Assembly: GCA_035509435.1 (NCBI GenBank) | Contig: DATJLR010000002.1 | Span: 209,677-273,676 of the forward strand | DNA from: Minisyncoccota bacterium | GTDB lineage: Bacteria > Patescibacteriota > Minisyncoccia > UBA6257 > 2-01-FULL-56-20 | Length of the DNA: 64,000 nt | Reading direction: 5' to 3' | Shown: positions 1 through 64,000 of the stretch, one piece after another | How positions within the stretch are numbered: the stretch's first letter is position 1 | How the letters are laid out: each line of letters starts with the position of its first letter | Program-made: the position numbers and the translations under genes | The notes under the pieces: model-generated | What the model saw: the letters and a program-made list of their open reading frames with translations, nothing else | The model's database searches: none | What the model was told of the DNA's origin: nothing

Positions 1-744
1 GCGGTCAAATTATGGCGGCAGGTGATCGGCTCCATGAAGGGCAACGTCATATCGCTCGGCTTCCAGTTTTTGCCGGAGATGTGGATGGTGCTCCGCGGCG
101 GCATGCCGAAGATGATCATGCTCGTGGAACTCACGGGCAATGATGAGAACGAGCTGAACGCAGAGCTCGCCACGCTTGCCGCCGCGGTGCGCAAGTTCGC
201 GCAAACGCACAAGGGCATCCAGGTGCTGCCGCTCAAGAACGAGAAGCAGGAGCAGAAATACTGGACGATCCGCCGCGAAAGCTTTGCGCTTCTACACAAC
301 AACACAACAGGCAAGGACACCGCGCCCTTTATCGACGACTTCATCGTAAAGCCGGAGTACATGCCGGAGGTTCTGCCCAAAGTGAACGCCATCCTTGAGA
401 AGTATAAAAAAGACCTTATCTACACGATCGCGGGCCATCCTGGCAACGGCAATTTCCATATCATCCCGCTCATGAACCTAAAGGACGAACGCGTCCGCGC
501 GCTGATCCCCAAGATCTCCGAGGAGGTATATCGGCTCGTCTTCAAATATCATGGTTCCATCACCGCCGAGCACAACGATGGCCTGATCCGCACGCCATAC
601 CTGGAGGAAATGTACGGCCCCAAGATCGAGGAGTTATTTATAGAGGTAAAAAAGATCTTTGACCCGCTGGGCATCTTCAATCCTGGCAAAAAAGTGGGCG
701 GCAGTCTGAAGTATAGCGAGGAGCATATCGCGTCGACGCAGTAA
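1..744 (+). CDS. FAD-linked oxidase (GlcD/D-lactate dehydrogenase family), C-terminal part; 5'-partial, continues upstream of the window
   Basis: The open frame runs from base 1 (AVKLWRQVIGSM...). The C-terminal domain resembles FAD-oxidase_C of glycolate oxidase GlcD / D-LDH (…HIIPLMNL…GSITAEHNDGLIRTPYL…FDPLGIFNPGK). Confidence 0.6.
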   Translation, partial: AVKLWRQVIGSMKGNVISLGFQFLPEMWMVLRGGMPKMIMLVELTGNDENELNAELATLAAAVRKFAQTHKGIQVLPLKNEKQEQKYWTIRRESFALLHNNTTGKDTAPFIDDFIVKPEYMPEVLPKVNAILEKYKKDLIYTIAGHPGNGNFHIIPLMNLKDERVRALIPKISEEVYRLVFKYHGSITAEHNDGLIRTPYLEEMYGPKIEELFIEVKKIFDPLGIFNPGKKVGGSLKYSEEHIASTQ

Positions 745-809
745 AAAAGTGCGGTCGGGCGGTTTCCATCTTTAATATTTCTTTAATCCACTTTTGCTAA
801 GGTGGAGAG

Positions 810-1778
810 GTGAGGACGCCTGCCCGCACCATCTCATACTTCCTGTCGCTTGCCGCCATCGCTGCGATATTTTTCAGCGTGGAGTTTTTCACGGAGAAAT
901 ATTTCTATCCGAACGATGAGGTGGTGGATATCCTTGCGGCGATCATCGGAGCTCTGTCGTTCGCGCCATGCAAGCGTATTTTCGATCGGGTGACGGACAG
1001 TGTGTTCTCGCGCGGCCCGCGCGACGCGCACGCGGAGTTCTTCCTGAACGTTTCGCACGAGCTGCAGACGCCGCTTGCGATCCTGCGCGGCAACGTGGAA
1101 CTGCTCCAGCGGCGCGGCATCACGGACGCGGAGCGCGCGGCGTCCGAGCGCGTGATCATGTCGACGCTCGACGGCATGTCGCACTTGATCGGTGGCGTGC
1201 TCGAGGGCGCAAAAGCGCGGTCCTCGCGCGTATCGCTCGCCGAGAAATATGTTTCCGTCGGGCCGTTGATGCAGGAAGCGTACGAGGACTGCCTTTTGCT
1301 CGCGGAGGATCGCGGCATAACGCTCTCGGCCGATGCGGAAGACAATATCTTTGTGCGCGGCGACCGGGGAAAGCTCAAAGAGGTATTGCTCAACCTTGTG
1401 AGCAACGCGCTCAAGCACACGCCGCGCGGCGGCACGATCATGCTGCGGGCGGAGAATGCCGGAACCGCCGCGTGGATCGCGGTAGAGGATACGGGCTGCG
1501 GCATAGCCCCGGAAGATCTGCCTCACATCTTCGAGCGGTTCTACCGGATCCACCAGCCCGCGGATTCCGTGCCGGGCACCGGCCTCGGCCTCAATATCTG
1601 CCGTGAGATCGTGGAGGCGCATGGCGGTACGATAAGCGCCGAGAGCGAGTTCGGAAAGGGGAGCCGGTTCATCGTCCACATCCCGCTGTCGGTGCCATCC
1701 GCGCCGCCGGGACGAGGTCCGGCGGCGGCCACAGGCGTCCACGCCGCGCGCGACATTTCTGCTATAATTAACTCATGA
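810..1778 (+). CDS. sensor histidine kinase (HisKA + HATPase_c)
   Basis: GTG start. N-terminal TM segment. H-box HELQTPLAILRGNVELL. G-boxes DTGCGIAPEDL and GTGLGLNICREIVEAHGG. No response regulator gene is adjacent. Confidence 0.8.
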   Translation: MRTPARTISYFLSLAAIAAIFFSVEFFTEKYFYPNDEVVDILAAIIGALSFAPCKRIFDRVTDSVFSRGPRDAHAEFFLNVSHELQTPLAILRGNVELLQRRGITDAERAASERVIMSTLDGMSHLIGGVLEGAKARSSRVSLAEKYVSVGPLMQEAYEDCLLLAEDRGITLSADAEDNIFVRGDRGKLKEVLLNLVSNALKHTPRGGTIMLRAENAGTAAWIAVEDTGCGIAPEDLPHIFERFYRIHQPADSVPGTGLGLNICREIVEAHGGTISAESEFGKGSRFIVHIPLSVPSAPPGRGPAAATGVHAARDISAIINS

Positions 1779-2548
1779 CCCAAACCACTATGGCCTCCAA
1801 AAAACTGTATTCCCAGCCGGCGTCCGGCGACCTTGTTCTCGTTGACGGCGATGGCGCGCAGGATAAACAATATGTGCTCAAACTGCGCGACCTTCCCGCC
1901 GACGAAAAGCCGCGCGAGAAGCTCGTCAAGTACGGCCCGTCGGTGCTCTCGCTCGCGGAGCTGTTCGCCGTCGTGCTGAATGTCGGCACAAAAAAGGAAG
2001 AGGTGCTCACTATGTCGCGCCGCTTGCTCAAAGAATACGGCGACAGCGCGATCGTCAACCAAAAAGATCCGGCCAAGATCAGCGAAATGCTCGGCATCCC
2101 GCTCGGCAAAGCGTGCCAGGTCGTCGCCACGTTCGAGCTCGGCCGCCGGTTCTTCAAAGCGCCGGATGGCCGCAAGCCGCTCATGATCCGCACCGCGAGC
2201 CAGGTCTACGAATATTTAAAAGACATGAAAGACCTGCCGAAGGAGCACCTGCGCGGCCTGTATCTTGACTCGCACTACCAGTTGATCCACGACGAGGTCG
2301 TTTCCATCGGCACGCTCACCTCGAACATCATCCATCCGCGGGAGGTGTTTCGCCCCGCGCTCGAGTACTCCGCGTCCGCGGTGATCCTCGCGCACAACCA
2401 TCCCTCCGGCGTCGCCAAGGCGAGCGACGCGGACATCGCGATCACGCGCCAGATCGTGGAAGCGGGAAAGATCCTCGGCATCTCGCTCCTCGATCACGTC
2501 ATCATCACCAAGAACAAGTTCGAGAGCGTGCCGGTGGAATACGAGTAG
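1775..2548 (+). CDS. radC: RadC-like JAB/MPN domain protein
   Basis: Has the JAMM motif HNHPSG and a RadC-like HhH N-terminal region. Its start overlaps the histidine kinase stop by 4 nt. Confidence 0.8.
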   Translation: MTQTTMASKKLYSQPASGDLVLVDGDGAQDKQYVLKLRDLPADEKPREKLVKYGPSVLSLAELFAVVLNVGTKKEEVLTMSRRLLKEYGDSAIVNQKDPAKISEMLGIPLGKACQVVATFELGRRFFKAPDGRKPLMIRTASQVYEYLKDMKDLPKEHLRGLYLDSHYQLIHDEVVSIGTLTSNIIHPREVFRPALEYSASAVILAHNHPSGVAKASDADIAITRQIVEAGKILGISLLDHVIITKNKFESVPVEYE

Positions 2549-2589
2549 TCGCCCTTTTTGCCGGGCAAATTTTCTGCTATAATCTCCCT

Positions 2590-3348
2590 ATGGTGGATTT
2601 CTCGCATCTCACGAAAGCCTATAAAAAGAAAGTGGTCGTGGACGACTTCACACTTTCCGTAGACGTGCCGATCTTCGGCTTTTTGGGGCAGAACGGCGCG
2701 GGAAAGACGACGATCATGAAGATGATCGTGGGGCTGCTCGAGCCCACGAGCGGTTCGATCACGATCGACGGGGCGCTCTCGTCGCACCCGATATTCAAAA
2801 AGAAGCTGGGCTATATGCCGGAGACGCCGTACTTTTACGAGCGCATGACGGGCATGGAATTTTTGCGCTTTTGCGACGAGCTCTTTGAGCCGTCGGGCGG
2901 CAAAACGCCGCAGTATGAGGAAATTTTAAAGAAAGTGGGGATCTATGCCGCGCGCAACGCGGAGATCCGGACGTATTCCAAGGGCATGCGCCAGCGCCTC
3001 GGCTTCGCCCAATCGCTCGTGAACGATCCGGAATATTTATTTTTGGACGAGCCGCTCGACGGCCTCGACCCGATCGGCCGCCGCGAAATGAAAGAGGTGA
3101 TGCTCGCGCTCAAACACGAGGGCCGCAGGATATTTTTGAACACCCACATCCTCGCTGACGTGGAGGAGATCTGCGACGAGGTGGGGATCGTGCATAAAGG
3201 CAAATTGCTTTACGCCGGATCGGTAAAGGCATTCTGCGCCGGCAAGCCGCTCGAGGAGCGCTTCATGGAGGCAGTGCAGCAGCATGAGATGCAGGAGCGG
3301 CTGGGGCCGACCGCCGATGCGCCGCGGGCGTCAACCTCGGCAAAATAA
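2590..3348 (+). CDS. ABC transporter ATP-binding protein
   Basis: Walker A GQNGAGKTT, signature-like YSKGMRQRLGFAQ and Walker B LFLDEP. Confidence 0.85.
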   Translation: MVDFSHLTKAYKKKVVVDDFTLSVDVPIFGFLGQNGAGKTTIMKMIVGLLEPTSGSITIDGALSSHPIFKKKLGYMPETPYFYERMTGMEFLRFCDELFEPSGGKTPQYEEILKKVGIYAARNAEIRTYSKGMRQRLGFAQSLVNDPEYLFLDEPLDGLDPIGRREMKEVMLALKHEGRRIFLNTHILADVEEICDEVGIVHKGKLLYAGSVKAFCAGKPLEERFMEAVQQHEMQERLGPTADAPRASTSAK

Positions 3349-3366
3349 TCCTACGATCACCCCCCC

Positions 3367-4131
3367 ATGAGAAACATTTGGATAATCGCAAAGAATACGC
3401 TGAAGCTCGAGATCCGGGACAAGATCCTGTACGGCATCATTATCTTCGGCCTGCTCTACGTGCTCTTCAGTTTGTTCATGGCGGACCTGGTGCTCAAGGA
3501 AATTCCGATGGTGAAGGCGTTCGGCCTTACGGGGATCTACTTCTTTAACGCCATCATCGCGCTCTTCCTCGGCACAACGTCGTTCTTCAAAGACGTGGAC
3601 CGCAGGGTGGTGTACTTCATCCTTTCAAAACCCGTATCCCGCGCGCAATTCCTGCTCGGCAAGTTCCTGGGGCTCTGTCTGGTGCTGCTCCTTACGAGCG
3701 CGATCCTCGGCGTTGCGTACGTCGGCGTCGTGCTCTACGAGCATGGCGGGTTCGACTGGATCGGGCTGGGGGCGATCGGGATGCAGTTCCTGGAGATGGC
3801 GCTTTTCCTCGCGTTCGCGATCTTTGTGTCCACATTTTCGAGCTCGGTCATTTCCATCGTGTACACTTCCGCGGTGTTCTTCCTCGGCCATATCGTGAGC
3901 CAGCTCGTCACGGACGCGAAGGCCATCAACCTCGGCGGCATCCGGCTGTGGCTCGTGGAGATCCTCTATTATATATTCCCCAACCTGGAAAAGTTCGACG
4001 CGCGGGATTTTGCGATCCACGTCGTCGCCATTCCGTGGACCGAATTCGCGCTCGCGCTCGCCTATGCCGTTGTATATGCCGTCGTGCTCCTTGGCGCGGC
4101 GATCTGGATATTCGATAAGAAGGAGCTATAG
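3367..4131 (+). CDS. ABC-2 type transporter permease
   Basis: Polytopic hydrophobic 254-aa protein immediately downstream of the ABC ATPase. Confidence 0.7.
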   Translation: MRNIWIIAKNTLKLEIRDKILYGIIIFGLLYVLFSLFMADLVLKEIPMVKAFGLTGIYFFNAIIALFLGTTSFFKDVDRRVVYFILSKPVSRAQFLLGKFLGLCLVLLLTSAILGVAYVGVVLYEHGGFDWIGLGAIGMQFLEMALFLAFAIFVSTFSSSVISIVYTSAVFFLGHIVSQLVTDAKAINLGGIRLWLVEILYYIFPNLEKFDARDFAIHVVAIPWTEFALALAYAVVYAVVLLGAAIWIFDKKEL

Positions 4132-4134
4132 CGC

Positions 4135-5007
4135 ATGATGGCACGGCTGAACAACGGATACACGAAGGTCGCGGTGTTCATCCTGCTGCTCGGGCTCGTG
4201 GCCTTACTTCAGCTTGAGTATGATGCGGTGAAGGTAACCCTGCCCGCGTCGTCGGAGCAGGACGTGTCGCCGTTCATGGTGCGGCTGCTCGACATGGGCT
4301 TCCATCCGGCGGTCGCGTCGTTCCTGTGGGCAACGACGATGCCGGAGATCCTCGATCTCTGGAACGGCAAGACGGAATATTTCACCGATCTCGCGTTCGT
4401 GAACGCCGTCGACCCCAAGCTGAGCTATCCGTACGCGTTCTCGGTGCTCACGCTCACGGCAGTGCCGTCACAGGACGATCCCGACGCGATAGCGCAATCG
4501 ACGGCGATCGGCGAAGAGGGGATCGCGAACGGCGATCCGGACTGGCGCATCCCGTACTATATGGCGACGAACGAATTTTTGTACGCGAAGGACGACGCCG
4601 CCGCCGCGAAATATTATGATATGGCCGCGAACACGCTGGGTGTGCCGCAGTACGCCGCGCGGTTCTCGTTGAACTTCGGCATCGAGACGGACCAGCGCGC
4701 GAAAACGGAGCAGTTGTGGGAGACCATCAAAGATTCCACGAACGACCCGGATGAGAAGGCGCGCGCGCAGGCGTACATCGACCACCTGGAGGACTTTGAT
4801 TATCTGGACGCCGCCTCAAAGGCGTACAAGGCAAAATTCGGCGTCTATCCGACGTCCACCGACGAACTCGTGGCCAAGGGCATCATTCCGTCCGTACCCG
4901 TTGACCCCTTCGGATTCACGTTCATCATCAACTCCGATGGCACGTCGGCGATCGATCTTGCGACGAGCGCATTGCCGTCATATATCCTCGCGGAACCGTC
5001 CCAGTAG
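4135..5007 (+). CDS. hypothetical secreted/membrane-anchored protein
   Basis: N-terminal TM/signal segment (VAVFILLLGLVALL) and an acidic soluble domain. Directly follows the ABC transporter genes. Confidence 0.5.
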   Translation: MMARLNNGYTKVAVFILLLGLVALLQLEYDAVKVTLPASSEQDVSPFMVRLLDMGFHPAVASFLWATTMPEILDLWNGKTEYFTDLAFVNAVDPKLSYPYAFSVLTLTAVPSQDDPDAIAQSTAIGEEGIANGDPDWRIPYYMATNEFLYAKDDAAAAKYYDMAANTLGVPQYAARFSLNFGIETDQRAKTEQLWETIKDSTNDPDEKARAQAYIDHLEDFDYLDAASKAYKAKFGVYPTSTDELVAKGIIPSVPVDPFGFTFIINSDGTSAIDLATSALPSYILAEPSQ

Positions 5008-5058
5008 GACAATGAAAAACACCCTCGCGCCTTTACGCGGGGGTGTCTTTCATATCAT

Positions 5059-5943
5059 TTACTCGTAGATGGTTCCCGTCGCCGTGCTGGTGGACGATGC
5101 GGGAGGGCATCCCGCAGTGCTTGTCGCGCCTGCCGGTATCATCGGGCAGGCAGCAGGGAGCGTTGCCGTGGAAGAGACGGTCGTTGTGGCCATCCCGAGT
5201 TCCGCTTCAAGCTGGATCGCGAGCGTTTCCAGTTGGTTCAATTCCGCCTGGAGCTCCGCGGTCGTGCTTGTTCCTGCCGTTATACCCGCCCCTGTCGTCA
5301 CCGTGCCGCCCGCGGATGATCGCGAGAGGTCGCGCACGATCTCTGCGTCCATCGTGCCGGTGCCGTCATAGTAGCCGTACACGTTGATCGCGTCTCCCGG
5401 CATGATGTTCGCGACCGCCATCGGCGTCCGGTCGTTTGCTTCCACCTGGGTCGCCGCGTCCACTACGACCGCATACGGATTATAGTAGGCGGGAGACGAG
5501 GTGGTGGAGGTCGGCGTCATCATGGGCGTCGCCACCGGACAGGCCACCGACGTTCCGATAGGCGAACTGTCCGTGATGAACTGTTCGCACGCCGCGCCGG
5601 ATGGCGGCACGGTCGCCATGACCTGCGTCACCGAAGTGCCCGATGCCGTCGTTCCAATGGATGCCACGGCCAGGCCGCTCATCTGCATATATTCCGCTGA
5701 GAGCGGATTTACGGCAGGCAAGGGCGCCGCGACCGTGGATGTCGCCGTCGCGGTCATCGCGGTGGACGTGCTTGACGATGCGGCCACGGTGGATGACGTG
5801 GTTGTTGTCGCGTTGATCACCGATGAGCTCGGTGTCGTGGTGCTTCCTGCGGGAAAAAGTTGCGCGTTGGCGATGCCGCCCGCCGCAACCATGATCCCGA
5901 ACGCCGCAATGATCGCGGCCATCATCATTATTTTTTTATACAT
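5059..5943 (-). CDS. Thr/Ser/Ala-rich secreted low-complexity (mucin-like) protein
   Basis: Signal peptide MYKKIMMMAAIIAAFGIMVAAGGIANA, long T/S/A tracts, and a short coiled-coil ELQAELNQLETLAIQLEAEL near the C-terminus. Confidence 0.55.
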   Translation of the reverse strand: MYKKIMMMAAIIAAFGIMVAAGGIANAQLFPAGSTTTPSSSVINATTTTSSTVAASSSTSTAMTATATSTVAAPLPAVNPLSAEYMQMSGLAVASIGTTASGTSVTQVMATVPPSGAACEQFITDSSPIGTSVACPVATPMMTPTSTTSSPAYYNPYAVVVDAATQVEANDRTPMAVANIMPGDAINVYGYYDGTGTMDAEIVRDLSRSSAGGTVTTGAGITAGTSTTAELQAELNQLETLAIQLEAELGMATTTVSSTATLPAACPMIPAGATSTAGCPPASSTSTATGTIYE

Positions 5944-6103
5944 CGCATATATTATTTTTTTGACGTGATCGAAGACCTTTAGGCGGCGGCCGTATTATGG
6001 GGAACGAAACCGTCGCCACTAGGTATTACGTGACCAAAATGGAAATAATTACAATGATTCCGGGCGCCGCCCCTCGTTGATTTTTTAATGAAATTTTCAT
6101 ATA

Positions 6104-7141
6104 GTGAGAGCAATGAAACTCTCCATCGGCATCGTCGGGCTTCCGAACGTGGGCAAGTCGACGCTTTTCAAGATGCTTACGCGGCAGGATATCACGATCG
6201 CGAACTATCCGTTCGCCACGATCGATCCGAATGTCGGCGTCGTTCCCGTCCCCGACGAGCGCCTGGAAAAATTGAACGCGCTTTCCGCCTCGCGCAAGAA
6301 AATTCCCGCAGTCGTGGAATTCTTCGACATCGCGGGCCTTGTGAAAGGCGCCAACAAGGGCGAGGGACTGGGCAACGACTTCCTTGACGACATCCATCTC
6401 ACGCAGGCGATCGTCATGGTCGTCCGCGCGTTCGAGAATCCGGATATCATCCACGTGGAGAATTCCGTTGACCCCGTCCGCGACATCGACGTGATCAACC
6501 TGGAGCTGATGCTGAAGGACCTCGCGGCCGTGGACAAGCGCCTGCTTCGCGTGGAAGCCGAGGCGCGCGCGGGCAAGAAGGAGGCGTTGCACGACAAGGA
6601 GATCTTGGAACGGTTCAAGAAGTCGCTCGAGAGCGGCGTGCTGCCGGTGAGCAATGCGGAACTGTTGCACGACATCAAGAACGATCCGCGCTTTGGCGAC
6701 CTGCGCCTGCTCACCGCAAAGCGGCAGCTGTACCTGATCAACGGCAAGCCGGAAGATGCTTCAAAAGAATTGCTTGAGAAGATCACCGCGCTCGGTGCGG
6801 AACACCTCGTTGTCGATCTTTCGTCGCCCGACGTGGAGTCAAAAGGCATCCCGGACCTCGTCAAAAAGGCGTATCACACGCTCGACCTCATCAGTTTCTT
6901 TACGACCGGCGAGGATGAGACGCGCGCGTGGACGATCGAGCGGGGGACGAAGGCGCCGCAGGCGGCGGGCGTCATCCACACCGATTTTGAGGAGAAGTTC
7001 ATCCGCATGGAAGTGGTGCCCACAGACAAGCTGCTTGAGGCAGGCGGCTGGAGTAAGGCCAAGCAAAAAGGATGGCTTCGCGTGGAAGGGAAGGAATACG
7101 TGGTAAACGACGGCGACGTTATAGAGGTCCGCCACGGGTAG
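6104..7141 (+). CDS. ychF: ribosome-binding ATPase YchF (Obg-family GTPase with TGS domain)
   Basis: IGIVGLPNVGKSTLF P-loop and a C-terminal TGS domain (KEYVVNDGDVIEVRHG). An alternative start at ATG 6113 is possible. Confidence 0.9.
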   Translation: MRAMKLSIGIVGLPNVGKSTLFKMLTRQDITIANYPFATIDPNVGVVPVPDERLEKLNALSASRKKIPAVVEFFDIAGLVKGANKGEGLGNDFLDDIHLTQAIVMVVRAFENPDIIHVENSVDPVRDIDVINLELMLKDLAAVDKRLLRVEAEARAGKKEALHDKEILERFKKSLESGVLPVSNAELLHDIKNDPRFGDLRLLTAKRQLYLINGKPEDASKELLEKITALGAEHLVVDLSSPDVESKGIPDLVKKAYHTLDLISFFTTGEDETRAWTIERGTKAPQAAGVIHTDFEEKFIRMEVVPTDKLLEAGGWSKAKQKGWLRVEGKEYVVNDGDVIEVRHG

Positions 7142-7151
7142 AAGGATAGGA

Positions 7152-7637
7152 CTATGCGCGATACTCTTTTTCCGTCGCGATGATCTTTTTTGCGAGCTGT
7201 TCGAAATGCTCCAAATAGCGCTTGTCTTTGCGCCGCTCGCGGTTCCGTACGACGTATTCTTGTATCTCCCCATTCTCCCACGCCCGGGCGATGTAGTTGC
7301 CGAACATCTCGTCCACAAGGTCGAGCGACACGATGCCTCCCGCGATGAACCGTTCGATCATCTCAAAGTAGCGCAGGTAGGCGTGGATGTCGTATTCCGT
7401 GAACTCGCCGCCGTTCTTTTGGAAGACCGGCTGATGCTCCTCGATCGCTTTGATGATCTTGCGGTTCGTCGGGTTTTCGTAAAAGAATTCGCGGTTGAGC
7501 CGCGCGATGAAATCCGCGTTACTTTGGCTGCGGATCTTGTTCACCTGATAATAGGCCACGTAAAGCAGGCCGAGGGTGGCAAGGAACAGTCCCACTTGGG
7601 AAACGGTATTCACGACATCCAAAGTGCCGGGAGTCAT
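7152..7637 (-). CDS. hypothetical membrane-anchored protein
   Basis: 161-aa ORF with an N-terminal TM helix, divergent from the next gene. Confidence 0.45.
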   Translation of the reverse strand: MTPGTLDVVNTVSQVGLFLATLGLLYVAYYQVNKIRSQSNADFIARLNREFFYENPTNRKIIKAIEEHQPVFQKNGGEFTEYDIHAYLRYFEMIERFIAGGIVSLDLVDEMFGNYIARAWENGEIQEYVVRNRERRKDKRYLEHFEQLAKKIIATEKEYRA

Positions 7638-7703
7638 GCTTTAAGTATATCAAAATCGTCTCATTTCGTAATTTTTTAATGTACGGATTGGTATAATGGT
7701 TCT

Positions 7704-8336
7704 ATGCGGCCATTTCCTAAATCCGTCCTTGAGCAATACCCCAAGGAATTTTCGGTGTTCAAAAAGCTGCGCACGCCGGGCGATGTACAGGATCTTTTGA
7801 ACGCGCTCAAGATGAACTTCGAGACCACGCATGAGCGGTGCCGGTCGCCGCTGCTCGTTTTGCGCGACGGCAAAGCGCATTGCATGGAAGGCGCGCTTCT
7901 TGGCGCCGCCGCGCTGTGGAATCAGGGCCACCCACCGCTCTTGCTCGATCTCAAGACCGCCGATCCGGACGTGGACCATGTCATCGCGCTGTTCAAAGAC
8001 GGCGACCGGTGGGGCGCCGTCAGCAAGACGAATCACGCCGTTTTGCGTTACCGCGATCCCATCTTTATGAACGTGCGCGAGCTCGTGATGTCATACTTCA
8101 ATGAATATTTTTTGGACAGCGGCGTGAAGACCCTGCGCAGCTACTCCGCCGTGCCATTCAGCATGCTGCGCTACGGGGTGAAGTGGCTGACGACCGAGGA
8201 TGACCTGGACGACGCAGTCGTCGCGCTCGACCATGCGCGCCACACTCCGATTTTTAAAAAAGGCGCCGAACGGCGCCTGCGCCGCGCGGAGCCGGTGGAG
8301 ATCAAGGCAGGGAAGATCGTGGAGTGGAAGGTTTAG
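7704..8336 (+). CDS. hypothetical protein with a possible Cys-His-Asp triad
   Basis: 210-aa ORF. It carries a conserved-looking C (AHCMEG), H (DHVIALF) and D arrangement that recalls papain/transglutaminase-like folds. This is inference only. Confidence 0.45.
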   Translation: MRPFPKSVLEQYPKEFSVFKKLRTPGDVQDLLNALKMNFETTHERCRSPLLVLRDGKAHCMEGALLGAAALWNQGHPPLLLDLKTADPDVDHVIALFKDGDRWGAVSKTNHAVLRYRDPIFMNVRELVMSYFNEYFLDSGVKTLRSYSAVPFSMLRYGVKWLTTEDDLDDAVVALDHARHTPIFKKGAERRLRRAEPVEIKAGKIVEWKV

Positions 8337-8373
8337 CATTTTCATGAGAAGATTGATTTGTTATACTTGAAAT

Positions 8374-9648
8374 ATGAGTCCTCTCGAGAGACATAGTTCC
8401 ATGCGAACTGAGGCCGCTTTTACTCTCATCGAGCTTCTCGTCGTGATCGCGATCATCGCCATTCTCGCGGTGGTCGTCGTGCTGACACTCAACCCGGCCG
8501 AGCTCCTGCGCCAGAGCAGAGACTCCAATCGATTGTCTGACCTCAGCACCATAAGTGACGCAGTGAACCTCTATAACACGGATCAAGGGGGAAACTCTTC
8601 CTACACCTTGGGGGTCGCCTCCGATACTTATCTTTCGATCCTCGATCCCACGGCTACATCCACGACATCAGGAAATCAATGTTCGGGAATTGGCGTCGCG
8701 AGTGCTCCCGGGACCTACAGTTATCATTGCTCAGCGAGCAGCACATATCGTAATATCAACGCAACCGGCTGGATCCCGGTCAATTTTTCGACGCTTTCCG
8801 CGGGATCTCCCATATCAAGTCTTCCTATCGATCCAATCAATCAGACAAGCTCCGACCTCTATTACACCTATCAGACGAACGGAAGCCTATACAAGATCAC
8901 CGCTTTCATGGAATCGAGTAAATATGCGAAAGCTGGCATTATGGATGGAGGCACCGATCCTACCGTTGCAGAATCAGGTTCGGGGGTTGCGGCCATTCCC
9001 GACGTGGGAAGAGGCCTTATAGGTGACTGGCCGCTCAATGAAGGGGCTGGGGGTGCTGCGATTGATTGGGGCGGCGGAATGAACAACGGGACGTGGGGCG
9101 GTACACAGGCCGGAAGTTCGACGTATTATGGCTCTGGCAATAATGTGTTCCAATGGTCCGGATATTTCAATGGAACCAACGATTATGTGAGCGGTGCAGG
9201 CCTTGTTAGTTTTGGAAGTAGCGCCAATGGCACTATCCTGGCATGGATCAAGCCGTCTTCGTTGCCGGCTACCCAGACGATCCTGAGGCAAGGATTGCTT
9301 GGACAGTGTTATAGTTATGCCGCGTCCCTTCGTGGATCGACGCTCTATTCGGGCGATACTAACGGCGACTTTCTGCTTGGAGGTACGATCGCCACCGGAA
9401 CATGGCAACAGATTGCGGTCGTATTCACTCCCAGCGGGTCGCAAGGGTTTGTGAACGGAGCTGCCGTAGGCAGTAATGCGGACGGCCCTACCAATTGTAG
9501 TTCCGCCCAGAATTATTTTGCCATCGGCGTACAGGGGTATAATGCATCGTCGGCGCTGTTCTTTTCCGGATCGATGAGCGACGTACGTGTGTACGCGCGC
9601 GCCCTTTCATCGGGCGAGATCCAGCAGATCTATAATGCAGAGAAATAG
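8374..9648 (+). CDS. type IV pilin-like protein with a C-terminal LamG/ConA-like lectin domain
   Basis: Prepilin-type N-terminal methylation motif FTLIELLVVIAIIAILAVVVVLTLNP. C-terminal LamG signature (…SMSDVRVYARALSSGEIQQIYN). Paralog of the ORF at 57712-58998. Confidence 0.8.
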   Translation: MSPLERHSSMRTEAAFTLIELLVVIAIIAILAVVVVLTLNPAELLRQSRDSNRLSDLSTISDAVNLYNTDQGGNSSYTLGVASDTYLSILDPTATSTTSGNQCSGIGVASAPGTYSYHCSASSTYRNINATGWIPVNFSTLSAGSPISSLPIDPINQTSSDLYYTYQTNGSLYKITAFMESSKYAKAGIMDGGTDPTVAESGSGVAAIPDVGRGLIGDWPLNEGAGGAAIDWGGGMNNGTWGGTQAGSSTYYGSGNNVFQWSGYFNGTNDYVSGAGLVSFGSSANGTILAWIKPSSLPATQTILRQGLLGQCYSYAASLRGSTLYSGDTNGDFLLGGTIATGTWQQIAVVFTPSGSQGFVNGAAVGSNADGPTNCSSAQNYFAIGVQGYNASSALFFSGSMSDVRVYARALSSGEIQQIYNAEK

Positions 9649-9651
9649 ATA

Positions 9652-10257
9652 TTAATTCCTCCTCTCGAGCGCCGAGCCCAAGGTCTCGTCGTCCGCGAAT
9701 TCGATCTCGCCGCCGGTAGGAAGGCCGCGTCCGAGGCGGCTGACCTTCTTGGTGAGCGGCGCGAGCTCTTTCAATAAGAGCGACGCCTGAAAATCGCCGA
9801 GCGCCGTCGGGTTGAAGCCGAGGATGATCTCATCCGCCGCGCCGCCGAGCTCACCCTCTATATATTTTTTTAGGCTTGCCAGTCTGCTAGTTTGCCAGGC
9901 TTCCAAGTAACCAGTTTTTGGCACTGGGCCGACGATGAAGTATCGTCCGGTGAACTTTTTGGTGTTCTCGAGCGAGAGATAGTCCGTCTCTTTTTCCACC
10001 ACCATGATGACGCGCTGGTTCCGCGCCGGATTCGCGCAGACGTCGCAGAGCGCACCCTCGTTCTGATGGATGAAGAAGCACCGCTCGCAGATCTTGATAG
10101 CGCGGAGCGCGTCGATGCTTCCTGCCAGCGTGTGGAGCTGGTCTTTCGGCTGTCCGATCAGATAGAACGCCAGCCGCACCGCCTGGCGCGGCCCGATGGA
10201 CGGCAGCTCGGCGAGCGCGTCCACCACCTTTTGCACCGGCTCGGGAAGTTTCATCAT
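9652..10257 (-). CDS. recR: recombination protein RecR
   Basis: HhH N-terminus (LPSIGPRQAVRLAFYL), a C4 zinc finger (CERC…CDVC) and a Toprim domain. Confidence 0.9.
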   Translation of the reverse strand: MMKLPEPVQKVVDALAELPSIGPRQAVRLAFYLIGQPKDQLHTLAGSIDALRAIKICERCFFIHQNEGALCDVCANPARNQRVIMVVEKETDYLSLENTKKFTGRYFIVGPVPKTGYLEAWQTSRLASLKKYIEGELGGAADEIILGFNPTALGDFQASLLLKELAPLTKKVSRLGRGLPTGGEIEFADDETLGSALERRN

Positions 10258-10277
10258 GAGGTAATTATAAATTAGGA

Positions 10278-10670
10278 CTAGGATTTTTCTTGAATCATCT
10301 TTTCCAGCTGTGAAATTAAGTCCTCTGCTGTTTTATAAGTAATGAACTTGTTGGTAATAAAAACCAATGAATGGGAAATCACGCTTTTTTCTTGGTAAAC
10401 ACAAATTATTGGACGACTATAAATATCTGCCCATCCCAATTCTATGCCTTGGCCGGTGGACGGATAGGAAACTTCGGCGATTACGAGGTCGCAATGTTCG
10501 ATTCGCTCTTTTGTGATCTGTTCTGGTTTATCTTTCTCCTGCGGGAGAAAAACTTCATTCATCTTATAGAGCTCAGAACTTTGGATAGATTTATAGAGAT
10601 CATCTTTCCATGGAAGTGCGCTTGCGTGTGTTACGACAATTTTCATATAGCCATTATAGCCTATGTTCAA
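10278..10670 (-). CDS. nucleoside 2-deoxyribosyltransferase-like protein (low-GC insert)
   Basis: 130-aa ORF. The motif VIAEVSYPSTGQGIELGWA resembles the N-deoxyribosyltransferase / SLOG-type active-site loop. Local GC is about 35%, against about 65% for its neighbours. Confidence 0.45.
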   Translation of the reverse strand: MNIGYNGYMKIVVTHASALPWKDDLYKSIQSSELYKMNEVFLPQEKDKPEQITKERIEHCDLVIAEVSYPSTGQGIELGWADIYSRPIICVYQEKSVISHSLVFITNKFITYKTAEDLISQLEKMIQEKS

Positions 10671-10709
10671 ATTTCGAGATACTTGAAGACCAGAAAGCCG
10701 TGCAAAGCC

Positions 10710-12071
10710 TCAGAGCGCCGGCAGCTCGTCGTAGCGCTTCTCCACGGTCTTGAACGTCGTGTGCTCGCCGTCGAAGAAGAAGTCGATGTCCTTCAGCGCG
10801 CCGTTGCGGTGTTTGGCGATGCGCAGGTGGACGGTGTTGTCGAGCGAGGAAGCCGTGTCGTTCGGGTTGCGCTCGTCGCGATAGAGGAACATGACGACGT
10901 CCGCGTCCTGCTCGATGGAGCCCGAGTCGCGGAGATCGGAGAGGCGGGGGATCTTGTGGTCGCGCTGCTCGAGTCCGCGCGAGAGCTGCGAGAGCGCGAG
11001 CACCGGCACTTTGAGCTCGCGGGCGAGCGCCTTGAGGCCGCGCGAGATCTCGGTGATCATGTTCACCATGCTGTCGCTCTGGCGCCGTGCGTTGATCAGC
11101 TGGAGGTAATCCACGACGAGCAGGTCAAGGCCATGCTCCACCTGCAGGCGACGCGCCATGGATCGCATCTGGAGGACGTTCAGCGACGGCGAATCGTCGA
11201 TATAGAGCTTGATGTCCGAGAGGCGGTCGAGCGCGCCCTGGATCATCGTGAACTCTTCGTCGTTGCGGATCCGGCCGGTGAGGATGTTCCAGAGCGGCAC
11301 CTGCGATTCCGCGGAGATGATGCGGTCCTGCAGGGATTCGCGGGACATCTCGAGCGAGAAAATGCCGACGCTCGCGCCTGCCTTCGCGGCATTGCGCGCG
11401 ATGTCCAATGCGAGCGACGTCTTGCCGACCGACGGCCGCGCGCCGAGGATGATGAGTTCGGACTTGTGCAGTCCGGAGAGCGTTTCGTCGAGCGCGGGGA
11501 AACCGGTGGGTACGCCGCGCAATTTTCCGCCGCCGGCGTGAAGGTTCGCGATGCGCTCGTATGCCGTCGTAAGGTCTTCCTTCAAAGAGACGAAATTCTG
11601 CGGCATCGACTTCTGCGAGATGGAAAGGATCTTCTGCTCGACGCCATCGAGCAGGTCTTCCACGTCATCGCCCGAGAACACGTCCTCCGCGATCTCCGCT
11701 GATGCCTTGATGAGGTCGCGCAGTATCTTCTTCTCCTTTACGATCGTGGCGTAGTGCTGCACGTGCGACGCGCTCGACACATGGTTCGTGAGCTCGGAAA
11801 GGTATGTGGCGCCGCCGACCTCTTTGAGGGTCTCATGCTCCTTCAGATAATTGGTAAGGCTCAGCACATCGATCGGCTGGTGCTTCTCGTAGAGTGAAAG
11901 GATGGCGGCGTAGATGCGCTCGTGCGCCGGCGTGTAAAAATCCGGCGGCGTCAAAATGTCCGCCACGCGGAAGATCGCGTTCTTGTCGATGAGGACCGAG
12001 CCGAGCACCGCCTGCTCCGCTTCCAGATTCTGGGGCGGAAGCTTCAGTTGTGATTTCTTGCCTGGGGGCAT
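10710..12071 (-). CDS. dnaB: replicative DNA helicase DnaB
   Basis: N-terminal domain LEAEQAVLGSVLID, Walker A GARPSVGKTSLALD, 453 aa with no intein. Confidence 0.9.
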   Translation of the reverse strand: MPPGKKSQLKLPPQNLEAEQAVLGSVLIDKNAIFRVADILTPPDFYTPAHERIYAAILSLYEKHQPIDVLSLTNYLKEHETLKEVGGATYLSELTNHVSSASHVQHYATIVKEKKILRDLIKASAEIAEDVFSGDDVEDLLDGVEQKILSISQKSMPQNFVSLKEDLTTAYERIANLHAGGGKLRGVPTGFPALDETLSGLHKSELIILGARPSVGKTSLALDIARNAAKAGASVGIFSLEMSRESLQDRIISAESQVPLWNILTGRIRNDEEFTMIQGALDRLSDIKLYIDDSPSLNVLQMRSMARRLQVEHGLDLLVVDYLQLINARRQSDSMVNMITEISRGLKALARELKVPVLALSQLSRGLEQRDHKIPRLSDLRDSGSIEQDADVVMFLYRDERNPNDTASSLDNTVHLRIAKHRNGALKDIDFFFDGEHTTFKTVEKRYDELPAL

Positions 12072-12080
12072 GTATTAAAA

Positions 12081-13478
12081 CTATTTGAAAAACTTTTTGA
12101 CAAGAGAGGAGCCCTCCGCCCCGTCCCTTACCTCATATCCTACGCTTTCCAGCTCCTTCCTCAAAGCGTCGGACTGGATAAACTGTTTATTTCCGCGGAA
12201 TGCCCGATATTTGTCGAATTTTTCCGTGATTTCCGCGGGAATTTCGCCTGCGCCCGCGACCGCCTCTTTTATATCGAGCATGGCTGTCCGGTCGAATGCC
12301 TTCAAAAACGCCACTTTTTCCCCGGGCGAAAGTTTATCATCTTTTAACATCTCGAAAACGATCGAAAATGCCTTCGGGGTGTTCAGGTCCTCGTCGAGAG
12401 CGGCGTGGAACGCTTTTTTCCACTTGGCGCCGGCGGCCGTTTCTTCGGGCGTGTCGGTGTTTTCGCCCGCATCGTGCGCCGCTTTCTTTGCGCGGAGCGC
12501 AAGCGTATAGAGATTTTCCAGTTCGCTCTTTGCCTGCGCAACGACGCGTTCGGAAAAATCGAGAGGGGAGCGATAATGGTGCGAGAGGACGATCCATCGC
12601 AGGACGACGGCAGGATTCGCGGAAAGGAATTCGCGGATGGTGATGAAGTTGCCGACGCTCTTGGACATCTTCCTGCCCTCCACGGTGAGTGCGCCGACGT
12701 GCACCCAGAATTGGACGAACGGCTTGAGGCCGGACGCGGATTCCTGTTGTGCGATCTCCGCTTCGTGATGGGGAAACTTGAGATCGATCCCGCCGCCATG
12801 GATCTCGTATTGCGGGCCGAAATAGAATTCGGAGATCGCGGTGTCCTCGATGTGCCATCCGGGGCGCCCGTCGCCGAGCGATGACGGCCAGCGCGGCTCA
12901 AGGTCTTTGAGCGACGTCTGCGTAAATTTCCAGAGGCAAAAATCCCCCTTGTTGCGCTTGTTCACCGATTCGTCGATGCGCGTGACGCCGTCCTCGGCCT
13001 GTTCCACGGTGCGGCCGGAGAGCTTGCCGTAATCGGCATCTTTTGAAATATCAAAGTACCATCCGTCGCCGTCGATCTTGTACGCGAAGCCCTTGTCGAT
13101 CAATCGCTCAACCTGGGCGACGATCTGCGTGATGAACTTCGTCGCGGGAGCGTAGGTGGTCACGGCGTCGACGCCGAGCACTTTCATGTCCTCGAAATAT
13201 GCTTCGGTAAAGAAGCGGGCGACCGCGTCCGTCTTGGTGTTGTCCGTCATCGCGCGGGCGATGATCTTGTCGTCGACGTCGGTGATGTTCTGGACGTACG
13301 CCACGTCGTAGCCGCGCGCACGGAGCAGTTTTGCGAAAAAATCAAAGAAAATATACGTGCGCGCGTTCCCGATATGGAGGTAGTCGTACACCGTCGGCCC
13401 GCACACAAAGAGCCGGATTTTCTTCTGGTCCGGCAGCGGCTCCTCGGTACGCGAGAGGGAGTTATAGAGATGGAGCAT
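12081..13478 (-). CDS. cysS: cysteine--tRNA ligase
   Basis: HIGH motif (HIGNARTY) and KMSKS motif (KMSKSVGNF). Confidence 0.9.
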   Translation of the reverse strand: MLHLYNSLSRTEEPLPDQKKIRLFVCGPTVYDYLHIGNARTYIFFDFFAKLLRARGYDVAYVQNITDVDDKIIARAMTDNTKTDAVARFFTEAYFEDMKVLGVDAVTTYAPATKFITQIVAQVERLIDKGFAYKIDGDGWYFDISKDADYGKLSGRTVEQAEDGVTRIDESVNKRNKGDFCLWKFTQTSLKDLEPRWPSSLGDGRPGWHIEDTAISEFYFGPQYEIHGGGIDLKFPHHEAEIAQQESASGLKPFVQFWVHVGALTVEGRKMSKSVGNFITIREFLSANPAVVLRWIVLSHHYRSPLDFSERVVAQAKSELENLYTLALRAKKAAHDAGENTDTPEETAAGAKWKKAFHAALDEDLNTPKAFSIVFEMLKDDKLSPGEKVAFLKAFDRTAMLDIKEAVAGAGEIPAEITEKFDKYRAFRGNKQFIQSDALRKELESVGYEVRDGAEGSSLVKKFFK

Positions 13479-13504
13479 ATTAAATCATTATAAAACTCCG
13501 ACCG

Positions 13505-13565
13505 AAACAAAGACAGCCTTGCGCCGAACTATCATCTCCAGGGAGGCGCAAGGCTGTCTTTGTTT
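13505..13565 (-). terminator. intrinsic terminator after corA (21-bp perfect inverted repeat)
   Basis: AAACAAAGACAGCCTTGCGCC…GGCGCAAGGCTGTCTTTGTTT followed by a T-tract on the minus strand. Confidence 0.6.
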
Positions 13566-14449
13566 TAAAACCATCCCTTCCGCTTGAAGTAGACCGTAAG
13601 GCACACCATCCCGACGAGCATGATGCCGAGAATGATCCACCACGCGCCGGGGATATCAAGCAGCGGCGTGTCGCGGGTGTTCATGCTGAAGAGCGCGGCG
13701 ATGAGCATGAAGGGGAATGTGAGGAACGAGAGCGACGTGAACGTCTTCATCACGCTGTTGATCTTGAGGTTCATCAGCTGGTTGTTCGTGTCCTCAAAGT
13801 CCGAGATCGCCTCGCGATAATCTTCCAGCTGGTTTACCACCTTGAGCTGGTCGCCCATCAGGTCGCTCAGGTAAATTTCAGCGCTGTCGCCCCAGAACTT
13901 TTTCCCTTTGACGAGCAGTGACTTGAGGATCGGTTCCTGGAGCCGCACGACGATGCGATACTCCGACACGTCGCGCTTGACGTAGGTGATCCGTTCCAGA
14001 ACCTCCTTCTCGCGGTCTTTGAAAATTTCTTTGCCTACCGCCTCCACTTTTTCGCGGATGTGGCGCAGCTGCCGCTCCTGGAAGTTGAGCAGGTGTTCGA
14101 TCAGGTGGTACATCACGGCGAGCGACGTGTCCCAGTGCGGCGACATCCTGAATCCGTCCAGAACATCGTTCAGCTCGTCATAATGCACGGTCGCCACGCT
14201 GTCCTTCGTGATGATGAAGTCGATCTCGGTGCGCGCCGATGCCTCGTCCTCGGTGTCGTAGATGGGAAAGTAATAGATGAAGTACAGGTAATCCTTGTAC
14301 GCCTCCACGCGCCCGCGCGCGGATGGTCCGCGCAGCTCTTCCGCGATGACGGGATGCAGGCGATATTCCTTGGCGAGCCATGCGATGTCTTTTTCGGCCG
14401 GCCGTTCGACATCCACCCACTGGACGCCTTTGCCCTTCTTGATCTCCAT
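13565..14449 (-). CDS. corA: CorA-family magnesium transporter
   Basis: 294-aa protein with two C-terminal TM helices and an SMN (GMN-like) motif. Confidence 0.6.
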   Translation of the reverse strand: MEIKKGKGVQWVDVERPAEKDIAWLAKEYRLHPVIAEELRGPSARGRVEAYKDYLYFIYYFPIYDTEDEASARTEIDFIITKDSVATVHYDELNDVLDGFRMSPHWDTSLAVMYHLIEHLLNFQERQLRHIREKVEAVGKEIFKDREKEVLERITYVKRDVSEYRIVVRLQEPILKSLLVKGKKFWGDSAEIYLSDLMGDQLKVVNQLEDYREAISDFEDTNNQLMNLKINSVMKTFTSLSFLTFPFMLIAALFSMNTRDTPLLDIPGAWWIILGIMLVGMVCLTVYFKRKGWF

Positions 14450-14513
14450 AAGGATATTTTAGCATACCACCATGCGTTTCCGGCCGCTGCCGCCGTGAAG
14501 TTTTCCCCAGCCC

Positions 14514-14542
14514 TTGCTTTTTTATTGAGGGCGTGGTATAGT
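14514..14542 (+). promoter_or_regulatory. sigma70-like promoter (TTGCTT-N17-TATAGT)
   Basis: Hexamers with 17-nt spacing upstream of the small ORF/sRNA locus. Confidence 0.35.
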
Positions 14543-14798
14543 GAAAAAAGAAGTTGCAGTTACCCCACAGTGGAGAAAAACAGTGGATGCAAACAGTGGC
14601 AAAGCAGTAGCGCCCAGTGCGGCCAGTATTACCAAGGATGCACACAAGCGGTCGCGTCAACGGACCTATCACCCGGCTTTCATGGAACCGCTGGATTCCA
14701 TCGGCGACATTGCCGCACGGGTTCGTGAGTCCGAGAGGTCTCCGGGGATGGAGGAGCTGTTCGGGCTTATCACCCTCAGCGAGGCCTTGGCTAACTGA
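14541..14798 (+). CDS. small hypothetical protein (85 aa from GTG) or an sRNA
   Basis: ORF in the corA-hrcA intergenic space with a GAGGG SD-like element 9 nt upstream. A strong intrinsic terminator follows at 14820-14853. The start is uncertain because the predicted -10 overlaps the GTG. Confidence 0.35.
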   Translation: MKKEVAVTPQWRKTVDANSGKAVAPSAASITKDAHKRSRQRTYHPAFMEPLDSIGDIAARVRESERSPGMEELFGLITLSEALAN

Positions 14799-14819
14799 TG
14801 GACACTGTGACCCATAAGC

Positions 14820-14853
14820 GGTCGAGACCCCAACTCGACCGCTTTCTTTTTTT
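14820..14853 (+). terminator. intrinsic terminator
   Basis: GGTCGAG-ACCCCAA-CTCGACC followed by GCTTTCTTTTTTTAT. Confidence 0.65.
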
Positions 14854-14881
14854 ATATTGTTTTAATGCGGCAAATGCCATA

Positions 14882-14908
14882 CTGGCACTCTCTTGACGAG
14901 ATTGCTAA
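14882..14908. promoter_or_regulatory. CIRCE-like inverted repeat (HrcA operator)
   Basis: CTGGCACTC-N9-GATTGCTAA matches TTAGCACTC-N9-GAGTGCTAA at 7/9 and 8/9. It overlaps a TTGACG(14893)-N16-TATAAT(14915) promoter just upstream of hrcA. Confidence 0.6.
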
Positions 14909-14928
14909 CGGCGGTATAATGAGCAGGC

Positions 14929-15600
14929 ATGACGGAAAGGACTGCGCAAATCTTGGAGGCGGCGATACAGGAGTTCATCAACACCGGCGGACCGGTGAGC
15001 TCGGGATTGCTGTACGATCGCTACGAGTTTGGCATCAAGCCGGCGATGATCCGGCTCGAGCTCGACGACCTTGAGTCCGCCGGATATCTTGAACAGCCCT
15101 ACCATTCGGCGGGGCGCGTGCCGACGAACGCCGGCTACGAGTTTTTCGCCAAACGGATGCTCGGCGCCGCCGCGGCCGCGAATACGGCGCGACAGAACGA
15201 GTTCCGCGCGCTGATAGAAGAGCGCGCATGGCCCGATCTTTTGAGCGAGCTCTCCGACCAGCTCGGCCTCTTGAGCATCTGCGCCGACCTCACGCGCGAG
15301 GCGGTGTACAAAGCCGGTCTCCAGCACCTGATCGACAGCCTTGACTGGCAGGACCAGAACGGCATCCGCTCCGTCATCCGCGATTTCGAGGAGGTGGACG
15401 GCCGCCTTCCCCGCGCGGCGGAAAAGATGGGCGCCGGCCCGCAGATCTTCATCGGCAAAAAAAGCCCGGTGACCTCAAGTGACGAGCTCTCCGTGGTTGG
15501 CGGCAACTATCAGATCGGCGACACGACATTTTCCATCTTTGCGATCGGTCCCAAGCGGATGGACTACAAAAAGGTCATACGAATATTCAAAAATCTATGA
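14929..15600 (+). CDS. hrcA: heat-inducible transcription repressor HrcA (short, 223 aa)
   Basis: Winged-helix N-terminus (ILEAAIQEFINTGGPVSSGLL). Sits first in an hrcA-grpE-dnaK arrangement. Shorter than the canonical roughly 340 aa. Confidence 0.75.
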   Translation: MTERTAQILEAAIQEFINTGGPVSSGLLYDRYEFGIKPAMIRLELDDLESAGYLEQPYHSAGRVPTNAGYEFFAKRMLGAAAAANTARQNEFRALIEERAWPDLLSELSDQLGLLSICADLTREAVYKAGLQHLIDSLDWQDQNGIRSVIRDFEEVDGRLPRAAEKMGAGPQIFIGKKSPVTSSDELSVVGGNYQIGDTTFSIFAIGPKRMDYKKVIRIFKNL

Positions 15601-16091
15601 ACGACGAAAAAGAAATTCAGCAGCCGGAGCCGAACGAGCTCGAGGCGAAGCTCGCGGAGGCCGAGAAGGCGCGCGACGAATACCTTGCCGGATGGCAGCG
15701 CACGAAGGCGGATTTCATCAATTACAAAAAAGAGGAGATGAAGCATTTGGAGGACGTGGCGCGGTACGGCAGCGAGGACCTGATCAAAGACCTGATCGGC
15801 GTGATGGACAACTTCGACCTCGGCCTGCGCACGATGGAGAAGAACGGGCCGGTGGAGCGCGGCATCTACCTGATCCGCTCGCAGATCGACGATATTTTAA
15901 AGAAGCGCGGGCTGGTGAAAGTGGAGATCAGGCCGGGCGACGAGTTCGACCCGATGATCGCGGAGGCGATGACGGAAGTGCCGTCCGAGCGCCCGCCGGG
16001 CACGATCGTGGAGGAAGTGGAGCCGGGCTATTGCCTTCACGAGAAAGTATTGCGGCCGGCGAGGGTAATACTAAGCAAGGGAAAGGAATAA
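15597..16091 (+). CDS. grpE: nucleotide exchange factor GrpE
   Basis: GrpE core (KADFINYKKEEMKHLEDVARYG…LIGVMDNFD). Its start overlaps the hrcA stop. Confidence 0.85.
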   Translation: MNDEKEIQQPEPNELEAKLAEAEKARDEYLAGWQRTKADFINYKKEEMKHLEDVARYGSEDLIKDLIGVMDNFDLGLRTMEKNGPVERGIYLIRSQIDDILKKRGLVKVEIRPGDEFDPMIAEAMTEVPSERPPGTIVEEVEPGYCLHEKVLRPARVILSKGKE

Positions 16092-16126
16092 TAAAAAGAA
16101 ACTAATCATTAAAAAATATTAAAACT

Positions 16127-18016
16127 ATGGCAAAGATAATCGGAATCGACTTGGGAACTACGAATTCGGCGGTGGCGGTGATGGAAGGCGGCGAGCCGAA
16201 GATCCTGGAGAATGCGGAGGGCAACCGCACGACGCCGTCCATCGTTGCGATCTCCAAGGGCGGGGAGCGGCTCGTGGGCCTGCTCGCGAAGCGGCAGTCG
16301 GTGACGAATCCGAAGAACACGATCTTCTCCGTAAAGCGCCTGATTGGGCGCAAGTTTACGGATGAGGTGGTGCAGAAGGATAAGACATGGCTTCCGTATG
16401 AGATCAAGGCCTCCGCGAACGGCGGCGTTGACGTGAAGATGGGCGAGAAGTGGTATTCGCCGGAGGAAATTTCCTCTTTTATATTGTCAAAACTGAAGGC
16501 CGATGCGGAAGCGCGGCTCGGCGAAAAGGTGGAAGAGGCGGTGATCACGGTGCCGGCGTATTTTGATGACGCGGAGCGCCAGGCGACGAAGAACGCCGGC
16601 GAGATCGCGGGCCTCAAGGTACGGCGCATTTTGAACGAGCCGACGGCGGCCGCGCTCGCGTACGGCATGAACAAGCAGAAGAACGAGAAGATCGTCGTCT
16701 ACGACTTCGGCGGCGGTACGTTCGACATTTCGGTGCTCGAGGTGGGCGATGACACGGTGGAGGTCAAGGCCACCGGCGGTGACACGCATCTTGGAGGCGA
16801 TGACTTCGACAAGAAGATCCAGGAATTTTTGGTGGACGAGTATCGCAAACAGGAAGGCGTGGATATCTCAAAGGACCCGCTCGCACTCCAGCGGCTGAAG
16901 GAAGCGGCGGAGAAGGCAAAGCACGAGCTTTCGAGCGCCGCGGAGACGGAGATCAACCTTCCGTACATCACGTCCGGGCCGGAAGGGCCGAAGCACTTTG
17001 TGATGAAGCTCTCGCGCGCAAAGTTGGAGTCGCTTGTCGCGGAATACATCGATCGTTCGATCGCGCTCACCAAGGAAACGGTGACGGCCGCCGCGCCGAA
17101 GGGCGCCGGCTTCCAGCTCTCCGAGATCAACGAGGTGATCATGGTCGGCGGACAGACGCGCATGCCGGCGATGGTGGACGCGGTAAAGAAGCTGTTCGGC
17201 AAGGATCCGCATCAGGGCATCAATCCGGACGAGGTCGTCGCGATCGGCGCGGCGGTGCAGGCCGGAATTCTCCAGGGCGACGTGAAGGACATTTTGCTTT
17301 TGGACGTGACGCCGCTCACGCTCTCGATCGAGACGTTCGGCTCCGTCGCGACGCCGATGATCCCGAAGAACACGACGGTGCCGACGGCGAAGACGCAGGT
17401 GTTCTCGACCGCCGCCGACAACCAGACGTCGGTGGAGGTGCACGTGACGCAGGGCGAGCGCCCGATGGCGGCGGACAACAAGACGCTTGCGCGGTTCATC
17501 TTGGACGGCATCCCGCCCGCGCCGCGCGGCGTGCCACAGGTGGAGGTCACCTTCGACATCGACGCGAACGGTATCCTGAACGTGTCAGCGAAGGACAAAG
17601 CGTCGGGCAAGACGCAATCGGTCAAGATCGAGGCGTCCACGTCGCTTTCAAAAGACGACATCGAGCGTATGAAGAAAGATGCCGCGGAGCACGCGGCGGA
17701 AGATGAAAAGAAGAAGGCGCTCATCGAGGTGCGCAACCAGGCGGAGTCGCTTGTCTACACGACGGAGAAGGCGGTCAAGGACGCGGGCGACAAATTGCCC
17801 GCGGATGTGAAAGTTGGCGTGGAAGAGAAGCTTGCGGCGCTTAAGACCGCAAAGGAGGGCGAGGACGAGGCCGCCATCAAGGCGGCTATAGAGGCGCTTT
17901 CCACAGAGATACAAAAGATCGGCCAAGCGGCGTATAATGATCAGAATGGACCTAAGGGAAGTGATAGCGGGAGCACCGAGGGACCCGCAAGCGCAGAACC
18001 TGATCAATCCGTCTAA
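16127..18016 (+). CDS. dnaK: chaperone DnaK (Hsp70)
   Basis: [18 protein letters not shown]…, 629 aa, with the canonical Hsp70 motifs throughout. Confidence 0.95.
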
Positions 18017-18968
18017 GATCGACGCGCTCGGTCATCCGCCAGGACGATGGCGCGCGTTTGGCCTTGACGCCGCCGTGGTGATCCTGGCGGGGCTCTTCGG
18101 ATATCTGTATTACCGCTATCTGAGCGGGGGGATATCGGTATGGTTCGTGTTCGCCGCGCTCCTTCTTTTCGGCGCGGCATCCGCAATGGAAGTGTTCCTG
18201 GCAAAGAGCAACTGGCGGAGTTTCGCCGTGATATTTCTCGAGACCGCCGCATCGCTCGCGGCCTTCTGGCGCGACAACCTGCAGATCCTGGGCATCACGG
18301 GACTCATCATGCTCATAATGCTCATGTGGGGGCATTTTTCCGCCCGATCGCACGTGATGAACAGTTTGGAGATCCCGTTCTTCGGCGCGAGCGGGAACGT
18401 GCTCGGCAAGTTCACCACGGCGGTGCTGTTCTTCATGATCCTCACCTATGTGCCGCAGCTCGGCGGCAACGCGCTCGTCGTTTCTTCGCAAAGCTTCCGG
18501 ACGTTCTTCGACTGGACCTCGGGGCTCGTGAACAGTTTCTATCCGGAGCTCGCGCTGAACGGCTCGTTCGGGGATTTCGCGCAAAGCGTTTCCAAGATGG
18601 AGCTTGCGGACAATCCGAGCTTCCAAAGCCTGAGCGCGGCGCAGCAGAACGCCGCCCTCCAGCAGGAATCGGCGCAGTTCTCGCAGAGCTTCCTTCAGGG
18701 CTCGGCGCAGCCGGTCGCGTCGTCCACGCCGACGAGCGACGCGTTCTATAACGTGCTCGACGGCGTGCTCTCCGCATGGAAGAGCCAATCGTCGGGATGG
18801 TTCGATGTCGGCTGGGTGACCGTGCTCTTCATCGGCCTTCGCACGATCGGCATCCTGTTCGTGTGGCTCGCGCAGTTCGTTTCGCTCATCGTGTACGAGC
18901 TCCTGCTCGCGCTCGGATTCATGAAGATCACGCAGGAACCGCATTCCCGCGAGCTGATAGGATACTGA
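17937..18968 (+). CDS. hypothetical polytopic membrane protein within the dnaK operon
   Basis: Multi-TM ORF between dnaK and dnaJ. The ATG at 17937 overlaps dnaK by 80 nt; the GTG at 18076 is an alternative start. Confidence 0.5.
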
Positions 18969-18995
18969 TCGCCCGCAAAAATGTATTAACTATCC

Positions 18996-20072
18996 ATGAA
19001 AGACTATTATTTGATTTTAGGGATACAAAAGACCGCGTCCGAGGACGAGATCAAAAAGGCGTACCGCAAGCTTGCGCACCAATACCATCCGGACAAGGCC
19101 GGAGGCAACGAGGCGAAGTTCAAAGAGATCAACGAGGCCTATCAGGTGCTGTCCGACAAGAACAAGCGTGCGCAGTACGACCGTTTCGGCACCGCGGATC
19201 CGATGGGCGGCTTCGGCGGCGCGCAATGGGGCGGATTCCCAGAAGGTTTCGACCCGTCGCAGTTCGGCGACATGGGCGACTTCGGGGACATCTTCGAGAC
19301 GTTCTTTGAGGGCATGGGCGTCCGCCCGCGCCGCAAGACGTACGAGAAGGGCTCGGACCTTGAGATGCAGGAGCAGGTGACGCTCGAAGAGGCGTTCAAG
19401 GGAATCATGAAGACCGTGCGGCTGAAGACGCTCGTCAAATGCGCGAAGTGCGACGGCAAAGGCGCGGAGCCGGGCAGCGGTTTTGAAAAGTGTTCCACCT
19501 GTGACGGCCAGGGTCAGATCCGCGAACAGCGCCGGACGTTCTTTGGCAGCTTCTCGCAGGTCAAAACGTGCGCCAAATGCCACGGCACTGGCGAGGTTCC
19601 CCAAAAGCCGTGCAGCGTGTGCAAGGGCGCGGGCCGCGTGGAGTCCACGCGCGAGGTGCAGATCAACATCGTGGCAGGCATCGAGGACAACCAGCTGATC
19701 AAGGTGCAGGGGATGGGCGAGGCCGGCGAGCGCGGCACCGCGAGCGGCGACCTCTACGTGCGCGTGCGCGTGAAGCCGCACGCGATCTTCGCCCGGCACG
19801 GCGCCGACCTTGTCGTCACGCAGGAGCTCAAGCTGATCGACGTCCTCCTTGGCAAGACGATCGCGGTGCCCGTTATCTCGGGGGGCACGATGACGGTTGA
19901 GATCCCCGCAGGATTCAACCTTAAGGAAAATTTAAAGATCGCCGGACAGGGGATGCCGCATATCGGTTCGCGCTCGCGCGGCGACCTCCTCGTGAACTTC
20001 GTGATCAAGGCGCCGAAGAAGCCGAATTCGAAGGTGAAGGAATTGCTCGAAAAGCTTGAAAAAGAGCAGTAA
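18996..20072 (+). CDS. dnaJ: chaperone DnaJ
   Basis: J-domain with HPD (YHPDK), a G/F region and four CxxCxGxG zinc-finger repeats. Confidence 0.95.
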
Positions 20073-20115
20073 ACCCTGCATTTTCCGTTTAATCAATTTT
20101 TAATGTGCATCTGCT

Positions 20116-20424
20116 ATGATCGGGTGCATGAAAACGAAAAATGTGGAAGCGATGCCCTCCTGGGCCGGAGCGCTGATAGAGCATTTTGACGCCAAGTTCA
20201 ACTTGCTCATTGACGGCTATGCCGCGCTGGATAAAAAGATCGATGATAAGGTCGACGGGCTTCGCGCGGAAATGAACGAGCGATTCGCGGCGGTCGATCA
20301 GCGCTTTGGCGCTATCGAACAACGGCTTGATGCCATCGAGGCACGGCTTGATTCGATCGAGTCGCGGTTTGAACAATATGATGCCCAATTCGAGGTCGTT
20401 TTTGAGGAGCTGCGCAAGCAGTAG
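20116..20424 (+). CDS. hypothetical coiled-coil protein
   Basis: 102-aa ORF with repeated heptads (IEQRLDAIEARLDSIESRFEQ). Confidence 0.45.
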   Translation: MIGCMKTKNVEAMPSWAGALIEHFDAKFNLLIDGYAALDKKIDDKVDGLRAEMNERFAAVDQRFGAIEQRLDAIEARLDSIESRFEQYDAQFEVVFEELRKQ

Positions 20425-20438
20425 GGTATAATGGACGA

Positions 20439-20849
20439 ATGGAACAGGGGATCTTCATTTCCACCAATCGCGCGCGGGTGAAACCTGCCGAGGCGGCGGC
20501 GCTCTACGTGGAGCTTGGGTGGGGGACGCCGCGCGAGTATTCCGTGGCGCGCATGCGCCGCTCGCTCGCGCATTGTGACATCGTCGTCTCCGCGCGCAAC
20601 GCCGCGGGCGAGCTCGTCGGCCTCGGCCGCGCGTTGAGCGACTTTGCGATCGACACGAAGATCCTCGACCTTGTGATCGCGCCCGAATACCAGCGCCAGG
20701 GCCTCGGCCAGGCGATGATGAAGCGCATCGCCGCCGCCGCGCGCGGCACGTCCATCTACTTCGAGACCGAGCACAAGCACTTCGCCTTCGCGAAGAAGTG
20801 CGGCTACGAAAAACGGAAAGGGCTCACCGTGTTTCGTAAAAAAAGTTGA
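20439..20849 (+). CDS. GNAT family N-acetyltransferase
   Basis: Acetyl-CoA binding motif VIAPEYQRQGLGQAMM. Confidence 0.7.
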   Translation: MEQGIFISTNRARVKPAEAAALYVELGWGTPREYSVARMRRSLAHCDIVVSARNAAGELVGLGRALSDFAIDTKILDLVIAPEYQRQGLGQAMMKRIAAAARGTSIYFETEHKHFAFAKKCGYEKRKGLTVFRKKS

Positions 20850-20898
20850 ATTTATCGCGATTTTTCATTATAGTAACGATGACGCATCGGCGTCAGCC

Positions 20899-20971
20899 GC
20901 CCCCATAGCTCAGTCGGTAGAGCAGCTCCCTTTTAAGGAGAGGGTCCCAGGTTCGAATCCTGGTGGGGGCA
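20899..20971 (+). tRNA. tRNA-Lys (anticodon UUU)
   Basis: Cloverleaf folded by hand: acceptor GCCCCCA/TGGGGGC, D-arm GCTC/GAGC, anticodon loop CTTTTAA, T-arm CCAGG-TTCGAAT-CCTGG, discriminator A. CCA is not encoded. Confidence 0.85.
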
Positions 20972-21004
20972 CGCCGCGCGGAAAGGTATCCATTCATATT
21001 TTCA

Positions 21005-21103
21005 CCTCGCTGCCGGCGGCAATGAGAGTGTCCCAGGTTCGGGAATCGGCAGCGAGGCAGTAATGAGAATAAATTCTCATTACTGCCGAGCGAACCGATT
21101 CAG
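21005..21103. repeat. compound hairpin/palindrome structure inside the 147-bp tRNA-Lys-adjacent insert
   Basis: An 11-bp stem CCTCGCTGCCG/CGGCAGCGAGG (21005-21057) encloses a copy of the tRNA T-arm half GTCCCAGGTTCG. A 32-nt perfect palindrome GGCAGTAATGAGAAT-AA-ATTCTCATTACTGCC (21056-21087) is flanked by GAATCGG/CCGATTC. Confidence 0.6.
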
Positions 21104-21118
21104 CAAATTCTTATTTGC

Positions 21119-21134
21119 AATCCTGGTGGGGGCA
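21119..21134 (+). repeat. 16-bp direct repeat of the tRNA-Lys 3' end (att-like)
   Basis: AATCCTGGTGGGGGCA is identical to 20956-20971. Confidence 0.7.
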
Positions 21135-21136
21135 CA

Positions 21137-21172
21137 AAAAAGAGGGGATGGATTCCACCGCCCTCTTTTGCC
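21137..21172. terminator. bidirectional intrinsic terminator
   Basis: AAAAAAGAGGGG-ATGGATTCCACCG-CCCTCTTTTG serves the tRNA region on plus and the HicB-like gene on minus. Confidence 0.6.
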
Positions 21173-21188
21173 GATCTTGCCAGAAATG

Positions 21189-21494
21189 CTACCCGGCTTT
21201 TTGCAGGTGCTCGTTGAAGGCGTCGATGGTGAACTTCATCGTGCCCGCGAGCTCGGAACGGTCCATGGAATCATGAGATTCCTGCTGGATCACGATGAGT
21301 TGCTTTAGGTTGTTCACGGCTTCTTCTTCGTCGGCTCCGACGCCGTCGACCGCCATGCAAAGCTCGGGCGCGCTTGCCCAGATCTTGCCGTCGCCTTCCG
21401 AAAGGACAACCCTGATCGGAGCTGAAATTTTATACGGGCTGTCGTTTCCGAGATCGTTGATGTGTCTTACGCCGACAATTCGATCCATCGCCAT
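21189..21494 (-). CDS. HicB-like / UPF0150 family protein (antitoxin-like, solo)
   Basis: Pattern …RVVLSEGDGKIWASAPELCMAVDGVGADEEEAVNNLKQLI… fits the HicB N-terminal domain. No HicA partner is seen. Confidence 0.4.
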   Translation of the reverse strand: MAMDRIVGVRHINDLGNDSPYKISAPIRVVLSEGDGKIWASAPELCMAVDGVGADEEEAVNNLKQLIVIQQESHDSMDRSELAGTMKFTIDAFNEHLQKAG

Positions 21495-21646
21495 CTCCTT
21501 TTCCTACGACTGATTTAAGGATACCTTGGATTCGGCTTTGGTCAAGGATAAAAGGATAATATGAGAAGATGTAGGAGAATAAAAATACGCGCAGGGGAGA
21601 AGGATCATTGGCCGCCCTCTCCTTCTGCGCGTACGTGGATCAACCG

Positions 21647-22030
21647 CTACTGGGCCGCTGGCAGGATCTGCCACGCCTCCTGCTCGTGAGGCGATCCGAA
21701 GTTCTTGTGGCGGACCAGGGTGCCATCGGGATAAATATCATAGTCGATGGCATCTCCTTGATAGGCGCCCGAGACGACGAGCCAGTTGAGGCACGCTCCT
21801 CCATCGGGCGTGGTCCGGAACGTGATCTTGATCGTCGCCCTGGCGTCGAAATCCCGGTGGAATTCCGCGACGTTCGACATGGCGCGGGTGTTGGCCACCG
21901 TAATGGCGTGCTGTACAAGCCCGAGACGAAGCGCCTCGGTCGCTTTTTTATTTGCCTGGACACTGTTCCAGAGCGCGATACCGCTCACTGCCAAAGTGGC
22001 GGCAAAGAAAAGTGCTATCAATGTGCGCAT
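21647..22030 (-). CDS. hypothetical small secreted protein
   Basis: Signal peptide MRTLIALFFAATLAVSGIALWNSVQA. A terminator hairpin follows on the minus strand at 21585-21630. Confidence 0.5.
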   Translation of the reverse strand: MRTLIALFFAATLAVSGIALWNSVQANKKATEALRLGLVQHAITVANTRAMSNVAEFHRDFDARATIKITFRTTPDGGACLNWLVVSGAYQGDAIDYDIYPDGTLVRHKNFGSPHEQEAWQILPAAQ

Positions 22031-22115
22031 GCATACCTCGCGCGGAGATTATAATATATGGATTTATATGAGTCAACGTTATAGGCATTTTTATTATCTT
22101 TGCTATACTTACCCC

Positions 22116-22706
22116 ATGCCGAACCGCGACTTAGAATTTCTTTTTGAGATAGGGACCCTGCGCAACGTTGAGCGCGGGTGGAAGCAGCACCTTGCCGTAA
22201 AGTGTGCGACCGATCCGGAGCACAGTTTTCGCGTTGCGTTCATCGCGCTCCTGCTTGCGCGCAAGGAAGGCGTCAAAAACGAGGAGAAGATCATCAAGAT
22301 GGCGCTCGTGCATGACCTTGCGGAGACGCGCGTGTCGGATCACAGCTATATGCAAAAGGTGTACGTGACGTCCGACGAGGAGCGCGCCGCGCAGGACCTT
22401 TTTGCAGGCACCGCGCTCGATGACCTACGGAGCGAAATTTTGAACGAGTATGAGGCGCGCCAGACGATCGAATCAAAGATCGTAAAAGACGCCGATAACC
22501 TCGACGTGGACCTTGAGCTCAAAGAGCTGGAGGAGCACGGCTCGCAGCTGCCGCGCAAGTGGGCCGCAACGCGGCGCATCGTCCGCGACGAGAAGCTTTA
22601 CACACAGGCGGCGAAGGACCTTTGGGACGAGCTACAGGCGGCCGATCCATCCAGCTGGCACCTTACAAGCAACAAGTGGTTCAAGATTCCCGGAGCGGGG
22701 AAGTAG
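22116..22706 (+). CDS. HD-domain phosphohydrolase (YfbR-like 5'-deoxynucleotidase family)
   Basis: H…HD motif (EHSFRVAFIALLLA…MALVHDLAETRVSD). Start refined to ATG 22116 behind a TATACT -10. Confidence 0.7.
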   Translation: MPNRDLEFLFEIGTLRNVERGWKQHLAVKCATDPEHSFRVAFIALLLARKEGVKNEEKIIKMALVHDLAETRVSDHSYMQKVYVTSDEERAAQDLFAGTALDDLRSEILNEYEARQTIESKIVKDADNLDVDLELKELEEHGSQLPRKWAATRRIVRDEKLYTQAAKDLWDELQAADPSSWHLTSNKWFKIPGAGK

Positions 22707-22749
22707 CGCCACTCGCCGCCATTTGCCTCCGTGGTAAACTAAAAGAGCA

Positions 22750-23223
22750 ATGGACCAACCGACCTGGCCGCCAGAATCATCGTCCGGACCGCAACCTGCG
22801 GTGCCGGTGCCGCAGCCGAATGCCACTGCTCCCATGCAGCCACAGGCAGGCGCGCCGGGCATGGGCGTCGCCGTGTCGTTCATCTGTCCGCGCTGCCATT
22901 TTCCGGTAAAGCCGGAATATTATTTTTGTCCCAATTGCGGCGTGAAGCTGACCGAACCGCCGATCGGCGTCGGCCTCTTGGACCAGCTCTTGCTCTATGC
23001 GTTCAGTATCATCCTGCCGTGGATCGCGTATCTCGCGATCACGAAATGGCAGGGGATCAAATATCTCCGCTCGGCGGATGCGCGCGCGAAGCAGATCGGA
23101 CTCATCGCGCTCATCTTGCTCGTCGCGTCGAGCGTCGTGGCGTTCTGGCTGACGTACCAATGGATCGAAGGAACGGTCCAATCATCGGTGAACGCCGTCA
23201 ACAGTAATTTAGGAGGGTTTTGA
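22750..23223 (+). CDS. zinc-ribbon membrane protein
   Basis: P/Q-rich N-terminus, CPRC…CPNC zinc ribbon, two TM helices. Confidence 0.5.
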   Translation: MDQPTWPPESSSGPQPAVPVPQPNATAPMQPQAGAPGMGVAVSFICPRCHFPVKPEYYFCPNCGVKLTEPPIGVGLLDQLLLYAFSIILPWIAYLAITKWQGIKYLRSADARAKQIGLIALILLVASSVVAFWLTYQWIEGTVQSSVNAVNSNLGGF

Positions 23224-23873
23224 CCGTGGGCCGCACGAGGTGGGTGATCGGCATTGACGAAGTGGGCCGCGGCGCATTGGCGGGGCCGGTGACGGTGGCC
23301 GCGGCGATGATCGCGCTCGGCGCGCGCGGCCGCGTCGCGCACGCGCCCTTCCGGACATTAAAAGATTCTAAAAAGCTGAGCGCGGCGCAGCGCGAGGCGT
23401 GGGCGCGTGAGCTGCGCGCGAATGAGGGCGTCCGCTTCGCGGTCGCGCGCGTGTATCCGCGCGGGATAGAGCGCCTGAACATCTCCGCGGCCGCGAACCG
23501 CGCCGCGCTCCGCGCCTTCACGCGATTGTCAAAAGACCATAAAATCCCGCCGGACACGGGCATATTCCTTGACGGCGGCCTCTTTCTCGGCAGCCGGGCA
23601 TGGCAGGAAGGCGCCGTAGCGGCGCGTGAGATCGTGGCCGCGACCGTCGTGAAGGGCGACGAAACGGTGCCGGCGGTCGCCGCGGCGTCCATCATCGCAA
23701 AGGTCTCGCGCGACGCCTTCATGCGCCGCCTGGCGAAAAAACATCCCGCGTACGGCTTTGAGGTGCACAAGGGCTATGGCACCGCCGCCCATCGCCGCGC
23801 GATCAAAAAGAACGGCCCGTGCGACGCGCACCGGTTGACTTTTCTTGCAAAAAGGCCTACCATGAACAGATAA
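23220..23873 (+). CDS. rnhB: ribonuclease HII
   Basis: Catalytic N-terminus VIGIDEVGRGALAGPV. Confidence 0.85.
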   Translation: MTVGRTRWVIGIDEVGRGALAGPVTVAAAMIALGARGRVAHAPFRTLKDSKKLSAAQREAWARELRANEGVRFAVARVYPRGIERLNISAAANRAALRAFTRLSKDHKIPPDTGIFLDGGLFLGSRAWQEGAVAAREIVAATVVKGDETVPAVAAASIIAKVSRDAFMRRLAKKHPAYGFEVHKGYGTAAHRRAIKKNGPCDAHRLTFLAKRPTMNR

Positions 23874-23896
23874 TTAATTAACTTTTAACTCTATTT

Positions 23897-24049
23897 ATGG
23901 GTGGCGTACCAACCAAGCATCATACTCGCAGCAAGACCGGCAACCGCCGCTCGCATCTTGCGATGAAGAAGCAGAAGCTCCTCGTCTGCAAGAATTGCGG
24001 CGCTCCGCGCAAGCCGCACCGGACCTGCCCGCAGTGCGGAAAAATGTAG
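23897..24049 (+). CDS. rpmF: 50S ribosomal protein L32
   Basis: 50-aa ORF MGGVPTKHHTRSKTGNRRSHLAMKK…CKNCG…CPQCG, basic with a CxxC…CxxC arrangement. It is below the ORF-track size cutoff. Confidence 0.75.
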   Translation: MGGVPTKHHTRSKTGNRRSHLAMKKQKLLVCKNCGAPRKPHRTCPQCGKM

Positions 24050-24105
24050 TATCCTTATAGAATGAGTCAGTCGCTCTTTGCAGAAATCGCACCTTCCTAA
24101 ATCCC

Positions 24106-24546
24106 ATGGCCACACGACACCTCATACGAACCGTCGTCCTCCAATCGCTTTACGAGTGGGATTTTTATGGGCAAAAGAAGGACATCACCGAGATCCTGGA
24201 GCGCAACATGAACGAGTTCGCGCCGGGCGTGGACGAGCCGGAGTTCGGCTGGAAGATATTGCAGGGCGTCGCCATGCATCTTAAAGATATCGATGCGGTG
24301 ATCCGCCGCGCCGCGCCGGAGTGGCCGCTCGAAAAGATCGCGGTGATCGATCGCAACATTTTGCGCATCGGCCTCTACGAGCTGCTCTACGCGGACCCGA
24401 ACGAAGTGCCGCCCAAGGTGGCGATCAACGAGGCGATCGAGCTCGCCAAGAATTACGGCGGCCCGAACGCCGCGCGGTTCGTGAACGGCGTGTTGGGGAC
24501 GGTGTACCGGGAGAAGGTTCCTGCGGCAAGCGGCGGACCACAATAG
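24106..24546 (+). CDS. nusB: transcription antitermination factor NusB
   Basis: [19 protein letters not shown]… NusB fold, 146 aa. Confidence 0.85.
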
Positions 24547-24560
24547 CGGGAGTATTTATC

Positions 24561-25253
24561 ATGTCTTTATCATCCGACGAACTTGAAAAGAATATCGGGA
24601 TCACGTTCAACAACAAGGACCTTTTGACGGAAGCGCTCACGCACCGCTCGTATCTCAACGAATACCCGCGATGGCCGCTCCCGCATAACGAACGGCTGGA
24701 ATATCTGGGCGACGCCGTCCTGGAGCTTTTTGTTTCCGAGGAACTGTTCCGCCGTTTTCCGCGCGAGCAGGAAGGCCAGCTTACGGTGTTCCGCGCGGCG
24801 CTCGTCAACTATCAGATATTGGCGAAGGTGGCCGAGCGGATCGACCTCCAGAAATTCATTCTGATGTCGCGCGGCGAAAAGAAAGACACCGGCCGCGCGC
24901 GCGAGGTCATCCTCGCGAACGCGATGGAGGCGCTCGCCGGCGCGATCTATCTTGACCAGGGATTCGAGGCGATGCGCCCCTTTGTGGAAAAATTCGTGAT
25001 GAGCAACCTGGACGAAGTGCTCAAGAACAAGACATACAAAGACGCCAAGAGCGAGCTCCAGGAGATGATCCAGGAAAAGATGAAGCTCACTCCCACGTAT
25101 CGCACGCAGGACGAGACCGGCCCCGCGCACAAGCGCATTTTTACGATGGGCGTCTATTTTGGCGACAAGCTGATCGCGGAAGGGAGCGGCCCGTCCAAGC
25201 AGGAAGCGGAGCTCGAGGCCGCAAAGAACGCGCTCAAGAAAAACCATAAATAG
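24561..25253 (+). CDS. rnc: ribonuclease III
   Basis: RNase III signature ERLEYLGDAVLELFVSEELF and a C-terminal dsRBD. Start refined to ATG 24561. Confidence 0.9.
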   Translation: MSLSSDELEKNIGITFNNKDLLTEALTHRSYLNEYPRWPLPHNERLEYLGDAVLELFVSEELFRRFPREQEGQLTVFRAALVNYQILAKVAERIDLQKFILMSRGEKKDTGRAREVILANAMEALAGAIYLDQGFEAMRPFVEKFVMSNLDEVLKNKTYKDAKSELQEMIQEKMKLTPTYRTQDETGPAHKRIFTMGVYFGDKLIAEGSGPSKQEAELEAAKNALKKNHK

Positions 25254-25269
25254 CCGTGCGAATTTTATC

Positions 25270-27579
25270 ATGTCAGAATCACACTTTCTCAAGCGGCTCG
25301 AACTGAACGGATTCAAATCATTCGCGGGGAAGACCGTGCTGGAGTTTCCGGCGGGGATCGTGGCGGTCGTGGGGCCGAACGGCTCCGGGAAGTCGAATAT
25401 CGTGGACGCACTGCGGTGGCTTTTGGGTGAGCGTGACGCGAAGAATCTGCGCGGCGCGCGCGTGGAAGACCTGATCTTCGCGGGGACGCAGAAGCGCGCC
25501 CGCGTCGGCATGGCGCAGGCCAGCTTATTTTTTGAGAACAAGAACAAGTTCTTTCCGGTGGATTTCGAGGAGGTGGTCGTGTCGCGCCAGATCGACCGTT
25601 CCGGCAATAGTAAATATTATCTTAACAAGTCGGAGATATTGCTGCGGGACCTGATCGACTTTTTCGCAAAGGCGCGGCTCGGCTCGCGCGGGCTCATCAT
25701 CATCGGACAGGGCGACAGCGACCTTTTCATCCGTTCCACGCCGCTCGAGCGCCGCGAAATGATAGAAGAGATCCTCGGCTTGCGTGAATATCAGATCAAG
25801 AAAGCCGATGCGGAGCGAAGGTTAAAAAATTCTAAAATAAATCTTGACAAAGTAACGGCGCTCATCGAAGAGATCGAGCCGCATTTGCGCTCGCTCAAGC
25901 GCCAGACCGGACGCTGGGAGCGCCGCGGGGCGTTGGAAGAAGAATTGCGCTCGCTCGAGAATGCGTTCTTTGGCTCGCAGCTGCACGACCTGCGGGTGAA
26001 GGGCTCGCAGGTGGAGGAGCGCGTTGCGGCGCACGCAAAGCAATATGAGGTTTTGGAAAAAGAGAAGAGCGCCGCGGAAACGCGCCAGACGGCCATCGAG
26101 GAGAGCCAGCCGGAGGAGCGCAAGCGCCTGGCGAAGATAAAAGAGGAAGTGACCGCGCTCATGGACGCCCGGAGCAAGCTGCAAAAAAGCGTGGGGCGCA
26201 TCGAGGCGGAGATCGAGATGGCAAAGCGATCCGGCGCCGCGGCATCCGCGCGGGGCGGCGGCGATGACCGCTCGTCAGAGCGCTTCATCGATGTTCTGGA
26301 AAAGATCAAAGCCGAATTGGAATCGGTGTTGAACGAAGAGCCGCTCGCGGTGCTCTCTACTATCGAGACGGTGTTGGAAGAGATCACGTTTGCGCTCGAA
26401 GAAAAAGACGAGCCGCGCACTGCCGGCAATAAAACCGCGGCCAAGGAAAGCGAGGGCGCAGTGCCGGAGCCGTTGCGTCGCGAGTTCGAGCAGGCGGCGA
26501 AGGAGCTCGCCGAGATGGAAAAGAGCATCGCCGCGCTCCGCGCGCGCGAGAAAGAGCTGGAATCCAGCCAGGAAGATTTTTACGCTACATTCAAGGGAGC
26601 TGTCGCCGACGTTCAGCAGGCGCAGGGAAAGCTCGACGCGTGGGAAAAGATCAATCGCGAGCTCCAGCTCGAAAAAGAGCGCATCGACCTGCGCCGCGAG
26701 GACGTTTTGCACCAGATCGACCAGGCCGGCCGCAAAGCGGAGGAATTCCGCACGGATGGCAATGAAGGCATGTCGCTCGAGGATGCGGTCAAGGCAACCG
26801 CCGCCGCGGGTTTTTCCGGCAGCTTGTCCGACATGGAGCACCGCATCTTCCGCCTGCGCGGCGACCTTGCGAGCATCGGTGAAGTGGACCACGCGCTCAT
26901 GAAGGAGGCCGAGGACACCGCCAAGCGCCACGAGTTCCTCCTCAAAGAATCGGAGGACCTCAATAAGGCCGTCGCGGACCTGACCGCGCTCATGCACGAG
27001 CTGAACGAGAAGATCAAGAGCGAATTCGACAAGTCGCTTTCAAAGATCAACGACGAGTTCGCAAAGTTCTTCGCGCTCATGTTCGACGGGGGATCGGCAA
27101 AGCTGAAAGTGCTGAAGCCCAAAGCCGAGCGCACGGCCGAAGACGATGAGGATGATGGCGCCGGCGCGCGCGAAAGCGCTGACGTCAAAGACACGGGCGA
27201 GCAGACGGAGGACGAGATCTATCAGGAAAAGAACGGCGGCGTGGAGATCGAGATTAAGCTGCCGCGCAAGAAGACGACGTCGCTCGACATGCTTTCCGGC
27301 GGCGAGCGGTCGCTCGTGGGCATCGCCGCGCTCTTTGCGATGGTGTCGGTGAGCCCGCCGCCGTTCCTCGTGCTCGACGAGATCGACGCGCCGCTCGATG
27401 AGCGCAACGCGCGCCGCTTCGGCACGATGCTCAAGGACTTCTCCAAGCGAACGCAGTTCATCGTCGTCACGCACAACCGCGCCACGATGGAGGCCGCCAA
27501 CATCCTTTATGGCGTCACGTTGGCCGAAGACGGCAGCTCAAAGGTGGTGTCGCTCAAGCTGGAGCCGGAGGGGGCTTAA
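25270..27579 (+). CDS. smc: SMC-family chromosome segregation ATPase (short 769-aa variant, no obvious hinge)
   Basis: N-terminal Walker A GPNGSGKSN, long coiled coils, C-terminal LSGGERSLVGIA and Walker B FLVLDEIDAPLDE. The rnc-smc synteny is conserved. Confidence 0.7.
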   Translation: MSESHFLKRLELNGFKSFAGKTVLEFPAGIVAVVGPNGSGKSNIVDALRWLLGERDAKNLRGARVEDLIFAGTQKRARVGMAQASLFFENKNKFFPVDFEEVVVSRQIDRSGNSKYYLNKSEILLRDLIDFFAKARLGSRGLIIIGQGDSDLFIRSTPLERREMIEEILGLREYQIKKADAERRLKNSKINLDKVTALIEEIEPHLRSLKRQTGRWERRGALEEELRSLENAFFGSQLHDLRVKGSQVEERVAAHAKQYEVLEKEKSAAETRQTAIEESQPEERKRLAKIKEEVTALMDARSKLQKSVGRIEAEIEMAKRSGAAASARGGGDDRSSERFIDVLEKIKAELESVLNEEPLAVLSTIETVLEEITFALEEKDEPRTAGNKTAAKESEGAVPEPLRREFEQAAKELAEMEKSIAALRAREKELESSQEDFYATFKGAVADVQQAQGKLDAWEKINRELQLEKERIDLRREDVLHQIDQAGRKAEEFRTDGNEGMSLEDAVKATAAAGFSGSLSDMEHRIFRLRGDLASIGEVDHALMKEAEDTAKRHEFLLKESEDLNKAVADLTALMHELNEKIKSEFDKSLSKINDEFAKFFALMFDGGSAKLKVLKPKAERTAEDDEDDGAGARESADVKDTGEQTEDEIYQEKNGGVEIEIKLPRKKTTSLDMLSGGERSLVGIAALFAMVSVSPPPFLVLDEIDAPLDERNARRFGTMLKDFSKRTQFIVVTHNRATMEAANILYGVTLAEDGSSKVVSLKLEPEGA

Positions 27580-27643
27580 GGTTGTAGTAACGGAAATGGA
27601 CCAAGAAGAAGTGGATTGATTTAGGCGAAATGTAAGGTATTTT

Positions 27644-27680
27644 TTGGATGTCTAACTCCCGCCTCAGCAATGCGAATGCC
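27644..27680. repeat. degenerate partial copy of the tRNA-Ala 3' portion
   Basis: The 27-nt stretch AACTCCCGCCTCAGCAATGCGAATGCC (27654-27680) is identical to 28353-28379 inside the tRNA-Ala gene. The TTGGA upstream may correspond to the tRNA 3' end with a 14-nt deletion. Confidence 0.6.
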
Positions 27681-27684
27681 ATTG

Positions 27685-28320
27685 TTATTTTGCTAAAGTC
27701 AAAGCTTTCAGTCTATCGAGATAAATCGTAGCTCTTTCTTGTTGCCGTTCATCCGCGATCTTTGAGATTGCAGCTTCAAGTTTTTCTTCGTCAAATCCAC
27801 GAGGATTTTTCGTCTGCCAGTCAGCGTCTTCGAGGTGGACATCATCAAGGTAGATGAGTGCGTCGCCATTTTCGCTGTATGTGAAGTTGCACGTCGTCGT
27901 GTCTATCTCAACGCCCAGCTCTTCCAATGATCCGATCAGCTGTTTATATTTCGGATCTTCATAGATCTTATCCGATGCGTCACTTGCCTTTAGATAGGCT
28001 TCTTTCGGAATCTCGCCTAACTTTGCTTCGAGTTCTCCGGCGTGTTGGATTGATTGGTGTAGGGGATCAAGAATTACTCTTTCGCGGCGGGTGGCCTGAG
28101 GATTTGATGTCGCAAGATCTACGTCTGGTATATTTTGAGGGAAAAGAATGTGGAGTATCTTCTTCAGATAGAACCTCGCTTTTATCTTCCTTTCGCGATC
28201 TTCGGTATCTTCTTTTCCTTCTTTGCGTATAGCAATGACTCGATTTGGATTATTAGAATCCTCATGGACGTCATTATCAGACCCTCCTCCAATTCGTTCT
28301 CCTGCGCCAAACTTTTTCAT
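27685..28320 (-). CDS. hypothetical protein encoded in a low-GC islet
   Basis: 211-aa acidic ORF in a roughly 40% GC segment bounded by the tRNA-Ala gene and its partial repeat. Confidence 0.5.
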   Translation of the reverse strand: MKKFGAGERIGGGSDNDVHEDSNNPNRVIAIRKEGKEDTEDRERKIKARFYLKKILHILFPQNIPDVDLATSNPQATRRERVILDPLHQSIQHAGELEAKLGEIPKEAYLKASDASDKIYEDPKYKQLIGSLEELGVEIDTTTCNFTYSENGDALIYLDDVHLEDADWQTKNPRGFDEEKLEAAISKIADERQQERATIYLDRLKALTLAK

Positions 28321-28334
28321 TAGAGTTGATTTTG

Positions 28335-28405
28335 TGGACCCGGGGAGAATCGAACTCCCGCCTCAGCAATGCGAATGCCGCGTTATACCACTTAACTACG
28401 GGCCC
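28335..28405 (-). tRNA. tRNA-Ala (anticodon CGC)
   Basis: Reverse complement folds as acceptor GGGCCCG/CGGGTCC with the G3:U70 Ala identity pair, D-arm GTTA/TAAC, anticodon loop TTCGCAT, T-arm GGGAG-TTCGATT-CTCCC. Confidence 0.85.
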
Positions 28406-28475
28406 GTCCCATCGCACATAACTATAAAGAAAATGGTAATAATTTCAAGCCCGATACGTTATACTATATATCACT

Positions 28476-29084
28476 ATGATCACCATCAAGGGCGTCATCT
28501 TCGACATCGGCGGCGTGCTTCTCGACTCGGAGAAGTCGTTTGACGGCATATTCGAGGAATTCGCCCGCGCGCTCGGCGTGGATCCGGAGAAGATGGTGGC
28601 GCTCCACAAGCGTTATCTGGACCGGATGCTTTCCGGCAAAATGTCCGCAAAGCAATTTTTCAGCGCCATCAAGAAGGAGTTTCACTTAAAGCGTCGCGAT
28701 ATGGAAAAGGTCTGGCTCGCGATCGCGCTCAAGCATATCAAACTGAACAAGAAGCTGCTCGCGGTGACGGACAAGATGCGCGCGCACTACCGGCTCGCGC
28801 TGCTTTCGAACGTGAGCGAGCCGCGCTCGCTCGTGGACCGCGAGTTCGATCTCTACAGCCACTTCGATCAGGTGTTCCTTTCGTACAAATTGCACATGCA
28901 GAAGCCGTCCAAGCGCACGTTCCGGCACGCGCTCAAAAAAATGCGCCTCAAGACGAACGAAGCGCTCTTTATAGACGACAAGGAGATCAACCTGAACGCC
29001 GCCCGCGCGCTTGGCATCCAGTCCATCCAGTTCAACAACAATGCACAGCTCCTCACGGAACTCGCGCGCCTCGGTTTGGTATAA
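28476..29084 (+). CDS. HAD-superfamily hydrolase
   Basis: Motif I FDIGGVLLD and a C-terminal ALFIDDKEINLNAARALG. Confidence 0.75.
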   Translation: MITIKGVIFDIGGVLLDSEKSFDGIFEEFARALGVDPEKMVALHKRYLDRMLSGKMSAKQFFSAIKKEFHLKRRDMEKVWLAIALKHIKLNKKLLAVTDKMRAHYRLALLSNVSEPRSLVDREFDLYSHFDQVFLSYKLHMQKPSKRTFRHALKKMRLKTNEALFIDDKEINLNAARALGIQSIQFNNNAQLLTELARLGLV

Positions 29085-29147
29085 TTATAGTAAAGGGAAA
29101 AGGTCGAAATAGGGGATAGAAACACGCTATTTTATTTCATCATTACT

Positions 29148-29834
29148 ATGGTTGTACAAAGTTGGACGGATGTGGTGGTAGGGTCCCTCCAGAACCTCTG
29201 GTGGGGAGTTGTCAATTATCTGCCGAACCTGATCGGCGCGCTCGTCGTGCTGGTGATCGGGCTCATCGTCGCGGCAGGACTCGCGGCCCTCGTTGAGAAG
29301 ATCCTTGAAGGGATCCGACTCGACAAGTTCCTTGAACGGATCGGGCTGAAGCCGATATTCGAGCGCGCTGGCATGCGGATCCGCGCGGCATACTTCTTCG
29401 GCAAGCTGGTCTACTGGTTCATCATCGTCGCGTTCCTCGTGGCGATCACGGACAGCCTGCAGCTCTACGCGCTCTCGGCGTTCCTCTCGTCGGTGCTGAA
29501 CTATCTGCCGAACGTGATCGCGGCGGTGCTCATCATGCTCGCGGCGCTCATCCTCGCGCACTTCCTGCGCAAGCTCGTGACGGCGTCGGTGATGGGCGCG
29601 AAGCTCCATTCGGGGCCGTTCCTCGGAACGGTGACGTACTGGGCGATCGCGGTCTTCGGGTTCCTGACGGCGCTCACGCAGCTCAATATCGCGGCGCAGA
29701 TCATCCAGACGATCATCACCGGATTCATCGCGATGCTCGCCCTCGCCGGCGGCCTGGCCTTCGGCCTCGGCGGCAAGGACTACGCGAATCATCTCTTGAA
29801 CCGGCTGAAGGACCGGACGGAGAACCGGTACTAG
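29148..29834 (+). CDS. membrane protein with duplicated conserved TM-helix repeats (MscS-N-terminal-like)
   Basis: Two repeats, NYLPNLIGALVVLVIGLIVA and NYLPNVIAAVLIMLAALILA. Confidence 0.55.
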   Translation: MVVQSWTDVVVGSLQNLWWGVVNYLPNLIGALVVLVIGLIVAAGLAALVEKILEGIRLDKFLERIGLKPIFERAGMRIRAAYFFGKLVYWFIIVAFLVAITDSLQLYALSAFLSSVLNYLPNVIAAVLIMLAALILAHFLRKLVTASVMGAKLHSGPFLGTVTYWAIAVFGFLTALTQLNIAAQIIQTIITGFIAMLALAGGLAFGLGGKDYANHLLNRLKDRTENRY

Positions 29835-29837
29835 AAA

Positions 29838-29906
29838 TAAAAGACCCCTCCTTTTGCGATTGGAATGTCCGCACATAGATCGCAAAAGGAGGGGTCTTTT
29901 ATTTCT
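29838..29906. terminator. bidirectional intrinsic terminator (22-bp stem)
   Basis: TAAAAGACCCCTCCTTTTGCGAT…ATCGCAAAAGGAGGGGTCTTTTATTT. Confidence 0.7.
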
Positions 29907-29933
29907 TGACCTTTTTTCCTTGTTTGATATAAT
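29906..29933 (+). promoter_or_regulatory. sigma70-like promoter for rpsP (TTGACC-N16-TATAAT)
   Basis: The -10 ends 7 nt before the rpsP ATG, implying a leaderless mRNA. Confidence 0.5.
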
Positions 29934-29940
29934 GGAACCC

Positions 29941-30330
29941 ATGTTGGCAATCAAGCTACAACGCATCGGAAAGAAGCACCAGCCGAGCTATCGGGTGGTC
30001 GTTGCCGAGAAGCGCTCAAAGATGCTCGCCCCGCCGGTGGAGGACCTGGGCTCGTACGACCCGCGCACCAAGGCGACGACCGTCAAGAACGAGCGTGTTT
30101 TGCATTGGATCAAGATGGGCGCCCAGCCGACCGTCACCGCGCACAATCTTTTGGTAAAGGAAGGCGCGATCACCGGCGCAAAGCTAGCGGTCAAGATGCC
30201 GAAGGCGGTTTCCAAGGCGGAACAGCCGGCGGTAGAGGAAGCAAAAGCTGAGGCGTCCGCGGAAGCGGCGTCGCCTGCGGAGGAAGCTCCGGCAGCGGAG
30301 GCATCGACAGATGCGGAAGCGGGCGCGTAG
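29941..30330 (+). CDS. rpsP: 30S ribosomal protein S16 with an Ala/Glu-rich C-terminal extension
   Basis: MLAIKLQRIGKKHQPSYRVVVAEKRSK…. Confidence 0.9.
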   Translation: MLAIKLQRIGKKHQPSYRVVVAEKRSKMLAPPVEDLGSYDPRTKATTVKNERVLHWIKMGAQPTVTAHNLLVKEGAITGAKLAVKMPKAVSKAEQPAVEEAKAEASAEAASPAEEAPAAEASTDAEAGA

Positions 30331-30345
30331 CATTTTTCCGTCAGC

Positions 30346-30374
30346 TTGACAGATAATTTAATATACGGTATACT
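30346..30374 (+). promoter_or_regulatory. sigma70-like promoter (TTGACA-N17-TATACT)
   Basis: Consensus hexamers upstream of the KH-domain gene. Confidence 0.5.
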
Positions 30375-30429
30375 TTCCCCATAATTCGGAATTGAAACGT
30401 AACGAAAGGTCGCGAACGAACAGAACACA

Positions 30430-30741
30430 ATGTCGAATTCATCTTCAGCGGACCAGGAGTTTCTCGAGTATCTGGTGAAGTCGCTCGTCGACCATCCGGA
30501 TGATGTGCGCGTCGATCGCAAGGTCGACGAGATGGGCGTCCTGCTCACGCTCCACGTGAACGCGCAGGACATGGGCCAGGTCGTCGGCCGCCAGGGTGCG
30601 ACCGCGAAGGCCATCCGCTCGCTTTTGCGGATCGTCGGCGTCAAGAACAACGCCCGCGTGAACCTCAAGATCGAAGAGCCGGAAGGCGGCACCCGCGCCC
30701 CTCGCGCGGAACAGCCCCAGACGGAAGGAGCGAGCGAGTAA
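30430..30741 (+). CDS. KH-domain RNA-binding protein (UPF0109/YlqC-like)
   Basis: GxxG KH core (VVGRQGATAKAIRSLLRIVG) in the usual position after rpsP. Confidence 0.75.
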   Translation: MSNSSSADQEFLEYLVKSLVDHPDDVRVDRKVDEMGVLLTLHVNAQDMGQVVGRQGATAKAIRSLLRIVGVKNNARVNLKIEEPEGGTRAPRAEQPQTEGASE

Positions 30742-30760
30742 TCATTCTTCTGTTTTTGCA

Positions 30761-30789
30761 AAAATGCCCGCACTCCGGGCATTTTTGTT
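30761..30789. terminator. intrinsic terminator
   Basis: AAAATGCCCG-CACTC-CGGGCATTTTTG. Confidence 0.55.
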
Positions 30790-31107
30790 TAACATAGACT
30801 TAATGCAGTATTCGGTATGCTGTTCTCATGATCATTGACCGGGTTCTTGCATTATTTGATTGGTGCAAGGCGCAGCTATTTTTATGGAATAAAAACTCCC
30901 AGGCATCTTTTAAGGAGGGCGAAATTTGGTGGTGCAGCGTCGGATTAAAAATATGTCCCCGCCATGGGGCGGGGATCATCGGGACTTCCCAAAAATACTT
31001 CATTATTATACTTCCGGGATAATTTCAGTCAAATTTCTTTTAATGATTTTTTAATCTTCTATGAGGGGAGTTGCAAACTTCAATGTTTTTGCTACAATAT
31101 ATCCGAT

Positions 31108-31671
31108 ATGGCACTCGCATATACCGATTTGACCAAAGGCGTTCTCTTCATCATGGACGGCGCGCCGTACGAGGTCGTGGAGACCCATTTTTTGCGCATG
31201 CAGCAGCGCAAGGCCGTCGTGCAGACCAAGATCCGCAACCTCATCACCGGCAAACTTTTGGACCGCAACTTCCAGGCGAGCGACAACTTTGAAGAGGCGG
31301 AAGTGGAGCGCAAGTACGCGATGTTCATCTACGAAAGCAAGGGCCAGTACTGGTTCCACGAGGAGGGCAATCCCAAGAACCGGTTCGCGCTCGATGCCGA
31401 TGTCGTCGGCGGCCAGGGCCGTTTCCTCAAGCCGAACACGAAGGTGACGACGATGGTCTTTGAGGGCAAGGTGATCCAGGTGGAGATCCCGGTCAAGATG
31501 GAGTTCAAAGTGACCGAGGCGCCGCCGTCCATCAAGGGCAACACCGCGCAGGGCGGCACCAAGACGGTGACGATCGAAGGCGGCGCGAAGATCAACGCCC
31601 CGCTCTTCATCAACGAAGGCGACATGATCCGCGTGAACACGCAGACGGGGGATTACGTGGAGCGAGTGTGA
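31108..31671 (+). CDS. efp: elongation factor P
   Basis: EF-P KOW and OB domains (…VVQTKIRNLITGK…KPNTKVTTMVFEGKVIQVEIP…). Start at ATG 31108 after a TACAAT -10. Confidence 0.9.
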   Translation: MALAYTDLTKGVLFIMDGAPYEVVETHFLRMQQRKAVVQTKIRNLITGKLLDRNFQASDNFEEAEVERKYAMFIYESKGQYWFHEEGNPKNRFALDADVVGGQGRFLKPNTKVTTMVFEGKVIQVEIPVKMEFKVTEAPPSIKGNTAQGGTKTVTIEGGAKINAPLFINEGDMIRVNTQTGDYVERV

Positions 31672-31745
31672 TGCGTAATAGAAATACGCGACCCCAATTT
31701 CTAAGGGTCGTGTTCAGTGGAACTTGTCCAGATGTAATAATGCTT

Positions 31746-31907
31746 TCAGTGTGTTTCGAACGTCTGTTTGTCTGACTCTTCCAACATTCCCATTGAAAGG
31801 GTGAAGAGCAAAAAGCCGATCGCTACCGTGACGTGAGAGTGGGAATCGATACCAGATATCAGCATAATTCCTCCGGCGAAACTAAAAATCTCCCACACGC
31901 TTTCCAT
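31746..31907 (-). CDS. small hypothetical membrane peptide (53 aa)
   Basis: MESVWEIFSFAGGIMLISGIDSHSHVTVAIGFLLFTLSMGMLEESDKQTFETH in a low-GC intergenic space. Not in the ORF track. Confidence 0.25.
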   Translation of the reverse strand: MESVWEIFSFAGGIMLISGIDSHSHVTVAIGFLLFTLSMGMLEESDKQTFETH

Positions 31908-31946
31908 CTGATGCCTCCTGCGTATAGAGTATAATAATAAATATAT

Positions 31947-33095
31947 ATGTCAAGAATTGGTCATAAAGTTTTTGTCGGGATGTCGGGCGGGGTGGACAGC
32001 TCCGTCGCGGCGCATTTACTTAAAGAACAGGGTTACAACGTCGTGGGCGTGTTCATGAAGTGCTACAACATCGACGGCTGTGCCGAAGCGGACGCCGAGG
32101 ACGCGCGGCGCGTGGCGGAGCACATCGGTATCCCGTTCTACGTTTGGAATTTCGAGCAAGAGTATAAGGATCGCGTGGTGCAGTATATGATAGAGGGCTA
32201 TCGCGCCGGGATCACGCCGAATCCGGACGTGATGTGCAACCGCGAGATCAAGTTCGGATTGTTTTTGGAAAAGGCGCTCGCGAGCGGCGCGGATTTTGTG
32301 GCGACGGGGCACTATGTGCGGCTGAAGGCAGTCAAGGCGGAAGTTCCGGAAGCCAAGTCGCAGGCTTCGCAGAAATCACAGAATGTGATCTATAAATTAT
32401 ACGAGGCCAGCGACCCGAACAAAGATCAGTCATACTTTTTATGGACGCTCGGCCAGCATCAGCTTGCGCATTGCCTCTTCCCGATCGGCGGCTATAAGAA
32501 GCCGGAGGTGCGTGAGATCGCGCGTCGCGCCGGCCTGCCGACCGCGGAAAAGAAGGATTCGCAGGGGATCTGCTTCCTCGGCAAATTCTCACTGGATGAT
32601 TTCCTTAAGCAATATATTCCCGAGCGGCGCGGCGCGCTCATGACGACCGCGGGCGAGAAGATCGGCGAGCATTCCGGCGCGGAATTCTATACGATCGGCC
32701 AGCGGCATATCGATGCGGACTTTGCGTTCCCGAAAACGGGGCCGACGGGCGGCGCCGGCGCGGCGCGCAAGCCGTTGTATGTGGCGTCAAAGGACTCAAC
32801 GACGAACACGGTGGTGCTTGCCGAGGGAAGCGACGATCCGGCGCTGTACCGCGAAGATGTCGCGCTCGCGCAAATGAATTTTATTTCCGCCACAGCACCG
32901 AGAGCCGGCGAGCGGCTGAGCGTCCGCTCCCGCGTGCGCTATCGCCAACCGCTTTCGGAAGCGGCGCTTTCGCGCCTCGGGGATGGAAATTGCCGGTTGG
33001 AGTTCGCCGTGCCTCAAAAATTCGTGGCACAGGGCCAATCGGCGGTGTTCTACGGAGCGGATGGCGAGATGCTCGGCGGCGGCGTGATCATGTAA
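31947..33095 (+). CDS. mnmA: tRNA-specific 2-thiouridylase MnmA
   Basis: PP-loop VGMSGGVDSSVAA and catalytic Cys motifs. Confidence 0.9.
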   Translation: MSRIGHKVFVGMSGGVDSSVAAHLLKEQGYNVVGVFMKCYNIDGCAEADAEDARRVAEHIGIPFYVWNFEQEYKDRVVQYMIEGYRAGITPNPDVMCNREIKFGLFLEKALASGADFVATGHYVRLKAVKAEVPEAKSQASQKSQNVIYKLYEASDPNKDQSYFLWTLGQHQLAHCLFPIGGYKKPEVREIARRAGLPTAEKKDSQGICFLGKFSLDDFLKQYIPERRGALMTTAGEKIGEHSGAEFYTIGQRHIDADFAFPKTGPTGGAGAARKPLYVASKDSTTNTVVLAEGSDDPALYREDVALAQMNFISATAPRAGERLSVRSRVRYRQPLSEAALSRLGDGNCRLEFAVPQKFVAQGQSAVFYGADGEMLGGGVIM

Positions 33096-33195
33096 TTCAG
33101 CACATTAAATTTTCATTAAAAACTCTTTGACTTGGTGTTGTGGCATGTCCATAATGTATCAACAAAGGTCGTTTTTAAATAAATTTAATGAAGTT

Positions 33196-33375
33196 ATGCC
33201 CATGAGAAAATGCGATCTGTGCGGAAAGGAGGTTGCCTGGAATCATTACATAAAGATAGAGTGGCCGGGGATGCTTTCGCATTACCGGTTTTGCGATGAG
33301 TGCGGCGCCCCGCTTGTGGCATTTTTAGAGAGGAATCAGCTAGCAAACGAAGGGAAAAAGTTAATACATTTTTAA
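33196..33375 (+). CDS. small zinc-ribbon protein (59 aa)
   Basis: CDLCG…CDECG. A TTGACT-N17-CATAAT promoter lies at 33128-33156. Confidence 0.4.
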   Translation: MPMRKCDLCGKEVAWNHYIKIEWPGMLSHYRFCDECGAPLVAFLERNQLANEGKKLIHF

Positions 33376-33398
33376 TCCGCGGTGAGTATGATGGTTCC

Positions 33399-33590
33399 AT
33401 GGAACCATCAGAAAAAGAGAAATTGCTTGAAGAGGTGCGGCTTATCGTCCGTGAGGAAGTGTCGCCTGCGCTCAATATAATCATGACGTATCTTGATACG
33501 CAGTTCGATATTGTCGAAGAGCGCTCTGACCGCCTGTTCGAAGGGGTTGCCGAAGCACTCACGAAGATCGTGGAGCTGCTTGAGCGGTGA
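33399..33590 (+). CDS. small hypothetical protein (64 aa)
   Basis: MEPSEKEKLLEEVRLIVREEV…, likely helical. Start chosen at the internal ATG. Confidence 0.3.
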   Translation: MEPSEKEKLLEEVRLIVREEVSPALNIIMTYLDTQFDIVEERSDRLFEGVAEALTKIVELLER

Positions 33591-33636
33591 TTTTGGCAAT
33601 TGATTGCCCCGGCTTTCGGTGCTAAAATCACCCTAT

Positions 33637-34860
33637 ATGCGCCAATCCGAGCTATTCACGAAGACCGAGCGGAACGCCCCGAAGGACGAGACGACGGTAA
33701 ATGCCCAGCTTTTGGCGCGGGCGGGGTTCGTCTCCAAGCTAATGGCGGGAGTATACAGCTATCTGCCGCTCGGTCTGCGGGTTCTGAGGAATATTGAGGA
33801 AATCGTGCGCGAAGAGATGAACGCCGTCGGCGGCCAGGAAATTTCCATGCCGATCATCCATCCGAAAAGCATCTGGGCGACGACGGGCGGCTGGGATAAG
33901 ATCGACGTGCTTTTTAAAGTAAAGAGCCGCACCGAAAAAGATTATGCGCTCGGCCAGAGCGAGGAAGAGGTGGTAACGCCGCTCGTCATGAAGTACGTGA
34001 ACACGTACAAAGACCTTCCGAAGGCAGTGTACCAGATCAACTGGAAGTTCCGCGACGAGCTGCGCTCCAAATCCGGCCTGCTCCGCGGCGTGGAGTTCCT
34101 GATGAAGGACATGTACAGCTTTCATGCCACGCAGGAGGACTTTGACCGTTTTTACGCGGAGATGAAGAAGGCGTATCTGCGCGTGTATGGCCGGATGGGG
34201 CTTGTGGCGAAGGTCACGGAGGCTTCGGGCGGTGCGTTCACGGAAAAAGCGTCGTACGAATTCATGGTACTGACCGACGCTGGCGAGGATGATATTTTAT
34301 ATTGCGATGCATGTGATTTTTGCGTGAACGTGGAGATCGCAAAAGAAAAAGAGGGGGAGAAATGTCCGCGGTGCGGAAAAGGGAAGCTGGCAAAAGCGCG
34401 CGCGTCGGAGGTGGGAAACGTTTTTGATCTTGGGCAAAAGTTCGCAAAGGATTTCGATGTGACGTACGCCGACAAAGAGGGCAAGCGGCAGTACCCGATC
34501 ATGGGTTGTTTTGGCATCGGCATCTCCCGCGCGATGGGCGTGATCGTGGAAAAATTCCATGATGACGCGGGTATCATCTGGCCGGACAGCGCGGCGCCGT
34601 TCCGGGCCCACGTGATTGCGCTCGGCGGCGCGGATGGCGAGGCGCTCTATGAATCTTTACAAAAAGCGGGCGTCCAAGTACTCTATGACGATAGGGAAGT
34701 TTCCGTGGGTGAAAAGTTCGCGGAGGCCGATCTTATCGGCATTCCGTGGCGCATCGTGCTCAGCCCCAAGCTGGGCGACAAGGTGGAGATCAAGCGCCGG
34801 AGCGAAAAAGAGCCCCGCGTGGTGGACCCGAAAGAAGCGATCGAACTCATTAAAAAATAA
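33637..34860 (+). CDS. proS: proline--tRNA ligase (short form lacking the editing insertion)
   Basis: MRQSELFTKTERNAPKDETTVNAQLLARAGFVSKLMAGVYSYLPLGLRVL… and class II motifs. The TAAAAT -10 sits 10 nt upstream, so the mRNA is probably leaderless. Confidence 0.85.
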   Translation: MRQSELFTKTERNAPKDETTVNAQLLARAGFVSKLMAGVYSYLPLGLRVLRNIEEIVREEMNAVGGQEISMPIIHPKSIWATTGGWDKIDVLFKVKSRTEKDYALGQSEEEVVTPLVMKYVNTYKDLPKAVYQINWKFRDELRSKSGLLRGVEFLMKDMYSFHATQEDFDRFYAEMKKAYLRVYGRMGLVAKVTEASGGAFTEKASYEFMVLTDAGEDDILYCDACDFCVNVEIAKEKEGEKCPRCGKGKLAKARASEVGNVFDLGQKFAKDFDVTYADKEGKRQYPIMGCFGIGISRAMGVIVEKFHDDAGIIWPDSAAPFRAHVIALGGADGEALYESLQKAGVQVLYDDREVSVGEKFAEADLIGIPWRIVLSPKLGDKVEIKRRSEKEPRVVDPKEAIELIKK

Positions 34861-34904
34861 TTAACACAAGTATCTAGGTCTACTAGAACCCAATTACCAG
34901 GCAT

Positions 34905-35948
34905 ATGGCTCTCTTCGACAACGTTTTTAAGGATATCGGCATCGATCTTGGCACGGCGAACTCGCTCATCTATTTAAAGAACAAGGGCATCGTGGTGAAC
35001 GAACCGTCCGTCGCCGCGATCAATACAAAGACCAATCACGTGTTGGCGGTTGGCGATGAGGCGAAGAAGATGCTCGGCCGCGTGCCGCCGCACATCAACG
35101 TCGTGCGTCCGCTCGTGAACGGCGTGATCTCCGACTTTGAAATGACGGAAGAGATGTTGCGCCATCTGCTCAGCCGCCCGAAGGCGAGCCCGATCATGTC
35201 GTATCGCCGCGCGATCCTCGCGATCCCGAACAACCTTACCGAAGTTGAGCGCAAGTCCGTGGAGGACGCCGCGCTGAACGCCGGCTGCTCAAAAGTGTAT
35301 CTCGTGGAATCGCCGACGGCGGCCGCGCTCGGCGCCGGTCTGCCGATCATGTCGCCGTCGGCGAGCATGATCATCGACATCGGCGGCGGCACCACGGACA
35401 TCGCCGTGATCTCGCTCGGCGGCACCGTTGTTTCCCGCACGCTCAAGGTGGCGGGGGACAGGTTCAACGAGGACATCATCCGCTACGTGCGCGACGAGTT
35501 CCATCTGGCGATCGGCGAGCCGACGGCGGAATTCGCCAAGATCGCGGTCGGTTCCGCGATCCCGCTCGACGAACGCATGGAGGTGCCGATCCGCGGCCGC
35601 GATTATTCGAGCGGGCTTCCGCGCGAGATCGGCATGAAGAACAATCATGTGCGCATGGCGCTCGCAAAGTCGCTGCGCCAGATCATCGATTCGGTGCACG
35701 AAGTGATAGAGGAAACTCCGCCGGAGCTCGCGGGCGACGTCCTGCGCCAGGGCATCGTGATGTGCGGCGGCGGCGCGCTCCTGCGCGGCTTCGACGAGCT
35801 GCTTGAAAAAGAGACGGGCGTGACCGTGACGGTGGCGGACGATCCGCTGACGTGCGTGGTGCGCGGCCTCGGGCAGATGGTGGACGACTTTGACGCGCAT
35901 CGCGAGCTGCTCGACAATCCGCTGAAGCCGCTCTCTATAAATCTGTGA
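34905..35948 (+). CDS. mreB: rod shape-determining protein MreB
   Basis: Actin-fold motifs GIDLGTANSLIY and DIGGGTTDIAV. Confidence 0.95.
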   Translation: MALFDNVFKDIGIDLGTANSLIYLKNKGIVVNEPSVAAINTKTNHVLAVGDEAKKMLGRVPPHINVVRPLVNGVISDFEMTEEMLRHLLSRPKASPIMSYRRAILAIPNNLTEVERKSVEDAALNAGCSKVYLVESPTAAALGAGLPIMSPSASMIIDIGGGTTDIAVISLGGTVVSRTLKVAGDRFNEDIIRYVRDEFHLAIGEPTAEFAKIAVGSAIPLDERMEVPIRGRDYSSGLPREIGMKNNHVRMALAKSLRQIIDSVHEVIEETPPELAGDVLRQGIVMCGGGALLRGFDELLEKETGVTVTVADDPLTCVVRGLGQMVDDFDAHRELLDNPLKPLSINL

Positions 35949-35961
35949 TCAGCAAACGGTA

Positions 35962-36669
35962 ATGGGTCGGCAACGCACATCAAACAATCGCTGGATCTCG
36001 GGCGCGCTCATCGTCATCCTCGCCGCCCTTATTTTTTTTGCACCCTCGTACGGTTGGACGTTGCGTTCATGGTTGAGCCCCATAATGGGCGGAACCGCCG
36101 CCTCTGGCGCCGCCCCGTCGCAGGCCGACAGCCAGACGCTTGCCGCGCAAAATGACGCGCTAGAGGCCCAGCTCGCGCAACTGCAGGTCGTGGCGGCAGA
36201 GCTGCCGACATCATCGCCGGACGAGATCCGCGCGATGGTCTACTCGCGGTATCCGATGAATTTCCGGAACGAGCTTTTGGCGAACGCCGGCGCGGACCAG
36301 GGCGTCGCGTCAGGCAGCGCGGTGATGTTCCAGGGCATGCTTGTGGGACAGGTAACCGGGGTGTATGCCGGGTCATCGCTTGTGCAGACTGTCTTTGACA
36401 ACGATCTGAAGATGCCGGTGCGCATCGGGTCCACCGGCGCGAACGGCCTTTTGCAGGGCGGTTCGGATCCCACGATCGGGTCCATCGCGGAAGGTTCCGC
36501 CGTCGCGCCGGGCGACATCGTCTATTCCGCGGCGCCGGGGCTTCCCTACGGCCTGCCCATCGCCACCATAACGGCCACGAGCACCTCTCCCGACAATCTC
36601 TTCGAACAGGCATCGCTTTCTTTCCCGTATGACGTGAACGATGTTGAAACCGTGCTTATCATGAAATAA
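35962..36669 (+). CDS. mreC: rod shape-determining protein MreC
   Basis: N-terminal TM, coiled coil, C-terminal beta domains. Follows mreB. Confidence 0.8.
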   Translation: MGRQRTSNNRWISGALIVILAALIFFAPSYGWTLRSWLSPIMGGTAASGAAPSQADSQTLAAQNDALEAQLAQLQVVAAELPTSSPDEIRAMVYSRYPMNFRNELLANAGADQGVASGSAVMFQGMLVGQVTGVYAGSSLVQTVFDNDLKMPVRIGSTGANGLLQGGSDPTIGSIAEGSAVAPGDIVYSAAPGLPYGLPIATITATSTSPDNLFEQASLSFPYDVNDVETVLIMK

Positions 36670-36670
36670 C

Positions 36671-37108
36671 ATGCGCCTGCGATTCATTCTTGCCATCCTC
36701 ATTTTACTGCTCGCATGCTCGCTCCAGTTCTGGTTCGCGTCCGCGAACGTGTTCGTGAACTTCATCCTCGCCGCGCTCATCGTGTTCGCGTTCTTCTTCG
36801 ACTTTTGGGAGATGCTTGTGTTCGTGCTTTTTGCGGTGTTCGTGGTCAACTGGGCGCCGGCGCCGAGCGTGGACATCGTTGTGTTCGGCCTCATCCCGCT
36901 CGCGGCGTTCGCGTTCCATAAAGCGTTTCGCTGGTCGCGCTGGGCCGGCGCCCCTGTCGCCATCGTCGCCGGATTCCTCCTCCTGTATCTTGCCATCGCC
37001 CCTGCCGCCTTCCTCCCGGGCTGGGAATCGTTCCTGACGGATCTCTTCGGCGGCCTGGTGTTCGGCGCGCTCGTGTTCTTCACGATGGACCGCCTGGCGC
37101 TTCCGTAA
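36671..37108 (+). CDS. mreD: rod shape-determining protein MreD
   Basis: Small polytopic membrane protein after mreC. Confidence 0.7.
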   Translation: MRLRFILAILILLLACSLQFWFASANVFVNFILAALIVFAFFFDFWEMLVFVLFAVFVVNWAPAPSVDIVVFGLIPLAAFAFHKAFRWSRWAGAPVAIVAGFLLLYLAIAPAAFLPGWESFLTDLFGGLVFGALVFFTMDRLALP

Positions 37109-37118
37109 TATCATCATC

Positions 37119-39029
37119 GTGATGAGAAAGAAAAAGACCGATATTCCGTTCGAGGAATCGCTGAACGACGACTGGAGCCATGACCTCAATATGGTGGAAG
37201 TGCCGCTCGGTTCGCGCCCGCTTGTCGTCCTCGGCGGCGTGATCATCGCGATCGCGCTTGTCGTCCTCGGGCGCGTCGTCTACCTCAACGTGAAGTATGG
37301 CGGATACTATGCCGCGCGCGCGGAGGACAATGCCACGGCCGCGCAGGCAACTCCCGCGCCGCGCGGCATCATCTACGATGCCGAGGGAGATCCGCTCGTC
37401 GAGAACAAGGCGGTGTTCGATGCGGTGCTGAACGCGCGCCTTTTCATTTCGGACCCCGCCACGCAGAGCTCAACGCTCGCGGAAGCGCAAAGCATCCTCG
37501 GCGTCCCGTCGTCCACGGTGTGGTCATTGCTCAACCAAAGCGAGGCGCAGGATTTTTCCACGCCGGTGGTGCTCGCGCAAAATCTCGACCAGGGCCAGCT
37601 CGTAAACCTGCAGGCGCTCGGCAGTTCCACCATAGAAGTGCAAAGCAGTTTTGAGCGCTCCTACCCCGACGGGCCGGTGTTCTCGTCGGTCGTCGGCTAT
37701 GTGGGACAGGTGAGCCAGACAGACCTTGCGGCCGATCCGAAGCTCACGGCCACCGACCTTGTCGGGAAGGCCGGCATCGAAGAGGAATATGATACGACGC
37801 TTCAGGGCACGCCGGGAGTGAGCATCAAGTTCGCCAATGCGCAAGGCACGGTGCTCGGCGAGACCCAGGAATCCGCGCCGACCGTCGGAGGGTCCGTGCA
37901 TCTTACGATCGACGGCGGATTGCAGACCGAGCTGTATGACGCAATTCAGAACGAGCTGGCGGTCCTCAACCGCCAAGTGGGCGTCGGCCTTGCCATCAAC
38001 CCGCAGACGGGCGCCGTGCTCGCGCTCGTGAATCTGCCCGGCTTCGATAACAACGCTTTTTCCGATCCGGCGAGCAACACGGCGGAGATCGAAAATTATC
38101 TCACGTCTCCCGACAAGCCGCTCTTCAACCGCATCATCTCCGGGCAATACCAGCCGGGTTCCACGATCAAGCCGCTCGACGGCGTCGCGGCGCTGAAGGA
38201 GGGGATCATCACACCGGACACGACGCTCTATTCGCCGGGATATCTTATGGTGCCCAACCCGTATGATCCCTCGTCGCCCACGAAATATGCCGACTGGGAG
38301 CCGCACGGCTATATCAACCTCGCGGCCGCGCTCGCGCAATCGTCGGACGTCTACTTCTATATCGTCGGCGGCGGATCGCCGGCATACACCACGCCGCCGC
38401 TCAACAATTCGGTTGATTACGGCATCACGGGGCTCGGGCCCGCGCAGCTTTATCAATGGTGGCAGACGTTCGGACTTGGCACAAAGACCGGCATCGATCT
38501 GCCGGGCGAAGCGGCGGGATTCTTGCCGACGCCCGCCTGGTGGAGCACAGTCTCCACGCGGCCATGGTCGCTCGGCGACACCTATAACGTCTCGATCGGC
38601 CAGGGATCGCTCGCGGTCACGCCGCTCCAGCTCCTCAGCTATATCGACGCGATCGCGAACGGCGGCACGGTCTATCAGCCGTTCCTTAATGCGAGCACGA
38701 CGCCGCACGTTACGGCCGACCTGACGGACCTCCTTCCGCAGATCCAGGATGTCCAGCAGGGCATGCTCGAGGCCGTGACGTCGCCGCAGGGTACGGCATA
38801 CACGATGCACGGCCTTCCGGCACAGGCGTGCGCAAAGACCGGCAGCGCGCAGGTACAGAACAACCAGGAGGAGAACGCCCTCTTCGTCGGATATTTTCCG
38901 TGCAATGATCCGCAGATCGCGCTGCTCATCCTCATTGAAAATTCCAAGCAGGGAAGCCTGAACGCGGTTCCTATCGCAAACAATGTCCTTGATTGGTATT
39001 ATAATAACAGGATGGCCACGGGGAAGTGA
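37119..39029 (+). CDS. mrdA: penicillin-binding protein 2 (peptidoglycan D,D-transpeptidase)
   Basis: Transpeptidase STIK (SxxK) motif. Follows mreBCD. Confidence 0.9.
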   Translation: MMRKKKTDIPFEESLNDDWSHDLNMVEVPLGSRPLVVLGGVIIAIALVVLGRVVYLNVKYGGYYAARAEDNATAAQATPAPRGIIYDAEGDPLVENKAVFDAVLNARLFISDPATQSSTLAEAQSILGVPSSTVWSLLNQSEAQDFSTPVVLAQNLDQGQLVNLQALGSSTIEVQSSFERSYPDGPVFSSVVGYVGQVSQTDLAADPKLTATDLVGKAGIEEEYDTTLQGTPGVSIKFANAQGTVLGETQESAPTVGGSVHLTIDGGLQTELYDAIQNELAVLNRQVGVGLAINPQTGAVLALVNLPGFDNNAFSDPASNTAEIENYLTSPDKPLFNRIISGQYQPGSTIKPLDGVAALKEGIITPDTTLYSPGYLMVPNPYDPSSPTKYADWEPHGYINLAAALAQSSDVYFYIVGGGSPAYTTPPLNNSVDYGITGLGPAQLYQWWQTFGLGTKTGIDLPGEAAGFLPTPAWWSTVSTRPWSLGDTYNVSIGQGSLAVTPLQLLSYIDAIANGGTVYQPFLNASTTPHVTADLTDLLPQIQDVQQGMLEAVTSPQGTAYTMHGLPAQACAKTGSAQVQNNQEENALFVGYFPCNDPQIALLILIENSKQGSLNAVPIANNVLDWYYNNRMATGK

Positions 39030-39070
39030 CATTCTCCATGATCGGTTCCAATGCCATTCAATAAAAATCA

Positions 39071-40060
39071 ATGAGCGAATTAAGGCAGGATCTTGCGTCG
39101 GGGGATTGGGTGCTGATCGCGCCGGGGCGCGCCGCGCGGCCGAAGTTTTTGGACAAAAAAAAGCAGCCGCGGAAGCCGTCGCCGAGCTCCACCTGCCCGT
39201 TCGAGGATCTTCGCGCGAGCGGCAACTGGCCGCCGGAGCTCGTCTATCCCGACGAGCGCCATTGGAAGGTAGCGGTGATCCCCAACAAGTATCCGGCGAT
39301 CGAGCGCGGCGCGGCGTGCTCCGTGCCGTTCCGGCATGGCATCTATCACGCGCGCACCGCGGTGGGCACGCACAGCCTGCTCGTCACGCGGGACCATAAC
39401 CGGCACTTCGTGGACCTTTCTGACGCCGAGGCGGCGAAAGTGTTCGAGGTGCTCCAGGCGATGCATCGCATGGCCGCCGCCGATGAATGCGCCGCGTATG
39501 TCTCGTCGTTCTATAATTACGGGGCCGACGCCGGCGCGTCAGTGTGGCATCCGCATTACCAGATCATGTCGCTTCCGATAATCCCGCCGCATAACGTGCG
39601 CTCCCTTCGCGGCGCGAACGAATATTTCAAAAAATTCGGACGGTGCGTGCGGTGCGACATCATCAAAGTGGAACGCCGCAAGCGCGTGCGCGTCGTCGCG
39701 GAGAACGAGCATGCGATCGCGATCGCGCCATACGCGTCGCGCCGCCCCTTCGAGGTAAGCGTACTTCCCAAGAAGCACTGGCCGTCGTTCCGCGAGACGC
39801 CGCCGGCGGCCGTGCGTGGCATCGCGCTTGCGCTCCGTTCGGCGCTGCGCGGGATGAAGCGGCATATCGGCGATCCGGACCTGAACTTCTTTGTGCATGA
39901 CACGCCGCTCGACCATAAAGACTACCGCCACCATCACTGGCACATCGAAGCGATCCCGAAGACGAGCTATGAGGCGGGATTCGAATTCTCCACGCGGATC
40001 GACATCAATGTAGTGGATCCGGACAATGCCGCCGCGATCCTTCGCGGAAAAAGATCATGA
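39071..40060 (+). CDS. galactose-1-phosphate uridylyltransferase family (HIT-like) protein
   Basis: GalT-type HPHxQ motif (WHPHYQIM) and a CxxC zinc motif. Confidence 0.6.
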   Translation: MSELRQDLASGDWVLIAPGRAARPKFLDKKKQPRKPSPSSTCPFEDLRASGNWPPELVYPDERHWKVAVIPNKYPAIERGAACSVPFRHGIYHARTAVGTHSLLVTRDHNRHFVDLSDAEAAKVFEVLQAMHRMAAADECAAYVSSFYNYGADAGASVWHPHYQIMSLPIIPPHNVRSLRGANEYFKKFGRCVRCDIIKVERRKRVRVVAENEHAIAIAPYASRRPFEVSVLPKKHWPSFRETPPAAVRGIALALRSALRGMKRHIGDPDLNFFVHDTPLDHKDYRHHHWHIEAIPKTSYEAGFEFSTRIDINVVDPDNAAAILRGKRS

Positions 40061-40398
40061 TAAAAAAGATCGTAAAGTACCGCACCGTCAGCCTGCTTTT
40101 CCTTGCTTCGTTCGCGTTCGCAGCGTCGGGGTTCTTCTGGGCGTGGGTGGCGCTCGCCCCATCCTCCGGCCCGCTCATCCTGCACTTCAATGATATGGGT
40201 GGCATCACCGCCACCGGCACCTTTGCGACCTTTCTCCTGATGGGGATCCTCGGCATCGCTATCGTTATTATGAACTTCGTGATCGCGCTCGGCCTGGAGG
40301 AACGCGACCGGATACTCGGCAAGATCGTCGCCGTGCTGACGCTCGTCATGGCCATCTTGCTTTTTCTCGCCTTCGCGGCTATAATCAAAGTCAATTAA
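40057..40398 (+). CDS. hypothetical small membrane protein
   Basis: 113-aa ORF with 3 TM helices. Its start overlaps the stop of the preceding gene. Confidence 0.45.
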   Translation: MIKKIVKYRTVSLLFLASFAFAASGFFWAWVALAPSSGPLILHFNDMGGITATGTFATFLLMGILGIAIVIMNFVIALGLEERDRILGKIVAVLTLVMAILLFLAFAAIIKVN

Positions 40399-40423
40399 AA
40401 GGCATTATATAAGCATTAAAACC

Positions 40424-40738
40424 ATGGCAAATGATTTTGCGGTGATCGAGACGGGCGGCAAGCAATACCGGGTATCCGCCGGAACCAAGCTTAAGATCGA
40501 AAAGCTCGACGTAAAGCCGGGCGACAAAGTGGTCTTTGACACGGTGCTTTTAACGTCGCTGGGAGACGCGGTCAAAGTGGGCGCGCCGTATGTTGCGGGC
40601 GCAAAGGCAGAGGCAAAAGTGATAGGCGCCGCCCGTGGCAGGAAGGCGATCATTTTCAAATACCATCCAAAAACCCGCAGCCGCAAGAAGAAAGGGCACA
40701 TTCAGGAATACACCGAGATCGAGATCGTAAAAATATAA
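40424..40738 (+). CDS. rplU: 50S ribosomal protein L21
   Basis: FAVIETGGKQYRVSAG…. Confidence 0.9.
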   Translation: MANDFAVIETGGKQYRVSAGTKLKIEKLDVKPGDKVVFDTVLLTSLGDAVKVGAPYVAGAKAEAKVIGAARGRKAIIFKYHPKTRSRKKKGHIQEYTEIEIVKI

Positions 40739-40849
40739 AAAGGCCTATTAGGTATCTCGCTCCAGCGTTGGAACGCCCACTCGCTCAATGCCCAAGGGTA
40801 TTTTTTGTTGTGCGTTAGATGATTCCGTTCCCGTTGTAATATATAAAGC

Positions 40850-41827
40850 ATGAAACAAAGGACACTGGGAGGAAAACTGAAGGTCTCGGAGATCGGACTT
40901 GGCTGCATGGGCATGAGCGAATTTTACGGGAGGGGTGACGAAGGCGAATCGGTGCGCGTCATTCACGCGGCGCTCGACCTTGGAGTGAATTTTTTGGACA
41001 CTGCGGACATGTACGGCCCGTTCACGAACGAGATGCTCGTGGGCCGCGCGATCGGCGACCGGCGCGGCAAAGTGGTGCTTGCGACCAAGTTCGGTAATGA
41101 GCGCGGGCCGAACGGTGAACGTCTCGGCGTGAACGGACGGCCGGAATACGTCCGCGCCGCGTGTGACGCGAGCTTAAAGCGCCTTGGCGTGGATCATATC
41201 GACCTCTATTATCAGCACCGCGTCGACCCAAAGGTGCCGATCGAAGAGACCATCGGCGCAATGGCGGAGCTCGTCACTGCGGGAAAAGTGCGCCACCTCG
41301 GCATGTCCGAGGCCGCGCCCGCGACGATCCGCCGCGCGCACAAAGTGCATCCGATCACCGCGCTCCAGACGGAATATTCGCTCTGGTCCCGTGATCCGGA
41401 AGGCGAGCTCCTCGACACTGTCCGCGAGCTCGGCATCGGTTTCGTGGCATACAGCCCGCTCGGCCGCGGATTCCTGACAGGCCGTTTTGAAAAGCCGGAG
41501 GACATTCCGGAGGGCGATTTCCGCCGGAACCATCCGCGCTTCCAGGGTGAGAATTTTTACAAGAACCTGGAGCTTGTAAAAAAAGTGAAGGAGATCGCCG
41601 TGGAAAAAGATGTGACGCCGGGCCAGCTCGCGCTCGCGTGGGTGCTTGCGCAGGGCAACGACATCGTTCCGATCCCGGGTACCAAGCACGAGGGCTACCT
41701 TCGCGAGAATGTGGAGGCGATGGCCGTCAAGCTCACCAAGAAAGAGCGCGATCGGCTGGACGCCGTGGCACCGAAGGGCAGCACTGCGGGCGCGCGGTAC
41801 GCGGATATGTCCACTGTTGATCGATAG
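40850..41827 (+). CDS. aldo/keto reductase
   Basis: LGCMGMS…[12 protein letters not shown] and the rest of the AKR fold. Confidence 0.9.
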
Positions 41828-41830
41828 CGG

Positions 41831-42079
41831 GTGTGGTATAATGAATGCATGGATATATTAAACACGGGTGGTGCGGGGCTTGCGTCGTTCGGGCCGTGGT
41901 TGCTGGTGCTTATCGTGTGGAGCTTATTCTGGAAAGGTCTTGCGCTCTGGCATTCCGGCCGCCGCGGTGAGCCGTGGTGGTTCGTGATCATGCTTGTGAT
42001 CAACACCGTCGGCATCCTGGAGATCATTTATCTCTTCGCCGTGTGCAAGCTGAAGTTCGGGGAACTGTTCAAGAAATAA
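41831..42079 (+). CDS. hypothetical small membrane protein
   Basis: 82-aa ORF with 2 TM helices. Confidence 0.4.
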   Translation: MWYNECMDILNTGGAGLASFGPWLLVLIVWSLFWKGLALWHSGRRGEPWWFVIMLVINTVGILEIIYLFAVCKLKFGELFKK

Positions 42080-42091
42080 AAAGACCATAAA

Positions 42092-42127
42092 AACGGCGGG
42101 GCGAAATCGTCCGGTCGTTTTTTGTTT
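42092..42127. terminator. bidirectional intrinsic terminator
   Basis: ACGGCGGGGCG-AAAT-CGTCCGGTCGT followed by TTTTTGTTTTG. Confidence 0.5.
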
Positions 42128-42136
42128 TGACACTTT

Positions 42137-43654
42137 TTAATTTATATCAAAGACATCCGTGTTCGGCGTTTCTGCCGGGATGCTGCTTGTTTGGTTCGGC
42201 AGAAGGTAGTGGATGTTCCGCGCCGCGGCGTCCGCGGCGGTAAAGGAGTGCGTGACGAACATCGTCGTTTCCGCGGGCACGGGGATCCCGCGCGCAAGGA
42301 CGCCGCCCGCGTTCACGACCACATATTTGGGCGTGCTCGTGGGGAGCGCGTTCATCTCATCGCCGATCGTCACGTAGTTCGCGCTGAACGCGCCCGGCAC
42401 ATTCGGATTTTTTGCCCACACCACAAAGTAGTCGTAGTAGCCGAACACGCCGACGACGACGAGCAGGACGATCATGAGCGATTTCGCCGCGTTCGTGTTC
42501 CAGTGTTTTTCGATCAGCCGATAGAGCCACATGCCCGCGAGCGCGGCGAGGATGAGCGCGGGGTCGAGCGCGAGGATGGAGCGCAACGCGTGCGGGATGC
42601 CTTCGTCCGATGCCGCCGCAGGCAGGATCCCGCACGCGAGCCACGCGATGACGAGCAATGTGCCGAAGAGCGGGAACAATTTTTCATCCGCCGCATTCAC
42701 ATATTTTTTACGCCGCCGCCGGACCCAGAAATAGATCACGAGCACGATGCCGAGCAGGAATAGGATCCCCACCGGCAAAAACAGTTCCGGGGCGCCGCTG
42801 ATGTTCTGCCGCCAGTTATAGTCGCCGTGATAGTTGAACATCAAAAGCTCTTTGCCGATGTTCACCGCAAAGTCGTGGACCGGATTCGACGCCGCGGTGA
42901 CGGCGATCTGCGCCGTGCGGCCAAAGAAGCTTCCTGGTGTCGTCGCGAAATACCATCCGATCGGCGCGGCCACGATGAACGTGACAACGATAAAAAGTGC
43001 CGCGCGCTTCCAAAAGCCCGGCATTTTCCGGAAGAAGGGGATAAAGAGCAAGAACAGGAGCGGCGTGATGCGGTAGGCGATATAGGTATAGAATCCCAGG
43101 CCATAAATGACGCCGGCGGCCGCGGCATACCACAGTGCCGCCCTCTTATTGCCGGAGCGGAATGCTTTTGTGATGAGCCACAGCGCCCACACGAGCATGA
43201 GCGGCGCCAGGATCGCGCGGAATCCGATGCGCGAAAAAATAACACCCCAAAAACTGGTGGCGAGCAAAAAAGAAGCGAGCAACCCCGGGCCATTACCAAA
43301 GAGCTCCGCCACGAGCAGATATAATCCCCAGACCGTGAGCACGCCCGCGACGGCCGCGGGCAGGCGCACGATCCACGGCTCGGTAGTAGGCCATACCTTG
43401 AGGACGACCGCCAGGATGTTTATATAGAGCCCTTCGCGGCCGTTGTCTTCCGGATAGAAGACCTTGAAGTGGCCCGTCTCCGCCACTTCCGTGGCGTTGT
43501 TCCCGTTCATCCCTTCATCCGGATAGAGTCCTGGCGGCACGCTCGTGAAATGGTAGAACCGGAGGAAGGTTGCTATAATCAATATACCCGTGAGCAGGGT
43601 ATAACGTTCGGACTTGGACATTCCTTCTATTATATCAAATGGACACCTCGCCAA
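42137..43654 (-). CDS. GT-C fold membrane glycosyltransferase (ArnT/PMT family 39-like)
   Basis: Polytopic 505-aa protein. N-terminus FLRFYHFTSVPPGLYPDEGMN is typical of the ArnT/PMT family. The alternative start at 43621 avoids overlap with the divergent gene. Confidence 0.7.
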   Translation of the reverse strand: MARCPFDIIEGMSKSERYTLLTGILIIATFLRFYHFTSVPPGLYPDEGMNGNNATEVAETGHFKVFYPEDNGREGLYINILAVVLKVWPTTEPWIVRLPAAVAGVLTVWGLYLLVAELFGNGPGLLASFLLATSFWGVIFSRIGFRAILAPLMLVWALWLITKAFRSGNKRAALWYAAAAGVIYGLGFYTYIAYRITPLLFLLFIPFFRKMPGFWKRAALFIVVTFIVAAPIGWYFATTPGSFFGRTAQIAVTAASNPVHDFAVNIGKELLMFNYHGDYNWRQNISGAPELFLPVGILFLLGIVLVIYFWVRRRRKKYVNAADEKLFPLFGTLLVIAWLACGILPAAASDEGIPHALRSILALDPALILAALAGMWLYRLIEKHWNTNAAKSLMIVLLVVVGVFGYYDYFVVWAKNPNVPGAFSANYVTIGDEMNALPTSTPKYVVVNAGGVLARGIPVPAETTMFVTHSFTAADAAARNIHYLLPNQTSSIPAETPNTDVFDIN

Positions 43655-44061
43655 ACTTTGAGAACGCGCTTGAAGCGGATATGAAAACGCTTGCGGCGGA
43701 GATCAAGCGCGCGCAGGAATTAAAAGATGTTAAAAACGCGGCGGGGGTGGAGGTCGTAAAGGAGGCGATCCGGGCGTTCCCGCAACTGGAGCGTTCATCG
43801 AGCAACGGCGTTCCGACGCCGCCCACGCCCGGCGGCGCAGGCGCGCCGACGGATACCAACCCTTTGCCCGCGTACGCGCAGAGCGCGCCGCCCGAGGTCA
43901 AGCTGGAGATCGAGTACCTGATCGATGTCGCGCTGCATAAAGGAATCGCCACCGCCCTCACCGAGTCGCAGAAGTCGCCGTATTTCGTGCAGGACGCGTT
44001 CCACGACGCGCTCGCGGGAAAGTTATATCCCGAATTGCAGCGGCGCGGGGTGGTACAATAA
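43639..44061 (+). CDS. hypothetical protein (140 aa)
   Basis: Helical N-terminus and a Pro-rich linker. It ends 7 nt before the VirD4-like gene. Confidence 0.45.
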   Translation: MDTSPNFENALEADMKTLAAEIKRAQELKDVKNAAGVEVVKEAIRAFPQLERSSSNGVPTPPTPGGAGAPTDTNPLPAYAQSAPPEVKLEIEYLIDVALHKGIATALTESQKSPYFVQDAFHDALAGKLYPELQRRGVVQ

Positions 44062-44067
44062 GATCAC

Positions 44068-46476
44068 ATGGCGGCTTTTTACATCTTTCTCGGCATCGTG
44101 GTCGGAGCAGTCGCCATTGTCGTGATATTTTTTGTCGTCCGCGCCGCGGGGCGCCGTCGCATTTTCGATTCCCTGAGGACCTCGCTTTTTTTGATAAAGG
44201 TCCCCAAAGCTGCGCCGGCGGACCAGGCAAAATCGGGAGGAGGCGAGGGGGGAGATTTCAAGACGGAGATCGCGCACTTTGAGCAGTTGCTCGGAAGCCT
44301 TACGTCGATCAAACGGCCGGTGATCTTCGAGATCGCCGTGCCGCACGTGGGAGAGGAGATCCACTTCTATATCGGTGTGCCGAAACTTTCCGCCGAGACC
44401 GCGATAAAACAGATCCAGGGATTGTGGAACGGCGCGAGCGTGGAGCTCGTCCAGGACGATTTCAACATCTTCAACCCGAACGGCGCGACCGCGGCGGCGT
44501 ACGTCGCCCAGAAGGAAAACGTCGCGTTGCCGGTGAGAACGTACGCGGAACTCGGCGTTGATACTTTTGAATCCATCGTCGGCGCGTTCGCAAAGATCAG
44601 CGAGATCGGGGAAGGCGCGTCGCTCCAGATTCTCCTGCGTCCCGCGCCGAGCGGCTACAAAAAAGAGATCAGCCATCACATCGAATCGCTCAAAAAAGGC
44701 GAGCCGATCAAAAAAGTGCTCGGGCGCGGGATCGCGTCCGGCGTGAGCGTGTCGAACGTCGCCGACGTCTTCAATCCGAAAACAAAAGAGCAGCAGGCGG
44801 AGGAGAAAAGCAATCGCGTGGTGGATGACGAGGCGGTGAAGGCGCTCCAACTGAAGATCGCAAAGCCGCTCTTTGAGGTGAACCTGCGGCTCGTGGCGTC
44901 GGCGGGATCGCCTTTTCAGGCGAACGATATTCTGGATGGCCTCACGGCCGGTTTCAGCCAATTTGGCAGCCCGATGCGCAACGAATTCCGGATCGTAAAG
45001 CCGCGGAATCCAAAGAATATCGTGAATGATTTTATTTACCGCATTTTTGACGGCGGCGAGAAGATGGTGCTCTCGGCCGAGGAGATCGCGAGCATCTACC
45101 ACCTGCCGATCTCGTCCACGGAGACGCCGCGCGTAAAGTGGCTGAAGGCAAAGGAAGCCGCGCCGCCGGAGAATCTGCCCACGAGCGGGATCCTGATCGG
45201 GGACGCGACGTTCCGCGGCACCGCGAAGCCGGTGTATATCACGGACGACGACCGGCGCCGCCACATCTACGTGATCGGACAGACCGGCACCGGTAAATCC
45301 ACGCTGCTCGGCAACATGATCATAGAGGATATCCAGTCGGGCAAGGGGGTCGCGATCATCGATCCGCACGGCGACCTTGTTGAGAACGCGCTCGGCTTCG
45401 TGCCGAAGGAGCGGCTGGATGACGTGATCTATTTCAATCCCGGCGACCTCGAGCGCCCGCTCGGCCTCAATATGATCGATTTCAATCCGGCGCGGCCGGA
45501 GGAGAAGACATTCATCGTGAACGAAATGCAGAGCATCTTCAACAAGCTGTTCTCGCAGGAAACGATGGGCCCGATGTTCGAGCAGTATATGCGCAACGCG
45601 CTGCTCCTTTTGATGGAGGATTCCGCGAACGAACCGGCCACGCTCGTGGAGGTGCCGCGCATATTCACTGACTCGCAGTACCGCACGCGCAAGCTCGCGC
45701 GCATCCATAATCCCGTCGTCATCGACTTCTGGGAAAAGGAGGCCGTCAAAGCCGGCGGCGAAGCGTCGCTCGCGAACATGACGCCGTACATCACCTCAAA
45801 GTTCAATAACTTCATTTCGAACGACTATATGCGGCCGATCATCGGCCAGCCAAAGTCCGCGTTCAACTTCCGCGAGGTGATGGACAGCAAAAAGATCCTG
45901 CTCATCAATCTTTCCAAGGGCAAGATAGGGGACATCAACGCCGGGCTTCTCGGCATGGTCTTCACCGGCAAGATCCTCATGGCCGCGCTCTCGCGCGTGG
46001 ACATCGCGGACGCCGACAAGCGCACCGACTTCAACCTATATATAGATGAGTTCCAGAACTTTACGACCGATTCCATCGCGACGATCCTCTCCGAGGCGCG
46101 CAAATACCGGCTCAACCTCACGATGGCGCACCAGTTCATCGCCCAGCTGGAGGACAAGATCAAGAACGCTGTCTTCGGCAACGTCGGCTCCGAGCTCGTG
46201 TTCCGCGTGGGTGTCCAGGACGCCGAATTCCTCGTAAAGCAGTTCGAGCCCGTGTTCAACCAGAACGATCTCGTGAACATCGACAACCTCAACGCCTATG
46301 CAAAAATTTTGATCAACGGGCAGACGTCAAAACCGTTCAACCTCAAGATCGCCACCACGTCATGGGGCGGCGGCGACAAGGCGCTTGCGGAGAAGCTCAA
46401 AGAATATTCCCGCACCAAGTACGGCCAGGACCGCCAGGTGATCGAAGACGATATCTATAGAAGGTTGAGGGCATAG
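44068..46476 (+). CDS. VirD4/TraG/TraD-like type IV coupling-protein-family ATPase
   Basis: N-terminal TM helix, Walker A GQTGTGKSTLLGN, Walker B LYIDEFQNF and the sensor-like motif EARKYRLNLTMAHQ. Confidence 0.6.
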   Translation: MAAFYIFLGIVVGAVAIVVIFFVVRAAGRRRIFDSLRTSLFLIKVPKAAPADQAKSGGGEGGDFKTEIAHFEQLLGSLTSIKRPVIFEIAVPHVGEEIHFYIGVPKLSAETAIKQIQGLWNGASVELVQDDFNIFNPNGATAAAYVAQKENVALPVRTYAELGVDTFESIVGAFAKISEIGEGASLQILLRPAPSGYKKEISHHIESLKKGEPIKKVLGRGIASGVSVSNVADVFNPKTKEQQAEEKSNRVVDDEAVKALQLKIAKPLFEVNLRLVASAGSPFQANDILDGLTAGFSQFGSPMRNEFRIVKPRNPKNIVNDFIYRIFDGGEKMVLSAEEIASIYHLPISSTETPRVKWLKAKEAAPPENLPTSGILIGDATFRGTAKPVYITDDDRRRHIYVIGQTGTGKSTLLGNMIIEDIQSGKGVAIIDPHGDLVENALGFVPKERLDDVIYFNPGDLERPLGLNMIDFNPARPEEKTFIVNEMQSIFNKLFSQETMGPMFEQYMRNALLLLMEDSANEPATLVEVPRIFTDSQYRTRKLARIHNPVVIDFWEKEAVKAGGEASLANMTPYITSKFNNFISNDYMRPIIGQPKSAFNFREVMDSKKILLINLSKGKIGDINAGLLGMVFTGKILMAALSRVDIADADKRTDFNLYIDEFQNFTTDSIATILSEARKYRLNLTMAHQFIAQLEDKIKNAVFGNVGSELVFRVGVQDAEFLVKQFEPVFNQNDLVNIDNLNAYAKILINGQTSKPFNLKIATTSWGGGDKALAEKLKEYSRTKYGQDRQVIEDDIYRRLRA

Positions 46477-46494
46477 AGGAGTTTGTGGTATAGT
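46465..46494 (+). promoter_or_regulatory. sigma70-like promoter (TTGAGG-N18-TATAGT)
   Basis: Overlaps the last codons of the VirD4-like gene, upstream of the mini-ORF. Confidence 0.35.
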
Positions 46495-46563
46495 AAAGAC
46501 TGCTCCGTAACCTTCCCCAAACCTGCTCAAGGGTGCGGAGACTATCGCATACGAGGTCGCACA

Positions 46564-46647
46564 ATGGTGAGATATGGCGGTTACGACACTCGCGTCGACA
46601 CCTGGGACCTGAACGGTGGCGGCACCAACAAGGGCGGCGGTACCTGA
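46564..46647 (+). CDS. mini-ORF (27 aa, Gly-rich)
   Basis: MVRYGGYDTRVDTWDLNGGGTNKGGGT. A GAGGT SD lies 7 nt upstream and a strong terminator lies downstream. Could equally be an sRNA. Confidence 0.3.
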   Translation: MVRYGGYDTRVDTWDLNGGGTNKGGGT

Positions 46648-46662
46648 TCGCAACAGCGGCTC

Positions 46663-46707
46663 GCGCCGCAGATCCTCCTTAGGGTCTGCGGCGCATATTT
46701 TTTATTT
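46663..46707 (+). terminator. intrinsic terminator
   Basis: GCGCCGCAGATC-CTCCTTA-GGGTCTGCGGCGC followed by ATATTTTTTATTT. Confidence 0.7.
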
Positions 46708-46719
46708 ACATCCCGCGAT

Positions 46720-48006
46720 CTACATCCGCTGCCAAGCCTTGAACGCTTTCCACGGCGACATGATCATCAGCAAATAATTGAACTCCACAAGGCGGCTGAA
46801 CTCCCAGCCGGGCCAGCCGGAAAAGATGAACGGCCCAAATTTTGCAGCCGCCCAGCGTTCACCGATCGGGATCACGTAGGGATATTCTGCGGGGACATAT
46901 GTCTTGTTGCGCGGCGAGTAGGCATGGCCGTTTCCCGCGATATCCGCCTCCGCTTTTTTTATCTCTTCCACCAGATTGTGCGCGGCGATCGCGCCTTCTA
47001 GTATCGCGACGTGCGCCACCGCGGGCACGGGGCGCTGGGTCTTCGGGTCCATAAAGCATACATTGTCGCCGATCGCGTAGACCATCGGCGCGAACTTGAG
47101 GTCGGGCGTGCCCGGCAGGCAGACCATATCGCTTTCCGCCATCGGCTTGCCGCGTTTGTCTTTGGAGAGGGGCACGGCGGTCAGGAGATCCGGCGTCTTC
47201 GTGCCGCCGGTCCAGATCAGGATGTCGAACGGGATGGGCGCGGGCGGGGGGAGCGGCGGTGCGCCTGCCGCCGCTGCCGGAGCGCCGATCGTGATCGTGT
47301 TCTCCGACACCGACTCGATCTTCATGTTGGTCATCACCGGGATCTTCAGCCGCGCAAGGCGCTCCATGGCGATCGCGATCACGCGCGGCGCGAAGCCGGG
47401 CAAGATCGTGGGCATCGCTTCCACGATGGAGACGGTCACGTGCAGGGCCGGATTTTTCTTTTCTTCTTTGTTTGCCCACAAGCGGAGCTCTGCGGCGAGC
47501 TCGATGCCGTTCGGGCCGCCACCGCCAGCCACGATGCGCACGTCGCCGCCTTTTGCGAACGCGGCCGAGACGGCGGCGCGGATCTCCACCGCGCTCTCAA
47601 GCGTTTTTAACTGAAGAGAATGTTCCTTGAGTCCCGGGATGCCGAAGTAGTTTGTCTCGGAGCCGAGCGCGATCACAAGATAGTCGGCATGGATCGTGCG
47701 CCCGTCCTTGAGCGCGATCACGCCGCCCGCGACGTCCGGCGAAACGATCTCGCCCTGCACGAACGTGATGGGCATTCCCTTGAGTAGCGTCGCGATGTCG
47801 TACGAACAACTGTTCACATTCTCCGGCTCCGGCCGCGCGGCAACTTTATAGAGGAGGGGAATGAAGATATGGCAGTCGTTGCGGTCAATGAGCGTCACGG
47901 CATAGCGGTCGAGCAGCTTCAGGCGCCCGAGCTCGCGCGCGATGTCCATCGCCGCGCGAAGGCCGCCGAATCCGGCGCCGAGTATCACGACATTCTTCTT
48001 CTCCAT
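46720..48006 (-). CDS. NAD(P)/FAD-dependent oxidoreductase (type II NADH dehydrogenase-like)
   Basis: Two Rossmann dinucleotide-binding motifs (VVILGAGFGGL and a second GGGPNGIE). Confidence 0.75.
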   Translation of the reverse strand: MEKKNVVILGAGFGGLRAAMDIARELGRLKLLDRYAVTLIDRNDCHIFIPLLYKVAARPEPENVNSCSYDIATLLKGMPITFVQGEIVSPDVAGGVIALKDGRTIHADYLVIALGSETNYFGIPGLKEHSLQLKTLESAVEIRAAVSAAFAKGGDVRIVAGGGGPNGIELAAELRLWANKEEKKNPALHVTVSIVEAMPTILPGFAPRVIAIAMERLARLKIPVMTNMKIESVSENTITIGAPAAAAGAPPLPPPAPIPFDILIWTGGTKTPDLLTAVPLSKDKRGKPMAESDMVCLPGTPDLKFAPMVYAIGDNVCFMDPKTQRPVPAVAHVAILEGAIAAHNLVEEIKKAEADIAGNGHAYSPRNKTYVPAEYPYVIPIGERWAAAKFGPFIFSGWPGWEFSRLVEFNYLLMIMSPWKAFKAWQRM

Positions 48007-48100
48007 TCCTTCATTATAGCCGGATTTGACTTATTTATATAATAAATGTATAATACAAGGCAGAATCTTGAATTGCGCGAAAAGCGCGGAGGAAAGCGTT

Positions 48101-48631
48101 ATGTGCCTTGACGTAGCAAATTCGATGGCCGCACAGTGGTATGCCCTGGTTGAGCTCGCTGGACTGCTCGGCAGGGAAATTCCAACACAATCCGTGAAGA
48201 AACATTCGAAGGGCGACAGCTGTCTGAAGCGGCGCCAGCGCAAGCAGAAGTGCGACGGCCTCATTGAGGAAGCCGTGGGGCTCTACCGGATCGCTTACGA
48301 CCTGTTCTGGAACGAAATGAAAGAGCCAAGCCGGCAGCGCCTCGAGGAGTTGCGGAACGTGGCGGGTCGGTTGTATAACGGCCTGGCGATCTCTCCTGAT
48401 AGCGCATGGGCATTCGGAGTGGTGAACGATCACTTCGCTTCCGCAATGAACGCTCTTTCCGCGGATCCTGTCAGCGAACCGCAGAAAGTTGTCGATGGCT
48501 TTCGGGAAATTCCAAAGGCCATCAAAGTGCTCCAGTGGCACAACGACAACCATTTGCGCATCAGTTTCGACCCGCGTCGGCACAAGCCGCCGACCCGAGT
48601 CGTCGCAGGGCTTCACCTGCGGACCGCATAG
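48101..48631 (+). CDS. hypothetical protein
   Basis: Start refined to ATG 48101 behind a GGAGG SD. Terminator hairpin at 48644-48687. Confidence 0.45.
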   Translation: MCLDVANSMAAQWYALVELAGLLGREIPTQSVKKHSKGDSCLKRRQRKQKCDGLIEEAVGLYRIAYDLFWNEMKEPSRQRLEELRNVAGRLYNGLAISPDSAWAFGVVNDHFASAMNALSADPVSEPQKVVDGFREIPKAIKVLQWHNDNHLRISFDPRRHKPPTRVVAGLHLRTA

Positions 48632-48702
48632 ACACAACCCGATGGCGGGTCACTCAGTAACACGAGTGGCTCGCCGTCTTTTTTTCTGATAAAATAAAGG
48701 AG

Positions 48703-49797
48703 ATGATACAGTATCTCTCCGCCGCAAGCCGGAAATCGCTCGCGGGAACCGCACTTCTGCGCCTTGATTTCAATACGGAAGACGATTGGCGCATGGTGGC
48801 CGTTGTGCCGACCATTAAATTATTGTTAAAAACATCCGGGCGTATTGTGGTCGTGAGCCATCGCGGCCGTCCTGCCGGATTCGATAAAAAGCTGAGCTTG
48901 CGCGCGGACGCGACGAAGCTCTCCAAGCTGTTGGGCGGCAGGAAAGTGACGTTCGTGGACAACTTTCGCTTTGCGGAAATAAAAAAGCGCGTGGCAGCCG
49001 CGCCGCGCGGATCGGTTTTTCTTTTGGACAACCTGCGATTCCTGCCCGGCGAGGAAAAAAACGACCCGAAGCTCGGCAAACAGCTTGCATCGCTCGCGGA
49101 TTTTTACGTGAACGATGCGTTTGCGGTCTCGCATCGCGCGAACGCATCGGTCGTTGCTGTGACGAAATTTCTGCCGAGCTATGCCGGCCTGGAGCTTGAG
49201 GGCGAGATCAGATCGCTCGGCCGCGCGATCACCGCGCCGAAGCATCCGGTGGTGCTCGTGCTTGGCGGCGCGAAAGCCGCGGACAAGCTGGGCGTCATCG
49301 CATATTTTAAAAATAAGGCGGACTGGTTCCTGCTCGGCGGCGGCGCCGCGAACACGGTGCTGTGGCTGAAAGGGGTGGATGTCAAAAATTCCATAAAAGA
49401 CAGCGACCCGAAGGACCGCCGCGCGCTCAAAGCGCTTGCGACACAAAAAAATGTGATCGTGCCGACGGACCCCGTCTGGGGTGGCGGCAAGATCCTGGAT
49501 GCCGGCCCGAAGACCGTGGCGGCATTTGGCAGGAAGATCGCGTCGGCGCGCACGATCATCTGGAGCGGCCCGCTCGGCCTCATCGAAAAGAAAAAATATG
49601 CGAAGGCGAGCATCGCCGTCGCGCGGGCGATCGGGCGCAACCGCCGCGCATTCTCCGTTTCCGGCGGGGGAGAGACGGTGATGTTCCTCAAGCAATACAA
49701 ACTGGACAAGAAATTCAGCTTCATCTCCACTGGCGGCGGCGCGATGGTGGACTTCCTGGCGGGAAAGAAATTACCGGGGATCGAAGCGTTAAAATAA
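48703..49797 (+). CDS. pgk: phosphoglycerate kinase (short, 364 aa)
   Basis: RLDFN…, the SHRGRP (SHLGRP-like) motif and C-terminal nucleotide-binding motifs. Confidence 0.85.
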   Translation: MIQYLSAASRKSLAGTALLRLDFNTEDDWRMVAVVPTIKLLLKTSGRIVVVSHRGRPAGFDKKLSLRADATKLSKLLGGRKVTFVDNFRFAEIKKRVAAAPRGSVFLLDNLRFLPGEEKNDPKLGKQLASLADFYVNDAFAVSHRANASVVAVTKFLPSYAGLELEGEIRSLGRAITAPKHPVVLVLGGAKAADKLGVIAYFKNKADWFLLGGGAANTVLWLKGVDVKNSIKDSDPKDRRALKALATQKNVIVPTDPVWGGGKILDAGPKTVAAFGRKIASARTIIWSGPLGLIEKKKYAKASIAVARAIGRNRRAFSVSGGGETVMFLKQYKLDKKFSFISTGGGAMVDFLAGKKLPGIEALK

Positions 49798-49798
49798 A

Positions 49799-50686
49799 AT
49801 GAAAAAGGTTCGATTAAAGACTCCCACGCAGAAGATCGTCGTCATCTATCATGGCCGGTGCCCGGACGGGTTCGGCGCCGCGTGGGCGGCGTGGAAAAAG
49901 TTCGGCACCCGCGCCGCATACCTTCCCGCCCGCGACCGCAATAAGCCGCCGGTCCCGCTCAAGGACAAGATCGTCTACCTGATCGATTACACGTATGACG
50001 AGCCGATCGTAAAGAAGCTCATCAGGGACAACGTCCGCGTGACGGCGATCGATCATCACGTGAGCCAGAAGAGCGCGACGATGCTCACTGAAAAATATCT
50101 GTACGACGTGAAGCGCTCCGGCGCGACGCTTGCGTGGCAGTATTTCCATCCCGGAAAAAAAGTGCCCATGCTCCTGCTCTACGTGGAGGACCGCGACATC
50201 TGGAAATGGAAGCTGCCGCATTCGCGCGAGATGCTCACGCTCATCGACCTTACGGAATTTGATTTCAAGGCATGGAGCCGGCTTGCGAAGGATCTCGATG
50301 ACCCGCGCACCCGCGCGATGCATCTCAAAAAAGGCGCATTGCTCGATCTCCAGTATACTTCGCTCTATCGCAAATTGATCCCCAATGCGGAGCTGGCAAC
50401 GTTCGCCGGATACAAAATATATGTCCTTAACTGCCCGTATTATTTTGCGGACGATCTTGGCCACGAGCTCGCGCTCAGGACAAAGTCATTCTCGCTCCTG
50501 TGGAACGAATCGGGCGGCCGCATCCGCTGCTCGCTCCGCTCTGCGGGAAAGATAGACGTTTCAAAGATCGCGAAAAAGTACGGCGGCGGGGGGCACAAGG
50601 AGTCGTCGGGATTCTCGTTCCCGGTCGGAAAAAAGACGCCATGGAAATTATTGCCGGAGGCGTACAGCAAGGAACGCATTTCCTGA
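49799..50686 (+). CDS. DHH-family phosphoesterase (NrnA-like)
   Basis: DHH motif (TAIDHHV) and a DHHA1-like C-terminus with GGGH. Confidence 0.75.
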   Translation: MKKVRLKTPTQKIVVIYHGRCPDGFGAAWAAWKKFGTRAAYLPARDRNKPPVPLKDKIVYLIDYTYDEPIVKKLIRDNVRVTAIDHHVSQKSATMLTEKYLYDVKRSGATLAWQYFHPGKKVPMLLLYVEDRDIWKWKLPHSREMLTLIDLTEFDFKAWSRLAKDLDDPRTRAMHLKKGALLDLQYTSLYRKLIPNAELATFAGYKIYVLNCPYYFADDLGHELALRTKSFSLLWNESGGRIRCSLRSAGKIDVSKIAKKYGGGGHKESSGFSFPVGKKTPWKLLPEAYSKERIS

Positions 50687-50718
50687 TCGGCCGCTCCATC
50701 CATTTGCCATTGCCATCC

Positions 50719-51381
50719 ATGCCCGCAAAAAAGAAAAAATATTACGCGTACTTCGTCCCGGCGTTCGGCGCGGCCATAGCGTCCGGCGCGAAAGCGGCAA
50801 AGCCCGTGCAGGGCGTCACCGACAGCTGGGCCGTCTGCGAGAAGTTCGTGTCGGGGAAGACCGGCGCGCGGTTCAAAGCTTTTGAGAACAAAGCTGACGC
50901 CGAGGCATGGCTTTCGGGCGGGGCGATGTACGAGTCGCGCGCCACGCGGCCGCGGCCCGCGCTCGAGCGCGGCGTGTACTTCGACGCCGGCACCGGCCGC
51001 GGCGAAGGCGTGGAAATAAGTGTCACTGACGAGAAGGGAAAGAACCTGCTTCACAAGGCGATCCCGCGCGGCGAGCTGAACAAGTTCGGCAAGCATCTGC
51101 TTGGCGACGCGGCAGCCACCAACAATTATGGCGAACTGCTCGCGCTCAAGTACGCGCTCCAGGTCGCGCGCAAGGAGAAGATCGAAAAAGTGTTCGGCGA
51201 CAGCAAGCTCGTGATCGAATTCTGGTCGCAGTGGCGCATCAAGCGGAAAGATCTGCCGGAAGAGACGGTCGCACTCGCGCACGAGGTCTCGAAATTGCGT
51301 GAAACCTTCGAAGCCGCGGGCGGCACCGTGGAGCGCATCGGGGGCGACCACAATCCCGCGGACCTGGGATTTCATAAATAA
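50719..51381 (+). CDS. rnhA: ribonuclease HI with an N-terminal hybrid-binding domain
   Basis: HBD pattern KYYAYFVP…W…C…G…FK.F….A..W. RNase H core NNYGELLALKYAL. Start refined to ATG 50719. Confidence 0.75.
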   Translation: MPAKKKKYYAYFVPAFGAAIASGAKAAKPVQGVTDSWAVCEKFVSGKTGARFKAFENKADAEAWLSGGAMYESRATRPRPALERGVYFDAGTGRGEGVEISVTDEKGKNLLHKAIPRGELNKFGKHLLGDAAATNNYGELLALKYALQVARKEKIEKVFGDSKLVIEFWSQWRIKRKDLPEETVALAHEVSKLRETFEAAGGTVERIGGDHNPADLGFHK

Positions 51382-51462
51382 TAGAGAGGATTCGAATAAG
51401 GAAATACCGGTGCGCGAGGCACCGGTATGGAGTGGAGACAAAAGTGAAGCTCAAGCTTCCGG

Positions 51463-51681
51463 TCAGCGGCATTCCTTGAGGAGGTCGGTGACCTTGCACT
51501 TGAGGATCCCGGCGAACCTGATCAGGGTGTGAAGGTGGGGATCTCCCCAGCCGTCCAGATACTCGTTCAGCGTCTCTTTCGTGATCCTCAGCTTGGCGGC
51601 GAATTTCTCATCGCTTAGGCCGAGCTGGGACTTGATCATCCTGAGATTGCATCCCAGGAGGTCTTTGCGGGGTTTTCTCAT
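51463..51681 (-). CDS. XRE-family helix-turn-helix protein (73 aa from the internal Met)
   Basis: HTH LGLSDEKFAAKLRITKETLNEYLDG. Terminator-like hairpin at 51404-51428. Confidence 0.5.
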   Translation of the reverse strand: MRKPRKDLLGCNLRMIKSQLGLSDEKFAAKLRITKETLNEYLDGWGDPHLHTLIRFAGILKCKVTDLLKECR

Positions 51682-51890
51682 TACCCCTGACGTATGGGTG
51701 TGGTGTTCGCCATGGCGAACATCTTCCGATGCGGTATCTGCGTACACTTTTGTCCTCCGTGTGATGGGAAATAAAAAAGCAGACTTCATATTACAGAATC
51801 CTAGGGGGTTGTCAATCGGTCGCTTTGCCATCTCTCACAAAAGAAAGCCGGCGCTGTGGGGCGCCGGTCAGGAAAGACAGATCGTTAAAA

Positions 51891-52241
51891 TCAGGTTTGT
51901 CTTTCCACAAACCTGATCTCCGCATTCGCGCGGAAGACCTCTTCCAACGCAGTTTTCCGCTGGTCCCATTCCGCCATGCGGTTGGGGAGCTGCACCGCGC
52001 ATCCGAGCATGGCCGCGACGGCATCAAGCTTTTTAAGGTTCATTCCCTGGGTCGTTTGCCTGCCCTTCAGGAGGTGTCGGATGTTGACGTCGCTGACTCC
52101 CGAGCGGCTTACGAGCTCCGACTCGGTGATATCGAGTTTTCGCATGAGGTCCCGTAGTTTTATCGAGAGGTCCGTGCGGAGGCTCTCCAATAATGCTTCG
52201 AATTCGGTCGGCCGCATTGTCCTCGAAATAATGGATCCCAT
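51891..52241 (-). CDS. XRE-family helix-turn-helix protein
   Basis: HTH LDITESELVSRSGVSDVNIRHLLKG. The long 172-aa ORF is truncated at Met 52241 so that it does not overlap rnpB. Terminator on the minus strand at 51831-51866. Confidence 0.5.
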   Translation of the reverse strand: MGSIISRTMRPTEFEALLESLRTDLSIKLRDLMRKLDITESELVSRSGVSDVNIRHLLKGRQTTQGMNLKKLDAVAAMLGCAVQLPNRMAEWDQRKTALEEVFRANAEIRFVERQT

Positions 52242-52305
52242 AAAATCCTCTCTGCGTGGTGATGGAGTGAATATGCCGCACTGAATTATAGTAGCTTCCA
52301 CAAAG

Positions 52306-52334
52306 TTGTCAAGAAAATCGGCGCATGCTATAAT
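52306..52334 (+). promoter_or_regulatory. sigma70-like promoter for rnpB (TTGTCA-N17-TATAAT)
   Basis: The hexamers end about 6 nt before the P1 stem. Confidence 0.5.
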
Positions 52335-52340
52335 ATTTTT

Positions 52341-52771
52341 GCTGGTCATCCAGACGGTCGCTGTGCGATGTTCCTTGAACGGACGCCGCGCAGAGGAAAA
52401 TCCGGACACTCTCTTTGCTGCAACGCGTTCACGCGCGGCGTGGCGAAGACAAGAAGGTAGCGGCTAACAGCCGCCGTTCGCAAGAATAGAGGTGCGAGCA
52501 GTGACGCCTCCGGGCGAAAGCCCGTTCAAAGCCGGAAACGGCTGAGGGGACCCGATCCCGAGCTAGATGGTCCAATTCCGCCATAGGGACAAAAAAGCGG
52601 AAGTGAAACGGCAAAATCCTTACCGAGCGCAAGGCCGTGCTCTCTGTCGATCCGCAAGGATCCCGGAGAGAGTGCCGCACGAGCCCGCGAGCGATCAAGG
52701 GCCCAGATGAATGACCGTCCGCCGCGCTTCACCGCGCGGCCGACAGAATCCGGTTTATGGATCGCCAGCAC
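52341..52771 (+). ncRNA. rnpB: RNase P RNA (bacterial type A)
   Basis: 5' P1 GCTGGTCATCCAGACGGTCGC resembles E. coli GAAGCUGACCAGACAGUCGCC. It has the GAGGAAAATCCGGAC P4 element (GGAAAGUCCGGGC-like). The 3' region CCAGATGAATGACCGTCC…GACAGAATCCGGTTTATGG matches AGAUGAAUGACUGUCC…ACAGAACCCGGCUUAUCGG. The 3' end pairs back to P1. A weak terminator lies at 52776-52805. Confidence 0.85.
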
Positions 52772-53311
52772 AGGGACAGCTTCAGCAATGAGGCTGTTTT
52801 TGTTTGACGATATACGAGCCTGGTTCTGCTTTTCACCGATGCAGATTCCAAACTGCGGGCTAGGGCACAGGCGATAATCTGTGGCGCAGGCTTTGCGTCA
52901 TTTCTTATTGCCTTCCTGATCCGTTCGATCTGGAATGTTGGCGATGTCCGTTCAGGGTTCAGCTTATTTTTGTGGTTATGTTTCCTGTTGTTCTTCGTGT
53001 CTGGCGTGAGGAAGTGGAGGCATGTTGATGACGTCTGGGCCGGGACGGGAGGCGGCGCTGAGGTTTGACGTCGACCGTGTCACAGCAGGCAGCTTTCGCA
53101 CCACGCGAGGCTGCCTGTTTTCTTTTCTCAGCGATTGAAATTTTTATATCTATTCATAAGATTAAATTATGACATTGAGCCATATCAGCTTCTTTAGCCC
53201 CAGCAACCTCTATCGAAGAAGGGGCTAGTTAGCGGGCGTTTCGAAACTACCACAACCTCTTCTTCGGAAGAGGTGTTTTGTCTTCCGATTACAGCACTTT
53301 GGAGGTGGAGG

Positions 53312-53527
53312 ATGGAAACGTTCACAACGATTAAAAGGAAAATAGAATCGATTGAACGTAAAATACGCAAACTTGACCAAGAAAAGGAAACTTTGAAGCT
53401 TAGCCTGCAAGAAGCATGCAGCCATCCCAAGCGTTACCGGAGTCACAGGGGGTCAGGTTGTGAGATGTGTGACAAATGTGAAAAAATACTCAAATGGTGG
53501 CCAGCGTCCTTTCGCAACCCCATTTAA
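53312..53527 (+). CDS. small coiled-coil / Cys4 zinc-ribbon protein (71 aa)
   Basis: GGAGGTGGAGG SD, then METFTTIKRKIESIERKIRKL…C…CEMCDKC. Lies in a roughly 38% GC segment. Confidence 0.45.
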   Translation: METFTTIKRKIESIERKIRKLDQEKETLKLSLQEACSHPKRYRSHRGSGCEMCDKCEKILKWWPASFRNPI

Positions 53528-53681
53528 TGTCTATGCGGTATTAGGGCGCACCAGCAACAACGGTGCGCTCTTTCTCTATATCGCCATAAATCTTCTTTGA
53601 TTGATCGCTTGCGCGATCGTCGACTTTTGCAAAAGCAGATGCAATTTGATATGGTAGGGGCAGTCACGTGGAGGTGAACGG

Positions 53682-53840
53682 GATGGTAAAATGTTTGAAC
53701 AGCACTTGCAATAAAGAGGCGATTCCGGGGCTGACCGTTTGCAGCGCAACGTGTTTGATGGCCGCCCTGCATCAGGGACTCATTGTTGAGCCACGAAAGA
53801 TAGAGGATGAGCAGAAACGGCAGATCGACAATCCACGGTA
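53682..53840 (+). CDS. small Cys-rich zinc-ribbon protein (52 aa)
   Basis: GGAGG SD, then MVKCLNSTC…CSATC. Not in the ORF track. Confidence 0.35.
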
Positions 53841-53871
53841 ACGCATACACATTTTTGACCACGGAGGCGTT

Positions 53872-54069
53872 ATGAAGTTTGTTCATTACAAATCTAACGC
53901 CATCGTGGACGGCATAGCGTTAGAGGCAGGTGATGTTTTGCGTGCAACCGACGTGTATGATTCCACAAGCGGAAAATGGAGTCCGATCCCGCCCGCGCTC
54001 GTGGGCACGGCCATCGTGAAAGAAGCTGCCGCAGTGTTCGTCCGCCCGAGCGCCGAAGGTTCAAACTAA
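53872..54069 (+). CDS. small hypothetical protein (65 aa)
   Basis: GGAGG SD, followed directly by the tandem-hairpin terminator. Confidence 0.45.
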   Translation: MKFVHYKSNAIVDGIALEAGDVLRATDVYDSTSGKWSPIPPALVGTAIVKEAAAVFVRPSAEGSN

Positions 54070-54070
54070 T

Positions 54071-54129
54071 GCCGTGATGGTGTCATCACGGCCAGCAGTT
54101 CTCGTTACGCGAGAACTGCTTTTCTTTTT
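54071..54129 (+). terminator. tandem-hairpin intrinsic terminator
   Basis: GCCGTGATGG-TG-TCATCACGGC, then CAGCAGTTCTCG-TTACG-CGAGAACTGCT followed by TTTCTTTTT. Confidence 0.7.
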
Positions 54130-54177
54130 GCATAAAACGATGGGTAATATTATCCGGCGACAGACGTATATCTCTGC

Positions 54178-54537
54178 ATGGATGCATATAATTCGCCGAC
54201 CACAAAGCCGCTCTTCCGGGCCACGCAGGTGATCTGGTATCTGTGCGATCTATTGGAGGTCATCCTTGCGTTCCGTTTCTTCCTCCGCTTTGCGGGCGCA
54301 AATCCGGACGCCGGATTCACCAGTTTTATCTACGCGATCAGCTGGCCGTTCGTCGCGCCGTTCTTTGCCGTGTTCCGGACGACCGTCGTTGCGGGCAGTG
54401 TCGTGGAATGGACGACGCTCCTTGCAATGCTCGTGTACGCGCTCATCGTGTGGGGGATAGTGCGCTTGCTCCTCATGAGCAAGACCGTGTCAACGCCGGA
54501 GGCGGCCGCCAAGCTGGAACAGCAGGAAAAGGAATAG
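54178..54537 (+). CDS. YggT-family membrane protein
   Basis: YggT signature …FRFFLRFAGANPDAGFTSFIYAISWPFVAPFFAVFR…. Confidence 0.75.
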   Translation: MDAYNSPTTKPLFRATQVIWYLCDLLEVILAFRFFLRFAGANPDAGFTSFIYAISWPFVAPFFAVFRTTVVAGSVVEWTTLLAMLVYALIVWGIVRLLLMSKTVSTPEAAAKLEQQEKE

Positions 54538-54590
54538 CGCCCAGCAATAAAAATCGCCCGCAAGGCGGTTTTTTGTGTTATCCTATACCT

Positions 54591-54860
54591 ATGGAGATCG
54601 TCCTATTGCTGGCCCACCTTCTCTCCGCCTTCGGGAGCATGGCCTATGCCACGTATCTTTTCTTTTTCCCATCCCGCAAGGGGATCCGCATGGCATATTC
54701 GGGGGTGGGGCTTACGATCGGGACCGGAATATGGCTGATATTTGCGTCAAGAGTCCCTATCGGCACGGTGTGCATAACCGGACTGCTGTATTTGGGCTAT
54801 GTCTCCACAGCCCTTGTAATATCTAGCAAAAAGCTTGCTTTGGTCCGCGCCAGGCAGTAA
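54591..54860 (+). CDS. small hypothetical membrane protein (89 aa)
   Basis: Three hydrophobic helices. A weak terminator follows at 54846-54878. Confidence 0.45.
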   Translation: MEIVLLLAHLLSAFGSMAYATYLFFFPSRKGIRMAYSGVGLTIGTGIWLIFASRVPIGTVCITGLLYLGYVSTALVISSKKLALVRARQ

Positions 54861-54879
54861 AAACTGCCCGTTTTTATCC

Positions 54880-55567
54880 CCAGTTTTCGCCACCTTTTCC
54901 ACACGTTATAAACTTTGCAGGGGATTTTACGCTGTTTTTTCGCTTGACGATGTTTTTACATGGGCTATTCTTGATAATAGCGAAAGCAACAAGTTAAACA
55001 TCGTTGGATCACCAGAAGGTCCGGTCGGGTTCTCTCCGAAGAGAACAAGATCAAGCGGGAATAGATCCGCAGGACAGAATGGGATGCTCGCCGTTTACGG
55101 ATGAGCAAAACAAACTGATCTGTGATCGAAACCGGGACTTCTGGTTCCCAAGAAAGAAAAGGAATGCGTTTACGGCGAAAGCTAAGAGCGCAGGAAGAGG
55201 CGAGCCCGGTTCCCGGGCAAAGAGTTTCCTGACGGCAACGTTAGGGGCTCCGCGGAGGTTTTTCGCAAAGATGATGCGTCCTTCGGGCGTAGCATGACTG
55301 GCGGGAATGACCTGTCTTTTCACTTCTGTTTTCCGGGGGTTTGTGGACCCGGAAATGATGGCGGCTGAAAGGTCGTCGTTTGGGATGAAAATCCTGCTGA
55401 AAGTCCTTTTCCAACGATGTCCACTACGAGAGTGGAACCTGTCAACGATCGATGCCTGCCTCTTGGATGCTGCGCATGCGGCGAAATGGGGTACCATCGG
55501 GAGATAGATCTTCCACTCTCACACACCGCCGGGGGCTGCTGAATTCGCGCAGCCCCCGATTTATTTT
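54880..55567 (+). other. about 0.7-kb ORF-poor GC-rich structured region ending in a strong terminator; candidate ncRNA
   Basis: No credible ORF; all frames are short or of biased composition. A long-range helix pairs CACCAGAAGGTCCGG (about 55010) with CCGGGACTTCTGG (about 55135). There are local hairpins (GTTCTCT-CCGAAG-AGAGAAC) and a repeated CGTTTACGG motif. Terminator GGGGGCTGC-TGAATTCGC-GCAGCCCCC followed by a T-tract at 55530-55567. Confidence 0.35.
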
Positions 55568-55616
55568 TTTATAATCATATTCGTCTTCATTTGCATTTCA
55601 TGAACTTTTCATTATT

Positions 55617-57674
55617 GTGAAGGGTACCATGGAAGCAGTCATCCCATCCGGTCGGCCGGCATATCAAAAATTTCTCGTCACATTCCTTTTATATTTCGCG
55701 ACCGGCGTCGGCGCGGAATATCTTTTTTATTCATTGCACACGGGACCGACGGTGCTCTGGCTGCCGGCCGGGATCGCGCTCGCGCTCATCGTGATATGGG
55801 GATATTGGCAATGGATCCCGATCGCGCTTGCGCAATTGTTCGTGCTCATCGCAAATCCGGCGCGGCCCGACGCTTTGTTCATTGCGGTGAACATCGTCGC
55901 GTATACGGGCCAGGCCCTCTTTGGCGGATATGTCCTTAAAAAATTGAAGTTCGACGGCGCGATCGTGCATCTTCGGGATGTGATCGTGCTGTTATGCGCG
56001 GGCGCCGTGACGACGGCGATCGCCCCCACCGTCCTTATCTGGGCTTCGGTATTGTTGTACGCGCATCCGTTCTCGTTCTGGACGAGCTGGAGCCGGATAT
56101 GGGTGGGCGGCCTTATGGGAACGCTCATCATCACGCCGCTCATCACGTCGTGGTACTACAGCGCACGCGAGGATTTTGTCGGCCTTGACTGGAAGCGATG
56201 GGGCGAGGCGGCCGTCGCCATGGTCGCCGTCGGCGTCACTACCTATTTTCTTTTTTGGACGACCGTGCTGGGCGACTATGGATTTGTCATGATCTATGTC
56301 CTGTTCGGGATCCTGTTTCTGGTGGGGTTCCGTTTCCGCCCGCGCGTCCTTCTTGTGGCGCTTTCTCTCTCTGCGGCATTCGGGATCACGGGAACGTTCG
56401 TTTTGCACGCGGGAGCCGCAACGCTCGGAACCCAGTTCTTCTCCGACGAACTTTTCTATATCCTCATTGCGCCGATATTCCTTATCATGGGGGTCCTCGT
56501 GGCCGAGCGCCAGCTTATCATCTTCCAGCTCGAGCAGGAGAAGCGCGGGCTCGCGGCGGCCATGGACCGGCTTTCCGAGCAGGACCGTTCCAAAAACGAG
56601 TTCATCAGCGTGTTCGCGCATGAACTGCGCAATCCGCTCGCGCCCGTCGTGAGCACACTTGAATATCTGCGGCTCAATGAAAAAGATCCGGAGAACATGA
56701 AGGTGGTGGAAGTGGCGGACCAGCAGGTGCGCATCGTGCGGCGGCTCCTGGATGACCTGCTCGATGTTTCGCGCATCAACCAGCGGAAGCTCAATTTGCA
56801 AAAAGAGACGGTTGCGCTCAGTCCGATCATCCAATCAGCCGTTGCCGCGGTACGGCCATTCTATGGTTCCCGTGGGCACTCCTTCTGGTTCTCGCTTCCG
56901 GATGACGAAGTGTATGTGAACGCGGATCCGGCGCGGATGACGCAGGCGCTCATGAACCTCCTTTTCAACGCCGGAAAATATACGCCGCCGGGCGGCATGA
57001 TCGAGCTTGTCTGCCGGCGCGAGGATGATGCGGTGTCGATCGTCGTGAAGGACAACGGCGCCGGCATTTCTCCGGACGCCATGCCGCTCATCTTTGAGCC
57101 GTTCCAGCAGGCATCGCGCGAAGCGGCAATGGGAAGCGGCCTTGGCCTGGGGCTTTTTATCACGCGGCAGCTGGTGGAGATGCATGGCGGAACGATCGCA
57201 GCGGCAAGCGCGGGGATCAACAAGGGAGCGGAATTCGTGCTCCGTTTTCCTGCGTTGCAGCGCGCGCCGGCAACGCTCGGCGTCCGTGCCGCGACCGCTT
57301 TCGGCGCGCCGGGCCGCTCGCTCGACATCCTTATCGTCGATGACAATATCGCCGGGGCGCAGGCGTTGCAAAAATTGCTTGTGCTGCGCGGCCACTCGGT
57401 ACGCATTGCCCTCGGCGCGGATGACGCACTGATGGCGATCGGCGATGCGGTCCCTGACATGGTCCTTTTGGACATCGGCTTGCCGGGAATGAACGGCTAT
57501 GACCTTGCGCGGGAGATGCGGAAGCGCGCCGCCAGGATCCGCATCGTTGCGCTTACCGGATACGGACAGGAAGAGGACCGGCGCGAAGCGGAGCGCGCGG
57601 GATTCGACCATCATCTTACGAAGCCGATCGGCCTTGCGGACCTTGAGCGCGTGTTCGTTGCGGTCGCGCGGTAG
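55617..57674 (+). CDS. hybrid sensor histidine kinase / response regulator with an N-terminal MASE1-like membrane domain
   Basis: About 8 TM helices. H-box HELRNPLAPV. HATPase GSGLGLGLFITRQLVEMHGG. C-terminal receiver ILIVDDN…DMVLLDIGLPGMNG. Own TATAAT promoter after the upstream terminator. Confidence 0.85.
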   Translation: MKGTMEAVIPSGRPAYQKFLVTFLLYFATGVGAEYLFYSLHTGPTVLWLPAGIALALIVIWGYWQWIPIALAQLFVLIANPARPDALFIAVNIVAYTGQALFGGYVLKKLKFDGAIVHLRDVIVLLCAGAVTTAIAPTVLIWASVLLYAHPFSFWTSWSRIWVGGLMGTLIITPLITSWYYSAREDFVGLDWKRWGEAAVAMVAVGVTTYFLFWTTVLGDYGFVMIYVLFGILFLVGFRFRPRVLLVALSLSAAFGITGTFVLHAGAATLGTQFFSDELFYILIAPIFLIMGVLVAERQLIIFQLEQEKRGLAAAMDRLSEQDRSKNEFISVFAHELRNPLAPVVSTLEYLRLNEKDPENMKVVEVADQQVRIVRRLLDDLLDVSRINQRKLNLQKETVALSPIIQSAVAAVRPFYGSRGHSFWFSLPDDEVYVNADPARMTQALMNLLFNAGKYTPPGGMIELVCRREDDAVSIVVKDNGAGISPDAMPLIFEPFQQASREAAMGSGLGLGLFITRQLVEMHGGTIAAASAGINKGAEFVLRFPALQRAPATLGVRAATAFGAPGRSLDILIVDDNIAGAQALQKLLVLRGHSVRIALGADDALMAIGDAVPDMVLLDIGLPGMNGYDLAREMRKRAARIRIVALTGYGQEEDRREAERAGFDHHLTKPIGLADLERVFVAVAR

Positions 57675-57711
57675 CGGGAAGCGCCTGCGGGACGCGTGAT
57701 ATAATTTTTCT

Positions 57712-58998
57712 ATGCGCGCACCAGGCCCTTTCCGGCAGAGGAAGGGTTTTACCCTTATTGAACTCCTCGTGGTCATCGCGATCATCGCCATTCTGGCGGT
57801 CGTCGTTGTTTTGACATTGAACCCGTCGGAGCTTTTGAAGCAGTCGCGGGATTCCAACCGCATCTCCGACATGGCAACGCTCAGTTCCGCGCTCAGCCTG
57901 TATTCCACGGACCAGTCCGGAGGGTCGGGGTTTTCCATGGGTACGCCGGGCTGGGTTTATGTTTCCATTCCTGATCCGCAGGCGACCTCCACGGCGGGAG
58001 ACCAGTGCCAAGGGCTCGGCCTGCCGACGCTTCCTGCGGGATACGCCTATCATTGCGCCGCGTCGTCCACCGTCCGGAGCGTCACGAACGCCGGATGGGT
58101 TCCGGTGAATTTCGCGGCGATCTCGTCTGGGGCGCCGCTCAGCTCGCTGCCGTTGGATCCGGTGAACGCTTCGTCCTCGCGCCTTTATTACACGTACGAA
58201 ACGAACGGCACGCAGTATGAAGTGACGGCAGTGATGGAGTCGCAGAAATACAAAGCGGGAGGAAGCGGCGATGTGATCACGCCTGACGGCGGACGGCTCG
58301 CCTCGGTATACGAAAAGGGGACCGCGCTCGGCCTTGAGCCGCTCGATTACGGCGACGCCTCGCTTGTCGGGTTCTGGCCGATGGATGAAGGATCCGGCAC
58401 GGTCGCGTACGACGACTCCGGCAGCAATGCGACCGGCACATGGAACGGCGGACAGGTGGGAACGGCAAGCGGCTATTACAGCGCGGGGAAAATCGGATCA
58501 TATGCCGGCGCCTTCGACGGGTCGAGCACCTATCTTGCGAACACCGGGAACAATCCGGCGCTTGTGCTCACGAACGCCATGACGCTCGTTGCGTGGGTGA
58601 AGGTGAACGCGTCGGGCACGGACATGAAGGTGATCTCCAAGAGGCCGTCGTACGTGCTTACCGTCTTCAGCAATAACATTCCGGAGACGGAGATATTCAT
58701 CGGAGGCACTTCAAAAGACACGCGCAGCGCAAGCGGCGGCACGACGCTCGTGAACGGCGTATGGTACCAGCTCGCGGGCACATATAACGGCAGTACGCTT
58801 ACTACGTACGTGAACGGCGTGCTTGACCGCCAGATCTCCGTAAGCGGCACGATGGACAGCACGGCGTACGTCCTTGACCTTGGGAAGACCGCCGACGGCA
58901 CGAATGCCAATTTCAACGGCCTTATTGATGACGCGCGGGTGTATAACCGGGCCCTGTCCGCCGCGGAAATAGCGGCGCTCTATAACGGCGGCAAGTAA
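57712..58998 (+). CDS. type IV pilin-like protein with a C-terminal LamG/ConA-like domain (paralog of 8374-9648)
   Basis: GFTLIELLVVIAIIAILAVVVVLTLNP prepilin motif and the LamG C-terminus (…DDARVYNRALSAAEIAALYNGGK). Confidence 0.8.
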   Translation: MRAPGPFRQRKGFTLIELLVVIAIIAILAVVVVLTLNPSELLKQSRDSNRISDMATLSSALSLYSTDQSGGSGFSMGTPGWVYVSIPDPQATSTAGDQCQGLGLPTLPAGYAYHCAASSTVRSVTNAGWVPVNFAAISSGAPLSSLPLDPVNASSSRLYYTYETNGTQYEVTAVMESQKYKAGGSGDVITPDGGRLASVYEKGTALGLEPLDYGDASLVGFWPMDEGSGTVAYDDSGSNATGTWNGGQVGTASGYYSAGKIGSYAGAFDGSSTYLANTGNNPALVLTNAMTLVAWVKVNASGTDMKVISKRPSYVLTVFSNNIPETEIFIGGTSKDTRSASGGTTLVNGVWYQLAGTYNGSTLTTYVNGVLDRQISVSGTMDSTAYVLDLGKTADGTNANFNGLIDDARVYNRALSAAEIAALYNGGK

Positions 58999-59074
58999 GG
59001 AGGGCGGCCGGTAAAATGTAAGAAAGTGGTATAATGAAAGAAAGGCCGAAAAACCTCAATCCATCATTACCACC

Positions 59075-59221
59075 ATGTGGAAACAATGGGTGAACGTATT
59101 GCTGGGGTTGCTCGTCATCGTGCTTGCCTATTCCTCGGGCGGCACAATGTGGTCCGCCATTGCGGGCTTGGTCGTGGCGATCCTCGCGTTGTGGTCGGCG
59201 CTCGAGAAGAAAAAAATGTAG
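59075..59221 (+). CDS. small membrane protein (48 aa, 2 TM)
   Basis: MWKQWVNVLLGLLVIVLAYSSGGTMWSAIAGLVVAILALWSALEKKKM, followed by a strong terminator at 59238-59277 (GCAAAGACCCCGC…GCGGGGTCTTTGC followed by a T-tract). Confidence 0.45.
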   Translation: MWKQWVNVLLGLLVIVLAYSSGGTMWSAIAGLVVAILALWSALEKKKM

Positions 59222-59319
59222 ACCGTTTTCTTCGGGCAGCAAAGACCCCGCCTTCGCGCGGGGTCTTTGCTTTTTATCGGCGCGCGCCGGATGGTGTTGG
59301 CGGTGGTACTATATATGCG

Positions 59320-60444
59320 ATGCGCATCATCGGACATCTTGATATGGACGCTTTCTTTGCCTCCGTGGAGGAGCGGGACAATCCGCGCCTTGCGGGGCGC
59401 CCAATCGTCGTCGGCGCCGATCCGGAAGGCGGCCGCGGGCGCGGCGTCGTCTCCACCGCCAACTACGCCGCGCGCGCGTACGGGATCCGTTCGGCGCTGC
59501 CGATCAGCACGGCGTGGCGCTACTCCGAAGCGGCGCGGGCGAAAGGGCTGCCGGCTGCCGTATTCATGGATGTGAATGTGGAAAAATACGCGGCGGAGTC
59601 GCGGCGCGTGATGGCGATCGTGCGTGCCCACATACAAGGCGAGATCGAGCAGGCGAGCGTGGATGAAGCGTACATCGATCTTTCGTTCGCCGGTTCGTAC
59701 GCGCGCGCGGAGAAGGTCGCGCGCGAAATAAAAGATGAAATAAAGATAAAAGAACACTTGACGGCGTCGATGGGCATCGGGCCGAACAAGCTCATCGCGA
59801 AGATCGCGAGCGACCGGCAGAAGCCGGACGGCCTTACGGTGGTGCGCGAAGAGGATGCGGAACAATTCCTTGAGCCGCTCACGTTGCGGACCATCCCGGG
59901 CGTTGGGCCGAAGAGCGAGCAGCAGTTCGCCAAGCGTGGCATACGCACGGTGCGCGACGCGAAGCGTCTTACCCGCGCCGAGCTCACCGACATGATGGGC
60001 AAGTGGGGCGCGGAGCTGTACGAAAAGCTGCGCGGGCGCGGCGATGCGGAGCTTGTCTCCGAATGGGTGCAGAAATCCATAAGCGAGCAGACGACGTTCG
60101 ACGATGATATTCCGGTGGACGGCCAGCTGAAGCATCGGAAGCGGCTCGAGGCGGCGCTCGGCGCGCTCGCGGAGGACGTCCACGCAAATCTGCTTGCCGA
60201 GATCGCCGCAGGCGCGCCGTTCACCTCGTTCAAGAGCGTGGGCATCACCGTGCGCTTCGCCGACTTCACCACGAAGACGCGCGTTGTCACGCTCAAGGCG
60301 CCGGTGGCGGCCGCCGACGTTACAGCGCCGGCGGTCATCAAATTCCAGGCGCTGCGGCTTTTTATGCCGTTTCTCGACCGGCGCGAGAATCCCGCGCACA
60401 AGGCGATCCGGCTGTTGGGCGTTAAGGTGGAGCGATTTGAATAA
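59320..60444 (+). CDS. dinB: DNA polymerase IV (Y-family)
   Basis: MRIIGHLDMDAFFASVEERDNPRL…. Start refined to ATG 59320; the upstream part of the track ORF is intergenic. Confidence 0.9.
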   Translation: MRIIGHLDMDAFFASVEERDNPRLAGRPIVVGADPEGGRGRGVVSTANYAARAYGIRSALPISTAWRYSEAARAKGLPAAVFMDVNVEKYAAESRRVMAIVRAHIQGEIEQASVDEAYIDLSFAGSYARAEKVAREIKDEIKIKEHLTASMGIGPNKLIAKIASDRQKPDGLTVVREEDAEQFLEPLTLRTIPGVGPKSEQQFAKRGIRTVRDAKRLTRAELTDMMGKWGAELYEKLRGRGDAELVSEWVQKSISEQTTFDDDIPVDGQLKHRKRLEAALGALAEDVHANLLAEIAAGAPFTSFKSVGITVRFADFTTKTRVVTLKAPVAAADVTAPAVIKFQALRLFMPFLDRRENPAHKAIRLLGVKVERFE

Positions 60445-60520
60445 CGTGGAACACTTTCATCCGGAAAACGTATTTTATTATGGTACGTCCCACAGCTATC
60501 GATCTTTACGAGGAGGGTTA

Positions 60521-60754
60521 ATGGAGGATGTGAGCATTCAGCACCTTGGCCTGGAGGGTTGCGGCTGGTATATAAAGAGAAAAACCGCAGACATCCAGAA
60601 GCCCGATTATCTTCACAGCGACGGAGTATGGCGCAAAACCACATACCAGCTTGTTGACGGCAAAAAGATCTTCACCGGATATTTTTCCACGGAAGAAGAA
60701 GCGCGGTCTGCATGTGATGGCGAGGTTTCTACCGGACTTCCTATCGCCGCGTGA
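60521..60754 (+). CDS. small AP2-like DNA-binding domain protein (77 aa)
   Basis: AGGAGGG SD. The stretch GWYIKRKTADIQK…DGKKIFTGYFSTEEEARSACD resembles the AP2 core (GKW.A.I….GKR..LG.F.T.EEAARAYD). Terminator at 60785-60813. Confidence 0.45.
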   Translation: MEDVSIQHLGLEGCGWYIKRKTADIQKPDYLHSDGVWRKTTYQLVDGKKIFTGYFSTEEEARSACDGEVSTGLPIAA

Positions 60755-60835
60755 TCCCGGTTTTTGTTTCACAACCCAAGCCCAAAGCCCGGCACAACCC
60801 GCCGGGCTTTTTCGTAATCTGGTAAACTTATATGA

Positions 60836-63352
60836 ATGGCAGACCAACCGTCGCTCGCCGCGCTCGCGGGCAAGAATATCAATGATGTGTTTGCGTCGCT
60901 CAAGACATCCGCAAAAGGGCTCTCGCCCACGGAGGCGACCGCGCGGCTTAAAGAGTACGGCCCGAACGAGTTTGCGGGAAAGAAAAAGCTCCAGCCGGTT
61001 TTGATATTCTTCTCCAAGTTCCGGAGCCCGCTCCTGCTCCTGCTCATCGTCGCCGCGATCATCTCCGGGATCCTCGGCTCGCGCATCGAGGCGACGATCA
61101 TTCTCGCAATCGTGATCGGCAGCGCGTTCATCGATTTTTTCAATACATACAAGTCAGCGCAGGCAGCGGAGGAGCTCCAGGAAAAGGTGACGATCACCGC
61201 GGGGGTCATGCGCGGTGGCGAGCTCAAAGAGCGCAATATGCGCGAGGTGGTGCCCGGCGATGTGTTCGCGCTTGAGGCGGGCGACCTCGTGCCGGCGGAT
61301 GCGATCCTTTTCGAAGCGAAAGATCTGTTCGTGAATGAAGGCGTCCTGACGGGGGAATCGTTGCCGGTGGAGAAAGCGGCGGATGGCACAAGCGCGGCGG
61401 CGAAAGGCACCACGAACACCGTGCTCCTCGGCACCAGCGTCGTTTCAGGAAAGGGCATGGCGGTCGCGGTGGCGACCGGCGCGCGCACGAGCGTGGGGAA
61501 CATCGCCGATAAGCTAAAGAAGCCCGACGCGCCGACGGAGTTCGAAAAGAACCTGAGCGACTTCAGCTCCTTCATCTATCGGACCACGCTCGCGCTCGTG
61601 CTCGTCGTGCTCCTGCTCAATATTTTCATCATCCACCGCGACTGGTTCCAGGTGATAATATTCGCCGTCGCGATCGCGGTCGGCCTCACGCCGGAACTGT
61701 TGCCGCTTATTGTCACGAGCAATCTGGCTAAGGGCGCGATCGAAATGTCCAAGAACGGCGTGATCGTAAAGAAGCTCGCCGCGATCCACAATTTTGGGAG
61801 TGTCGACGTGCTTTGCACCGACAAGACCGGCACGCTTACGGAAGACCGCATCACGCTCATCAAGTGCGTGGATGCCACCGGGAAGGATAGTGAAGAGACG
61901 AACCTGTGGGGCTATCTGAGCAGCAAGAACTTGACCGGCGTGCGCGGCGTGCTCGACGAGGCGATAGAGCGCTTCAAAAAGATCGACATCGCAGGCTGGG
62001 AAAAAGTGGACGAAGTCCCGTTCGACGCGGAGCGCAAACTGGAATCGGTGATCGTGCACAAGGGAAAACAGACGGTTCTGATCGCAAAAGGCGCGCCGGA
62101 AGAGATAGTAAAACTTTCTAAACATACCGCCGCGCTCCGTACGAAGATCACGAAAGAGTACGAGGCGCTCTCGGCGGACGGCTTCCGTGTGCTCGCGCTC
62201 GGCGTAAAGGGTGTGCCGCTCCGCAAGACGGCATCGTACGACAAGCGCGACGAGGCGGGCATCTCGTTCGTGGGATTTCTCGCGTTCCTCGATCCGCCGA
62301 AGCGCACCGCAAAGGACACGCTCGCCAAGATGGCGGCGCACAATGTGGCGGTCAAGATCATCACGGGGGACAATTATCTCGTCACAAAAAAGATCATGGA
62401 CGAGATCGGGGTACCGATCGTCGGGTGGTATAACGGCGACGCGATCGCCGCCATGCACGAGCACGAGTTCAAGAAAAAAGTGGAGACCGCGAACGTCTTC
62501 ACGCGCGTCACGCCCGAGCAGAAAGAGATGATCATCCGATTGTTGCGCGAGAACGGCCACGTCGTGGCGTACATGGGCGACGGCGTGAACGACGTGCTCT
62601 CCATCAAAGAGGCGGATGTCGGCATCTCGGTGAACAACGCGGTGGACATCGCAAAGGAAACGGCGGACATCATTCTATTGCGCAAAGGCCTCGGCGAGAT
62701 CATTGACGGCATCGTGGAGGGCCGCAAGACGTTCGCCAACACGTTCAAATATCTGATGATGGCGCTCTCGTCCAACTTCGGCAACATGTTCAGCATGCCG
62801 ATCGCGTCCATCTTCCTGCCGTTCCTCCCCATGACCGCGCCGCAGATCCTGCTCAACAATTTCCTCTACGATTCGTCGCAGCTTGCGATCCCGTTCGACA
62901 AGGTTGACGACGATTTCCTCGCGCGACCCAAGAAATTTAACATCGTTCTCATGAAAAAGTTCATGTATATATTCGGGCCGCTTTCGTCGCTCTTTGACTT
63001 CGCCACGTTCGGCGTTTTGCTCTTTGTATTGCACGTGAACGGCACCGCGTTCCAGACCGGCTGGTTCCTGGAATCCATCGCCACGCAGACGCTCGTCGTG
63101 AACATCATCCGGAGCAAGTTCAATTTTTGGGCGAACGGGGGACCGAGCCGGGCGCTCGTCGGCGCCACCGTGAGCGCGGTCATCGTCGGATGGGGCATCA
63201 CGTACTCCTTCCTCGCGCCCGCCTTCGGCTTCGCAAAGTTCGGCTGGTATCCGGTTGCGCTCATCCTTGTGATCGTCGTTGCATACCTCGCACTCGTGGA
63301 GTTCGCAAAGAAGTATTTTTACAAAAAATACGAGTATCTGATAGAGAAATAA
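60836..63352 (+). CDS. mgtA: magnesium-translocating P-type ATPase
   Basis: P-type motifs DKTGTLT, TGES and GDGVNDV; MgtA-like N-terminus and 838 aa. Confidence 0.85.
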   Translation: MADQPSLAALAGKNINDVFASLKTSAKGLSPTEATARLKEYGPNEFAGKKKLQPVLIFFSKFRSPLLLLLIVAAIISGILGSRIEATIILAIVIGSAFIDFFNTYKSAQAAEELQEKVTITAGVMRGGELKERNMREVVPGDVFALEAGDLVPADAILFEAKDLFVNEGVLTGESLPVEKAADGTSAAAKGTTNTVLLGTSVVSGKGMAVAVATGARTSVGNIADKLKKPDAPTEFEKNLSDFSSFIYRTTLALVLVVLLLNIFIIHRDWFQVIIFAVAIAVGLTPELLPLIVTSNLAKGAIEMSKNGVIVKKLAAIHNFGSVDVLCTDKTGTLTEDRITLIKCVDATGKDSEETNLWGYLSSKNLTGVRGVLDEAIERFKKIDIAGWEKVDEVPFDAERKLESVIVHKGKQTVLIAKGAPEEIVKLSKHTAALRTKITKEYEALSADGFRVLALGVKGVPLRKTASYDKRDEAGISFVGFLAFLDPPKRTAKDTLAKMAAHNVAVKIITGDNYLVTKKIMDEIGVPIVGWYNGDAIAAMHEHEFKKKVETANVFTRVTPEQKEMIIRLLRENGHVVAYMGDGVNDVLSIKEADVGISVNNAVDIAKETADIILLRKGLGEIIDGIVEGRKTFANTFKYLMMALSSNFGNMFSMPIASIFLPFLPMTAPQILLNNFLYDSSQLAIPFDKVDDDFLARPKKFNIVLMKKFMYIFGPLSSLFDFATFGVLLFVLHVNGTAFQTGWFLESIATQTLVVNIIRSKFNFWANGGPSRALVGATVSAVIVGWGITYSFLAPAFGFAKFGWYPVALILVIVVAYLALVEFAKKYFYKKYEYLIEK

Positions 63353-63412
63353 AACAGGATTGCTTCGCCTCCAGGCAGATGACCGTTCGACGAAGCAATC
63401 CTGTTTTATTTC
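63351..63412. terminator. bidirectional intrinsic terminator
   Basis: AAAACAGGATTGCTTCG…CGAAGCAATCCTGTTTTATTT. Confidence 0.7.
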
Positions 63413-63475
63413 TTCCGTGATCATGAAAAGATGCCGCTCGGTTTCCCAAGCGGCATCAAAGCAGTGCTACCACGT

Positions 63476-64000
63476 TCAGCTTTTGAGTATAAACCATCCT
63501 TCAGCTTTCGCTTTTTCAGCGAGAGCGTTGCCGCGGTCGACGACGACACGGAGCTCGGCGTATTCCAGCATCGGGAGATCGTTCATGCTGTCTCCGAGAG
63601 CGAGTATCGGTCTCACGCTGGGGGAGATGATCTCCTTTATGCATGAGACCTTTCCGTCGAAGATCGACAGCGGCTCCAGAAGATCCGAGGTCACGATGCC
63701 TCCATATACGATATTCCGGACACCGATCACCCCGTCGACTTCCAGGTTGAAGTATTCGACCACTCCACGAACTACGATTTCCGGCGAGGCGCTGACGATC
63801 CATACGGCGATGCTGTGGGCGCGAAGCTGTCTCATAAGGGCGACGACGCTTTCGCGGAGGTTGATCCCTTTCGCGATCGTGCGGCCGAAGAGGGTGGTGG
63901 TGGAAATGACGGTTCCTTCTTCGATCAATGCTTGCCGTACGGCCGCATTGACCCTTTGAGTGGTCAAATTGCGCAGGGTCTTTGCCCCGAACCGATAGGC
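63476..64000 (-). CDS. HAD-IB family hydrolase (phosphoserine-phosphatase-like); partial, continues beyond the window end
   Basis: C-terminal HAD motifs (…GDSMNDLPMLEYAEL…). The open frame runs to the window edge. Confidence 0.55.
   Translation of the reverse strand, partial: AYRFGAKTLRNLTTQRVNAAVRQALIEEGTVISTTTLFGRTIAKGINLRESVVALMRQLRAHSIAVWIVSASPEIVVRGVVEYFNLEVDGVIGVRNIVYGGIVTSDLLEPLSIFDGKVSCIKEIISPSVRPILALGDSMNDLPMLEYAELRVVVDRGNALAEKAKAEGWFILKS

Follow-up and report, generated by a model that had tools for sequence, protein, structure and literature searches.

A foreign gene for a predicted kinase-like protein, inserted at tRNA-Ala(CGC) in a Minisyncoccota genome

The 64,000-nucleotide stretch of Minisyncoccota DNA analysed here (the window) contains an islet in which a single gene of foreign composition lies between an intact tRNA-Ala(CGC) and an exact 27-nt copy of part of it. 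We interpret the islet, with a probability of about 0.6, as the result of a recent insertion at tRNA-Ala, specific for the anticodon stem, which carried a kinase-like gene, now expressed from the tRNA promoter, and re-supplied the lineage with a gene it had lost. Such gain of a gene at a tRNA is nothing out of the ordinary, but the form it takes here is unusually tiny and has no integrase.

A foreign gene packed between a tRNA and its echo

ARAGORN detected two tRNAs in the window. One is an intact tRNA-Ala(CGC) on the minus strand at 28334/5–28405 (Rfam RF00005, 66 bits), which carries the G3:U70 pair and is 100% identical to the tRNAs of two related loci, L025 and L032. The 27-mer AACTCCCGCCTCAGCAATGCGAATGCC, which reads GGCATTCGCATTGCTGAGGCGGGAGTT on the tRNA strand, occurs exactly twice in the window, in direct orientation on the minus strand and 699 nt apart: inside the tRNA at 28353–28379 (tRNA nt 28–54), where it runs from the anticodon arm through the variable loop and the 5′ T-stem strand to the second base of the T-loop, and again at 27654–27680, a copy that we call the echo. 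The copies are identical at 27/27 positions and form a 30-nt repeat if one mismatch is allowed (29/30 over 27651–27680). No such match arose in 100 dinucleotide-preserving shuffles, even with three mismatches permitted (0 expected by chance), confirming the exact copy on which the original prediction was built. The echo is unrelated to the tRNA in its flanks on both sides, and identity stops abruptly in the T-loop, with 5/19 matches between the 19 nt past the 27-mer and the tRNA 3′ end; the TTGGA that had been proposed as a remnant of that end is a 5-mer without statistical support. The second tRNA of the window, a tRNA-Lys (20899–20972), is followed by a partial copy at about 21025–21137, so that both tRNAs are indeed scarred, as had been claimed.

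The sole ORF between the repeat copies is the cargo gene, an intact frame for 211 aa on the minus strand at 27685–28320, located and bracketed just as predicted. Its start is separated from the tRNA 3′ end by 13 nt and its stop from the repeat by 4 nt, and the interval encodes no integrase or other recombinase, only this kinase-like ORF. Its product is 100% identical to P0001, the hypothetical protein VMA75_02030 of a Candidatus Paceibacterota MAG. In composition the gene is foreign, with a GC content of 44.2% and a GC3 of 0.41 in a window of 57.5% GC whose native genes have about 56–63% GC and GC3 values of 0.75–0.88. The contrast first estimated, roughly 40% GC in a roughly 65% GC genome, overstated both ends of a gap that is nonetheless strongly atypical.

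On the left the islet is flanked by the native smc gene (25270–27579, plus strand), the stop codon of which is followed in relatives, after 11–29 nt, by the 3′ end of tRNA-Ala. Replacement by homologous recombination through the 3′ end of smc was rejected, the gene having native GC up to its stop codon. Between that stop and the echo lies an AT-rich stretch of 74 nt (27580–27653). It contains the hexamer TGGACC at 27598–27603, 17 nt after the smc stop, which is the position of the tRNA 3′ end in relatives. This hexamer may be the decayed original 3′ end, although the match is only suggestive, unguided local alignment against shuffles not being significant (P about 0.35). With blastn-short, the 74-nt stretch and the junctions had no homologs in any of the fetched loci. 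On the right stands a gene for a HAD-family hydrolase (28476–29084, plus strand) of native composition (GC3 0.82), which tblastn did not detect at the islet position in L025, L032 or L057.

From the tRNA 3′ end to the start codon of the cargo gene there are 13 nt (28321–28333, minus strand), and these contain no promoter-like site. The only σ70-like match between 27400 and 28600, TTGAAA-16-TATAGT (10/12 positions; 28421–28448, minus strand), lies upstream of the tRNA. Given this arrangement, transcription that starts at the tRNA promoter probably reads through into the cargo gene, whose message would then be released by tRNA processing. The same promoter motif is conserved in L057, the closest relative, upstream of an outer tRNA fragment that represents the original tRNA 5′ end. 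The 5′ flank of the window tRNA (28388–28450) resembles the flank of that original 5′ end, to which, judged by sequence, it is orthologous.

The same site in related genomes

We identified syntenic relatives by tblastn with the window's proteins. SMC identity to the window falls from 86% in L057 through 80% in L025 and 73% in L032 to 63% in L060. In the latter three the smc stop is followed by 13–29 nt and then by the tRNA-Ala 3′ end, without an islet. In L057 smc is followed by 11 nt, a 46-nt partial tRNA copy (nt 28–72), 31 nt and an intact tRNA; here too the cargo gene is absent from the tRNA-Ala site. The suspicion that the islet is variably present across related tRNA-Ala loci was therefore well founded. 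We conclude that the islet was inserted at the tRNA specifically in this lineage, at a site that has been repeatedly disturbed in this clade.

The cargo protein belongs to a widespread family with a predicted kinase-like fold

Scans with Pfam, PHROGs, PADLOC and NCBIfam returned nothing significant for the 211-aa protein, and no relatives were found in viral contigs. A word-indexed protein search yielded only four close homologs (51–68% identical), a repeat of it with a large alignment (A2) seven proteins, and a metagenome scan with alignment A1 four loci. Searched with a profile, 1.84 billion cluster representatives yielded 433 clusters at E ≤ 1e-3, 289 of them at E ≤ 1e-10, with members nearly all of 200–240 aa. 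The protein thus belongs to a real, unnamed and widespread CPR family of at least 433 clusters at 50% identity.

The original prediction had found no recognisable domain in the protein, a view now superseded by structure prediction and conserved motifs. An AlphaFold model built from a 112-sequence alignment (pLDDT 93.5, pTM 0.90) predicts a minimal, bilobal protein-kinase-like (PKL) fold, and the Foldseek search that had been suggested as a check, run with a model from a shallower alignment, ranked kinase-fold proteins first (NleH, OspG, Rio2 and HopBF1). Across the 112 family members the glycine-rich loop I-G-x-G is conserved (G11 in 76%, G13 in 100%), as are the catalytic loop D-x4-N (D140 in 95%, the rest Glu; N145 in 100%) and the metal-binding position 159 (Asp in 76%, the rest Glu); the window protein has G11, G13, D140, N145 and D159. 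On the strength of these three motifs it is probably an active ATP-dependent phosphotransferase. Catalysis is not assured, because the canonical β3 lysine at position 33 is poorly conserved (Lys 39%, Arg 26%, His 13%) and the family alignment has no conserved glutamate in the long helix that could serve as the αC Glu; that helix instead conserves Y51, K54 and H57 at 93–95% (K54 at 95%).

Profile comparison with the PDB gave only marginal matches confined to the G-loop (E 0.02–0.2; NleH1 0.022, HopBF1 0.063). Membership of the NleH/OspG/HopBF1 effector families (described in PMC9950578) was rejected, the similarity being non-significant and the genomic contexts of the family being rnc–smc, nrdR–nrdJ and the like. 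Pfam PF10707 (YrbL-PhoP_reg) matched 17 of the 112 relatives at E ≤ 0.01 (best 5e-6); the window protein stays below the gathering threshold, with no match even at E ≤ 10. On sequence, then, the protein is a distant relative of PF10707 and not a member.

The family's usual slot is empty in this lineage

A family gene lies between rnc (RNase III) and smc in L032 (33% identical to the window protein), L068 (31%) and L069 (P0138, 27%), and directly upstream of smc in L004/L005 (51%). The rnc–smc gap is 17 nt in the window and about 57 nt in L057, an empty slot in both; in L060 an unrelated ORF of 150 aa occupies that slot. By tblastn there is no paralog of the 211-aa gene in the 64-kb window. The vacant slot in the window and in L057 therefore points to a lineage without a native copy of the family gene, as judged within the 64 kb.

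The native copy in L068 matches its neighbours in composition (GC3 0.14 versus 0.15–0.18), and other copies fall below theirs (L032, 0.63 versus 0.76; L004, 0.38 versus 0.58). The closest homologs of the cargo (51–67% identical) have 39–51% GC, and their unrelated contexts speak for mobility of the gene: four adjoin an IS1595 transposase and a 2′-5′ RNA-ligase-like gene (L001–L003 and L065), the closest of all adjoins a small GIY-YIG gene (L006), and one lies behind what its sequence suggests is the remnant of a HicAB-like toxin–antitoxin system (L004). Since the usual rnc–smc slot is empty in the window and in its closest relative, the islet is most likely a xenologous re-supply, from a lower-GC CPR donor, of a gene that the lineage had lost. 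That the gene came to lie 75 nt downstream of smc is most simply read as an accident of where the tRNA-Ala hot spot is.

CPR tRNA-Ala(CGC) loci are littered with tRNA debris

When one genome of each species was searched for exact matches, the 27-mer turned up, identical in sequence, in at least 56 CPR loci, each from a different species. About one in five of the CPR tRNA-Ala(CGC) loci examined carries tRNA fragments, nested tRNA copies or inserts of less than 700 nt. The 27-mer recurs downstream of the tRNA in L015 (twice, in tandem), L055, L057, L058, L061 and L062. In L015, L055, L057 and L061 the 5′ edge of the echo falls at nt 27/28 and is preceded by ..GTC; the echoes of L058 and L062 are more diverged, with the junction shifted by a base or two. 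In L015, L058 and L061 the echo is broken in the middle of the T-loop by 20–60 nt of unrelated, often hairpin-forming sequence, after which the tRNA 3′ end follows. The break in identity at the T-loop is thus shared by loci other than the window. The T-stem halves of the L058 echo co-vary (GGCAG/CTGCC), which indicates that they were once contiguous. All ten intervals between tRNA-Ala and an echo or 3′-end copy were shorter than 700 nt, and none was multi-kb. One of these intervals, the insert of about 390 nt at tRNA-Ala in L020, encodes a short GIY-YIG ORF that seems to be frameshifted and shares 36% identity with the GIY-YIG gene adjoining the cargo homolog in L006. When 56 tRNA-Ala loci were scanned by regular expression for tyrosine-recombinase box motifs, a single Xer-like ORF emerged, in L058, with no clear link to the tRNA. 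Of the recurrent integrase activity that had been proposed for this lineage, the recurrence is borne out, both by L057 and by the scarred tRNA-Lys, but the integrase is not: there is none in the islet and one Xer-like ORF in the 56 loci.

In five loci (L015, L055, L057, L061 and L029) a complete tRNA-Ala(CGC) is nested in the remains of another tRNA-Ala. The layout in the first four runs from nt 1–18 of the outer tRNA through a hairpin and a left arm to the intact tRNA, and then through a right arm complementary to the left to outer nt 28–72; the hairpin sequence co-varies between loci. L029 differs: its outer tRNA is another, intact-looking tRNA-Ala(CGC), into which an arm–tRNA–arm insert has been placed between anticodon positions 35 and 36. 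The arms are 12–23 bp long, locus-specific in sequence yet complementary, the longest in shuffled controls being 8–10 bp. RNAalifold on the five loci gave a stem enclosing the cloverleaf, in which 14 pairs are kept through two-sided changes. The outer fragments in L057 bear the original flanks, the smc side on one and, on the other, a promoter side matching the flank of the window tRNA, which makes the inner tRNA the newcomer. Neither an outer 5′ fragment nor arms are present in the window; the event there may therefore have differed in type from that of the nested loci.

Several origins for this debris were considered and rejected. Retro-copying was set aside because a CCA tail is not consistently present, and a dispersed REP-like repeat because a 20-nt palindrome common to the L055 and L061 echoes had no further copies in the fetched loci. 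Group I introns were dismissed since the inserts are too small, have no Rfam match and differ from the known tRNA introns of Patescibacteria, the paper on which deals with group I introns (PMC13011429). A limited literature search found no description of nested tRNA genes of this kind. It is conceivable, though we think it improbable, that the islet is a cargo-bearing member of an undescribed class of integrase-less elements of 30–700 nt that target CPR tRNA-Ala(CGC) and regenerate or replace the tRNA. If such a class existed, its extreme form would be the five loci in which a tRNA-Ala with 12–23-bp arms sits, like a Russian doll, inside a broken resident; the element would destroy its own target and supply the replacement tRNA, and the near-identical tRNA-Ala(CGC) of distant CPR classes would itself be a horizontally spreading gene.

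Discussion

The reading that we favour runs as follows. A foreign unit of 699 bp inserted, recently and in this lineage only, into the resident tRNA-Ala(CGC), on its 3′ side, regenerating an intact tRNA and leaving a direct copy of nt 28–54 at the far end. The process would have been site-specific for the anticodon stem-loop, like that of tyrosine-integrase islands, since the echo has its 5′ edge at the anticodon stem as do most CPR partial copies of the 27-mer; as the islet encodes no recombinase, the enzyme would have acted in trans or been lost afterwards. The cargo is one intact gene for a predicted minimal protein-kinase-like enzyme, most likely expressed as a tRNA–mRNA co-transcript and re-supplied from a lower-GC donor after its loss. 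Several points run counter to this reading: a recombinase is missing from the islet and, by motif scan, from the surroundings of tRNA-Ala in 55 of the 56 related loci; identity ends in the T-loop, where the textbook model predicts a fragment reaching the tRNA 3′ end; cargo-less echoes occur in the closest relative and several other CPR genomes, from which it follows that the echo could be older than the gene; a further paralog of the family may lie in the genome beyond the 64 kb covered; and the poor conservation of the β3 lysine, with no evident αC glutamate, leaves catalysis less than certain.

The original prediction envisaged a decayed tRNA-targeted integration that left one cargo gene. 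Its core, foreign DNA inserted at a tRNA, variably present and at a recurrently used site, agrees with what we find; decay is the doubtful part, because a displaced 3′ fragment that decayed uniformly would not show 27/27 identical positions followed by 19 unrelated nt, and the ORF is packed to within 13 nt of the tRNA and 4 nt of the repeat. In its full form, in which an integrase-bearing prophage or integrative element at tRNA-Ala was trimmed by deletions to a single gene, this account is possible but unlikely. CPR genomes are streamlined, which makes such deletions plausible, the repeat has its edge at the anticodon stem, and a tRNA with a direct tRNA-derived repeat is the signature of Islander-type islands (PMC4383910). 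Deletions would, however, have had to stop just short of an intact ORF on both sides; random decay predicts a spread of sizes where the ten tRNA-Ala-to-echo intervals are all short; an integrase-bearing element at tRNA-Ala was found in none of the 56 loci searched; and the 27-mer had no match in viral contigs.

Alternatively, the echo may predate the gene, as the relic of an earlier tRNA replacement or nesting into which the kinase-like gene was later inserted illegitimately. Cargo-less echoes with an identical 5′ edge are common (L057, L055, L061 and L015) and include the closest relative, identity breaks off abruptly in the T-loop much as it does in the interrupted echoes of L015, L058 and L061, and the hexamer at 27598–27603 is a possible older, decayed 3′ end. 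We nevertheless consider this sequence of events distinctly unlikely: the features of the nested type (outer 5′ fragment of 18 nt, hairpin, inverted-repeat arms) are missing from the window, as is the ..TTGTC motif found before other echoes, and 27/27 identity to the tRNA points to a recent origin, unless the echo is kept identical by gene conversion.

A native gene, with the 27-mer serving as a functional RNA element (for example a 3′-UTR structure or tRNA mimic) and not a recombination scar, is very improbable. The family is native next to smc in related genomes, and its GC3 tends to lie somewhat below that of its neighbours, as in L032 and L004, but the gap here (0.41 versus 0.79) is far larger than in those two, and the gene is missing at this position in four relatives. 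Moreover, the echo region shows no excess RNA structure (folding z = +0.54), and an Rfam scan returned tRNAs only, with no family for the echo. An assembly chimera, joining two metagenomic populations at a 27-mer that is identical in at least 56 CPR species, with related organisms present in sister samples (L003 comes from SRR8879131), is hardly credible, because an independent Logan assembly (run SRR8879132) is 100% identical over window positions 27369–31320 and so reproduces both junctions; the contig is also 439 kb long, and a repeat of 27–30 nt is shorter than the final k-mers that assemblers normally use.

With insertion at the tRNA as the preferred reading, the islet illustrates, in a clean and datable case, the acquisition of single genes by ultra-small CPR genomes at tRNA sites where no integration machinery is visible; it also suggests that a foreign copy took the place of a lost gene, at a distance of only 2.3 kb from the former slot. 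A predicted fold and a likely chemistry can now be attached to a widespread, unnamed CPR family, and because the family is found again and again between rnc and smc, a tie of a minimal kinase to the housekeeping of chromosome or RNA can be put to the test. The family and the CPR tRNA-Ala(CGC) loci, with their fragments, nested copies and micro-inserts, are the parts most worth attention; should a dedicated mobile element lie behind the debris, it would represent a new mode of tRNA-gene turnover.

Among known systems, the cargo invites comparison with other minimal kinases, namely the T3SS effectors NleH1/2, OspG and HopBF1, the RIO/Bud32 kinases and PF10707 (YrbL). It differs from them in that sequence similarity is not significant (best E 0.02–0.2) and in that its family clearly conserves K54, H57 and Y51 but not the β3 Lys or αC Glu; unlike the effector kinases, moreover, it has a housekeeping context in the CPR (rnc–X–smc) and not a secretion-system locus. 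Homing-endonuclease cassettes are brought to mind by the GIY-YIG ORF in the analogous tRNA-Ala insert of L020, whereas the window islet contains no endonuclease gene. CIMEs are non-autonomous, att-flanked elements mobilised in trans, and island hot spots accrete tandem partial tRNA repeats. The islet resembles these in that att-like repeats flank a small integrase-less segment, and the tRNA-Ala loci resemble them in reusing the same tRNA and in the tandem echoes of L015. They differ in that no cognate integrase-bearing element was found among the loci searched, and we know of no nested 5′ and 3′ tRNA fragments with inverted-repeat arms described for CIME-type elements.

In layout the islet resembles tDNA islands. 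In the textbook model, integration splits a tDNA, the island restores it and a displaced fragment marks the far end; the anticodon loop (the 'A' subsite) is a catalogued crossover subsite, and the Islander criteria are an intact tRNA, a displaced fragment that normally runs from the crossover site to the 3′ end, a tyrosine integrase inside, and foreign composition together with absence from relatives (all PMC4383910). The islet likewise has an intact tRNA at one end, a direct tRNA-derived repeat at the other, with its edge at the anticodon stem, and foreign cargo that is variably present (absent from L025, L032, L060 and L057). Unlike such islands it is only 0.7 kb long, without an integrase, its repeat is an internal block of 27–30 nt that does not reach the tRNA 3′ end, and its ORF fills the interval almost exactly. 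Whereas the textbook model thus leaves unaccounted for the missing integrase, the near-exact fit of the ORF and the collapse of identity in the T-loop, its split-and-restore integration does account for the intact tRNA, the direct repeat, the foreign cargo and the 'A'-subsite edge.

Nested tRNA-Ala genes in CPR loci

Fragments of tRNA-Ala of some kind were found in about 11 of the 56 species-level CPR loci recovered by exact match to the tRNA-Ala 27-mer. Several of these had a nested arrangement, in which an intact tRNA-Ala(CGC) lies within the fragments of an older tRNA-Ala (L055:3262-3512; L061:7255-7515; L057:6891-7135, minus strand, from the closest relative of the window; L015:235-560; and L029 at about 1800-2000 of the reverse complement, minus strand). 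The inner gene is bordered by complementary arms of 12-23 bp, the sequence of which varies from locus to locus, and the older gene is broken at nucleotide 18/27 or, in L029, at the anticodon (35/36). L055 may hold a third layer of nesting.

A 20-nt palindrome, CCTGCCTGCCGGCAGGCAGG, is identical at L055:3466-3485 and L061:7476-7495, where it splits the partial tRNA-Ala copy at differing positions. One of the two genomes belongs to Paceibacterota and the other to Saccharibacteria, and no further copies of the palindrome were found among the fetched loci.

A partial tRNA copy elsewhere in the window

The second tRNA of the window (20899-20972) was called 'tRNA-Stop, anticodon tta' by ARAGORN. The standard register gives the anticodon loop CTTTTAA with anticodon TTT, on which basis the gene is tRNA-Lys(UUU); the 'suppressor' label looks like a register artefact arising from a G27-A43 mismatch. 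A partial copy starts 52 nt downstream of this tRNA. Its first part (about 21025-21041), which lies between the two arms of an 11-bp inverted repeat (21006-21016 and 21047-21057), extends from the 3' strand of the anticodon stem up to and including the T-loop TTCG. About 78 nt of hairpin-rich inserted sequence separate it from the second part (21120-21136), which supplies what is left of the T-arm together with the 3' strand of the acceptor. Folding of 20899-21180 gave -92 kcal/mol, much more stable than shuffled sequences (z = -6.2). The L057 ortholog of this tRNA is without any such partial copy.

Gene content around tRNA-Ala and smc

On the 5' side of the window tRNA-Ala, the HAD-family hydrolase (28476-29084) has native composition. 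It was not detected by tblastn at the same position in L057, which carries another small ORF there, or in the syntenic relatives L025 and L032; both sides of tRNA-Ala are therefore variable. The order rnc, kinase-like gene, smc is kept in several Paceibacterota-like genomes (L032:4693-5313, L068:3644-4183, L069:810-1523 and L004:285-959). What lies between rnc and smc varies, the slot being empty in the window and L057 and occupied by an unrelated 150-aa ORF in the syntenic relative L060.

Two other ORFs of the window are compositionally atypical: 10278-10670 (minus strand; 130 aa, GC 0.38), with a weak nucleoside 2-deoxyribosyltransferase match, and 8374-9648 (plus strand; GC3 0.57), encoding a 424-aa pilin-like protein with an N-terminal methylation motif and a Laminin_G_3 domain.

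In locus L020 (245-730), the interval separating tRNA-Ala from another copy of its T-loop-to-3'-end segment holds a small, apparently frameshifted GIY-YIG ORF of 77 aa. The closest homolog (67%) of the window's kinase-like cargo gene, in L006, is directly preceded by an 89-aa GIY-YIG gene (L006:56-325), with which the L020 ORF shares 36% identity.

Follow-up and report, generated by a model that had tools for sequence, protein, structure and literature searches.

Patescibacteria depend on other cells, and a T4SS is essential in the sole species of the group that is genetically tractable. Their VirD4-type T4 coupling proteins (T4CPs) are numerous: the accessible text of a recent survey gives 5,713 homologues in 2,918 genomes, just 148 of them near virB4, and suggests that these proteins have been exapted (Quinonero-Coronel et al. 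2025, PMC12102498). According to the same text, virB4 itself is usually found close to dnaA/dnaN, accompanied by TrsD and VirB3/6/8. In S. epibionticum, no recognisable coupling or relaxase proteins are encoded in the T4SS cluster (PMC10633639). The ATPase described here, from an ultra-small bacterium of the CPR/Paceibacterota, is a conjugation-type coupling motor whose conserved gene is chromosomal, and it lies in a 64-kb window (the whole stretch of DNA that was analysed) whose content is housekeeping DNA. The locus as a whole is probably best explained as two separate things, an operon composed of a small protein, p140, and the ATPase, and a young, strain-level unit downstream of it. The three ORFs concerned (p140, the 802-aa ATPase and a 27-aa mini-ORF) were all recovered where an earlier note on this DNA had placed them.

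The ATPase is encoded at 44068..46476 on the + strand and was assigned to the T4CP family by its ORF, Pfam matches, profiles, predicted structure and homologues. A single N-terminal transmembrane (TM) segment, residues ~4-30 (44077-44157, + strand), was located by hydropathy, with a 19-aa KD maximum of 3.28 at residues 6-24, and the predicted model has a helix at residues 2-36; two such helices are the norm in classical T4CPs, whereas one is seen here. It is followed by a domain of residues 28-375 (44149-45192, + strand), which the earlier note had taken for an unknown domain of ~350 aa. That description was wrong, as the region is Pfam DUF8128 and its structure, when checked, shows the fold of a VirB4-type N-terminal domain, with solely VirB4/TrwK chains among the Foldseek matches of this domain at E<=1e-3. 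Against an older Pfam copy the domain gave noise-level matches only, because DUF8128 postdates that copy, and a literature search found no papers on DUF8128. The P-loop nucleotide-binding domain (NBD) occupies residues 380-802 and contains, in the predicted model, an all-helical insert at ~477-606. Its motifs, GQTGTGKST (404-412), DEFQNF (660-665) and EARKYRLN..HQ (676-689), are invariant or nearly so among 42 homologues; the TraG/VirD4-type P-loop, the Walker motifs and the one N-terminal TM helix that had been claimed for this protein are all present.

The Pfam matches of the ATPase comprise T4SS-DNA_transf (34.5 bits, cut-off 20.1), TrwB_AAD_bind, which spans the P-loop region only, TraG-D_C and DUF87 (38.5 bits). 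A profile search against PDB sequences placed TrwB first (4e-5), followed by 9x1l, a ‘DNA helicase’ from a HerA-NurA complex entry, and DotL. Foldseek matched the model to TrwB at E ~1e-11, the whole TrwB-deltaN70 chain, not the insert alone, being aligned at TMt 0.58-0.65, and also to Cag-beta/CagZ (8dol), DotL (6sz9) and HerA. The best NCBIfam matches are TraD and CD1115, but their equivalog cut-offs are missed widely (best 49.8 bits versus 366 and 34 bits versus 250), as are those of all the other T4CP models in NCBIfam; the protein belongs to a distant subfamily. Full-length homologues on plasmids, which cover 80-91% of the ATPase, adjoin Replic_Relax relaxases and a separate AAA_10/TraC-type VirB4, and the N-terminal domain alone aligns to them (E=4e-8). 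For the HerA equivalog the score is 17.5 bits, where 970 would be required; with regard to other HerA traits, the N-terminal domain is VirB4-like, with no HAS barrel, and no NurA-like neighbour is present in 80 related loci. The grouping proposed earlier, with T4 coupling proteins and not with FtsK/HerA housekeeping translocases, is thus borne out by TrwB as the top match, by TraD/CD1115 and by the plasmid homologues beside relaxases.

At least 7089 homologues of the ATPase were found, the best 120 of them at 71-95% identity, and the chromosomal gene keeps 55-95% identity across a class. The gene order PMT_2 / p140 / ATPase / (ndh) / pgk is common to 80 species-level loci, and the divergent PMT_2 glycosyltransferase is recurrently linked to the ATPase (34/80 loci). 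As the earlier note had stated, no other T4SS genes accompany the ATPase in the window: a Pfam scan of 25 ORFs, among them all those of >=600 aa and most of the largest, detected none. Neither in the window nor in the 80 loci, inspected to +-4 kb, did the neighbourhood of the ATPase contain T4SS, relaxase or substrate genes, so that a coupling role is no more than putative. Judged by sequence and synteny, the ATPase is a vertically inherited, strongly conserved Paceibacterota gene located away from T4SS structural and relaxase genes, and conservation as high as this agrees better with a housekeeping function than with one in conjugation. A look-up of the exact 802-aa protein returned no database record; an identical p140 was met in an independent assembly by the same kind of look-up.

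The small partner, p140, is a 140-aa protein encoded at 43639..44061 on the + strand, defined by its ORF, homologues and alignment. Its N-terminal helix region is followed by a Pro-rich linker that varies, while the SPLPAYAQ motif and the C-terminal region are conserved, the latter reading EVKLEIEYL...KSPYFVQDAFHDALAG.LYPEL in the homologue alignment; a hydropathy scan found no TM segment. Of the 70 loci with enough upstream DNA, 69 have a p140 homologue no more than 4 kb upstream of the ATPase, which it abuts in ~64 of them, and the family contains 487 cluster representatives, every one standalone and of ~120-150 aa. This abutting synteny, kept across related loci, strongly supports the co-transcription of p140 and the ATPase that had been proposed. 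Searches of Pfam, NCBIfam, PADLOC and PDB sequence profiles gave no match to p140, and no literature report on it was found. From its conservation, p140 is evidently a real ATPase partner outside any known family. A candidate extended -10 promoter of the operon, TGCTATAAT, was located at 43571..43579 (+ strand) by motif search and by its position relative to gene starts, 59 nt 5' of the p140 ATG and overlapping the divergent PMT_2 gene region. An internal extended -10-like motif, TGGTACAAT, at 44051..44059 (+ strand), 8 nt before the ATPase ATG, could in this strain give rise to an ATPase mRNA that lacks a leader. It is kept in 9/67 relatives and has no counterpart in most of them, and is therefore optional or strain-specific.

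Immediately downstream of the ATPase there is a compact unit, in which the promoter, GAGGT Shine-Dalgarno (SD) sequence and strong terminator were found as described in the earlier note. A motif scan places the promoter, TTGAGG-N18-TATAGT with an upstream TG, at 46465..46494 on the + strand, with its -35 element within the last ATPase codons and its extended -10, TGGTATAGT, at 46486-46494. Although a generic sigma-70 scan of the region showed no enrichment (3 found versus 1.4 expected), the organism-specific extended -10 motif TGNTATAAT occurs 11 times in the window versus 0.48 expected, and the variant TGNTATAGT 3 times versus 0.22. Since this motif is strongly enriched and its copies in the window stand mostly at gene starts, the promoter of the unit is probably real. 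The leader, of ~65 nt, contains a block, AACCTTCCCCAAACCTGCTCAAGGGTGCGGA (46508..46539, + strand), delimited by local alignment to a relative, L090. The SD sequence (46553-46557, + strand) is separated by a 6-nt spacer from the 27-aa Gly-rich mini-ORF MVRYGGYDTRVDTWDLNGGGTNKGGGT (46564-46647, + strand). The peptide is hydrophilic, and a hydropathy scan detected neither a signal peptide nor a hydrophobic segment. The intrinsic terminator found by the scan (46663..46704, + strand; hairpin 46663-46694) is composed of a 14-bp stem with 10 GC pairs, a 4-nt loop and the T-tract ATATTTTTTA, and its end lies 16 nt short of the stop codon of the convergent ndh (46720). Ending + strand transcripts, whether they start in the unit or read through from the ATPase operon, would be the most certain function of the unit. 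The terminator hairpin is also the whole folding signal, because the unit folds with z=-3.19 when it is included, while the body (46500-46660) has z=+0.74, no better than shuffled sequence. Rfam gave no match at E<=1 on 46300-46900, the check that the earlier note had called for, and two tRNAs only at gathering score on the whole window. An SRP-like or 6S-like RNA was considered for the unit and dropped, as there was no covariance-model match and the body has no excess structure.

An independent assembly, L098, holds the unit at 100% identity, and it is therefore not an assembly artefact. It is, nevertheless, absent from the 80 species-level relatives and from one 91%-identical relative, in which the convergent ndh comes 18 nt after the ATPase stop, and the slot is likewise empty in a relative at 86% identity. 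Searches with blastn, tblastn and tblastx, using the unit and both versions of its ORF against 80-92 related loci, gave chance-level matches only; tblastn detected no relatives of the mini-ORF in the 80 loci, and the window contains no repeat copy of the unit. In the JGI metagenome collection, the back-translated 54-aa frame had 465 pattern matches, none of them a relative, and the leader block in common with L090, used as the query, recovered only the contig of L090 itself and two chance matches in unrelated coding sequence. A unit of the same layout was found only in two 88%-identical relatives, L090 and L096, with an extended -10 at the same position, 7-9 nt past the ATPase stop, and, as in the window, an SD-led ORF that begins at +78 to +87 and is followed by a terminator; the peptides are unrelated and unalignable. 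The only part similar to a relative is the leader block, which has 24/31 identities with L090 (z=3.9; reached by 0/300 shuffles). Other close relatives carry a fast-evolving family of 150-200 aa in the same interval. In L081, a relative at 95% identity, the 59 nt past the ATPase stop read as a prepilin-like start, MHPGNSPKGFTLI, and the contig ends there. The proposal that the mini-ORF, or an sRNA, is a translocase-associated substrate, signal or regulator is not supported by these searches, given the empty Rfam result, the unstructured body and the missing synteny in the 80 species-level genomes and the 91%-identical relative, a lack of synteny that the earlier note had itself named as refuting. 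The unit is a young, strain-level small transcription unit, presumptively transcribed and translated; the slot that it occupies, between the ATPase and pgk, is hypervariable. Nothing indicates that it belongs to the ATPase, of which it is no conserved companion. Its promoter motif is typical of the organism and its layout recurs in two relatives; it may therefore be no noise but a small gene that is real and evolves fast, with either an RNA or a peptide as its product.

The fold of the N-terminal domain raises the question of whether the 802-aa protein is instead VirB4, the main T4SS ATPase of the organism, with the TM helix and N-terminal domain equivalent to a VirB3-VirB4 fusion. We consider this unlikely: sequence profiles favour T4CP families, the score for TIGR00929 VirB4_CagE (17.8 bits) is far under its cut-off of 643, and Pfam detects neither AAA_10 nor CagE_TrbE_VirB in the protein. 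On plasmids, moreover, the full-length homologue is next to the relaxase, the T4CP position, and a VirB4 of the AAA_10/TraC type is encoded separately. VirB3/VirB6/VirB8-type neighbours are absent from the window and the 80 loci, unlike the setting near dnaA/dnaN that the accessible text of PMC12102498 describes as usual for Patescibacterial virB4. It is still far less probable that the ATPase is a component of anti-phage defence, HerA-type or similar to mad8 of MADS. PADLOC does report mad8 at E=3.9e-14 over residues 386-744, along with weaker HerA models, and Foldseek lists SIR2-HerA matches; this similarity arises because the FtsK/HerA superfamily is shared. The ATPase gene is syntenic and belongs to the core rather than to an island, PADLOC finds nothing in p140 or the neighbours, and further mad genes, Sir2 and nuclease partners are missing; a defence-system identity was rejected on synteny and vertical inheritance.

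A more serious possibility, although one that we hold to be less likely than a coupling protein in function, is that p140 and the ATPase form a housekeeping translocase that works without a T4SS and was exapted from a T4CP, so that the coupling label would reflect ancestry only. Such a translocase could serve DNA uptake, segregation, or export tied to envelope glycosylation. This would agree with a chromosomal gene kept at 55-95% identity among housekeeping genes, with the PMT_2 linkage and a GtrA-like membrane protein directly 3' of the ATPase in 11 distant loci, with the DUF87 and HerA-type matches, and with the 148/5,713 proportion near virB4 and the exaptation proposed in the accessible part of PMC12102498. 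However, the same source indicates that T4CP genes are often far from virB4 anyway, the glycosylation neighbours may merely be inherited gene order, and no positive evidence points to an alternative substrate. As for the downstream unit, its promoter might drive diversifying secreted T4SS/T4CP substrates or effectors, either peptides of 27-45 aa or orphans of 150-200 aa, making it a small gene tied to the translocase. The constant promoter position, SD-led ORFs and terminators of the window, L090 and L096 are consistent with this, as are the 150-200-aa family in the same interval, the non-random promoter motif of the genome and the leader block in common with L090. We nonetheless regard it as decidedly improbable: the slot is empty in close relatives and the unit is missing from the 80 loci and the metagenome scans, the peptides cannot be aligned and that of the window has no signal sequence, it is the leader and not the ORF that is conserved, and adjacency is the sole link to the ATPase. 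The reading retained as the more probable is that of a conserved p140-ATPase operon followed by a separate, young unit.

Within the p140-ATPase operon, the ATPase would assemble into a hexamer, a ring kept at the membrane by the one TM helix of the protein, and ATP hydrolysis would recruit and push the substrate, DNA or protein, either to a T4SS of the Patescibacteria type with its genes elsewhere in the genome or along an exapted, T4SS-independent path. The soluble, helical p140, with its Pro-rich linker, would most likely bind the ATPase as an adaptor or regulator, as its synteny suggests. A broader proposal is that p140 and the DUF8128-T4CP constitute a vertically inherited two-component translocase, exapted from conjugation for a host-dependent lifestyle (effector or DNA/nucleotide traffic), with p140 as a new class of T4CP adaptor/regulator and the downstream slot as a cassette in which small substrates or effectors diversify; taken in full, this is rather doubtful. 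The mini-ORF, as a strain-level feature, is a poor candidate for a translocase partner. The accessible text of PMC12102498 reports thousands of orphan T4CP homologues elsewhere in Patescibacteria genomes. What is new here, for one large Paceibacterota family of such orphans, is that it keeps a VirB4-like N-terminal domain, that its architecture is common to plasmid T4CPs beside relaxases, and that a small protein without annotation almost always accompanies its ATPase. Together, p140 and DUF8128 provide concrete handles on what orphan motors do.

The ATPase represents the same phenomenon as the orphan VirD4-type T4CPs of that survey, which are abundant and nearly always far from virB4, and the VirB4-like N-terminal domain and conserved 140-aa partner are not described in its accessible text. 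The CagZ-Cag-beta and DotL adaptor complexes likewise involve a small protein encoded beside a T4CP, but no similarity of p140 to CagZ, or to any protein of solved structure, could be detected, and the analogy is functional speculation only. Compared with TrwB (R388), TraD and VirD4, the ATPase shares the P-loop NBD of the FtsK/HerA superfamily, the N-terminal membrane anchor and the TraG-D_C region; it differs in the ~350-aa VirB4-like domain between TM helix and NBD, in its one predicted TM helix, and in being a highly conserved chromosomal gene with no relaxase or MPF genes nearby. With respect to TrwK/VirB4 (R388), its NBD is closer to T4CPs by sequence. The same full-length architecture, including the N-terminal domain, is found in DUF87-type T4CPs of Gram-positive/actinobacterial plasmids, such as those of B. 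subtilis (NZ_CP154917, WP_345805471.1) and Embleya (NZ_CP108778, WP_331738717.1), at 23-28% identity over 83-91%. Whereas these plasmid proteins sit in conjugation operons, the ATPase lies outside such a context and has p140 upstream instead.

The window comes from the chromosome of a member of Paceibacterota (Parcubacteria, CPR/Patescibacteria), and the genes around the 802-aa ATPase are housekeeping ones (DnaK, DnaJ, DnaB, CysRS, SMC, PBP2, MreB, YchF, MnmA and PGK). The three ORFs described in the earlier note were borne out: p140, the 140-aa partner, at 43639–44061, the ATPase at 44068–46476, and the 27-aa Gly-rich mini-ORF at 46564–46647, preceded by GAGGT with a 6-nt spacer. The VirD4/TraG-type motifs attributed to the ATPase are present, and they are invariant or nearly so across 42 homologues.

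The ATPase matches DUF87, T4SS-DNA_transf, TrwB_AAD_bind and TraG-D_C of Pfam, all exceeding gathering scores, and precomputed annotation assigns its N-terminal region to PF26449 (DUF8128). The NCBIfam matches (TraD, CD1115, CedD and TrbC) each fall far under the equivalog cut-off. When a profile of the 42 homologues was compared with PDB sequences, the top match was TrwB (4e-5), followed by a 9x1l chain deposited as "DNA helicase", from a HerA-NurA complex entry, and by DotL. The AlphaFold model (pLDDT 73) has three parts: a single long N-terminal helix, an α/β domain (residues ~38–345), and a RecA-like nucleotide-binding domain with an all-helical insert at ~477–606. A Foldseek search of this model against the PDB ranked full-length TrwK/VirB4 first (E=5e-16), followed by TrwB (E about 1e-11, TMt 0.58–0.65), HerA, Cag-beta and DotL.

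Full-length homologues, found by tblastn against plasmids and covering 80–91% of the protein, occur on Bacillus, Streptomycetaceae and haloarchaeal plasmids. Two of these neighbourhoods were examined in detail, those of B. subtilis NZ_CP154917 and Embleya NZ_CP108778. In both, a Replic_Relax relaxase directly adjoins the homologue and a separate AAA_10/TraC-type VirB4 is encoded in the same operon, which is the position of a coupling protein; the N-domain of the ATPase alone aligns to both plasmid proteins (E=4e-8). The assignment to VirB4 suggested by the first Foldseek rank was rejected on account of this arrangement. The FtsK group was also discarded (16.5 bits, under cut-off), as was HerA proper (17.5 bits against an equivalog value of 970, with neither HAS barrel nor NurA partner). 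We conclude that the ATPase belongs to a type IV coupling protein (T4CP) lineage which keeps the ancestral VirB4-like N-domain. The T4CP reading of the earlier note is thereby supported and refined, and the grouping with FtsK/HerA-type translocases that it had opposed to this reading was not the outcome.

There are at least 7089 homologues of the ATPase, the best 120 clusters being 71–95% identical. Scanning one genome per species yielded 80 loci at 54–89% identity, labelled Paceibacterota, Parcubacteria, Lipton-, Wolfe- or Harrisonbacteria or plain "bacterium", with many rows labelled Saccharibacteria and one Spirochaetia. The synteny around the ATPase is chromosomal: 34 loci have a divergent PMT_2 glycosyltransferase, 23 have pgk downstream and 13 have ndh. 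No T4SS, relaxase or pilus-assembly genes were found near the ATPase, whether in the window or in the 80 loci. In 11 more distant relatives (55–60% identity; L032, L041, L043, L045, L046, L058, L060, L063, L064, L067 and L073), a membrane protein of ~146–214 aa starts 1–13 nt past the ATPase stop. We take it to be GtrA-like from its motif GKFAAVGTLNTL.D..VLN; the window has no homologue of it. Together with the divergent PMT_2, this protein hints at a recurrent link of the locus to envelope glycosylation genes.

The proposed 140-aa partner was confirmed in the related loci. By tblastn, 71 of the 80 have p140 upstream of the ATPase; where the upstream DNA extends to 450 nt or more (70 loci), it lies on the ATPase strand and no more than 4 kb away in 69. 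In about 64 of those 70 it abuts or overlaps the ATPase start, the distance from its stop usually being 1–12 nt, so that co-transcription, as the earlier note had it, is well supported; that p140 binds the ATPase we only infer. The family (487 representatives at 50% clustering) is always standalone and about 120–150 aa long. When aligned, its members are conserved in the N-terminal region (E8, E12, D14 ... KEAIRAFP), vary in a Pro-rich linker, and then share an invariant LPxYA motif, after which the C-terminal region is strongly conserved. No TM segment was found, nor any match in Pfam, NCBIfam, PADLOC or the PDB, and the partner looks unreported. PMT_2 and p140 are divergent (43619–43654), and about 17 nt is all that separates their starts should PMT_2 start at ATG 43621 (MSKSERY), as it does in relatives whose PMT_2 has 494 aa. 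The candidate extended -10 boxes of the two genes overlap on opposite strands, which would make a very compact bidirectional promoter.

Downstream of the ATPase, scanning recovered both the promoter-like site (46465–46494), in which TG precedes TATAGT, and the terminator (46663–46694) of the unit containing the mini-ORF (46477–46719). The 301 bases around it are 100% identical in an independent Logan assembly, and the unit is therefore not an assembly artefact. The idea that the mini-ORF, or an sRNA, is linked to the translocase and kept in synteny with VirD4-like genes was not supported: blastn, tblastn and tblastx gave zero matches in the 80 species-level loci, and in a 91%-identical relative the convergent ndh starts 18 nt past the ATPase stop, an arrangement shared by L002 (86% identical). 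The Rfam scan that had been suggested was empty at E<=1, and a back-translated scan of a metagenome collection found no relative. The folding signal (z=-3.19) is due to the terminator only, since z becomes +0.74 once this is removed.

Among about ten close lineages (86–95% identical), two, L090 and L096 (88% each), have a unit of the same layout, with an extended -10 located 7–9 nt past the stop codon and an ORF, 45 or 42 aa long, that starts from an SD-led ATG between +78 and +87 and is followed by a terminator. The peptides of these two units and of the window are unalignable among one another; the sole detectable similarity is a 31-nt leader block common to the window and L090 (24/31 identities, z=3.9; none of 300 shuffles scored as high), which, L090 excepted, was not found elsewhere in the metagenome collection. 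In L081 (95% identical), what reads as a prepilin-like N-terminus, MHPGNSPKGFTLI, lies right after the ATPase stop (5149–5207), where the contig ends, and it has the 9-mer TTCCCCAAA in common with the leader of the window's unit. In other close relatives (L022, L089, L091, L092 and L001), the ATPase–pgk interval is filled by a fast-evolving orphan family of 150–200 aa, several members of which end in CSC..G.D.RW. The window's hyp201 (48026–48631, +) is a weak member (E=0.002 to the L022 copy) with no match in Pfam, NCBIfam or PADLOC. Because its contents differ among close relatives, the interval counts as hypervariable. On the best reading, the unit is a young small gene or sRNA at the strain level, with a terminator shielding the convergent ndh, rather than a partner of the translocase.

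In the window, the extended -10 motif is highly non-random: TGNTATAAT occurs in 11 copies against 0.48 expected and TGNTATAGT in 3 against 0.22, and TGNTATAAT-like boxes are about 20-fold enriched window-wide (for example 1760–1768, 2575–2583, 7689–7697, 14464–14456 (-), 41834–41842, 43637–43629 (-), 48687–48695 and 57697–57705). Most copies end 6–8 nt ahead of the start codon of a long ORF, a spacing that implies leaderless mRNAs for many genes of the organism. The TGGTATAGT of the downstream unit has no start codon at this distance, and its transcript would therefore begin near 46501, with ~63 nt of leader ahead of the SD-led ORF. At the sequence level, the non-random extended -10 and the strong terminator argue for transcription of the unit. 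Likewise, TGGTATAGT at 14534–14542 and TGGTATAAT at 29077–29085 have neither a start codon at leaderless distance nor an obvious ORF behind them; the regions 14450–14928 and 29077–29126, which have no Rfam match, could be further small transcripts.

Elsewhere in the window, ARAGORN calls a tRNA-Stop (anticodon tta) at 20899–20971 (+). With its anticodon loop placed canonically (CTTTTAA), this is an ordinary tRNA-Lys(UUU) and offers no sign that stop codons are recoded. The 12-nt T-arm segment GTCCCAGGTTCG is repeated about 60 nt downstream (about 21029–21040) and could be an old integration scar. Two paralogous ~425-aa proteins (8374–9648 and 57712–58998, +), with a prepilin N-terminal methylation motif and a Laminin_G_3 (concanavalin-like) domain, appear to be large pilin-like adhesins, and L014 has a homologue after the ATPase.

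By analogy with TrwB, the ATPase is probably a membrane-anchored hexameric motor, which its VirB4-like N-domain may dock to membrane partners, and p140 is probably a cytoplasmic adaptor or regulator. In our preferred reading, the motor may feed a Patescibacteria-type T4SS encoded elsewhere. That it is instead an exapted motor we hold to be rather unlikely; the housekeeping-like conservation of the ATPase and its recurrent linkage to PMT_2 and GtrA-like envelope genes speak for it, and exaptation is raised by Quinonero-Coronel et al. 2025 (PMC12102498), because the S. epibionticum copy is non-essential. We retain the T4SS-feeding reading, and p140 and the VirB4-like N-domain give points of entry to the orphan T4CPs found in CPR bacteria. 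That survey counts 5,713 VirD4-type T4CP homologues across 2,918 genomes of Patescibacteria, of which only 148 lie close to virB4, and the essential T4SS cluster has been described as lacking recognisable coupling and relaxase proteins (Wang et al. 2023, PMC10633639). The absence of T4SS neighbours around the ATPase agrees with the surveyed homologues, which lie mostly away from virB4; since its context matches these two accounts, the ATPase is a further case of an already known and recently surveyed kind of T4CP.

Follow-up and report, generated by a model that had tools for sequence, protein, structure and literature searches.

An RNase P RNA gene, two XRE-type HTH genes and three mini-genes at the edge of a variable chromosomal segment in a Paceibacterota genome

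The locus is centered on rnpB, which lies on the plus strand at 52342-52772 of a 64-kb stretch of DNA from an uncultured Paceibacterota (CPR) bacterium, analyzed as a whole (the window). The earlier note on this DNA had recognized the gene by reading the sequence, and the assignment was borne out by the Rfam covariance model RF00010, which aligned over its full length (model positions 1-367 of 367; 68.5 bits, E = 7.3e-20). Both conserved P4 strands (GAGGAAAgUCCGG ... ACAGAAcCCGGCUUA) align to the model, placing this divergent, insertion-bearing RNA in the bacterial class-A family. Because its insertions are large, rnpB scores below the curated RF00010 gathering cut-off of 100 bits, and a default Rfam scan therefore missed it; the rnpB of one related locus (L002; relatives carry L numbers throughout) is likewise under the gathering score, at 76.9 bits. 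Homologues were found by nhmmer in 25 related loci, every one downstream of an RNase H-like gene. A terminator hairpin followed by a T-run was read from the sequence at 52776-52805.

Upstream of rnpB is a back-to-back promoter pair (52285-52334) with a palindromic -35 element in common (TTGTCAA / TTGACAA). The plus-strand promoter of rnpB reads TTGTCA-17-(TG)TATAAT and the minus-strand promoter of the neighboring gene, HTH2, reads TTGACA-16-TATAAT; both are near-consensus (the pair matches at 12/12 and 11/12 positions), and the two -35 hexamers overlap by 5 of 6 nt. Relatives keep the TTGTCAA -35 plus TGCTATAAT upstream of rnpB, with TTGTCAA-N17-TGCTAtAAT and then CTGG conserved in L002-L005 and a variant -35 (TATGTCAAT) in L001, and the bidirectional promoter is kept in L001-L005. 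We regard rnpB as a true, if divergent, gene for class-A RNase P RNA that has a consensus extended -10 promoter of its own.

The two adjacent HTH genes reported on the opposite strand upstream of rnpB both exceeded Pfam cut-offs for XRE-type domains. HTH1 (51463-51681, minus strand) encodes a 72-aa XRE/Cro-C1-type protein scoring 26.2 bits against HTH_3 (cut-off 23; E = 8.5e-6), and HTH2 (51891-52241, minus strand) a 116-aa XRE-type protein with a C-terminal extension, scoring 27.5 bits against HTH_26 (cut-off 22; E = 3.7e-6). The start of HTH1 was placed at the Met of MRKPRK rather than at the start of a 122-aa ORF; a promoter-like site (51815-51788, minus strand) falls within that longer frame. 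A terminator-like hairpin follows HTH2 at 51867-51848. PADLOC-DB returned generic HTH matches only for the two proteins (HTH_VI, E = 2.7e-5; capH, E = 0.018).

In L001-L005, L007 and L010, too, small minus-strand HTH genes sit in the gap that separates rnpB from the RNase H-like gene, and at the position of HTH1 short HTH genes occur in L002, L003, L005, L007 and L010. An HMM built from the L001-L004 counterparts matched HTH2 amongst 6,831 ORFs (E = 1.5e-6), and the match spans a clade-specific C-terminal motif, ttTLEELf..g...F. On sequence and position, the rnpB-proximal HTH genes of L001-L004 are positional orthologues of HTH2, which evolves fast, and both HTH genes are old residents of this gap in this sub-clade of Paceibacterota, with HTH2 transcribed divergently from rnpB through the promoters that have one palindromic -35 in common. 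As with other XRE/Cro-C1 regulators (Pfam HTH_3, HTH_26, HTH_31), HTH1 and HTH2 pass the gathering scores and are small, stand-alone and probably autoregulatory, and judged by their family they are most likely small repressors of their own genes. HTH2 differs from such regulators in its clade-specific C-terminal motif, in its fixed orientation divergent to rnpB with the palindromic -35 in common, and in having no adjoining partner toxin, phage gene or defense gene.

Downstream of rnpB, three plus-strand mini-ORFs encode proteins of 71 (m1), 52 (m2) and 65 aa (m3). Each had been described with a near-perfect GGAGG element, and in each the element is in fact perfect and precedes the ATG by 6 nt (m1, 53301-53305), 8 nt (m2, 53670-53674) or 4 nt (m3, 53863-53867). 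Over both strands of the window (128 kb of strand), GGAGG-N4-9-ATG occurs at only 11 sites; three of the 11 cluster in a 560-nt span of a single strand, more than chance would give, and these head m1-m3, all of them ORFs of 52 codons or longer. The window carries no rRNA, and the GGAGG of the mini-genes is read as a putative Shine-Dalgarno (SD) element.

The surrounding genes are of another kind. GGAGG precedes 1 of the 51 long ORFs in the window and a 4-mer SD 2 of the 51, and a -10-like box stands 4-10 nt before the ATG in 20 of 51, as compared to 3.3% of all ATGs; the host genes are largely leaderless, SD-free and rich in GC3. Third-position GC is 0.46, 0.58 and 0.59 in the mini-genes and 0.73-0.78 in host genes. 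The stretch 52773-54129 had been put at about 38% GC and has 49.3% (lowest sub-blocks 41.7-44%), but it does fall in the lowest 0.8% of 1357-nt windows, the mean of the whole window being 57.5%. The mini-genes look acquired or young because their GGAGG elements and GC3 of 0.46-0.59 stand out against an SD-poor host with a GC3 of 0.73-0.78. They are most likely real translated genes that were acquired or are evolutionarily young; acquisition is suggested by composition and synteny, and genes that are young or arose de novo could likewise combine a strong SD with low GC3.

Between the rnpB terminator and m1, an open plus-strand frame (52878-53122) that translates into hydrophobic sequence and lacks a canonical start before 52970 is probably a decayed small membrane ORF. 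The hairpin terminator after it (53082-53122) occurs once in the window and is 81-87% identical to one copy in L004 and to two in L037, the closest genome (290-328 and 879-920), where each copy stands after a small membrane ORF. A promoter-like site (53135-53162) and a leader of ~140 nt then precede m1 (together 53135-53311, plus strand), and the leader contains a terminator-like hairpin with a T-run (53255-53280). A regulatory RNA or attenuator in this leader can be suggested only tentatively, because its fold z-score is just -1.6.

The m1 ORF itself (53312-53527, plus strand) encodes an N-terminal coiled-coil-like helix followed by C36-x-H38...C50-x2-C53-x2-C56 and has its own hairpin with a T-rich tail at 53544-53576. 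The m2 unit (53627-53841, plus strand) begins with a weak promoter-like TTGCAA-17-TATGGT (53627-53655), and its 52-aa product (53683-53841) carries C4-x4-C9...C20-x3-C24. After 30 nt comes m3 (53872-54069, plus strand), and tandem hairpins (54071-54092 and 54094-54120) with a T-run close m2 and m3 (54071-54129). The tandem hairpins had been noted correctly, and as the terminator assigned to all three genes they hold for m2 and m3 but not for m1. Thus read, m1 would form its own transcription unit and m2-m3 a two-gene operon.

The Cys clusters of m1 and m2 had been taken for two C-x2-C...C-x2-C signatures, which the actual spacings do not support. Like small zinc-ribbon and treble-clef proteins such as YacG and FCS-type fingers, both are short (52-71 aa) with 4-5 Cys/His ligands in two clusters; unlike them, their spacings are non-canonical (not CxxC...CxxC) and no zinc-finger model matches, be it in Pfam at E<=1 or amongst the NCBIfam and PHROG models. 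A BLASTP comparison of m2 with E. coli YacG gave E = 1.8. A zinc ribbon, FCS finger or YacG-type finger was rejected for either protein, as neither two CxxC knuckles nor a profile match was found. Judged from Cys spacing, the Cys/His clusters of both probably bind zinc. More broadly, because the mini-proteins are too small for enzymes and have no conserved partner, they are taken to be accessory, non-enzymatic binding proteins, of which m1 and m2 would be zinc-stabilized.

No homologue of m1 was found in a 5.8-billion-protein index, JGI metagenomes, IMG/VR, GenBank phages or 101 fetched loci, and none of m2 in the collections searched, which included the protein index, GenBank phages, IMG/VR and the same 101 loci. 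Both are lineage-specific ORFans. They are missing from the protein collection that holds m3, so gene callers apparently left them uncalled. The same absences, extending to their own sequences in the index, fit an alternative that we consider unlikely: that only m3 is a gene, and that m1 and m2 are chance ORFs in a spacer that may encode small RNAs or regulatory leaders. In line with this, GC in m1 is flat over the three codon positions (0.42/0.42/0.46) and so carries no codon-position signal, the m2 promoter matches consensus at 8/12 positions, and the promoter-like site and terminator-like hairpin upstream of m1 could bound a small RNA of ~110 nt. Chance ORFs would, however, have had to acquire perfect GGAGG elements 6 or 8 nt from their ATGs, where only 11 such sites exist in 128 kb of strand, and a 71-codon open frame at 43% GC has a probability of ~0.015 by our own base-composition estimate. 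Every unit also closes with a hairpin and a T-rich tail, and small ORFs in the equivalent patch of L037 have GGAGG-type sites as well.

Conservation of the mini-ORFs, whose lack the earlier note gave as a refutation, was found for m3 and not for m1 and m2. The m3 product is identical to the NCBI hypothetical protein VMA75_02175 of a Candidatus Paceibacterota MAG. The L037 homologue is 74% identical, with conserved SD and start and a dN/dS of 0.165 at a dS of 0.91; on this comparison m3 is a real gene under purifying selection. A full HMMER search returned 120 matches at E<=1e-3, most of them full-length and 59-100 aa long, and m3 scores 90.6 bits (E = 1.2e-26) against a 45-member family profile, as expected of a member. 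The core motif is G-D-x-L-x3-DVYDSTSGKW...VRP and the family consensus HxHP.sg..i.G.rL..GD.l...DVYDSTsGkWe..P...vG....iwVRP, in which G14 and W36 are invariant and G20, D27, G34, G45, R58 and P59 near-invariant. An AlphaFold2 model based on 45 family sequences has five strands and a pLDDT of 91.8.

No match to m3 was found in Pfam, PHROG, PADLOC, NCBIfam or PDB. The nearest sequence resemblance is to Pfam Kelch_1, with repeated weak matches to Kelch proteins in PDB, and the m3 motif L-x-x-x-DVYD-x-x-x-x-kW-x-x-(i/l)-P is reminiscent of the central strands in a Kelch blade. A Kelch beta-propeller was nevertheless rejected, since m3 has neither the Pfam Kelch gathering score nor several tandem blades. 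The family is an undescribed, widespread group of stand-alone beta proteins, mostly of 60-75 aa, and no Pfam family recurs amongst the 66 ORFs flanking its members. Some metagenomic relatives adjoin a C5 methylase, GmrSD, DUF2130, DDE transposase or DnaB-like gene, and one contig only in IMG/VR carries a relative. In L037, m3 is kept without m1 or m2.

Synteny and Pfam comparisons with relatives place the mini-genes at the rnpB-facing end of a variable segment of 8.1 kb (52773-60835) that ends at a core P-type ATPase gene (60836-63352). The other cargo comprises a YggT-like gene (54178-54537), an 89-aa membrane ORF, a candidate large ncRNA, a MASE1 hybrid histidine kinase, a pilin-like LamG protein, DinB and a 79-aa ORF. 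The orthologous ATPase gene follows rnpB after only 43-75 nt in L006, L009, L011, L012 and L024, and after 2.0 to 8.5 kb, with unrelated cargo between, in L005, L013, L010, L004 and L007. Amongst that cargo are an nSTAND3 NTPase (L007), Schlafen/AlbA_2 (L010), and CHAP, GGDEF, zincin and CMAS-family (cyclopropane synthase-like) methyltransferase proteins. None of the 36 syntenic loci contains m1, m2, m3, the YggT-like gene or the 89-aa ORF.

By these observations the rnpB-ATPase interval is a chromosomal plasticity hotspot, near-empty in part of the relatives and occupied by unrelated accessory genes in the rest; the pattern can also reflect repeated deletion in the short-gap relatives. Like known plasticity hotspots, which include defense islands and islands next to tRNA, tmRNA or stable RNA genes, the interval has conserved flanks (the RNase H-like gene with rnpB on one side, the P-type ATPase gene on the other), ranges from 43 nt to 8.5 kb, holds unrelated accessory and some defense-like cargo in each genome, and is of atypical composition. 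It differs from them in that no integrase, att copy of the RNA gene's 3' end (within 51300-56000) or recognizable mobile-element gene was found, and in that the cargo here is mostly tiny ORFs equipped with promoters and terminators of their own. Recombination into the hotspot, and not site-specific integration, would then have brought in the mini-genes.

The description of foreign or accessory DNA parked by a stable RNA gene is fair, because the stretch is atypical (low GC3, strong SD elements) and belongs to a segment that differs from relative to relative. The more specific proposal, that the HTH genes and mini-genes together are what remains of an integrated phage or plasmid module (for toxin-antitoxin, anti-defense or lysogeny-control functions) that targeted rnpB, appears quite improbable to us. 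Besides the low GC and GC3, the atypically strong SD sites and the position beside a stable RNA gene within a variable interval, it can draw on the defense-like cargo of L007 and L010, on the IMG/VR contig and the methylase, GmrSD, DUF2130, transposase and DnaB-like neighbors of m3 relatives, and on weak matches of HTH1 to phage repressor models (RstR, E = 0.002; phrog_2328, E = 1.4e-4). Against it, a Pfam scan of the ORFs at 40-64 kb brought up no integrase, recombinase or transposase, and a repeat scan on the rnpB side of the segment (51300-56000) yielded nothing above chance level (repeats of 14-20 nt), with none from the rnpB 3' end. Additionally, the HTH genes are conserved on the opposite side of rnpB in relatives that have no mini-genes, and L037 has m3 without the other two.

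The cargo does not point to phages or plasmids either. Profile searches of the three mini-proteins against Pfam, NCBIfam, PHROG and PADLOC matched nothing, with no significant PHROG match, no PADLOC-DB component and no toxin or antitoxin family (Pfam, NCBIfam, PADLOC) amongst the results. In tblastn searches of 50,697 GenBank phages with m1-m3 and the m3 family consensus, and of 72,556 plasmids with m3, there was nothing or nothing better than E >=0.08, and none of these matches was convincing. The search for homologous modules in phage and plasmid sequences thus came down to the one IMG/VR contig with an m3 relative. On these grounds an integrated phage or integrative element at rnpB was rejected, and the derivation from a phage or plasmid given in the earlier note is not upheld.

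As in type II toxin-antitoxin operons, m2 and m3 are small and adjacent, use one terminator and lie in an accessory region. They differ from such operons in matching no toxin or antitoxin family, in lacking a recognizable DNA-binding antitoxin domain, and in that m3 relatives occur alone. Because these relatives stand alone with no recurrent partner, a toxin-antitoxin pair is unlikely; the candidate was rejected for want of conserved pairing, L037 having no m2. Any toxin-antitoxin, anti-defense or lysogeny-control role is speculation.

The features described are for the most part real, but they do not make up the single module originally envisaged: the mini-genes are foreign-looking, and the HTH genes have a separate history (HTH2 orthologues in L001-L004, promoter in L001-L005). 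Altogether, with somewhat better than even confidence, we favor three histories for this locus: a genuine rnpB, HTH genes that are old residents of their gap, and real mini-genes, acquired or young, at the edge of a hotspot. That HTH2 serves specifically to regulate transcription of rnpB, binding at the bidirectional promoter and tying HTH2 expression to that of the RNA, is very unlikely, since the overlapping near-consensus promoters and the palindromic TTGTCAA with a divergent HTH gene in the nearest relatives amount to support by synteny, no operator repeat was found beyond the promoter elements, and L006, L011, L012, L027 and L028 have rnpB with no HTH gene in the gap. XRE proteins are commonly autoregulators unconnected to the neighboring gene. 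It would similarly be a long shot for an HTH2-family protein to act as a dedicated transcription factor controlling the amount of RNase P RNA in these reduced-genome CPR bacteria, or gating expression from the adjacent hotspot, and for m2-m3 to be at the same time a two-part mini-protein system of the conflict-hotspot kind (a zinc-finger partner with a new beta fold). We know of no dedicated protein regulator of rnpB.

The locus leaves major open questions unchanged. If the favored reading of three histories is true, it would document a Paceibacterota plasticity hotspot with rnpB and a core P-type ATPase gene as its anchors, at which accessory genes, including defense-like ones, turn over without recognizable integrases, and it would thereby offer a handle on gene flow in CPR bacteria. 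The m3 family would be an undescribed family of beta proteins whose fold is predicted with confidence and has no counterpart among solved structures, and it could be taken up in structural and functional studies of microproteins. Additionally, the contrast between leaderless, SD-free host genes and SD-led accessory mini-genes could serve to flag recently acquired genes in genomes of this type.

The accessory-looking genes beside the RNase P RNA gene (rnpB) are best read against their flanks. An Rfam E-value scan of 51300-55700 placed a full-length class-A RNase P RNA at 52342-52772 on the plus strand (68.5 bits, E 7e-20), in agreement with the earlier note, and the match retains both conserved P4 strands around large insertions. 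The Rfam gathering score for class-A RNase P is 100 bits, and the default gathering scan overlooked rnpB, which the E-value threshold recovered; the RNase P RNA of the related locus L002 (12063-12481) likewise scores below it, at 76.9 bits. Large insertions put RNase P RNAs from this clade far under the gathering score, so that annotation run at default settings would miss them. The RNase H-like protein gene upstream (50722-51381) served as the anchor for collecting 36 related loci, all of them from Patescibacteria/Parcubacteria MAGs (Paceibacterota, Minisyncoccia, Liptonbacteria and similar), and rnpB lies 3' of this gene in 25 related loci, at a distance of 61 to 4066 nt.

The gap between these two genes holds a pair of adjacent minus-strand genes for XRE-type HTH proteins, HTH1 (51463-51681, 72 aa; HTH_3, 26.2 bits) and HTH2 (51891-52241, 116 aa; HTH_26, 27.5 bits), both above the Pfam cut-offs. 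Their presence had been read correctly from the sequence; their assignment to a foreign module did not hold. In the nearest relatives (L001-L005, L007 and L010) the same gap contains a single small HTH gene or a pair of them, again on the minus strand, and an HMM built from the rnpB-proximal HTH proteins of L001-L004, which have a C-terminal motif in common with HTH2, retrieved HTH2 at E 1.5e-6 among 6,831 ORFs. XRE Pfam families were matched at E<=0.01 by 6 of the 11 aligned HTH proteins (the relatives' counterparts plus the two in the window). More distant loci (L006, L011, L012, L027, L028) have rnpB and no HTH gene. The promoter region is conserved as well: TTGTCAA-N17-TGCTAtAAT precedes rnpB in the window and in L002-L005 (the -35 of L001 is a variant), and in the window the palindromic -35 doubles as the -35 of a perfect minus-strand TTGACA-16-TATAAT promoter for HTH2. 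In the relatives, plausible -10 boxes on the minus strand can be made out by eye after the palindromic -35. Altogether, gene order and homology argue that the HTH genes are residents lying outside any island, where they may act as autoregulators.

The foreign-looking region begins on the other side of rnpB. GC content over 52773-54129 is 49.3%, with 41.7-44% in the lowest blocks, rather than the approximately 38% given in the earlier note; this still places the stretch in the bottom 0.8% of windows of the same length, the mean for the whole window being 57.5%. Three plus-strand mini-ORFs of the sizes first described were found here, each led by GGAGG: m1 (53312-53527, 71 aa), m2 (53683-53841, 52 aa) and m3 (53872-54069, 65 aa), with 6, 8 and 4 nt, respectively, between GGAGG and ATG. 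The window contains 11 GGAGG-N4-9-ATG sites on both strands, and these three fall inside 560 nt on one strand. Among the long ORFs of the host, GGAGG precedes 1 of 51 and a 4-mer Shine-Dalgarno (SD) element 2 of 51, and the GC3 values of m1, m2 and m3 (0.46, 0.58 and 0.59) compare with 0.73-0.78 in neighbouring host genes. The clustering of GGAGG-ATG units, the near absence of SD elements in host genes and the low GC3 argue that the mini-gene units are real signals, atypical of this genome. A further SD-led intergenic mini-ORF, hydrophobic and 53 aa long, was noted at 31746-31907 on the minus strand, with GGAGG 6 nt before ATG.

The survey of starts also bears on translation in the host. A -10-like (TATAAT-like) hexamer lies 4-10 nt upstream of the ATG in 20 of 51 long ORFs, compared with 3.3% of ATGs overall, and suggests that leaderless mRNAs are widespread in this Paceibacterota genome; examples of SD-free or leaderless-type starts are 1775, 2590, 7704, 9652(-), 14929, 31947, 33637, 42137(-), 46720(-) and 57712. 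A literature search on leaderless translation in Patescibacteria returned nothing directly relevant. Separately, ARAGORN called a tRNA-Stop with anticodon tta at 20899-20972 (+). A UAA-suppressor tRNA or altered genetic code was rejected, as the canonical register (stem 27-31/39-43, loop C-U-UUU-A-A) gives the anticodon UUU (Lys), with which the Rfam alignment agrees, and the call is probably an artefact.

The single tandem-hairpin terminator at first assigned to all three mini-genes (54071-54129) is common to m2 and m3, but m1 has its own hairpin with a T-rich tail (53544-53576). The proposed pair of CxxC-knuckle zinc ribbons was likewise not borne out: the cysteine patterns are C-x-H...CxxCxxC in m1 and Cx4C...Cx3C in m2, and neither protein matched a zinc-finger profile in Pfam, although both may bind zinc. 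Similarity of m2 to YacG/FCS proteins was considered and rejected, and a PDB sequence search gave coiled-coil noise for m1 and nothing for m2. A structured, riboswitch-like RNA in the m1 leader was also discarded (fold z-score -1.6, not significant). Upstream of m1, a terminator hairpin of approximately 40 nt (ACAGCAGGCAGC...GCTGCCTGTTTTC) occurs once in the window, at 53082-53122, and recurs at 81-87% identity in L037, a Logan contig (290-328 and 879-920), and in L004 (14443-14485). In related genomes it sits after different small membrane ORFs, and it could be a portable terminator carried along with cassettes of small genes.

Profile and homology searches separated m3 from its two neighbours. 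No relatives of m1 or m2 were found by word-index search of 5.8 billion proteins, in IMG/VR (pattern scans), in GenBank phages or in 101 fetched loci, nor of m1 in a pattern scan of JGI metagenomes. Their own sequences are absent from the protein index too, so gene callers apparently skipped them, and exact look-ups of contigs encoding m1 and of contigs encoding m3 returned none, despite an identical m3 protein in the homology index. Both are ORFans, whose reality is argued from the pattern of SD element, ATG, open frame and terminator.

In contrast to m1 and m2, m3 has a family of 120 proteins at E<=1e-3, recovered when 1.84 billion representatives were searched in full with HMMER. It is identical to the NCBI hypothetical protein VMA75_02175 of a Candidatus Paceibacterota MAG, and a homologue is encoded on L037, which shares approximately 84% identity with the window across 59022-63354. 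This homologue is 74% identical to m3, with GGAGG and start conserved (dN/dS 0.165 at dS 0.91), and upstream of it, in place of m1 and m2, lie different small membrane ORFs; the genes that follow it differ too. Family members are mostly 59-100 aa long and match end to end, and an alignment of 45 of them has invariant G14 and W36 and the core DVYDSTsGkW. From this alignment, AlphaFold2 predicted a five-stranded fold (pLDDT 91.8, pTM 0.75). The family had no match in Pfam, PHROGs or NCBIfam beyond sub-threshold Kelch_1 hits; repeated weak Kelch-motif matches of m3 in a PDB sequence search weakened once the family profile was used, and Kelch membership was rejected. All 10 members looked up were unnamed metagenome proteins.

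One IMG/VR contig and 24 metagenomic loci with strong family members (E<1e-10) were located with a degenerate DNA pattern. The genes around them are mixed in kind, some housekeeping (L27, L9, S9, IF3, BipA, methionine aminopeptidase) and a few defence-like or mobile (C5 methylase, GmrSD, DDE transposase), and no family repeats among 66 flanking ORFs. A few members carry two domain copies in tandem, a subfamily has a conserved C-terminal extension of approximately 70-80 aa (...LS.e.k.LL..L...YWLIP...W D.R...HPE.l.eLvdfGyL...), and a few members have Cys-rich tails; the examples noted for these forms are P0003, P0005, P0008, P0014 and P0059; P0030, P0064, P0067, P0097 and P0100; and L094 and L096. 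A Cys-rich partner or fusion occurs with a few m3 relatives, but as a general trait it was rejected. Conservation and substitution pattern mark m3 as a genuine gene under selection, from a family not yet described.

Downstream of the mini-genes and a YggT-like gene (54178-54537), a candidate large structured non-coding RNA of approximately 620-660 nt was observed in the window (54866-55600, plus strand), L037 (4065-4836) and L002 (14915-15690). Its promoter region (54866-54978) contains TTGACG-16-TATTCT and shares 91% identity with L037 and 80% with L002; the candidate RNA itself is placed at 54978-55600 and ends in a terminator. Fold z-scores in the three genomes are -5.1, -6.1 and -8.6. The consensus structure of 120 pairs, derived from the same three sequences used for its statistics (n=3), has 83.8% of cells paired versus 74.5% in shuffles (0 of 500 as high), with two-sided changes at 45 pairs versus 4-15 in slid controls. 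No Rfam match at E<=1, tmRNA or conserved ORF was found in any of the three.

The wider interval is variable. In L006, L009, L011, L012 and L024 the orthologue of the P-type ATPase gene at 60836-63352 lies next to rnpB on its 3' side, with 43-75 nt between the two; in L005 they are 2.0 kb apart, in L013 3.5 kb, in L010 5.3 kb, in L004 6.4 kb, in L007 8.5 kb and in the window 8.1 kb. The cargo of this hotspot is unrelated from genome to genome: a defence-like 1064-aa nSTAND3 NTPase in L007 (12088-15282), a defence-like Schlafen/AlbA_2 protein alongside two unknowns in L010 (11520-14415), CHAP and GGDEF proteins in L004, and a zincin with a CMAS-family (cyclopropane synthase-like) methyltransferase in L005. 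In the window it comprises the mini-genes, the YggT-like gene, a MASE1 hybrid histidine kinase, a pilin-like LamG protein and DinB, and tblastn in the 36 syntenic loci gave no match for m1, m2, m3, the YggT-like gene or an 89-aa membrane ORF.

The toxin-antitoxin, anti-defence or lysogeny role first suggested for the mini-genes is supported by no test. The broader proposal of a phage- or plasmid-derived module survives in part: the region does look foreign or accessory beside a stable RNA gene, but no phage or plasmid module could be demonstrated. PHROGs, PADLOC, NCBIfam and Pfam returned nothing for m1-m3, tblastn of all three and the family consensus against GenBank phages nothing convincing (best E 0.08 and 0.09), and m3 no match in plasmids. 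The ORFs from 40 to 64 kb include no integrase or transposase, and a search of 51300-56000 for att-like repeats found none. An 802-aa VirD4/TraG-like type IV coupling protein (T4SS-DNA_transf, TrwB, TraG-D_C) is encoded approximately 6 kb upstream of the locus (44068-46476, plus strand). A literature search on rnpB-linked islands gave nothing directly relevant. The mini-genes may instead have been acquired through recombination into the hotspot, and m1, m2 and m3 could all be small binding proteins. The locus is of modest novelty, comprising accessory genes in a hotspot flanked by core genes, a kind already known, together with an uncharacterised mini-protein family.

Follow-up and report, generated by a model that had tools for sequence, protein, structure and literature searches.

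A stretch of about 590 nt on the plus strand, between about position 54978 and position 55570 of the window (the whole 64,000-nucleotide stretch of DNA analysed here), most likely is an independent gene for a highly structured noncoding RNA of a Paceibacterota (CPR/Patescibacteria) lineage, and we put the probability of this reading at roughly 0.7. A large structured RNA had been proposed here in a preliminary description made from the letters alone, and the proposal gained support from helices shared by the predicted folds of two distinct sequences, from a predicted promoter and terminator belonging to the element itself and from the lack of a matching Rfam family.

Locus and base composition

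The element lies between a small membrane-protein gene (YggT), which ends at 54860, and a MASE1-HisKA-HATPase-REC hybrid kinase with its ATG at 55629 (Pfam assignments), an interval of about 770 bases without a credible gene. All homologues of YggT and of the kinase were from Patescibacteria/Paceibacterota (CPR). The interval is made up of an A+T-rich upstream block (54863-54977, about 115 nt, 41% GC), the RNA body (552 nt, 52.9% GC, with a bias of G over C and of A over T) and an intrinsic terminator, and 59 nt remain from the end of the terminator to the start of the kinase, which has the same orientation as the RNA. The region had been called GC-rich, and this is true in comparison to the short spacers of the window (31-47% GC) but not in comparison to the window as a whole (57.5%). 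Similarly, the structured interval had been drawn from 54880 to 55567, but the first 100 or so bases (54880-54977) are promoter and regulatory DNA and not structured as RNA (fold z +0.1). The features of the locus are collected in Table 1.

Table 1. Positions of the features at the locus of the candidate RNA, as coordinates of the window.
Feature	Position	Strand	Basis or remark
Upstream block, probably regulatory DNA	54863-54943	.	conservation; two DnaA-box-like 9-mers
DnaA-box-like 9-mer TTATCCCCA	54874-54882		in the upstream block
DnaA-box-like 9-mer TTTTCCACA	54895-54903		TTWTNCACA match at 54895
Sigma-70-type promoter TTGACG-16-TATTCT	54944-54971 (-35 54944-54949, -10 54966-54971)	+	consensus scan
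Candidate large structured ncRNA gene, about 590 nt	54978-55570	+	both ends inferred from promoter and terminator
P1, 5' strand ACAUCGUUGGA	54998-55008	+	perfect 11-bp pairing with 55410-55420, MFE fold
Domain D1 (helices P2-P4)	55011-55145	+	covariance model R1
Helix P2	55011-55022 with 55135-55145	+	encloses 112 nt
Invariant hairpin tip CGCCGUUUACGGA	55090-55102	+	in D1
P5, 5' strand AAAGGA	55158-55163	+	pairs with 55404-55409 (UCCUUU); closes an inner sub-domain; independently predicted in both copies
Domain D2 (helices P7-P11)	55194-55321	+	covariance model R2
Three neighbouring hairpins P12-P14	55330-55395	+	same three in the independent fold of L012
P1, 3' strand UCCAACGAUGU	55410-55420	+	part of GAAAGUCCUUUU..CAACGAUGUCCACU, the RNA body's longest conserved block
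3' domain, long irregular hairpin outside P1	55428-55520	+	covariance model R3
Intrinsic terminator	55530-55570	+	sequence and MFE fold
Perfect palindrome TTCATGAA	55597-55604		kinase promoter region; conserved in three genomes

Homologue and synteny

Beyond P0121, which is 100% identical, the closest homologue of the kinase was P0122 (72% amino acid identity), found on the Logan contigs L012 and L013. A gene-free gap of 940 nt lies upstream of the P0122 kinase, and the whole region aligned within it (L012:3853-4558, nhmmer E 3e-71), the RNA part corresponding to L012:3964-4558. As L012 and L013 are identical, there are two distinct RNA sequences in all. The window and L012 share the gene order RNA-kinase-...-DinB, but not the gene that precedes the RNA. 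A type-IV-pilin-like protein with a LamG/Laminin_G_3 domain is encoded in the window (57712-58998, plus strand) after the kinase and before the DinB-family polymerase, where L012 (6742-6888) has only an ORF of 48 aa; a gene has thus been gained or lost locally in a block that is syntenic otherwise. A search for synteny anchored on YggT gave 13 loci, none of them with the neighbourhood kept or the RNA present. Kinase orthologues of 51% identity (L014 and P0123) are preceded by protein genes and occur without the RNA, indicating that the RNA is not broadly needed.

Sequence identity between the window and L012 was 85% in the upstream block (54863-54977), 63% of the ungapped columns in the RNA body and 54% at the four-fold sites of the kinase. 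Apart from a few blocks that are invariant between the two copies (AAACAUCGUUGG, CGCCGUUUACGGA, ACUGGCGGGA, GAAAGUCCUU and CAACGAUGUCCACU, and also GAAAGUCCUUUU..CAACGAUGUCCACU), there is hardly any constraint on primary sequence in the RNA body.

Coding potential

The largest ORFs of the region are a minus-strand one of 148 aa (55051-55497) and two plus-strand ones (97 aa and 66 aa). None of the three had a match in Pfam, and no homologue of the 148-aa ORF was found among 5.8 billion proteins. Mismatches in the RNA body are spread evenly over the codon phases (77/70/64), as are the substitutions in the upstream block (5/5/6, counted manually on the alignment), and 14 of the 18 gaps in relation to L012 are not multiples of three. 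No open frame is common to both copies in the standard code or in codes with one stop reassigned. The region has no protein-coding capacity, in agreement with the preliminary description, which had seen no credible coding frame.

No intact gene that the region could be a remnant of was seen in the relatives, as the L012 region is free of ORFs and the gene found with the distant orthologues is unrelated to the RNA. In L014 an ordinary gene of 129 aa, ended by a terminator of its own, stands upstream of the kinase in the position of the RNA; a tblastn search of this protein against the RNA region gave nothing (best E 2.1), which shows that the RNA is not a pseudogene of that gene. At the P0123 kinase, a protein gene ends 47 nt upstream. 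A pseudogene was rejected on the lack of protein homologues and of residual similarity to the 129-aa protein.

Known RNA families

Searching the whole window with Rfam 15 at gathering thresholds gave two tRNAs only. The covariance search recommended in the preliminary description was extended to E<=10 for both copies (window 54500-55700 and L012 3690-4640), and neither matched any family: only noise was obtained (8-20 bits against thresholds of 37-100), with families that differed between the two copies. The families covered include OLE, GOLLD, ROOL, HEARO, raiA, tmRNA, RNase P, 6S, SRP, group I/II introns, riboswitches and rRNA. Judged by these searches, the candidate belongs to no catalogued family, and is not a tmRNA, RNase P RNA, intron, riboswitch or catalogued large RNA.

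In its general appearance the candidate resembles OLE, GOLLD, ROOL, HEARO and raiA, being free-standing, several hundred nucleotides long and ORF-free, with many helices, several GNRA-type loops and apparent compensatory changes. Such ornate noncoding RNAs have been discovered in the same way, by looking for intergenic regions that are long and structured (Weinberg et al. 2017, PMC5737381), and three of the large ones form RNA-only assemblies (PMC12286853). In contrast to them, the candidate has a CPR/Paceibacterota host, has no similarity to them in sequence or structure by Rfam 15, and is known from only two genomes, without a link to phages, tRNAs or mobile elements. Classes of the OLE/GOLLD/ROOL/HEARO/raiA type have hundreds to thousands of members.

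Class A RNase P RNA is of similar size, has several helices and its own promoter and terminator, and strings that look like parts of it (GAAAGUCC and UAAGAGCGCA) are present in the candidate. This identity was rejected and the strings were taken for coincidence, as there was no match at E<=10, the UAAGAGCGCA string is not kept in L012, and the genuine gene lies elsewhere in the window (52342-52772), as had been noted. The candidate is also like tmRNA in being a structured stand-alone gene of several hundred nucleotides with a terminator, but it has no tRNA-like end, T-arm or CCA, and no tag frame is common to the copies. The preliminary description had dismissed tmRNA as well, in agreement with ARAGORN, which found none in the window, and with the absence of a tmRNA match in Rfam.

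Predicted fold

On the plus strand, 54975-55570 folds with a minimum free energy of -249 kcal/mol, which is z -6.76 against dinucleotide shuffles. The reverse complement of the same segment has z -3.28, and 19 control segments of the same length elsewhere in the window have values from -3.4 to +2.2. In the predicted fold the helix P1 closes a core of about 410 nt, and there are also P2, about a dozen further helices and a 3' hairpin domain of 93 nt (Table 1). P1 encloses about 400 nt, has invariant sequence in both copies and is predicted independently in L012. The long-range complementarity that had been reported to enclose about 120 nt is the helix P2. Stem sequences of P13 and P14 differ between the window and L012. 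A repeated motif had also been reported: CGTTTACGG does occur exactly twice in the window (55092 and 55167), but at least two copies are obtained in 9% of shuffles and only the first copy is kept in L012.

Tests of fold conservation

The L012 copy folds on its own with z -5.87, and independent minimum free energy folds of the two copies, which are 63% identical, give the same approximately 17 helices in the same order. Among the shared helices are hairpins of almost wholly different sequence (P9, P13 and P14). Compared to column-shuffled alignments, the RNAalifold consensus had z -9.05 for the plus strand, whereas for the reverse complement it was only -2.3. In a permutation test, the bases at the 211 mismatch columns were re-dealt among the sites sharing the other sequence's base, and the minimum free energy rose by 31 kcal/mol in L012 and by 38 kcal/mol in the window (z -4.2 and -4.9, respectively; none of the 200 permutations reached the real value). 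Since 31-38 kcal/mol are lost when the substitutions are re-dealt, the real substitutions appear to be arranged in a way that keeps the fold.

Covariance models made from the single window sequence of three domains (R1-R3) each found their counterpart in L012 and nothing else in about 290 kb of DNA: R1 (D1) at L012:3997-4129 (47.8 bits, E 7e-9), R2 (D2) at L012:4178-4305 (34.7 bits, E 2e-5) and R3 (the 3' domain) at L012:4414-4506 (37.5 bits, E 1e-6). In the alignments fitted in this way, 89.5% of the cells were paired in D1 (29-41% with slid partners), 95.7% in D2 (44-53%) and 93.9% in the 3' domain (38-57%), and the number of pairs changed on both sides was 4, 9 and 6, respectively. Altogether the three fitted domains keep 90-96% of their pairs and have 19 double compensatory changes (4+9+6), counts that come from two sequences and from structure-fitted alignments, which lean towards structure. 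D2 is the most sequence-variable domain and also the best compensated one, with its 9 double changes against 4.6+/-1.5 in shuffles (1/500 reach 9); the corresponding figure for the 6 changes of the 3' domain is 11/500 shuffles. In plain MAFFT columns there was no enrichment, as 43% of the changed minimum free energy pairs were canonical in the other copy compared to 41-51% in slid controls, a negative result which we attribute to misalignment of the variable hairpins by 1-3 nt.

The comparison with relatives that had been advised was favourable to the proposal, L012 having an ORF-free homologue with the same promoter, terminator and helices and with substitutions that appear to preserve the structure. 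It seems that selection acts mainly on the fold, so that most stems would drift with compensation and a few loops and junction blocks stay invariant.

Upstream block, putative promoter and terminator

As RNA, the upstream block is unstructured (fold z +0.12). Because it lacks RNA structure and is conserved above anything nearby, it is most likely regulatory DNA bound by a protein. The two DnaA-box-like 9-mers in it, TTATCCCCA and TTTTCCACA, are on the same strand and 21 nt apart, and a DnaA-dependent control of the RNA would be speculative. An origin of replication was considered for these motifs and rejected, as there is no cluster of boxes (5 boxes in 64 kb) and no turn in GC skew.

The hexamers of the putative sigma-70-type promoter and the distance between them are identical in L012 and the spacer sequence varies. 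Judged as a consensus match, the candidate gene appears to have a promoter of its own that is kept in its relative, and transcription would start near 54978. A mini-ORF that begins from an ATG in the promoter spacer (window 54950-54997, L012 3940-3966; MFLHGLFL... versus MFLHALFL*) is partly conserved, with two synonymous Leu changes, and has no ribosome-binding site; it is probably a coincidence of the conserved promoter.

The strong intrinsic terminator that had been placed at 55530-55567 was confirmed as a G+C-rich stem of 12 bp (55530-55541 with 55546-55558) followed by a U-tract (given as ATTTATTTTTTT, A-UUUAUUUUUUU or AUUUAUUUUUUU), and it is conserved in L012 (L012:4516-4558). The hairpin was missed in the terminator scan solely through the loop-size limit of the scan. 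The candidate gene would in this way have its own predicted terminator in addition to its own promoter.

Distribution

The RNA was found in the window and in L012/L013 only, and recurrence in many genomes was not seen. Among JGI metagenome contigs, the pattern CAACGATGTCCACT..ATCGATG gave 12 loci, all of which were chance matches by nhmmer. In GTDB species genomes, a promoter-block pattern had no matches, and a pattern of P1 and a hairpin had two chance matches, in Rubripirellula and Lachnospira. In IMG/VR there was no match for either of two patterns, nor did blastn reveal a copy in phages or plasmids. These scans of collections needed exact patterns of 20-22 bases or an identity of about 65-70% or more, so that distant copies could escape them, and the contig of the window itself is evidently absent from the scanned JGI, GTDB and IMG/VR collections. 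At present the element is to be regarded as a lineage-restricted candidate of two genomes.

Alternative explanations

Alternatively, the MASE1 kinase could have the region as its cis-regulatory leader, a very long one, the hairpin at 55530-55570 being a conditional attenuator with control by read-through. The region is on the same strand and immediately upstream, with the 59 nt from terminator to ATG, the pairing of RNA and kinase is kept in both RNA-bearing genomes, and a terminator hairpin at the end is what riboswitch and attenuator leaders have as well. However, the terminator is strong and has no obvious competing antiterminator, and at 590 nt the element is several times (3-5x) longer than known riboswitch or attenuator leaders. 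Furthermore, the segment from the terminator to the kinase (ATTTCATGAAC..TTCATTATT.TGA) is common to the window and L012 and contains, in a conserved promoter-like stretch, the palindrome TTCATGAA, which is probably a transcription-factor site. The palindrome and the A+T-rich sequence after it (window 55590-55628, L012 4590-4630) persist in L014 (9955-10000), although the kinases are only 51-72% identical and although a protein gene and its terminator stand there in the place of the RNA; P0123, the other kinase of 51% identity, likewise has a protein gene upstream. As this part is kept where the RNA is missing, the kinase has a control region of its own, and a separate transcription unit is the best reading of the RNA. 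The leader, which had been offered as the alternative in the preliminary description, is for these reasons disfavoured and we regard it as unlikely. To a similar degree it is doubtful that the region is a non-functional spacer or a decayed gene, its fold then following from base composition alone and the likeness to L012 simply from shared ancestry. An identity of 63% is only modestly above the 54% of the four-fold sites, the region is known from two genomes and the column-wise pair test on the MAFFT alignment was negative, all of which would fit a spacer. Against it stand the fold z in dinucleotide shuffles, far outside the range of the 19 control segments, the strand-specificity of the signal and the energy lost when substitutions are re-dealt; there is no coding-phase or frame-preserving pattern and no similarity to the L014 gene, and both promoter and terminator are retained.

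Considerably less probable is a mobile element or another structure at the DNA level, for instance a MITE bounded by terminal inverted repeats or a fold of single-stranded DNA. The perfect 11-bp inverted repeat about 400 nt apart, here read as P1, could be taken for the ends of such an element, but it is present as a single copy in the 64-kb window and in no copy in about 400 kb of related loci, conservation continues well past the repeat in both directions, and the synteny is preserved. In addition, folding is much stronger on the plus than on the minus strand; this suggests G-U pairs, and with them RNA instead of DNA. Most improbable of all is that one or more small proteins are encoded, possibly with a non-standard genetic code. 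Long open runs in several frames are indeed produced by GC-rich sequence, such as one of 197 codons in a plus-strand frame of L012, but the open frames differ between the genomes and every frame is broken by indels. Third-position bias is missing from the phase counts given above, Pfam and the homologue search of the 148-aa ORF were negative, and the flanking genes are normal in code 11.

Proposed role and meaning

If the candidate is an independent RNA gene, transcription would begin at the gene's own sigma-70-type promoter, which is preceded by a control region of strong conservation, and would stop at the gene's own intrinsic terminator. The RNA would then have, closed off by the invariant P1, a core of about 410 nt with about a dozen helices radiating from it, and after this the 3' hairpin domain of about 95 nt. 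We suggest that the RNA acts in trans as a folded scaffold, either as a protein-binding RNP or as an RNA-only assembly, and that the invariant blocks CGCCGUUUACGGA, ACUGGCGGGA and GAAAGUCCUUUU..CAACGAUGUCCACU may serve as its functional surfaces. A role of the three-dimensional fold is suggested because the stems seem to drift with compensation and the loops and junctions are invariant, which is not expected of a base-pairing sRNA. The RNA is probably neither an antisense RNA nor a leader of the kinase, and any functional connection with the neighbouring MASE1 hybrid histidine kinase would be speculative. We hold it to be an even chance that the element represents a new ornate RNA class of about 0.6 kb from a small Paceibacterota lineage, with tightly conserved control and genetically coupled to the MASE1 kinase, the RNA being a scaffold or RNA-only assembly, or else a partner or an output of the signalling.

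Large structured RNAs without a known function are rare, and to our knowledge none has been known from the Candidate Phyla Radiation. Our literature search found no described large noncoding RNA of CPR/Patescibacteria. If the reading is true, this would be the first large noncoding RNA class defined in ultra-small episymbiotic bacteria. The genomes of CPR bacteria are about 1 Mb in size and under strong pressure to shed dispensable DNA, and if they retain an RNA gene of 0.6 kb along with its promoter, terminator and fold, this would imply a real role that justifies the cost. Its narrow distribution limits the general importance of the RNA unless it proves to be wider across Patescibacteria genomes. 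The architecture of several such large RNAs proved to be without precedent, RNA-only cages and dimers among them (PMC12286853). For structure determination, and for the study of RNA-based functions kept by episymbionts, the RNA described here could be a new target of compact size.

Other RNA genes and a further candidate in the window

The class-A RNase P RNA at 52342-52772 (plus strand) matches the full model (1-367) with E 4e-20, and a canonical promoter (TTGTCA-17-TATAAT) lies just upstream of the gene. It would be missed by standard annotation because its 68.5 bits are well below the gathering score of 100 in Rfam. Directly after its terminator, an ORF-poor stretch at 52800-53135 (plus strand) ends with a good terminator hairpin at about 53088-53130 and folds with z -2.75, and could be a second small noncoding RNA or a leader.

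The tRNA at 20899-20972 (plus strand) was labelled by ARAGORN as 'tRNA-Stop, anticodon tta', that is, as a would-be UAA suppressor. In standard numbering its anticodon loop reads C32-U33-UUU-A37-A38, and it is most likely an ordinary tRNA-Lys(UUU), the label being an artefact of the choice of stem.
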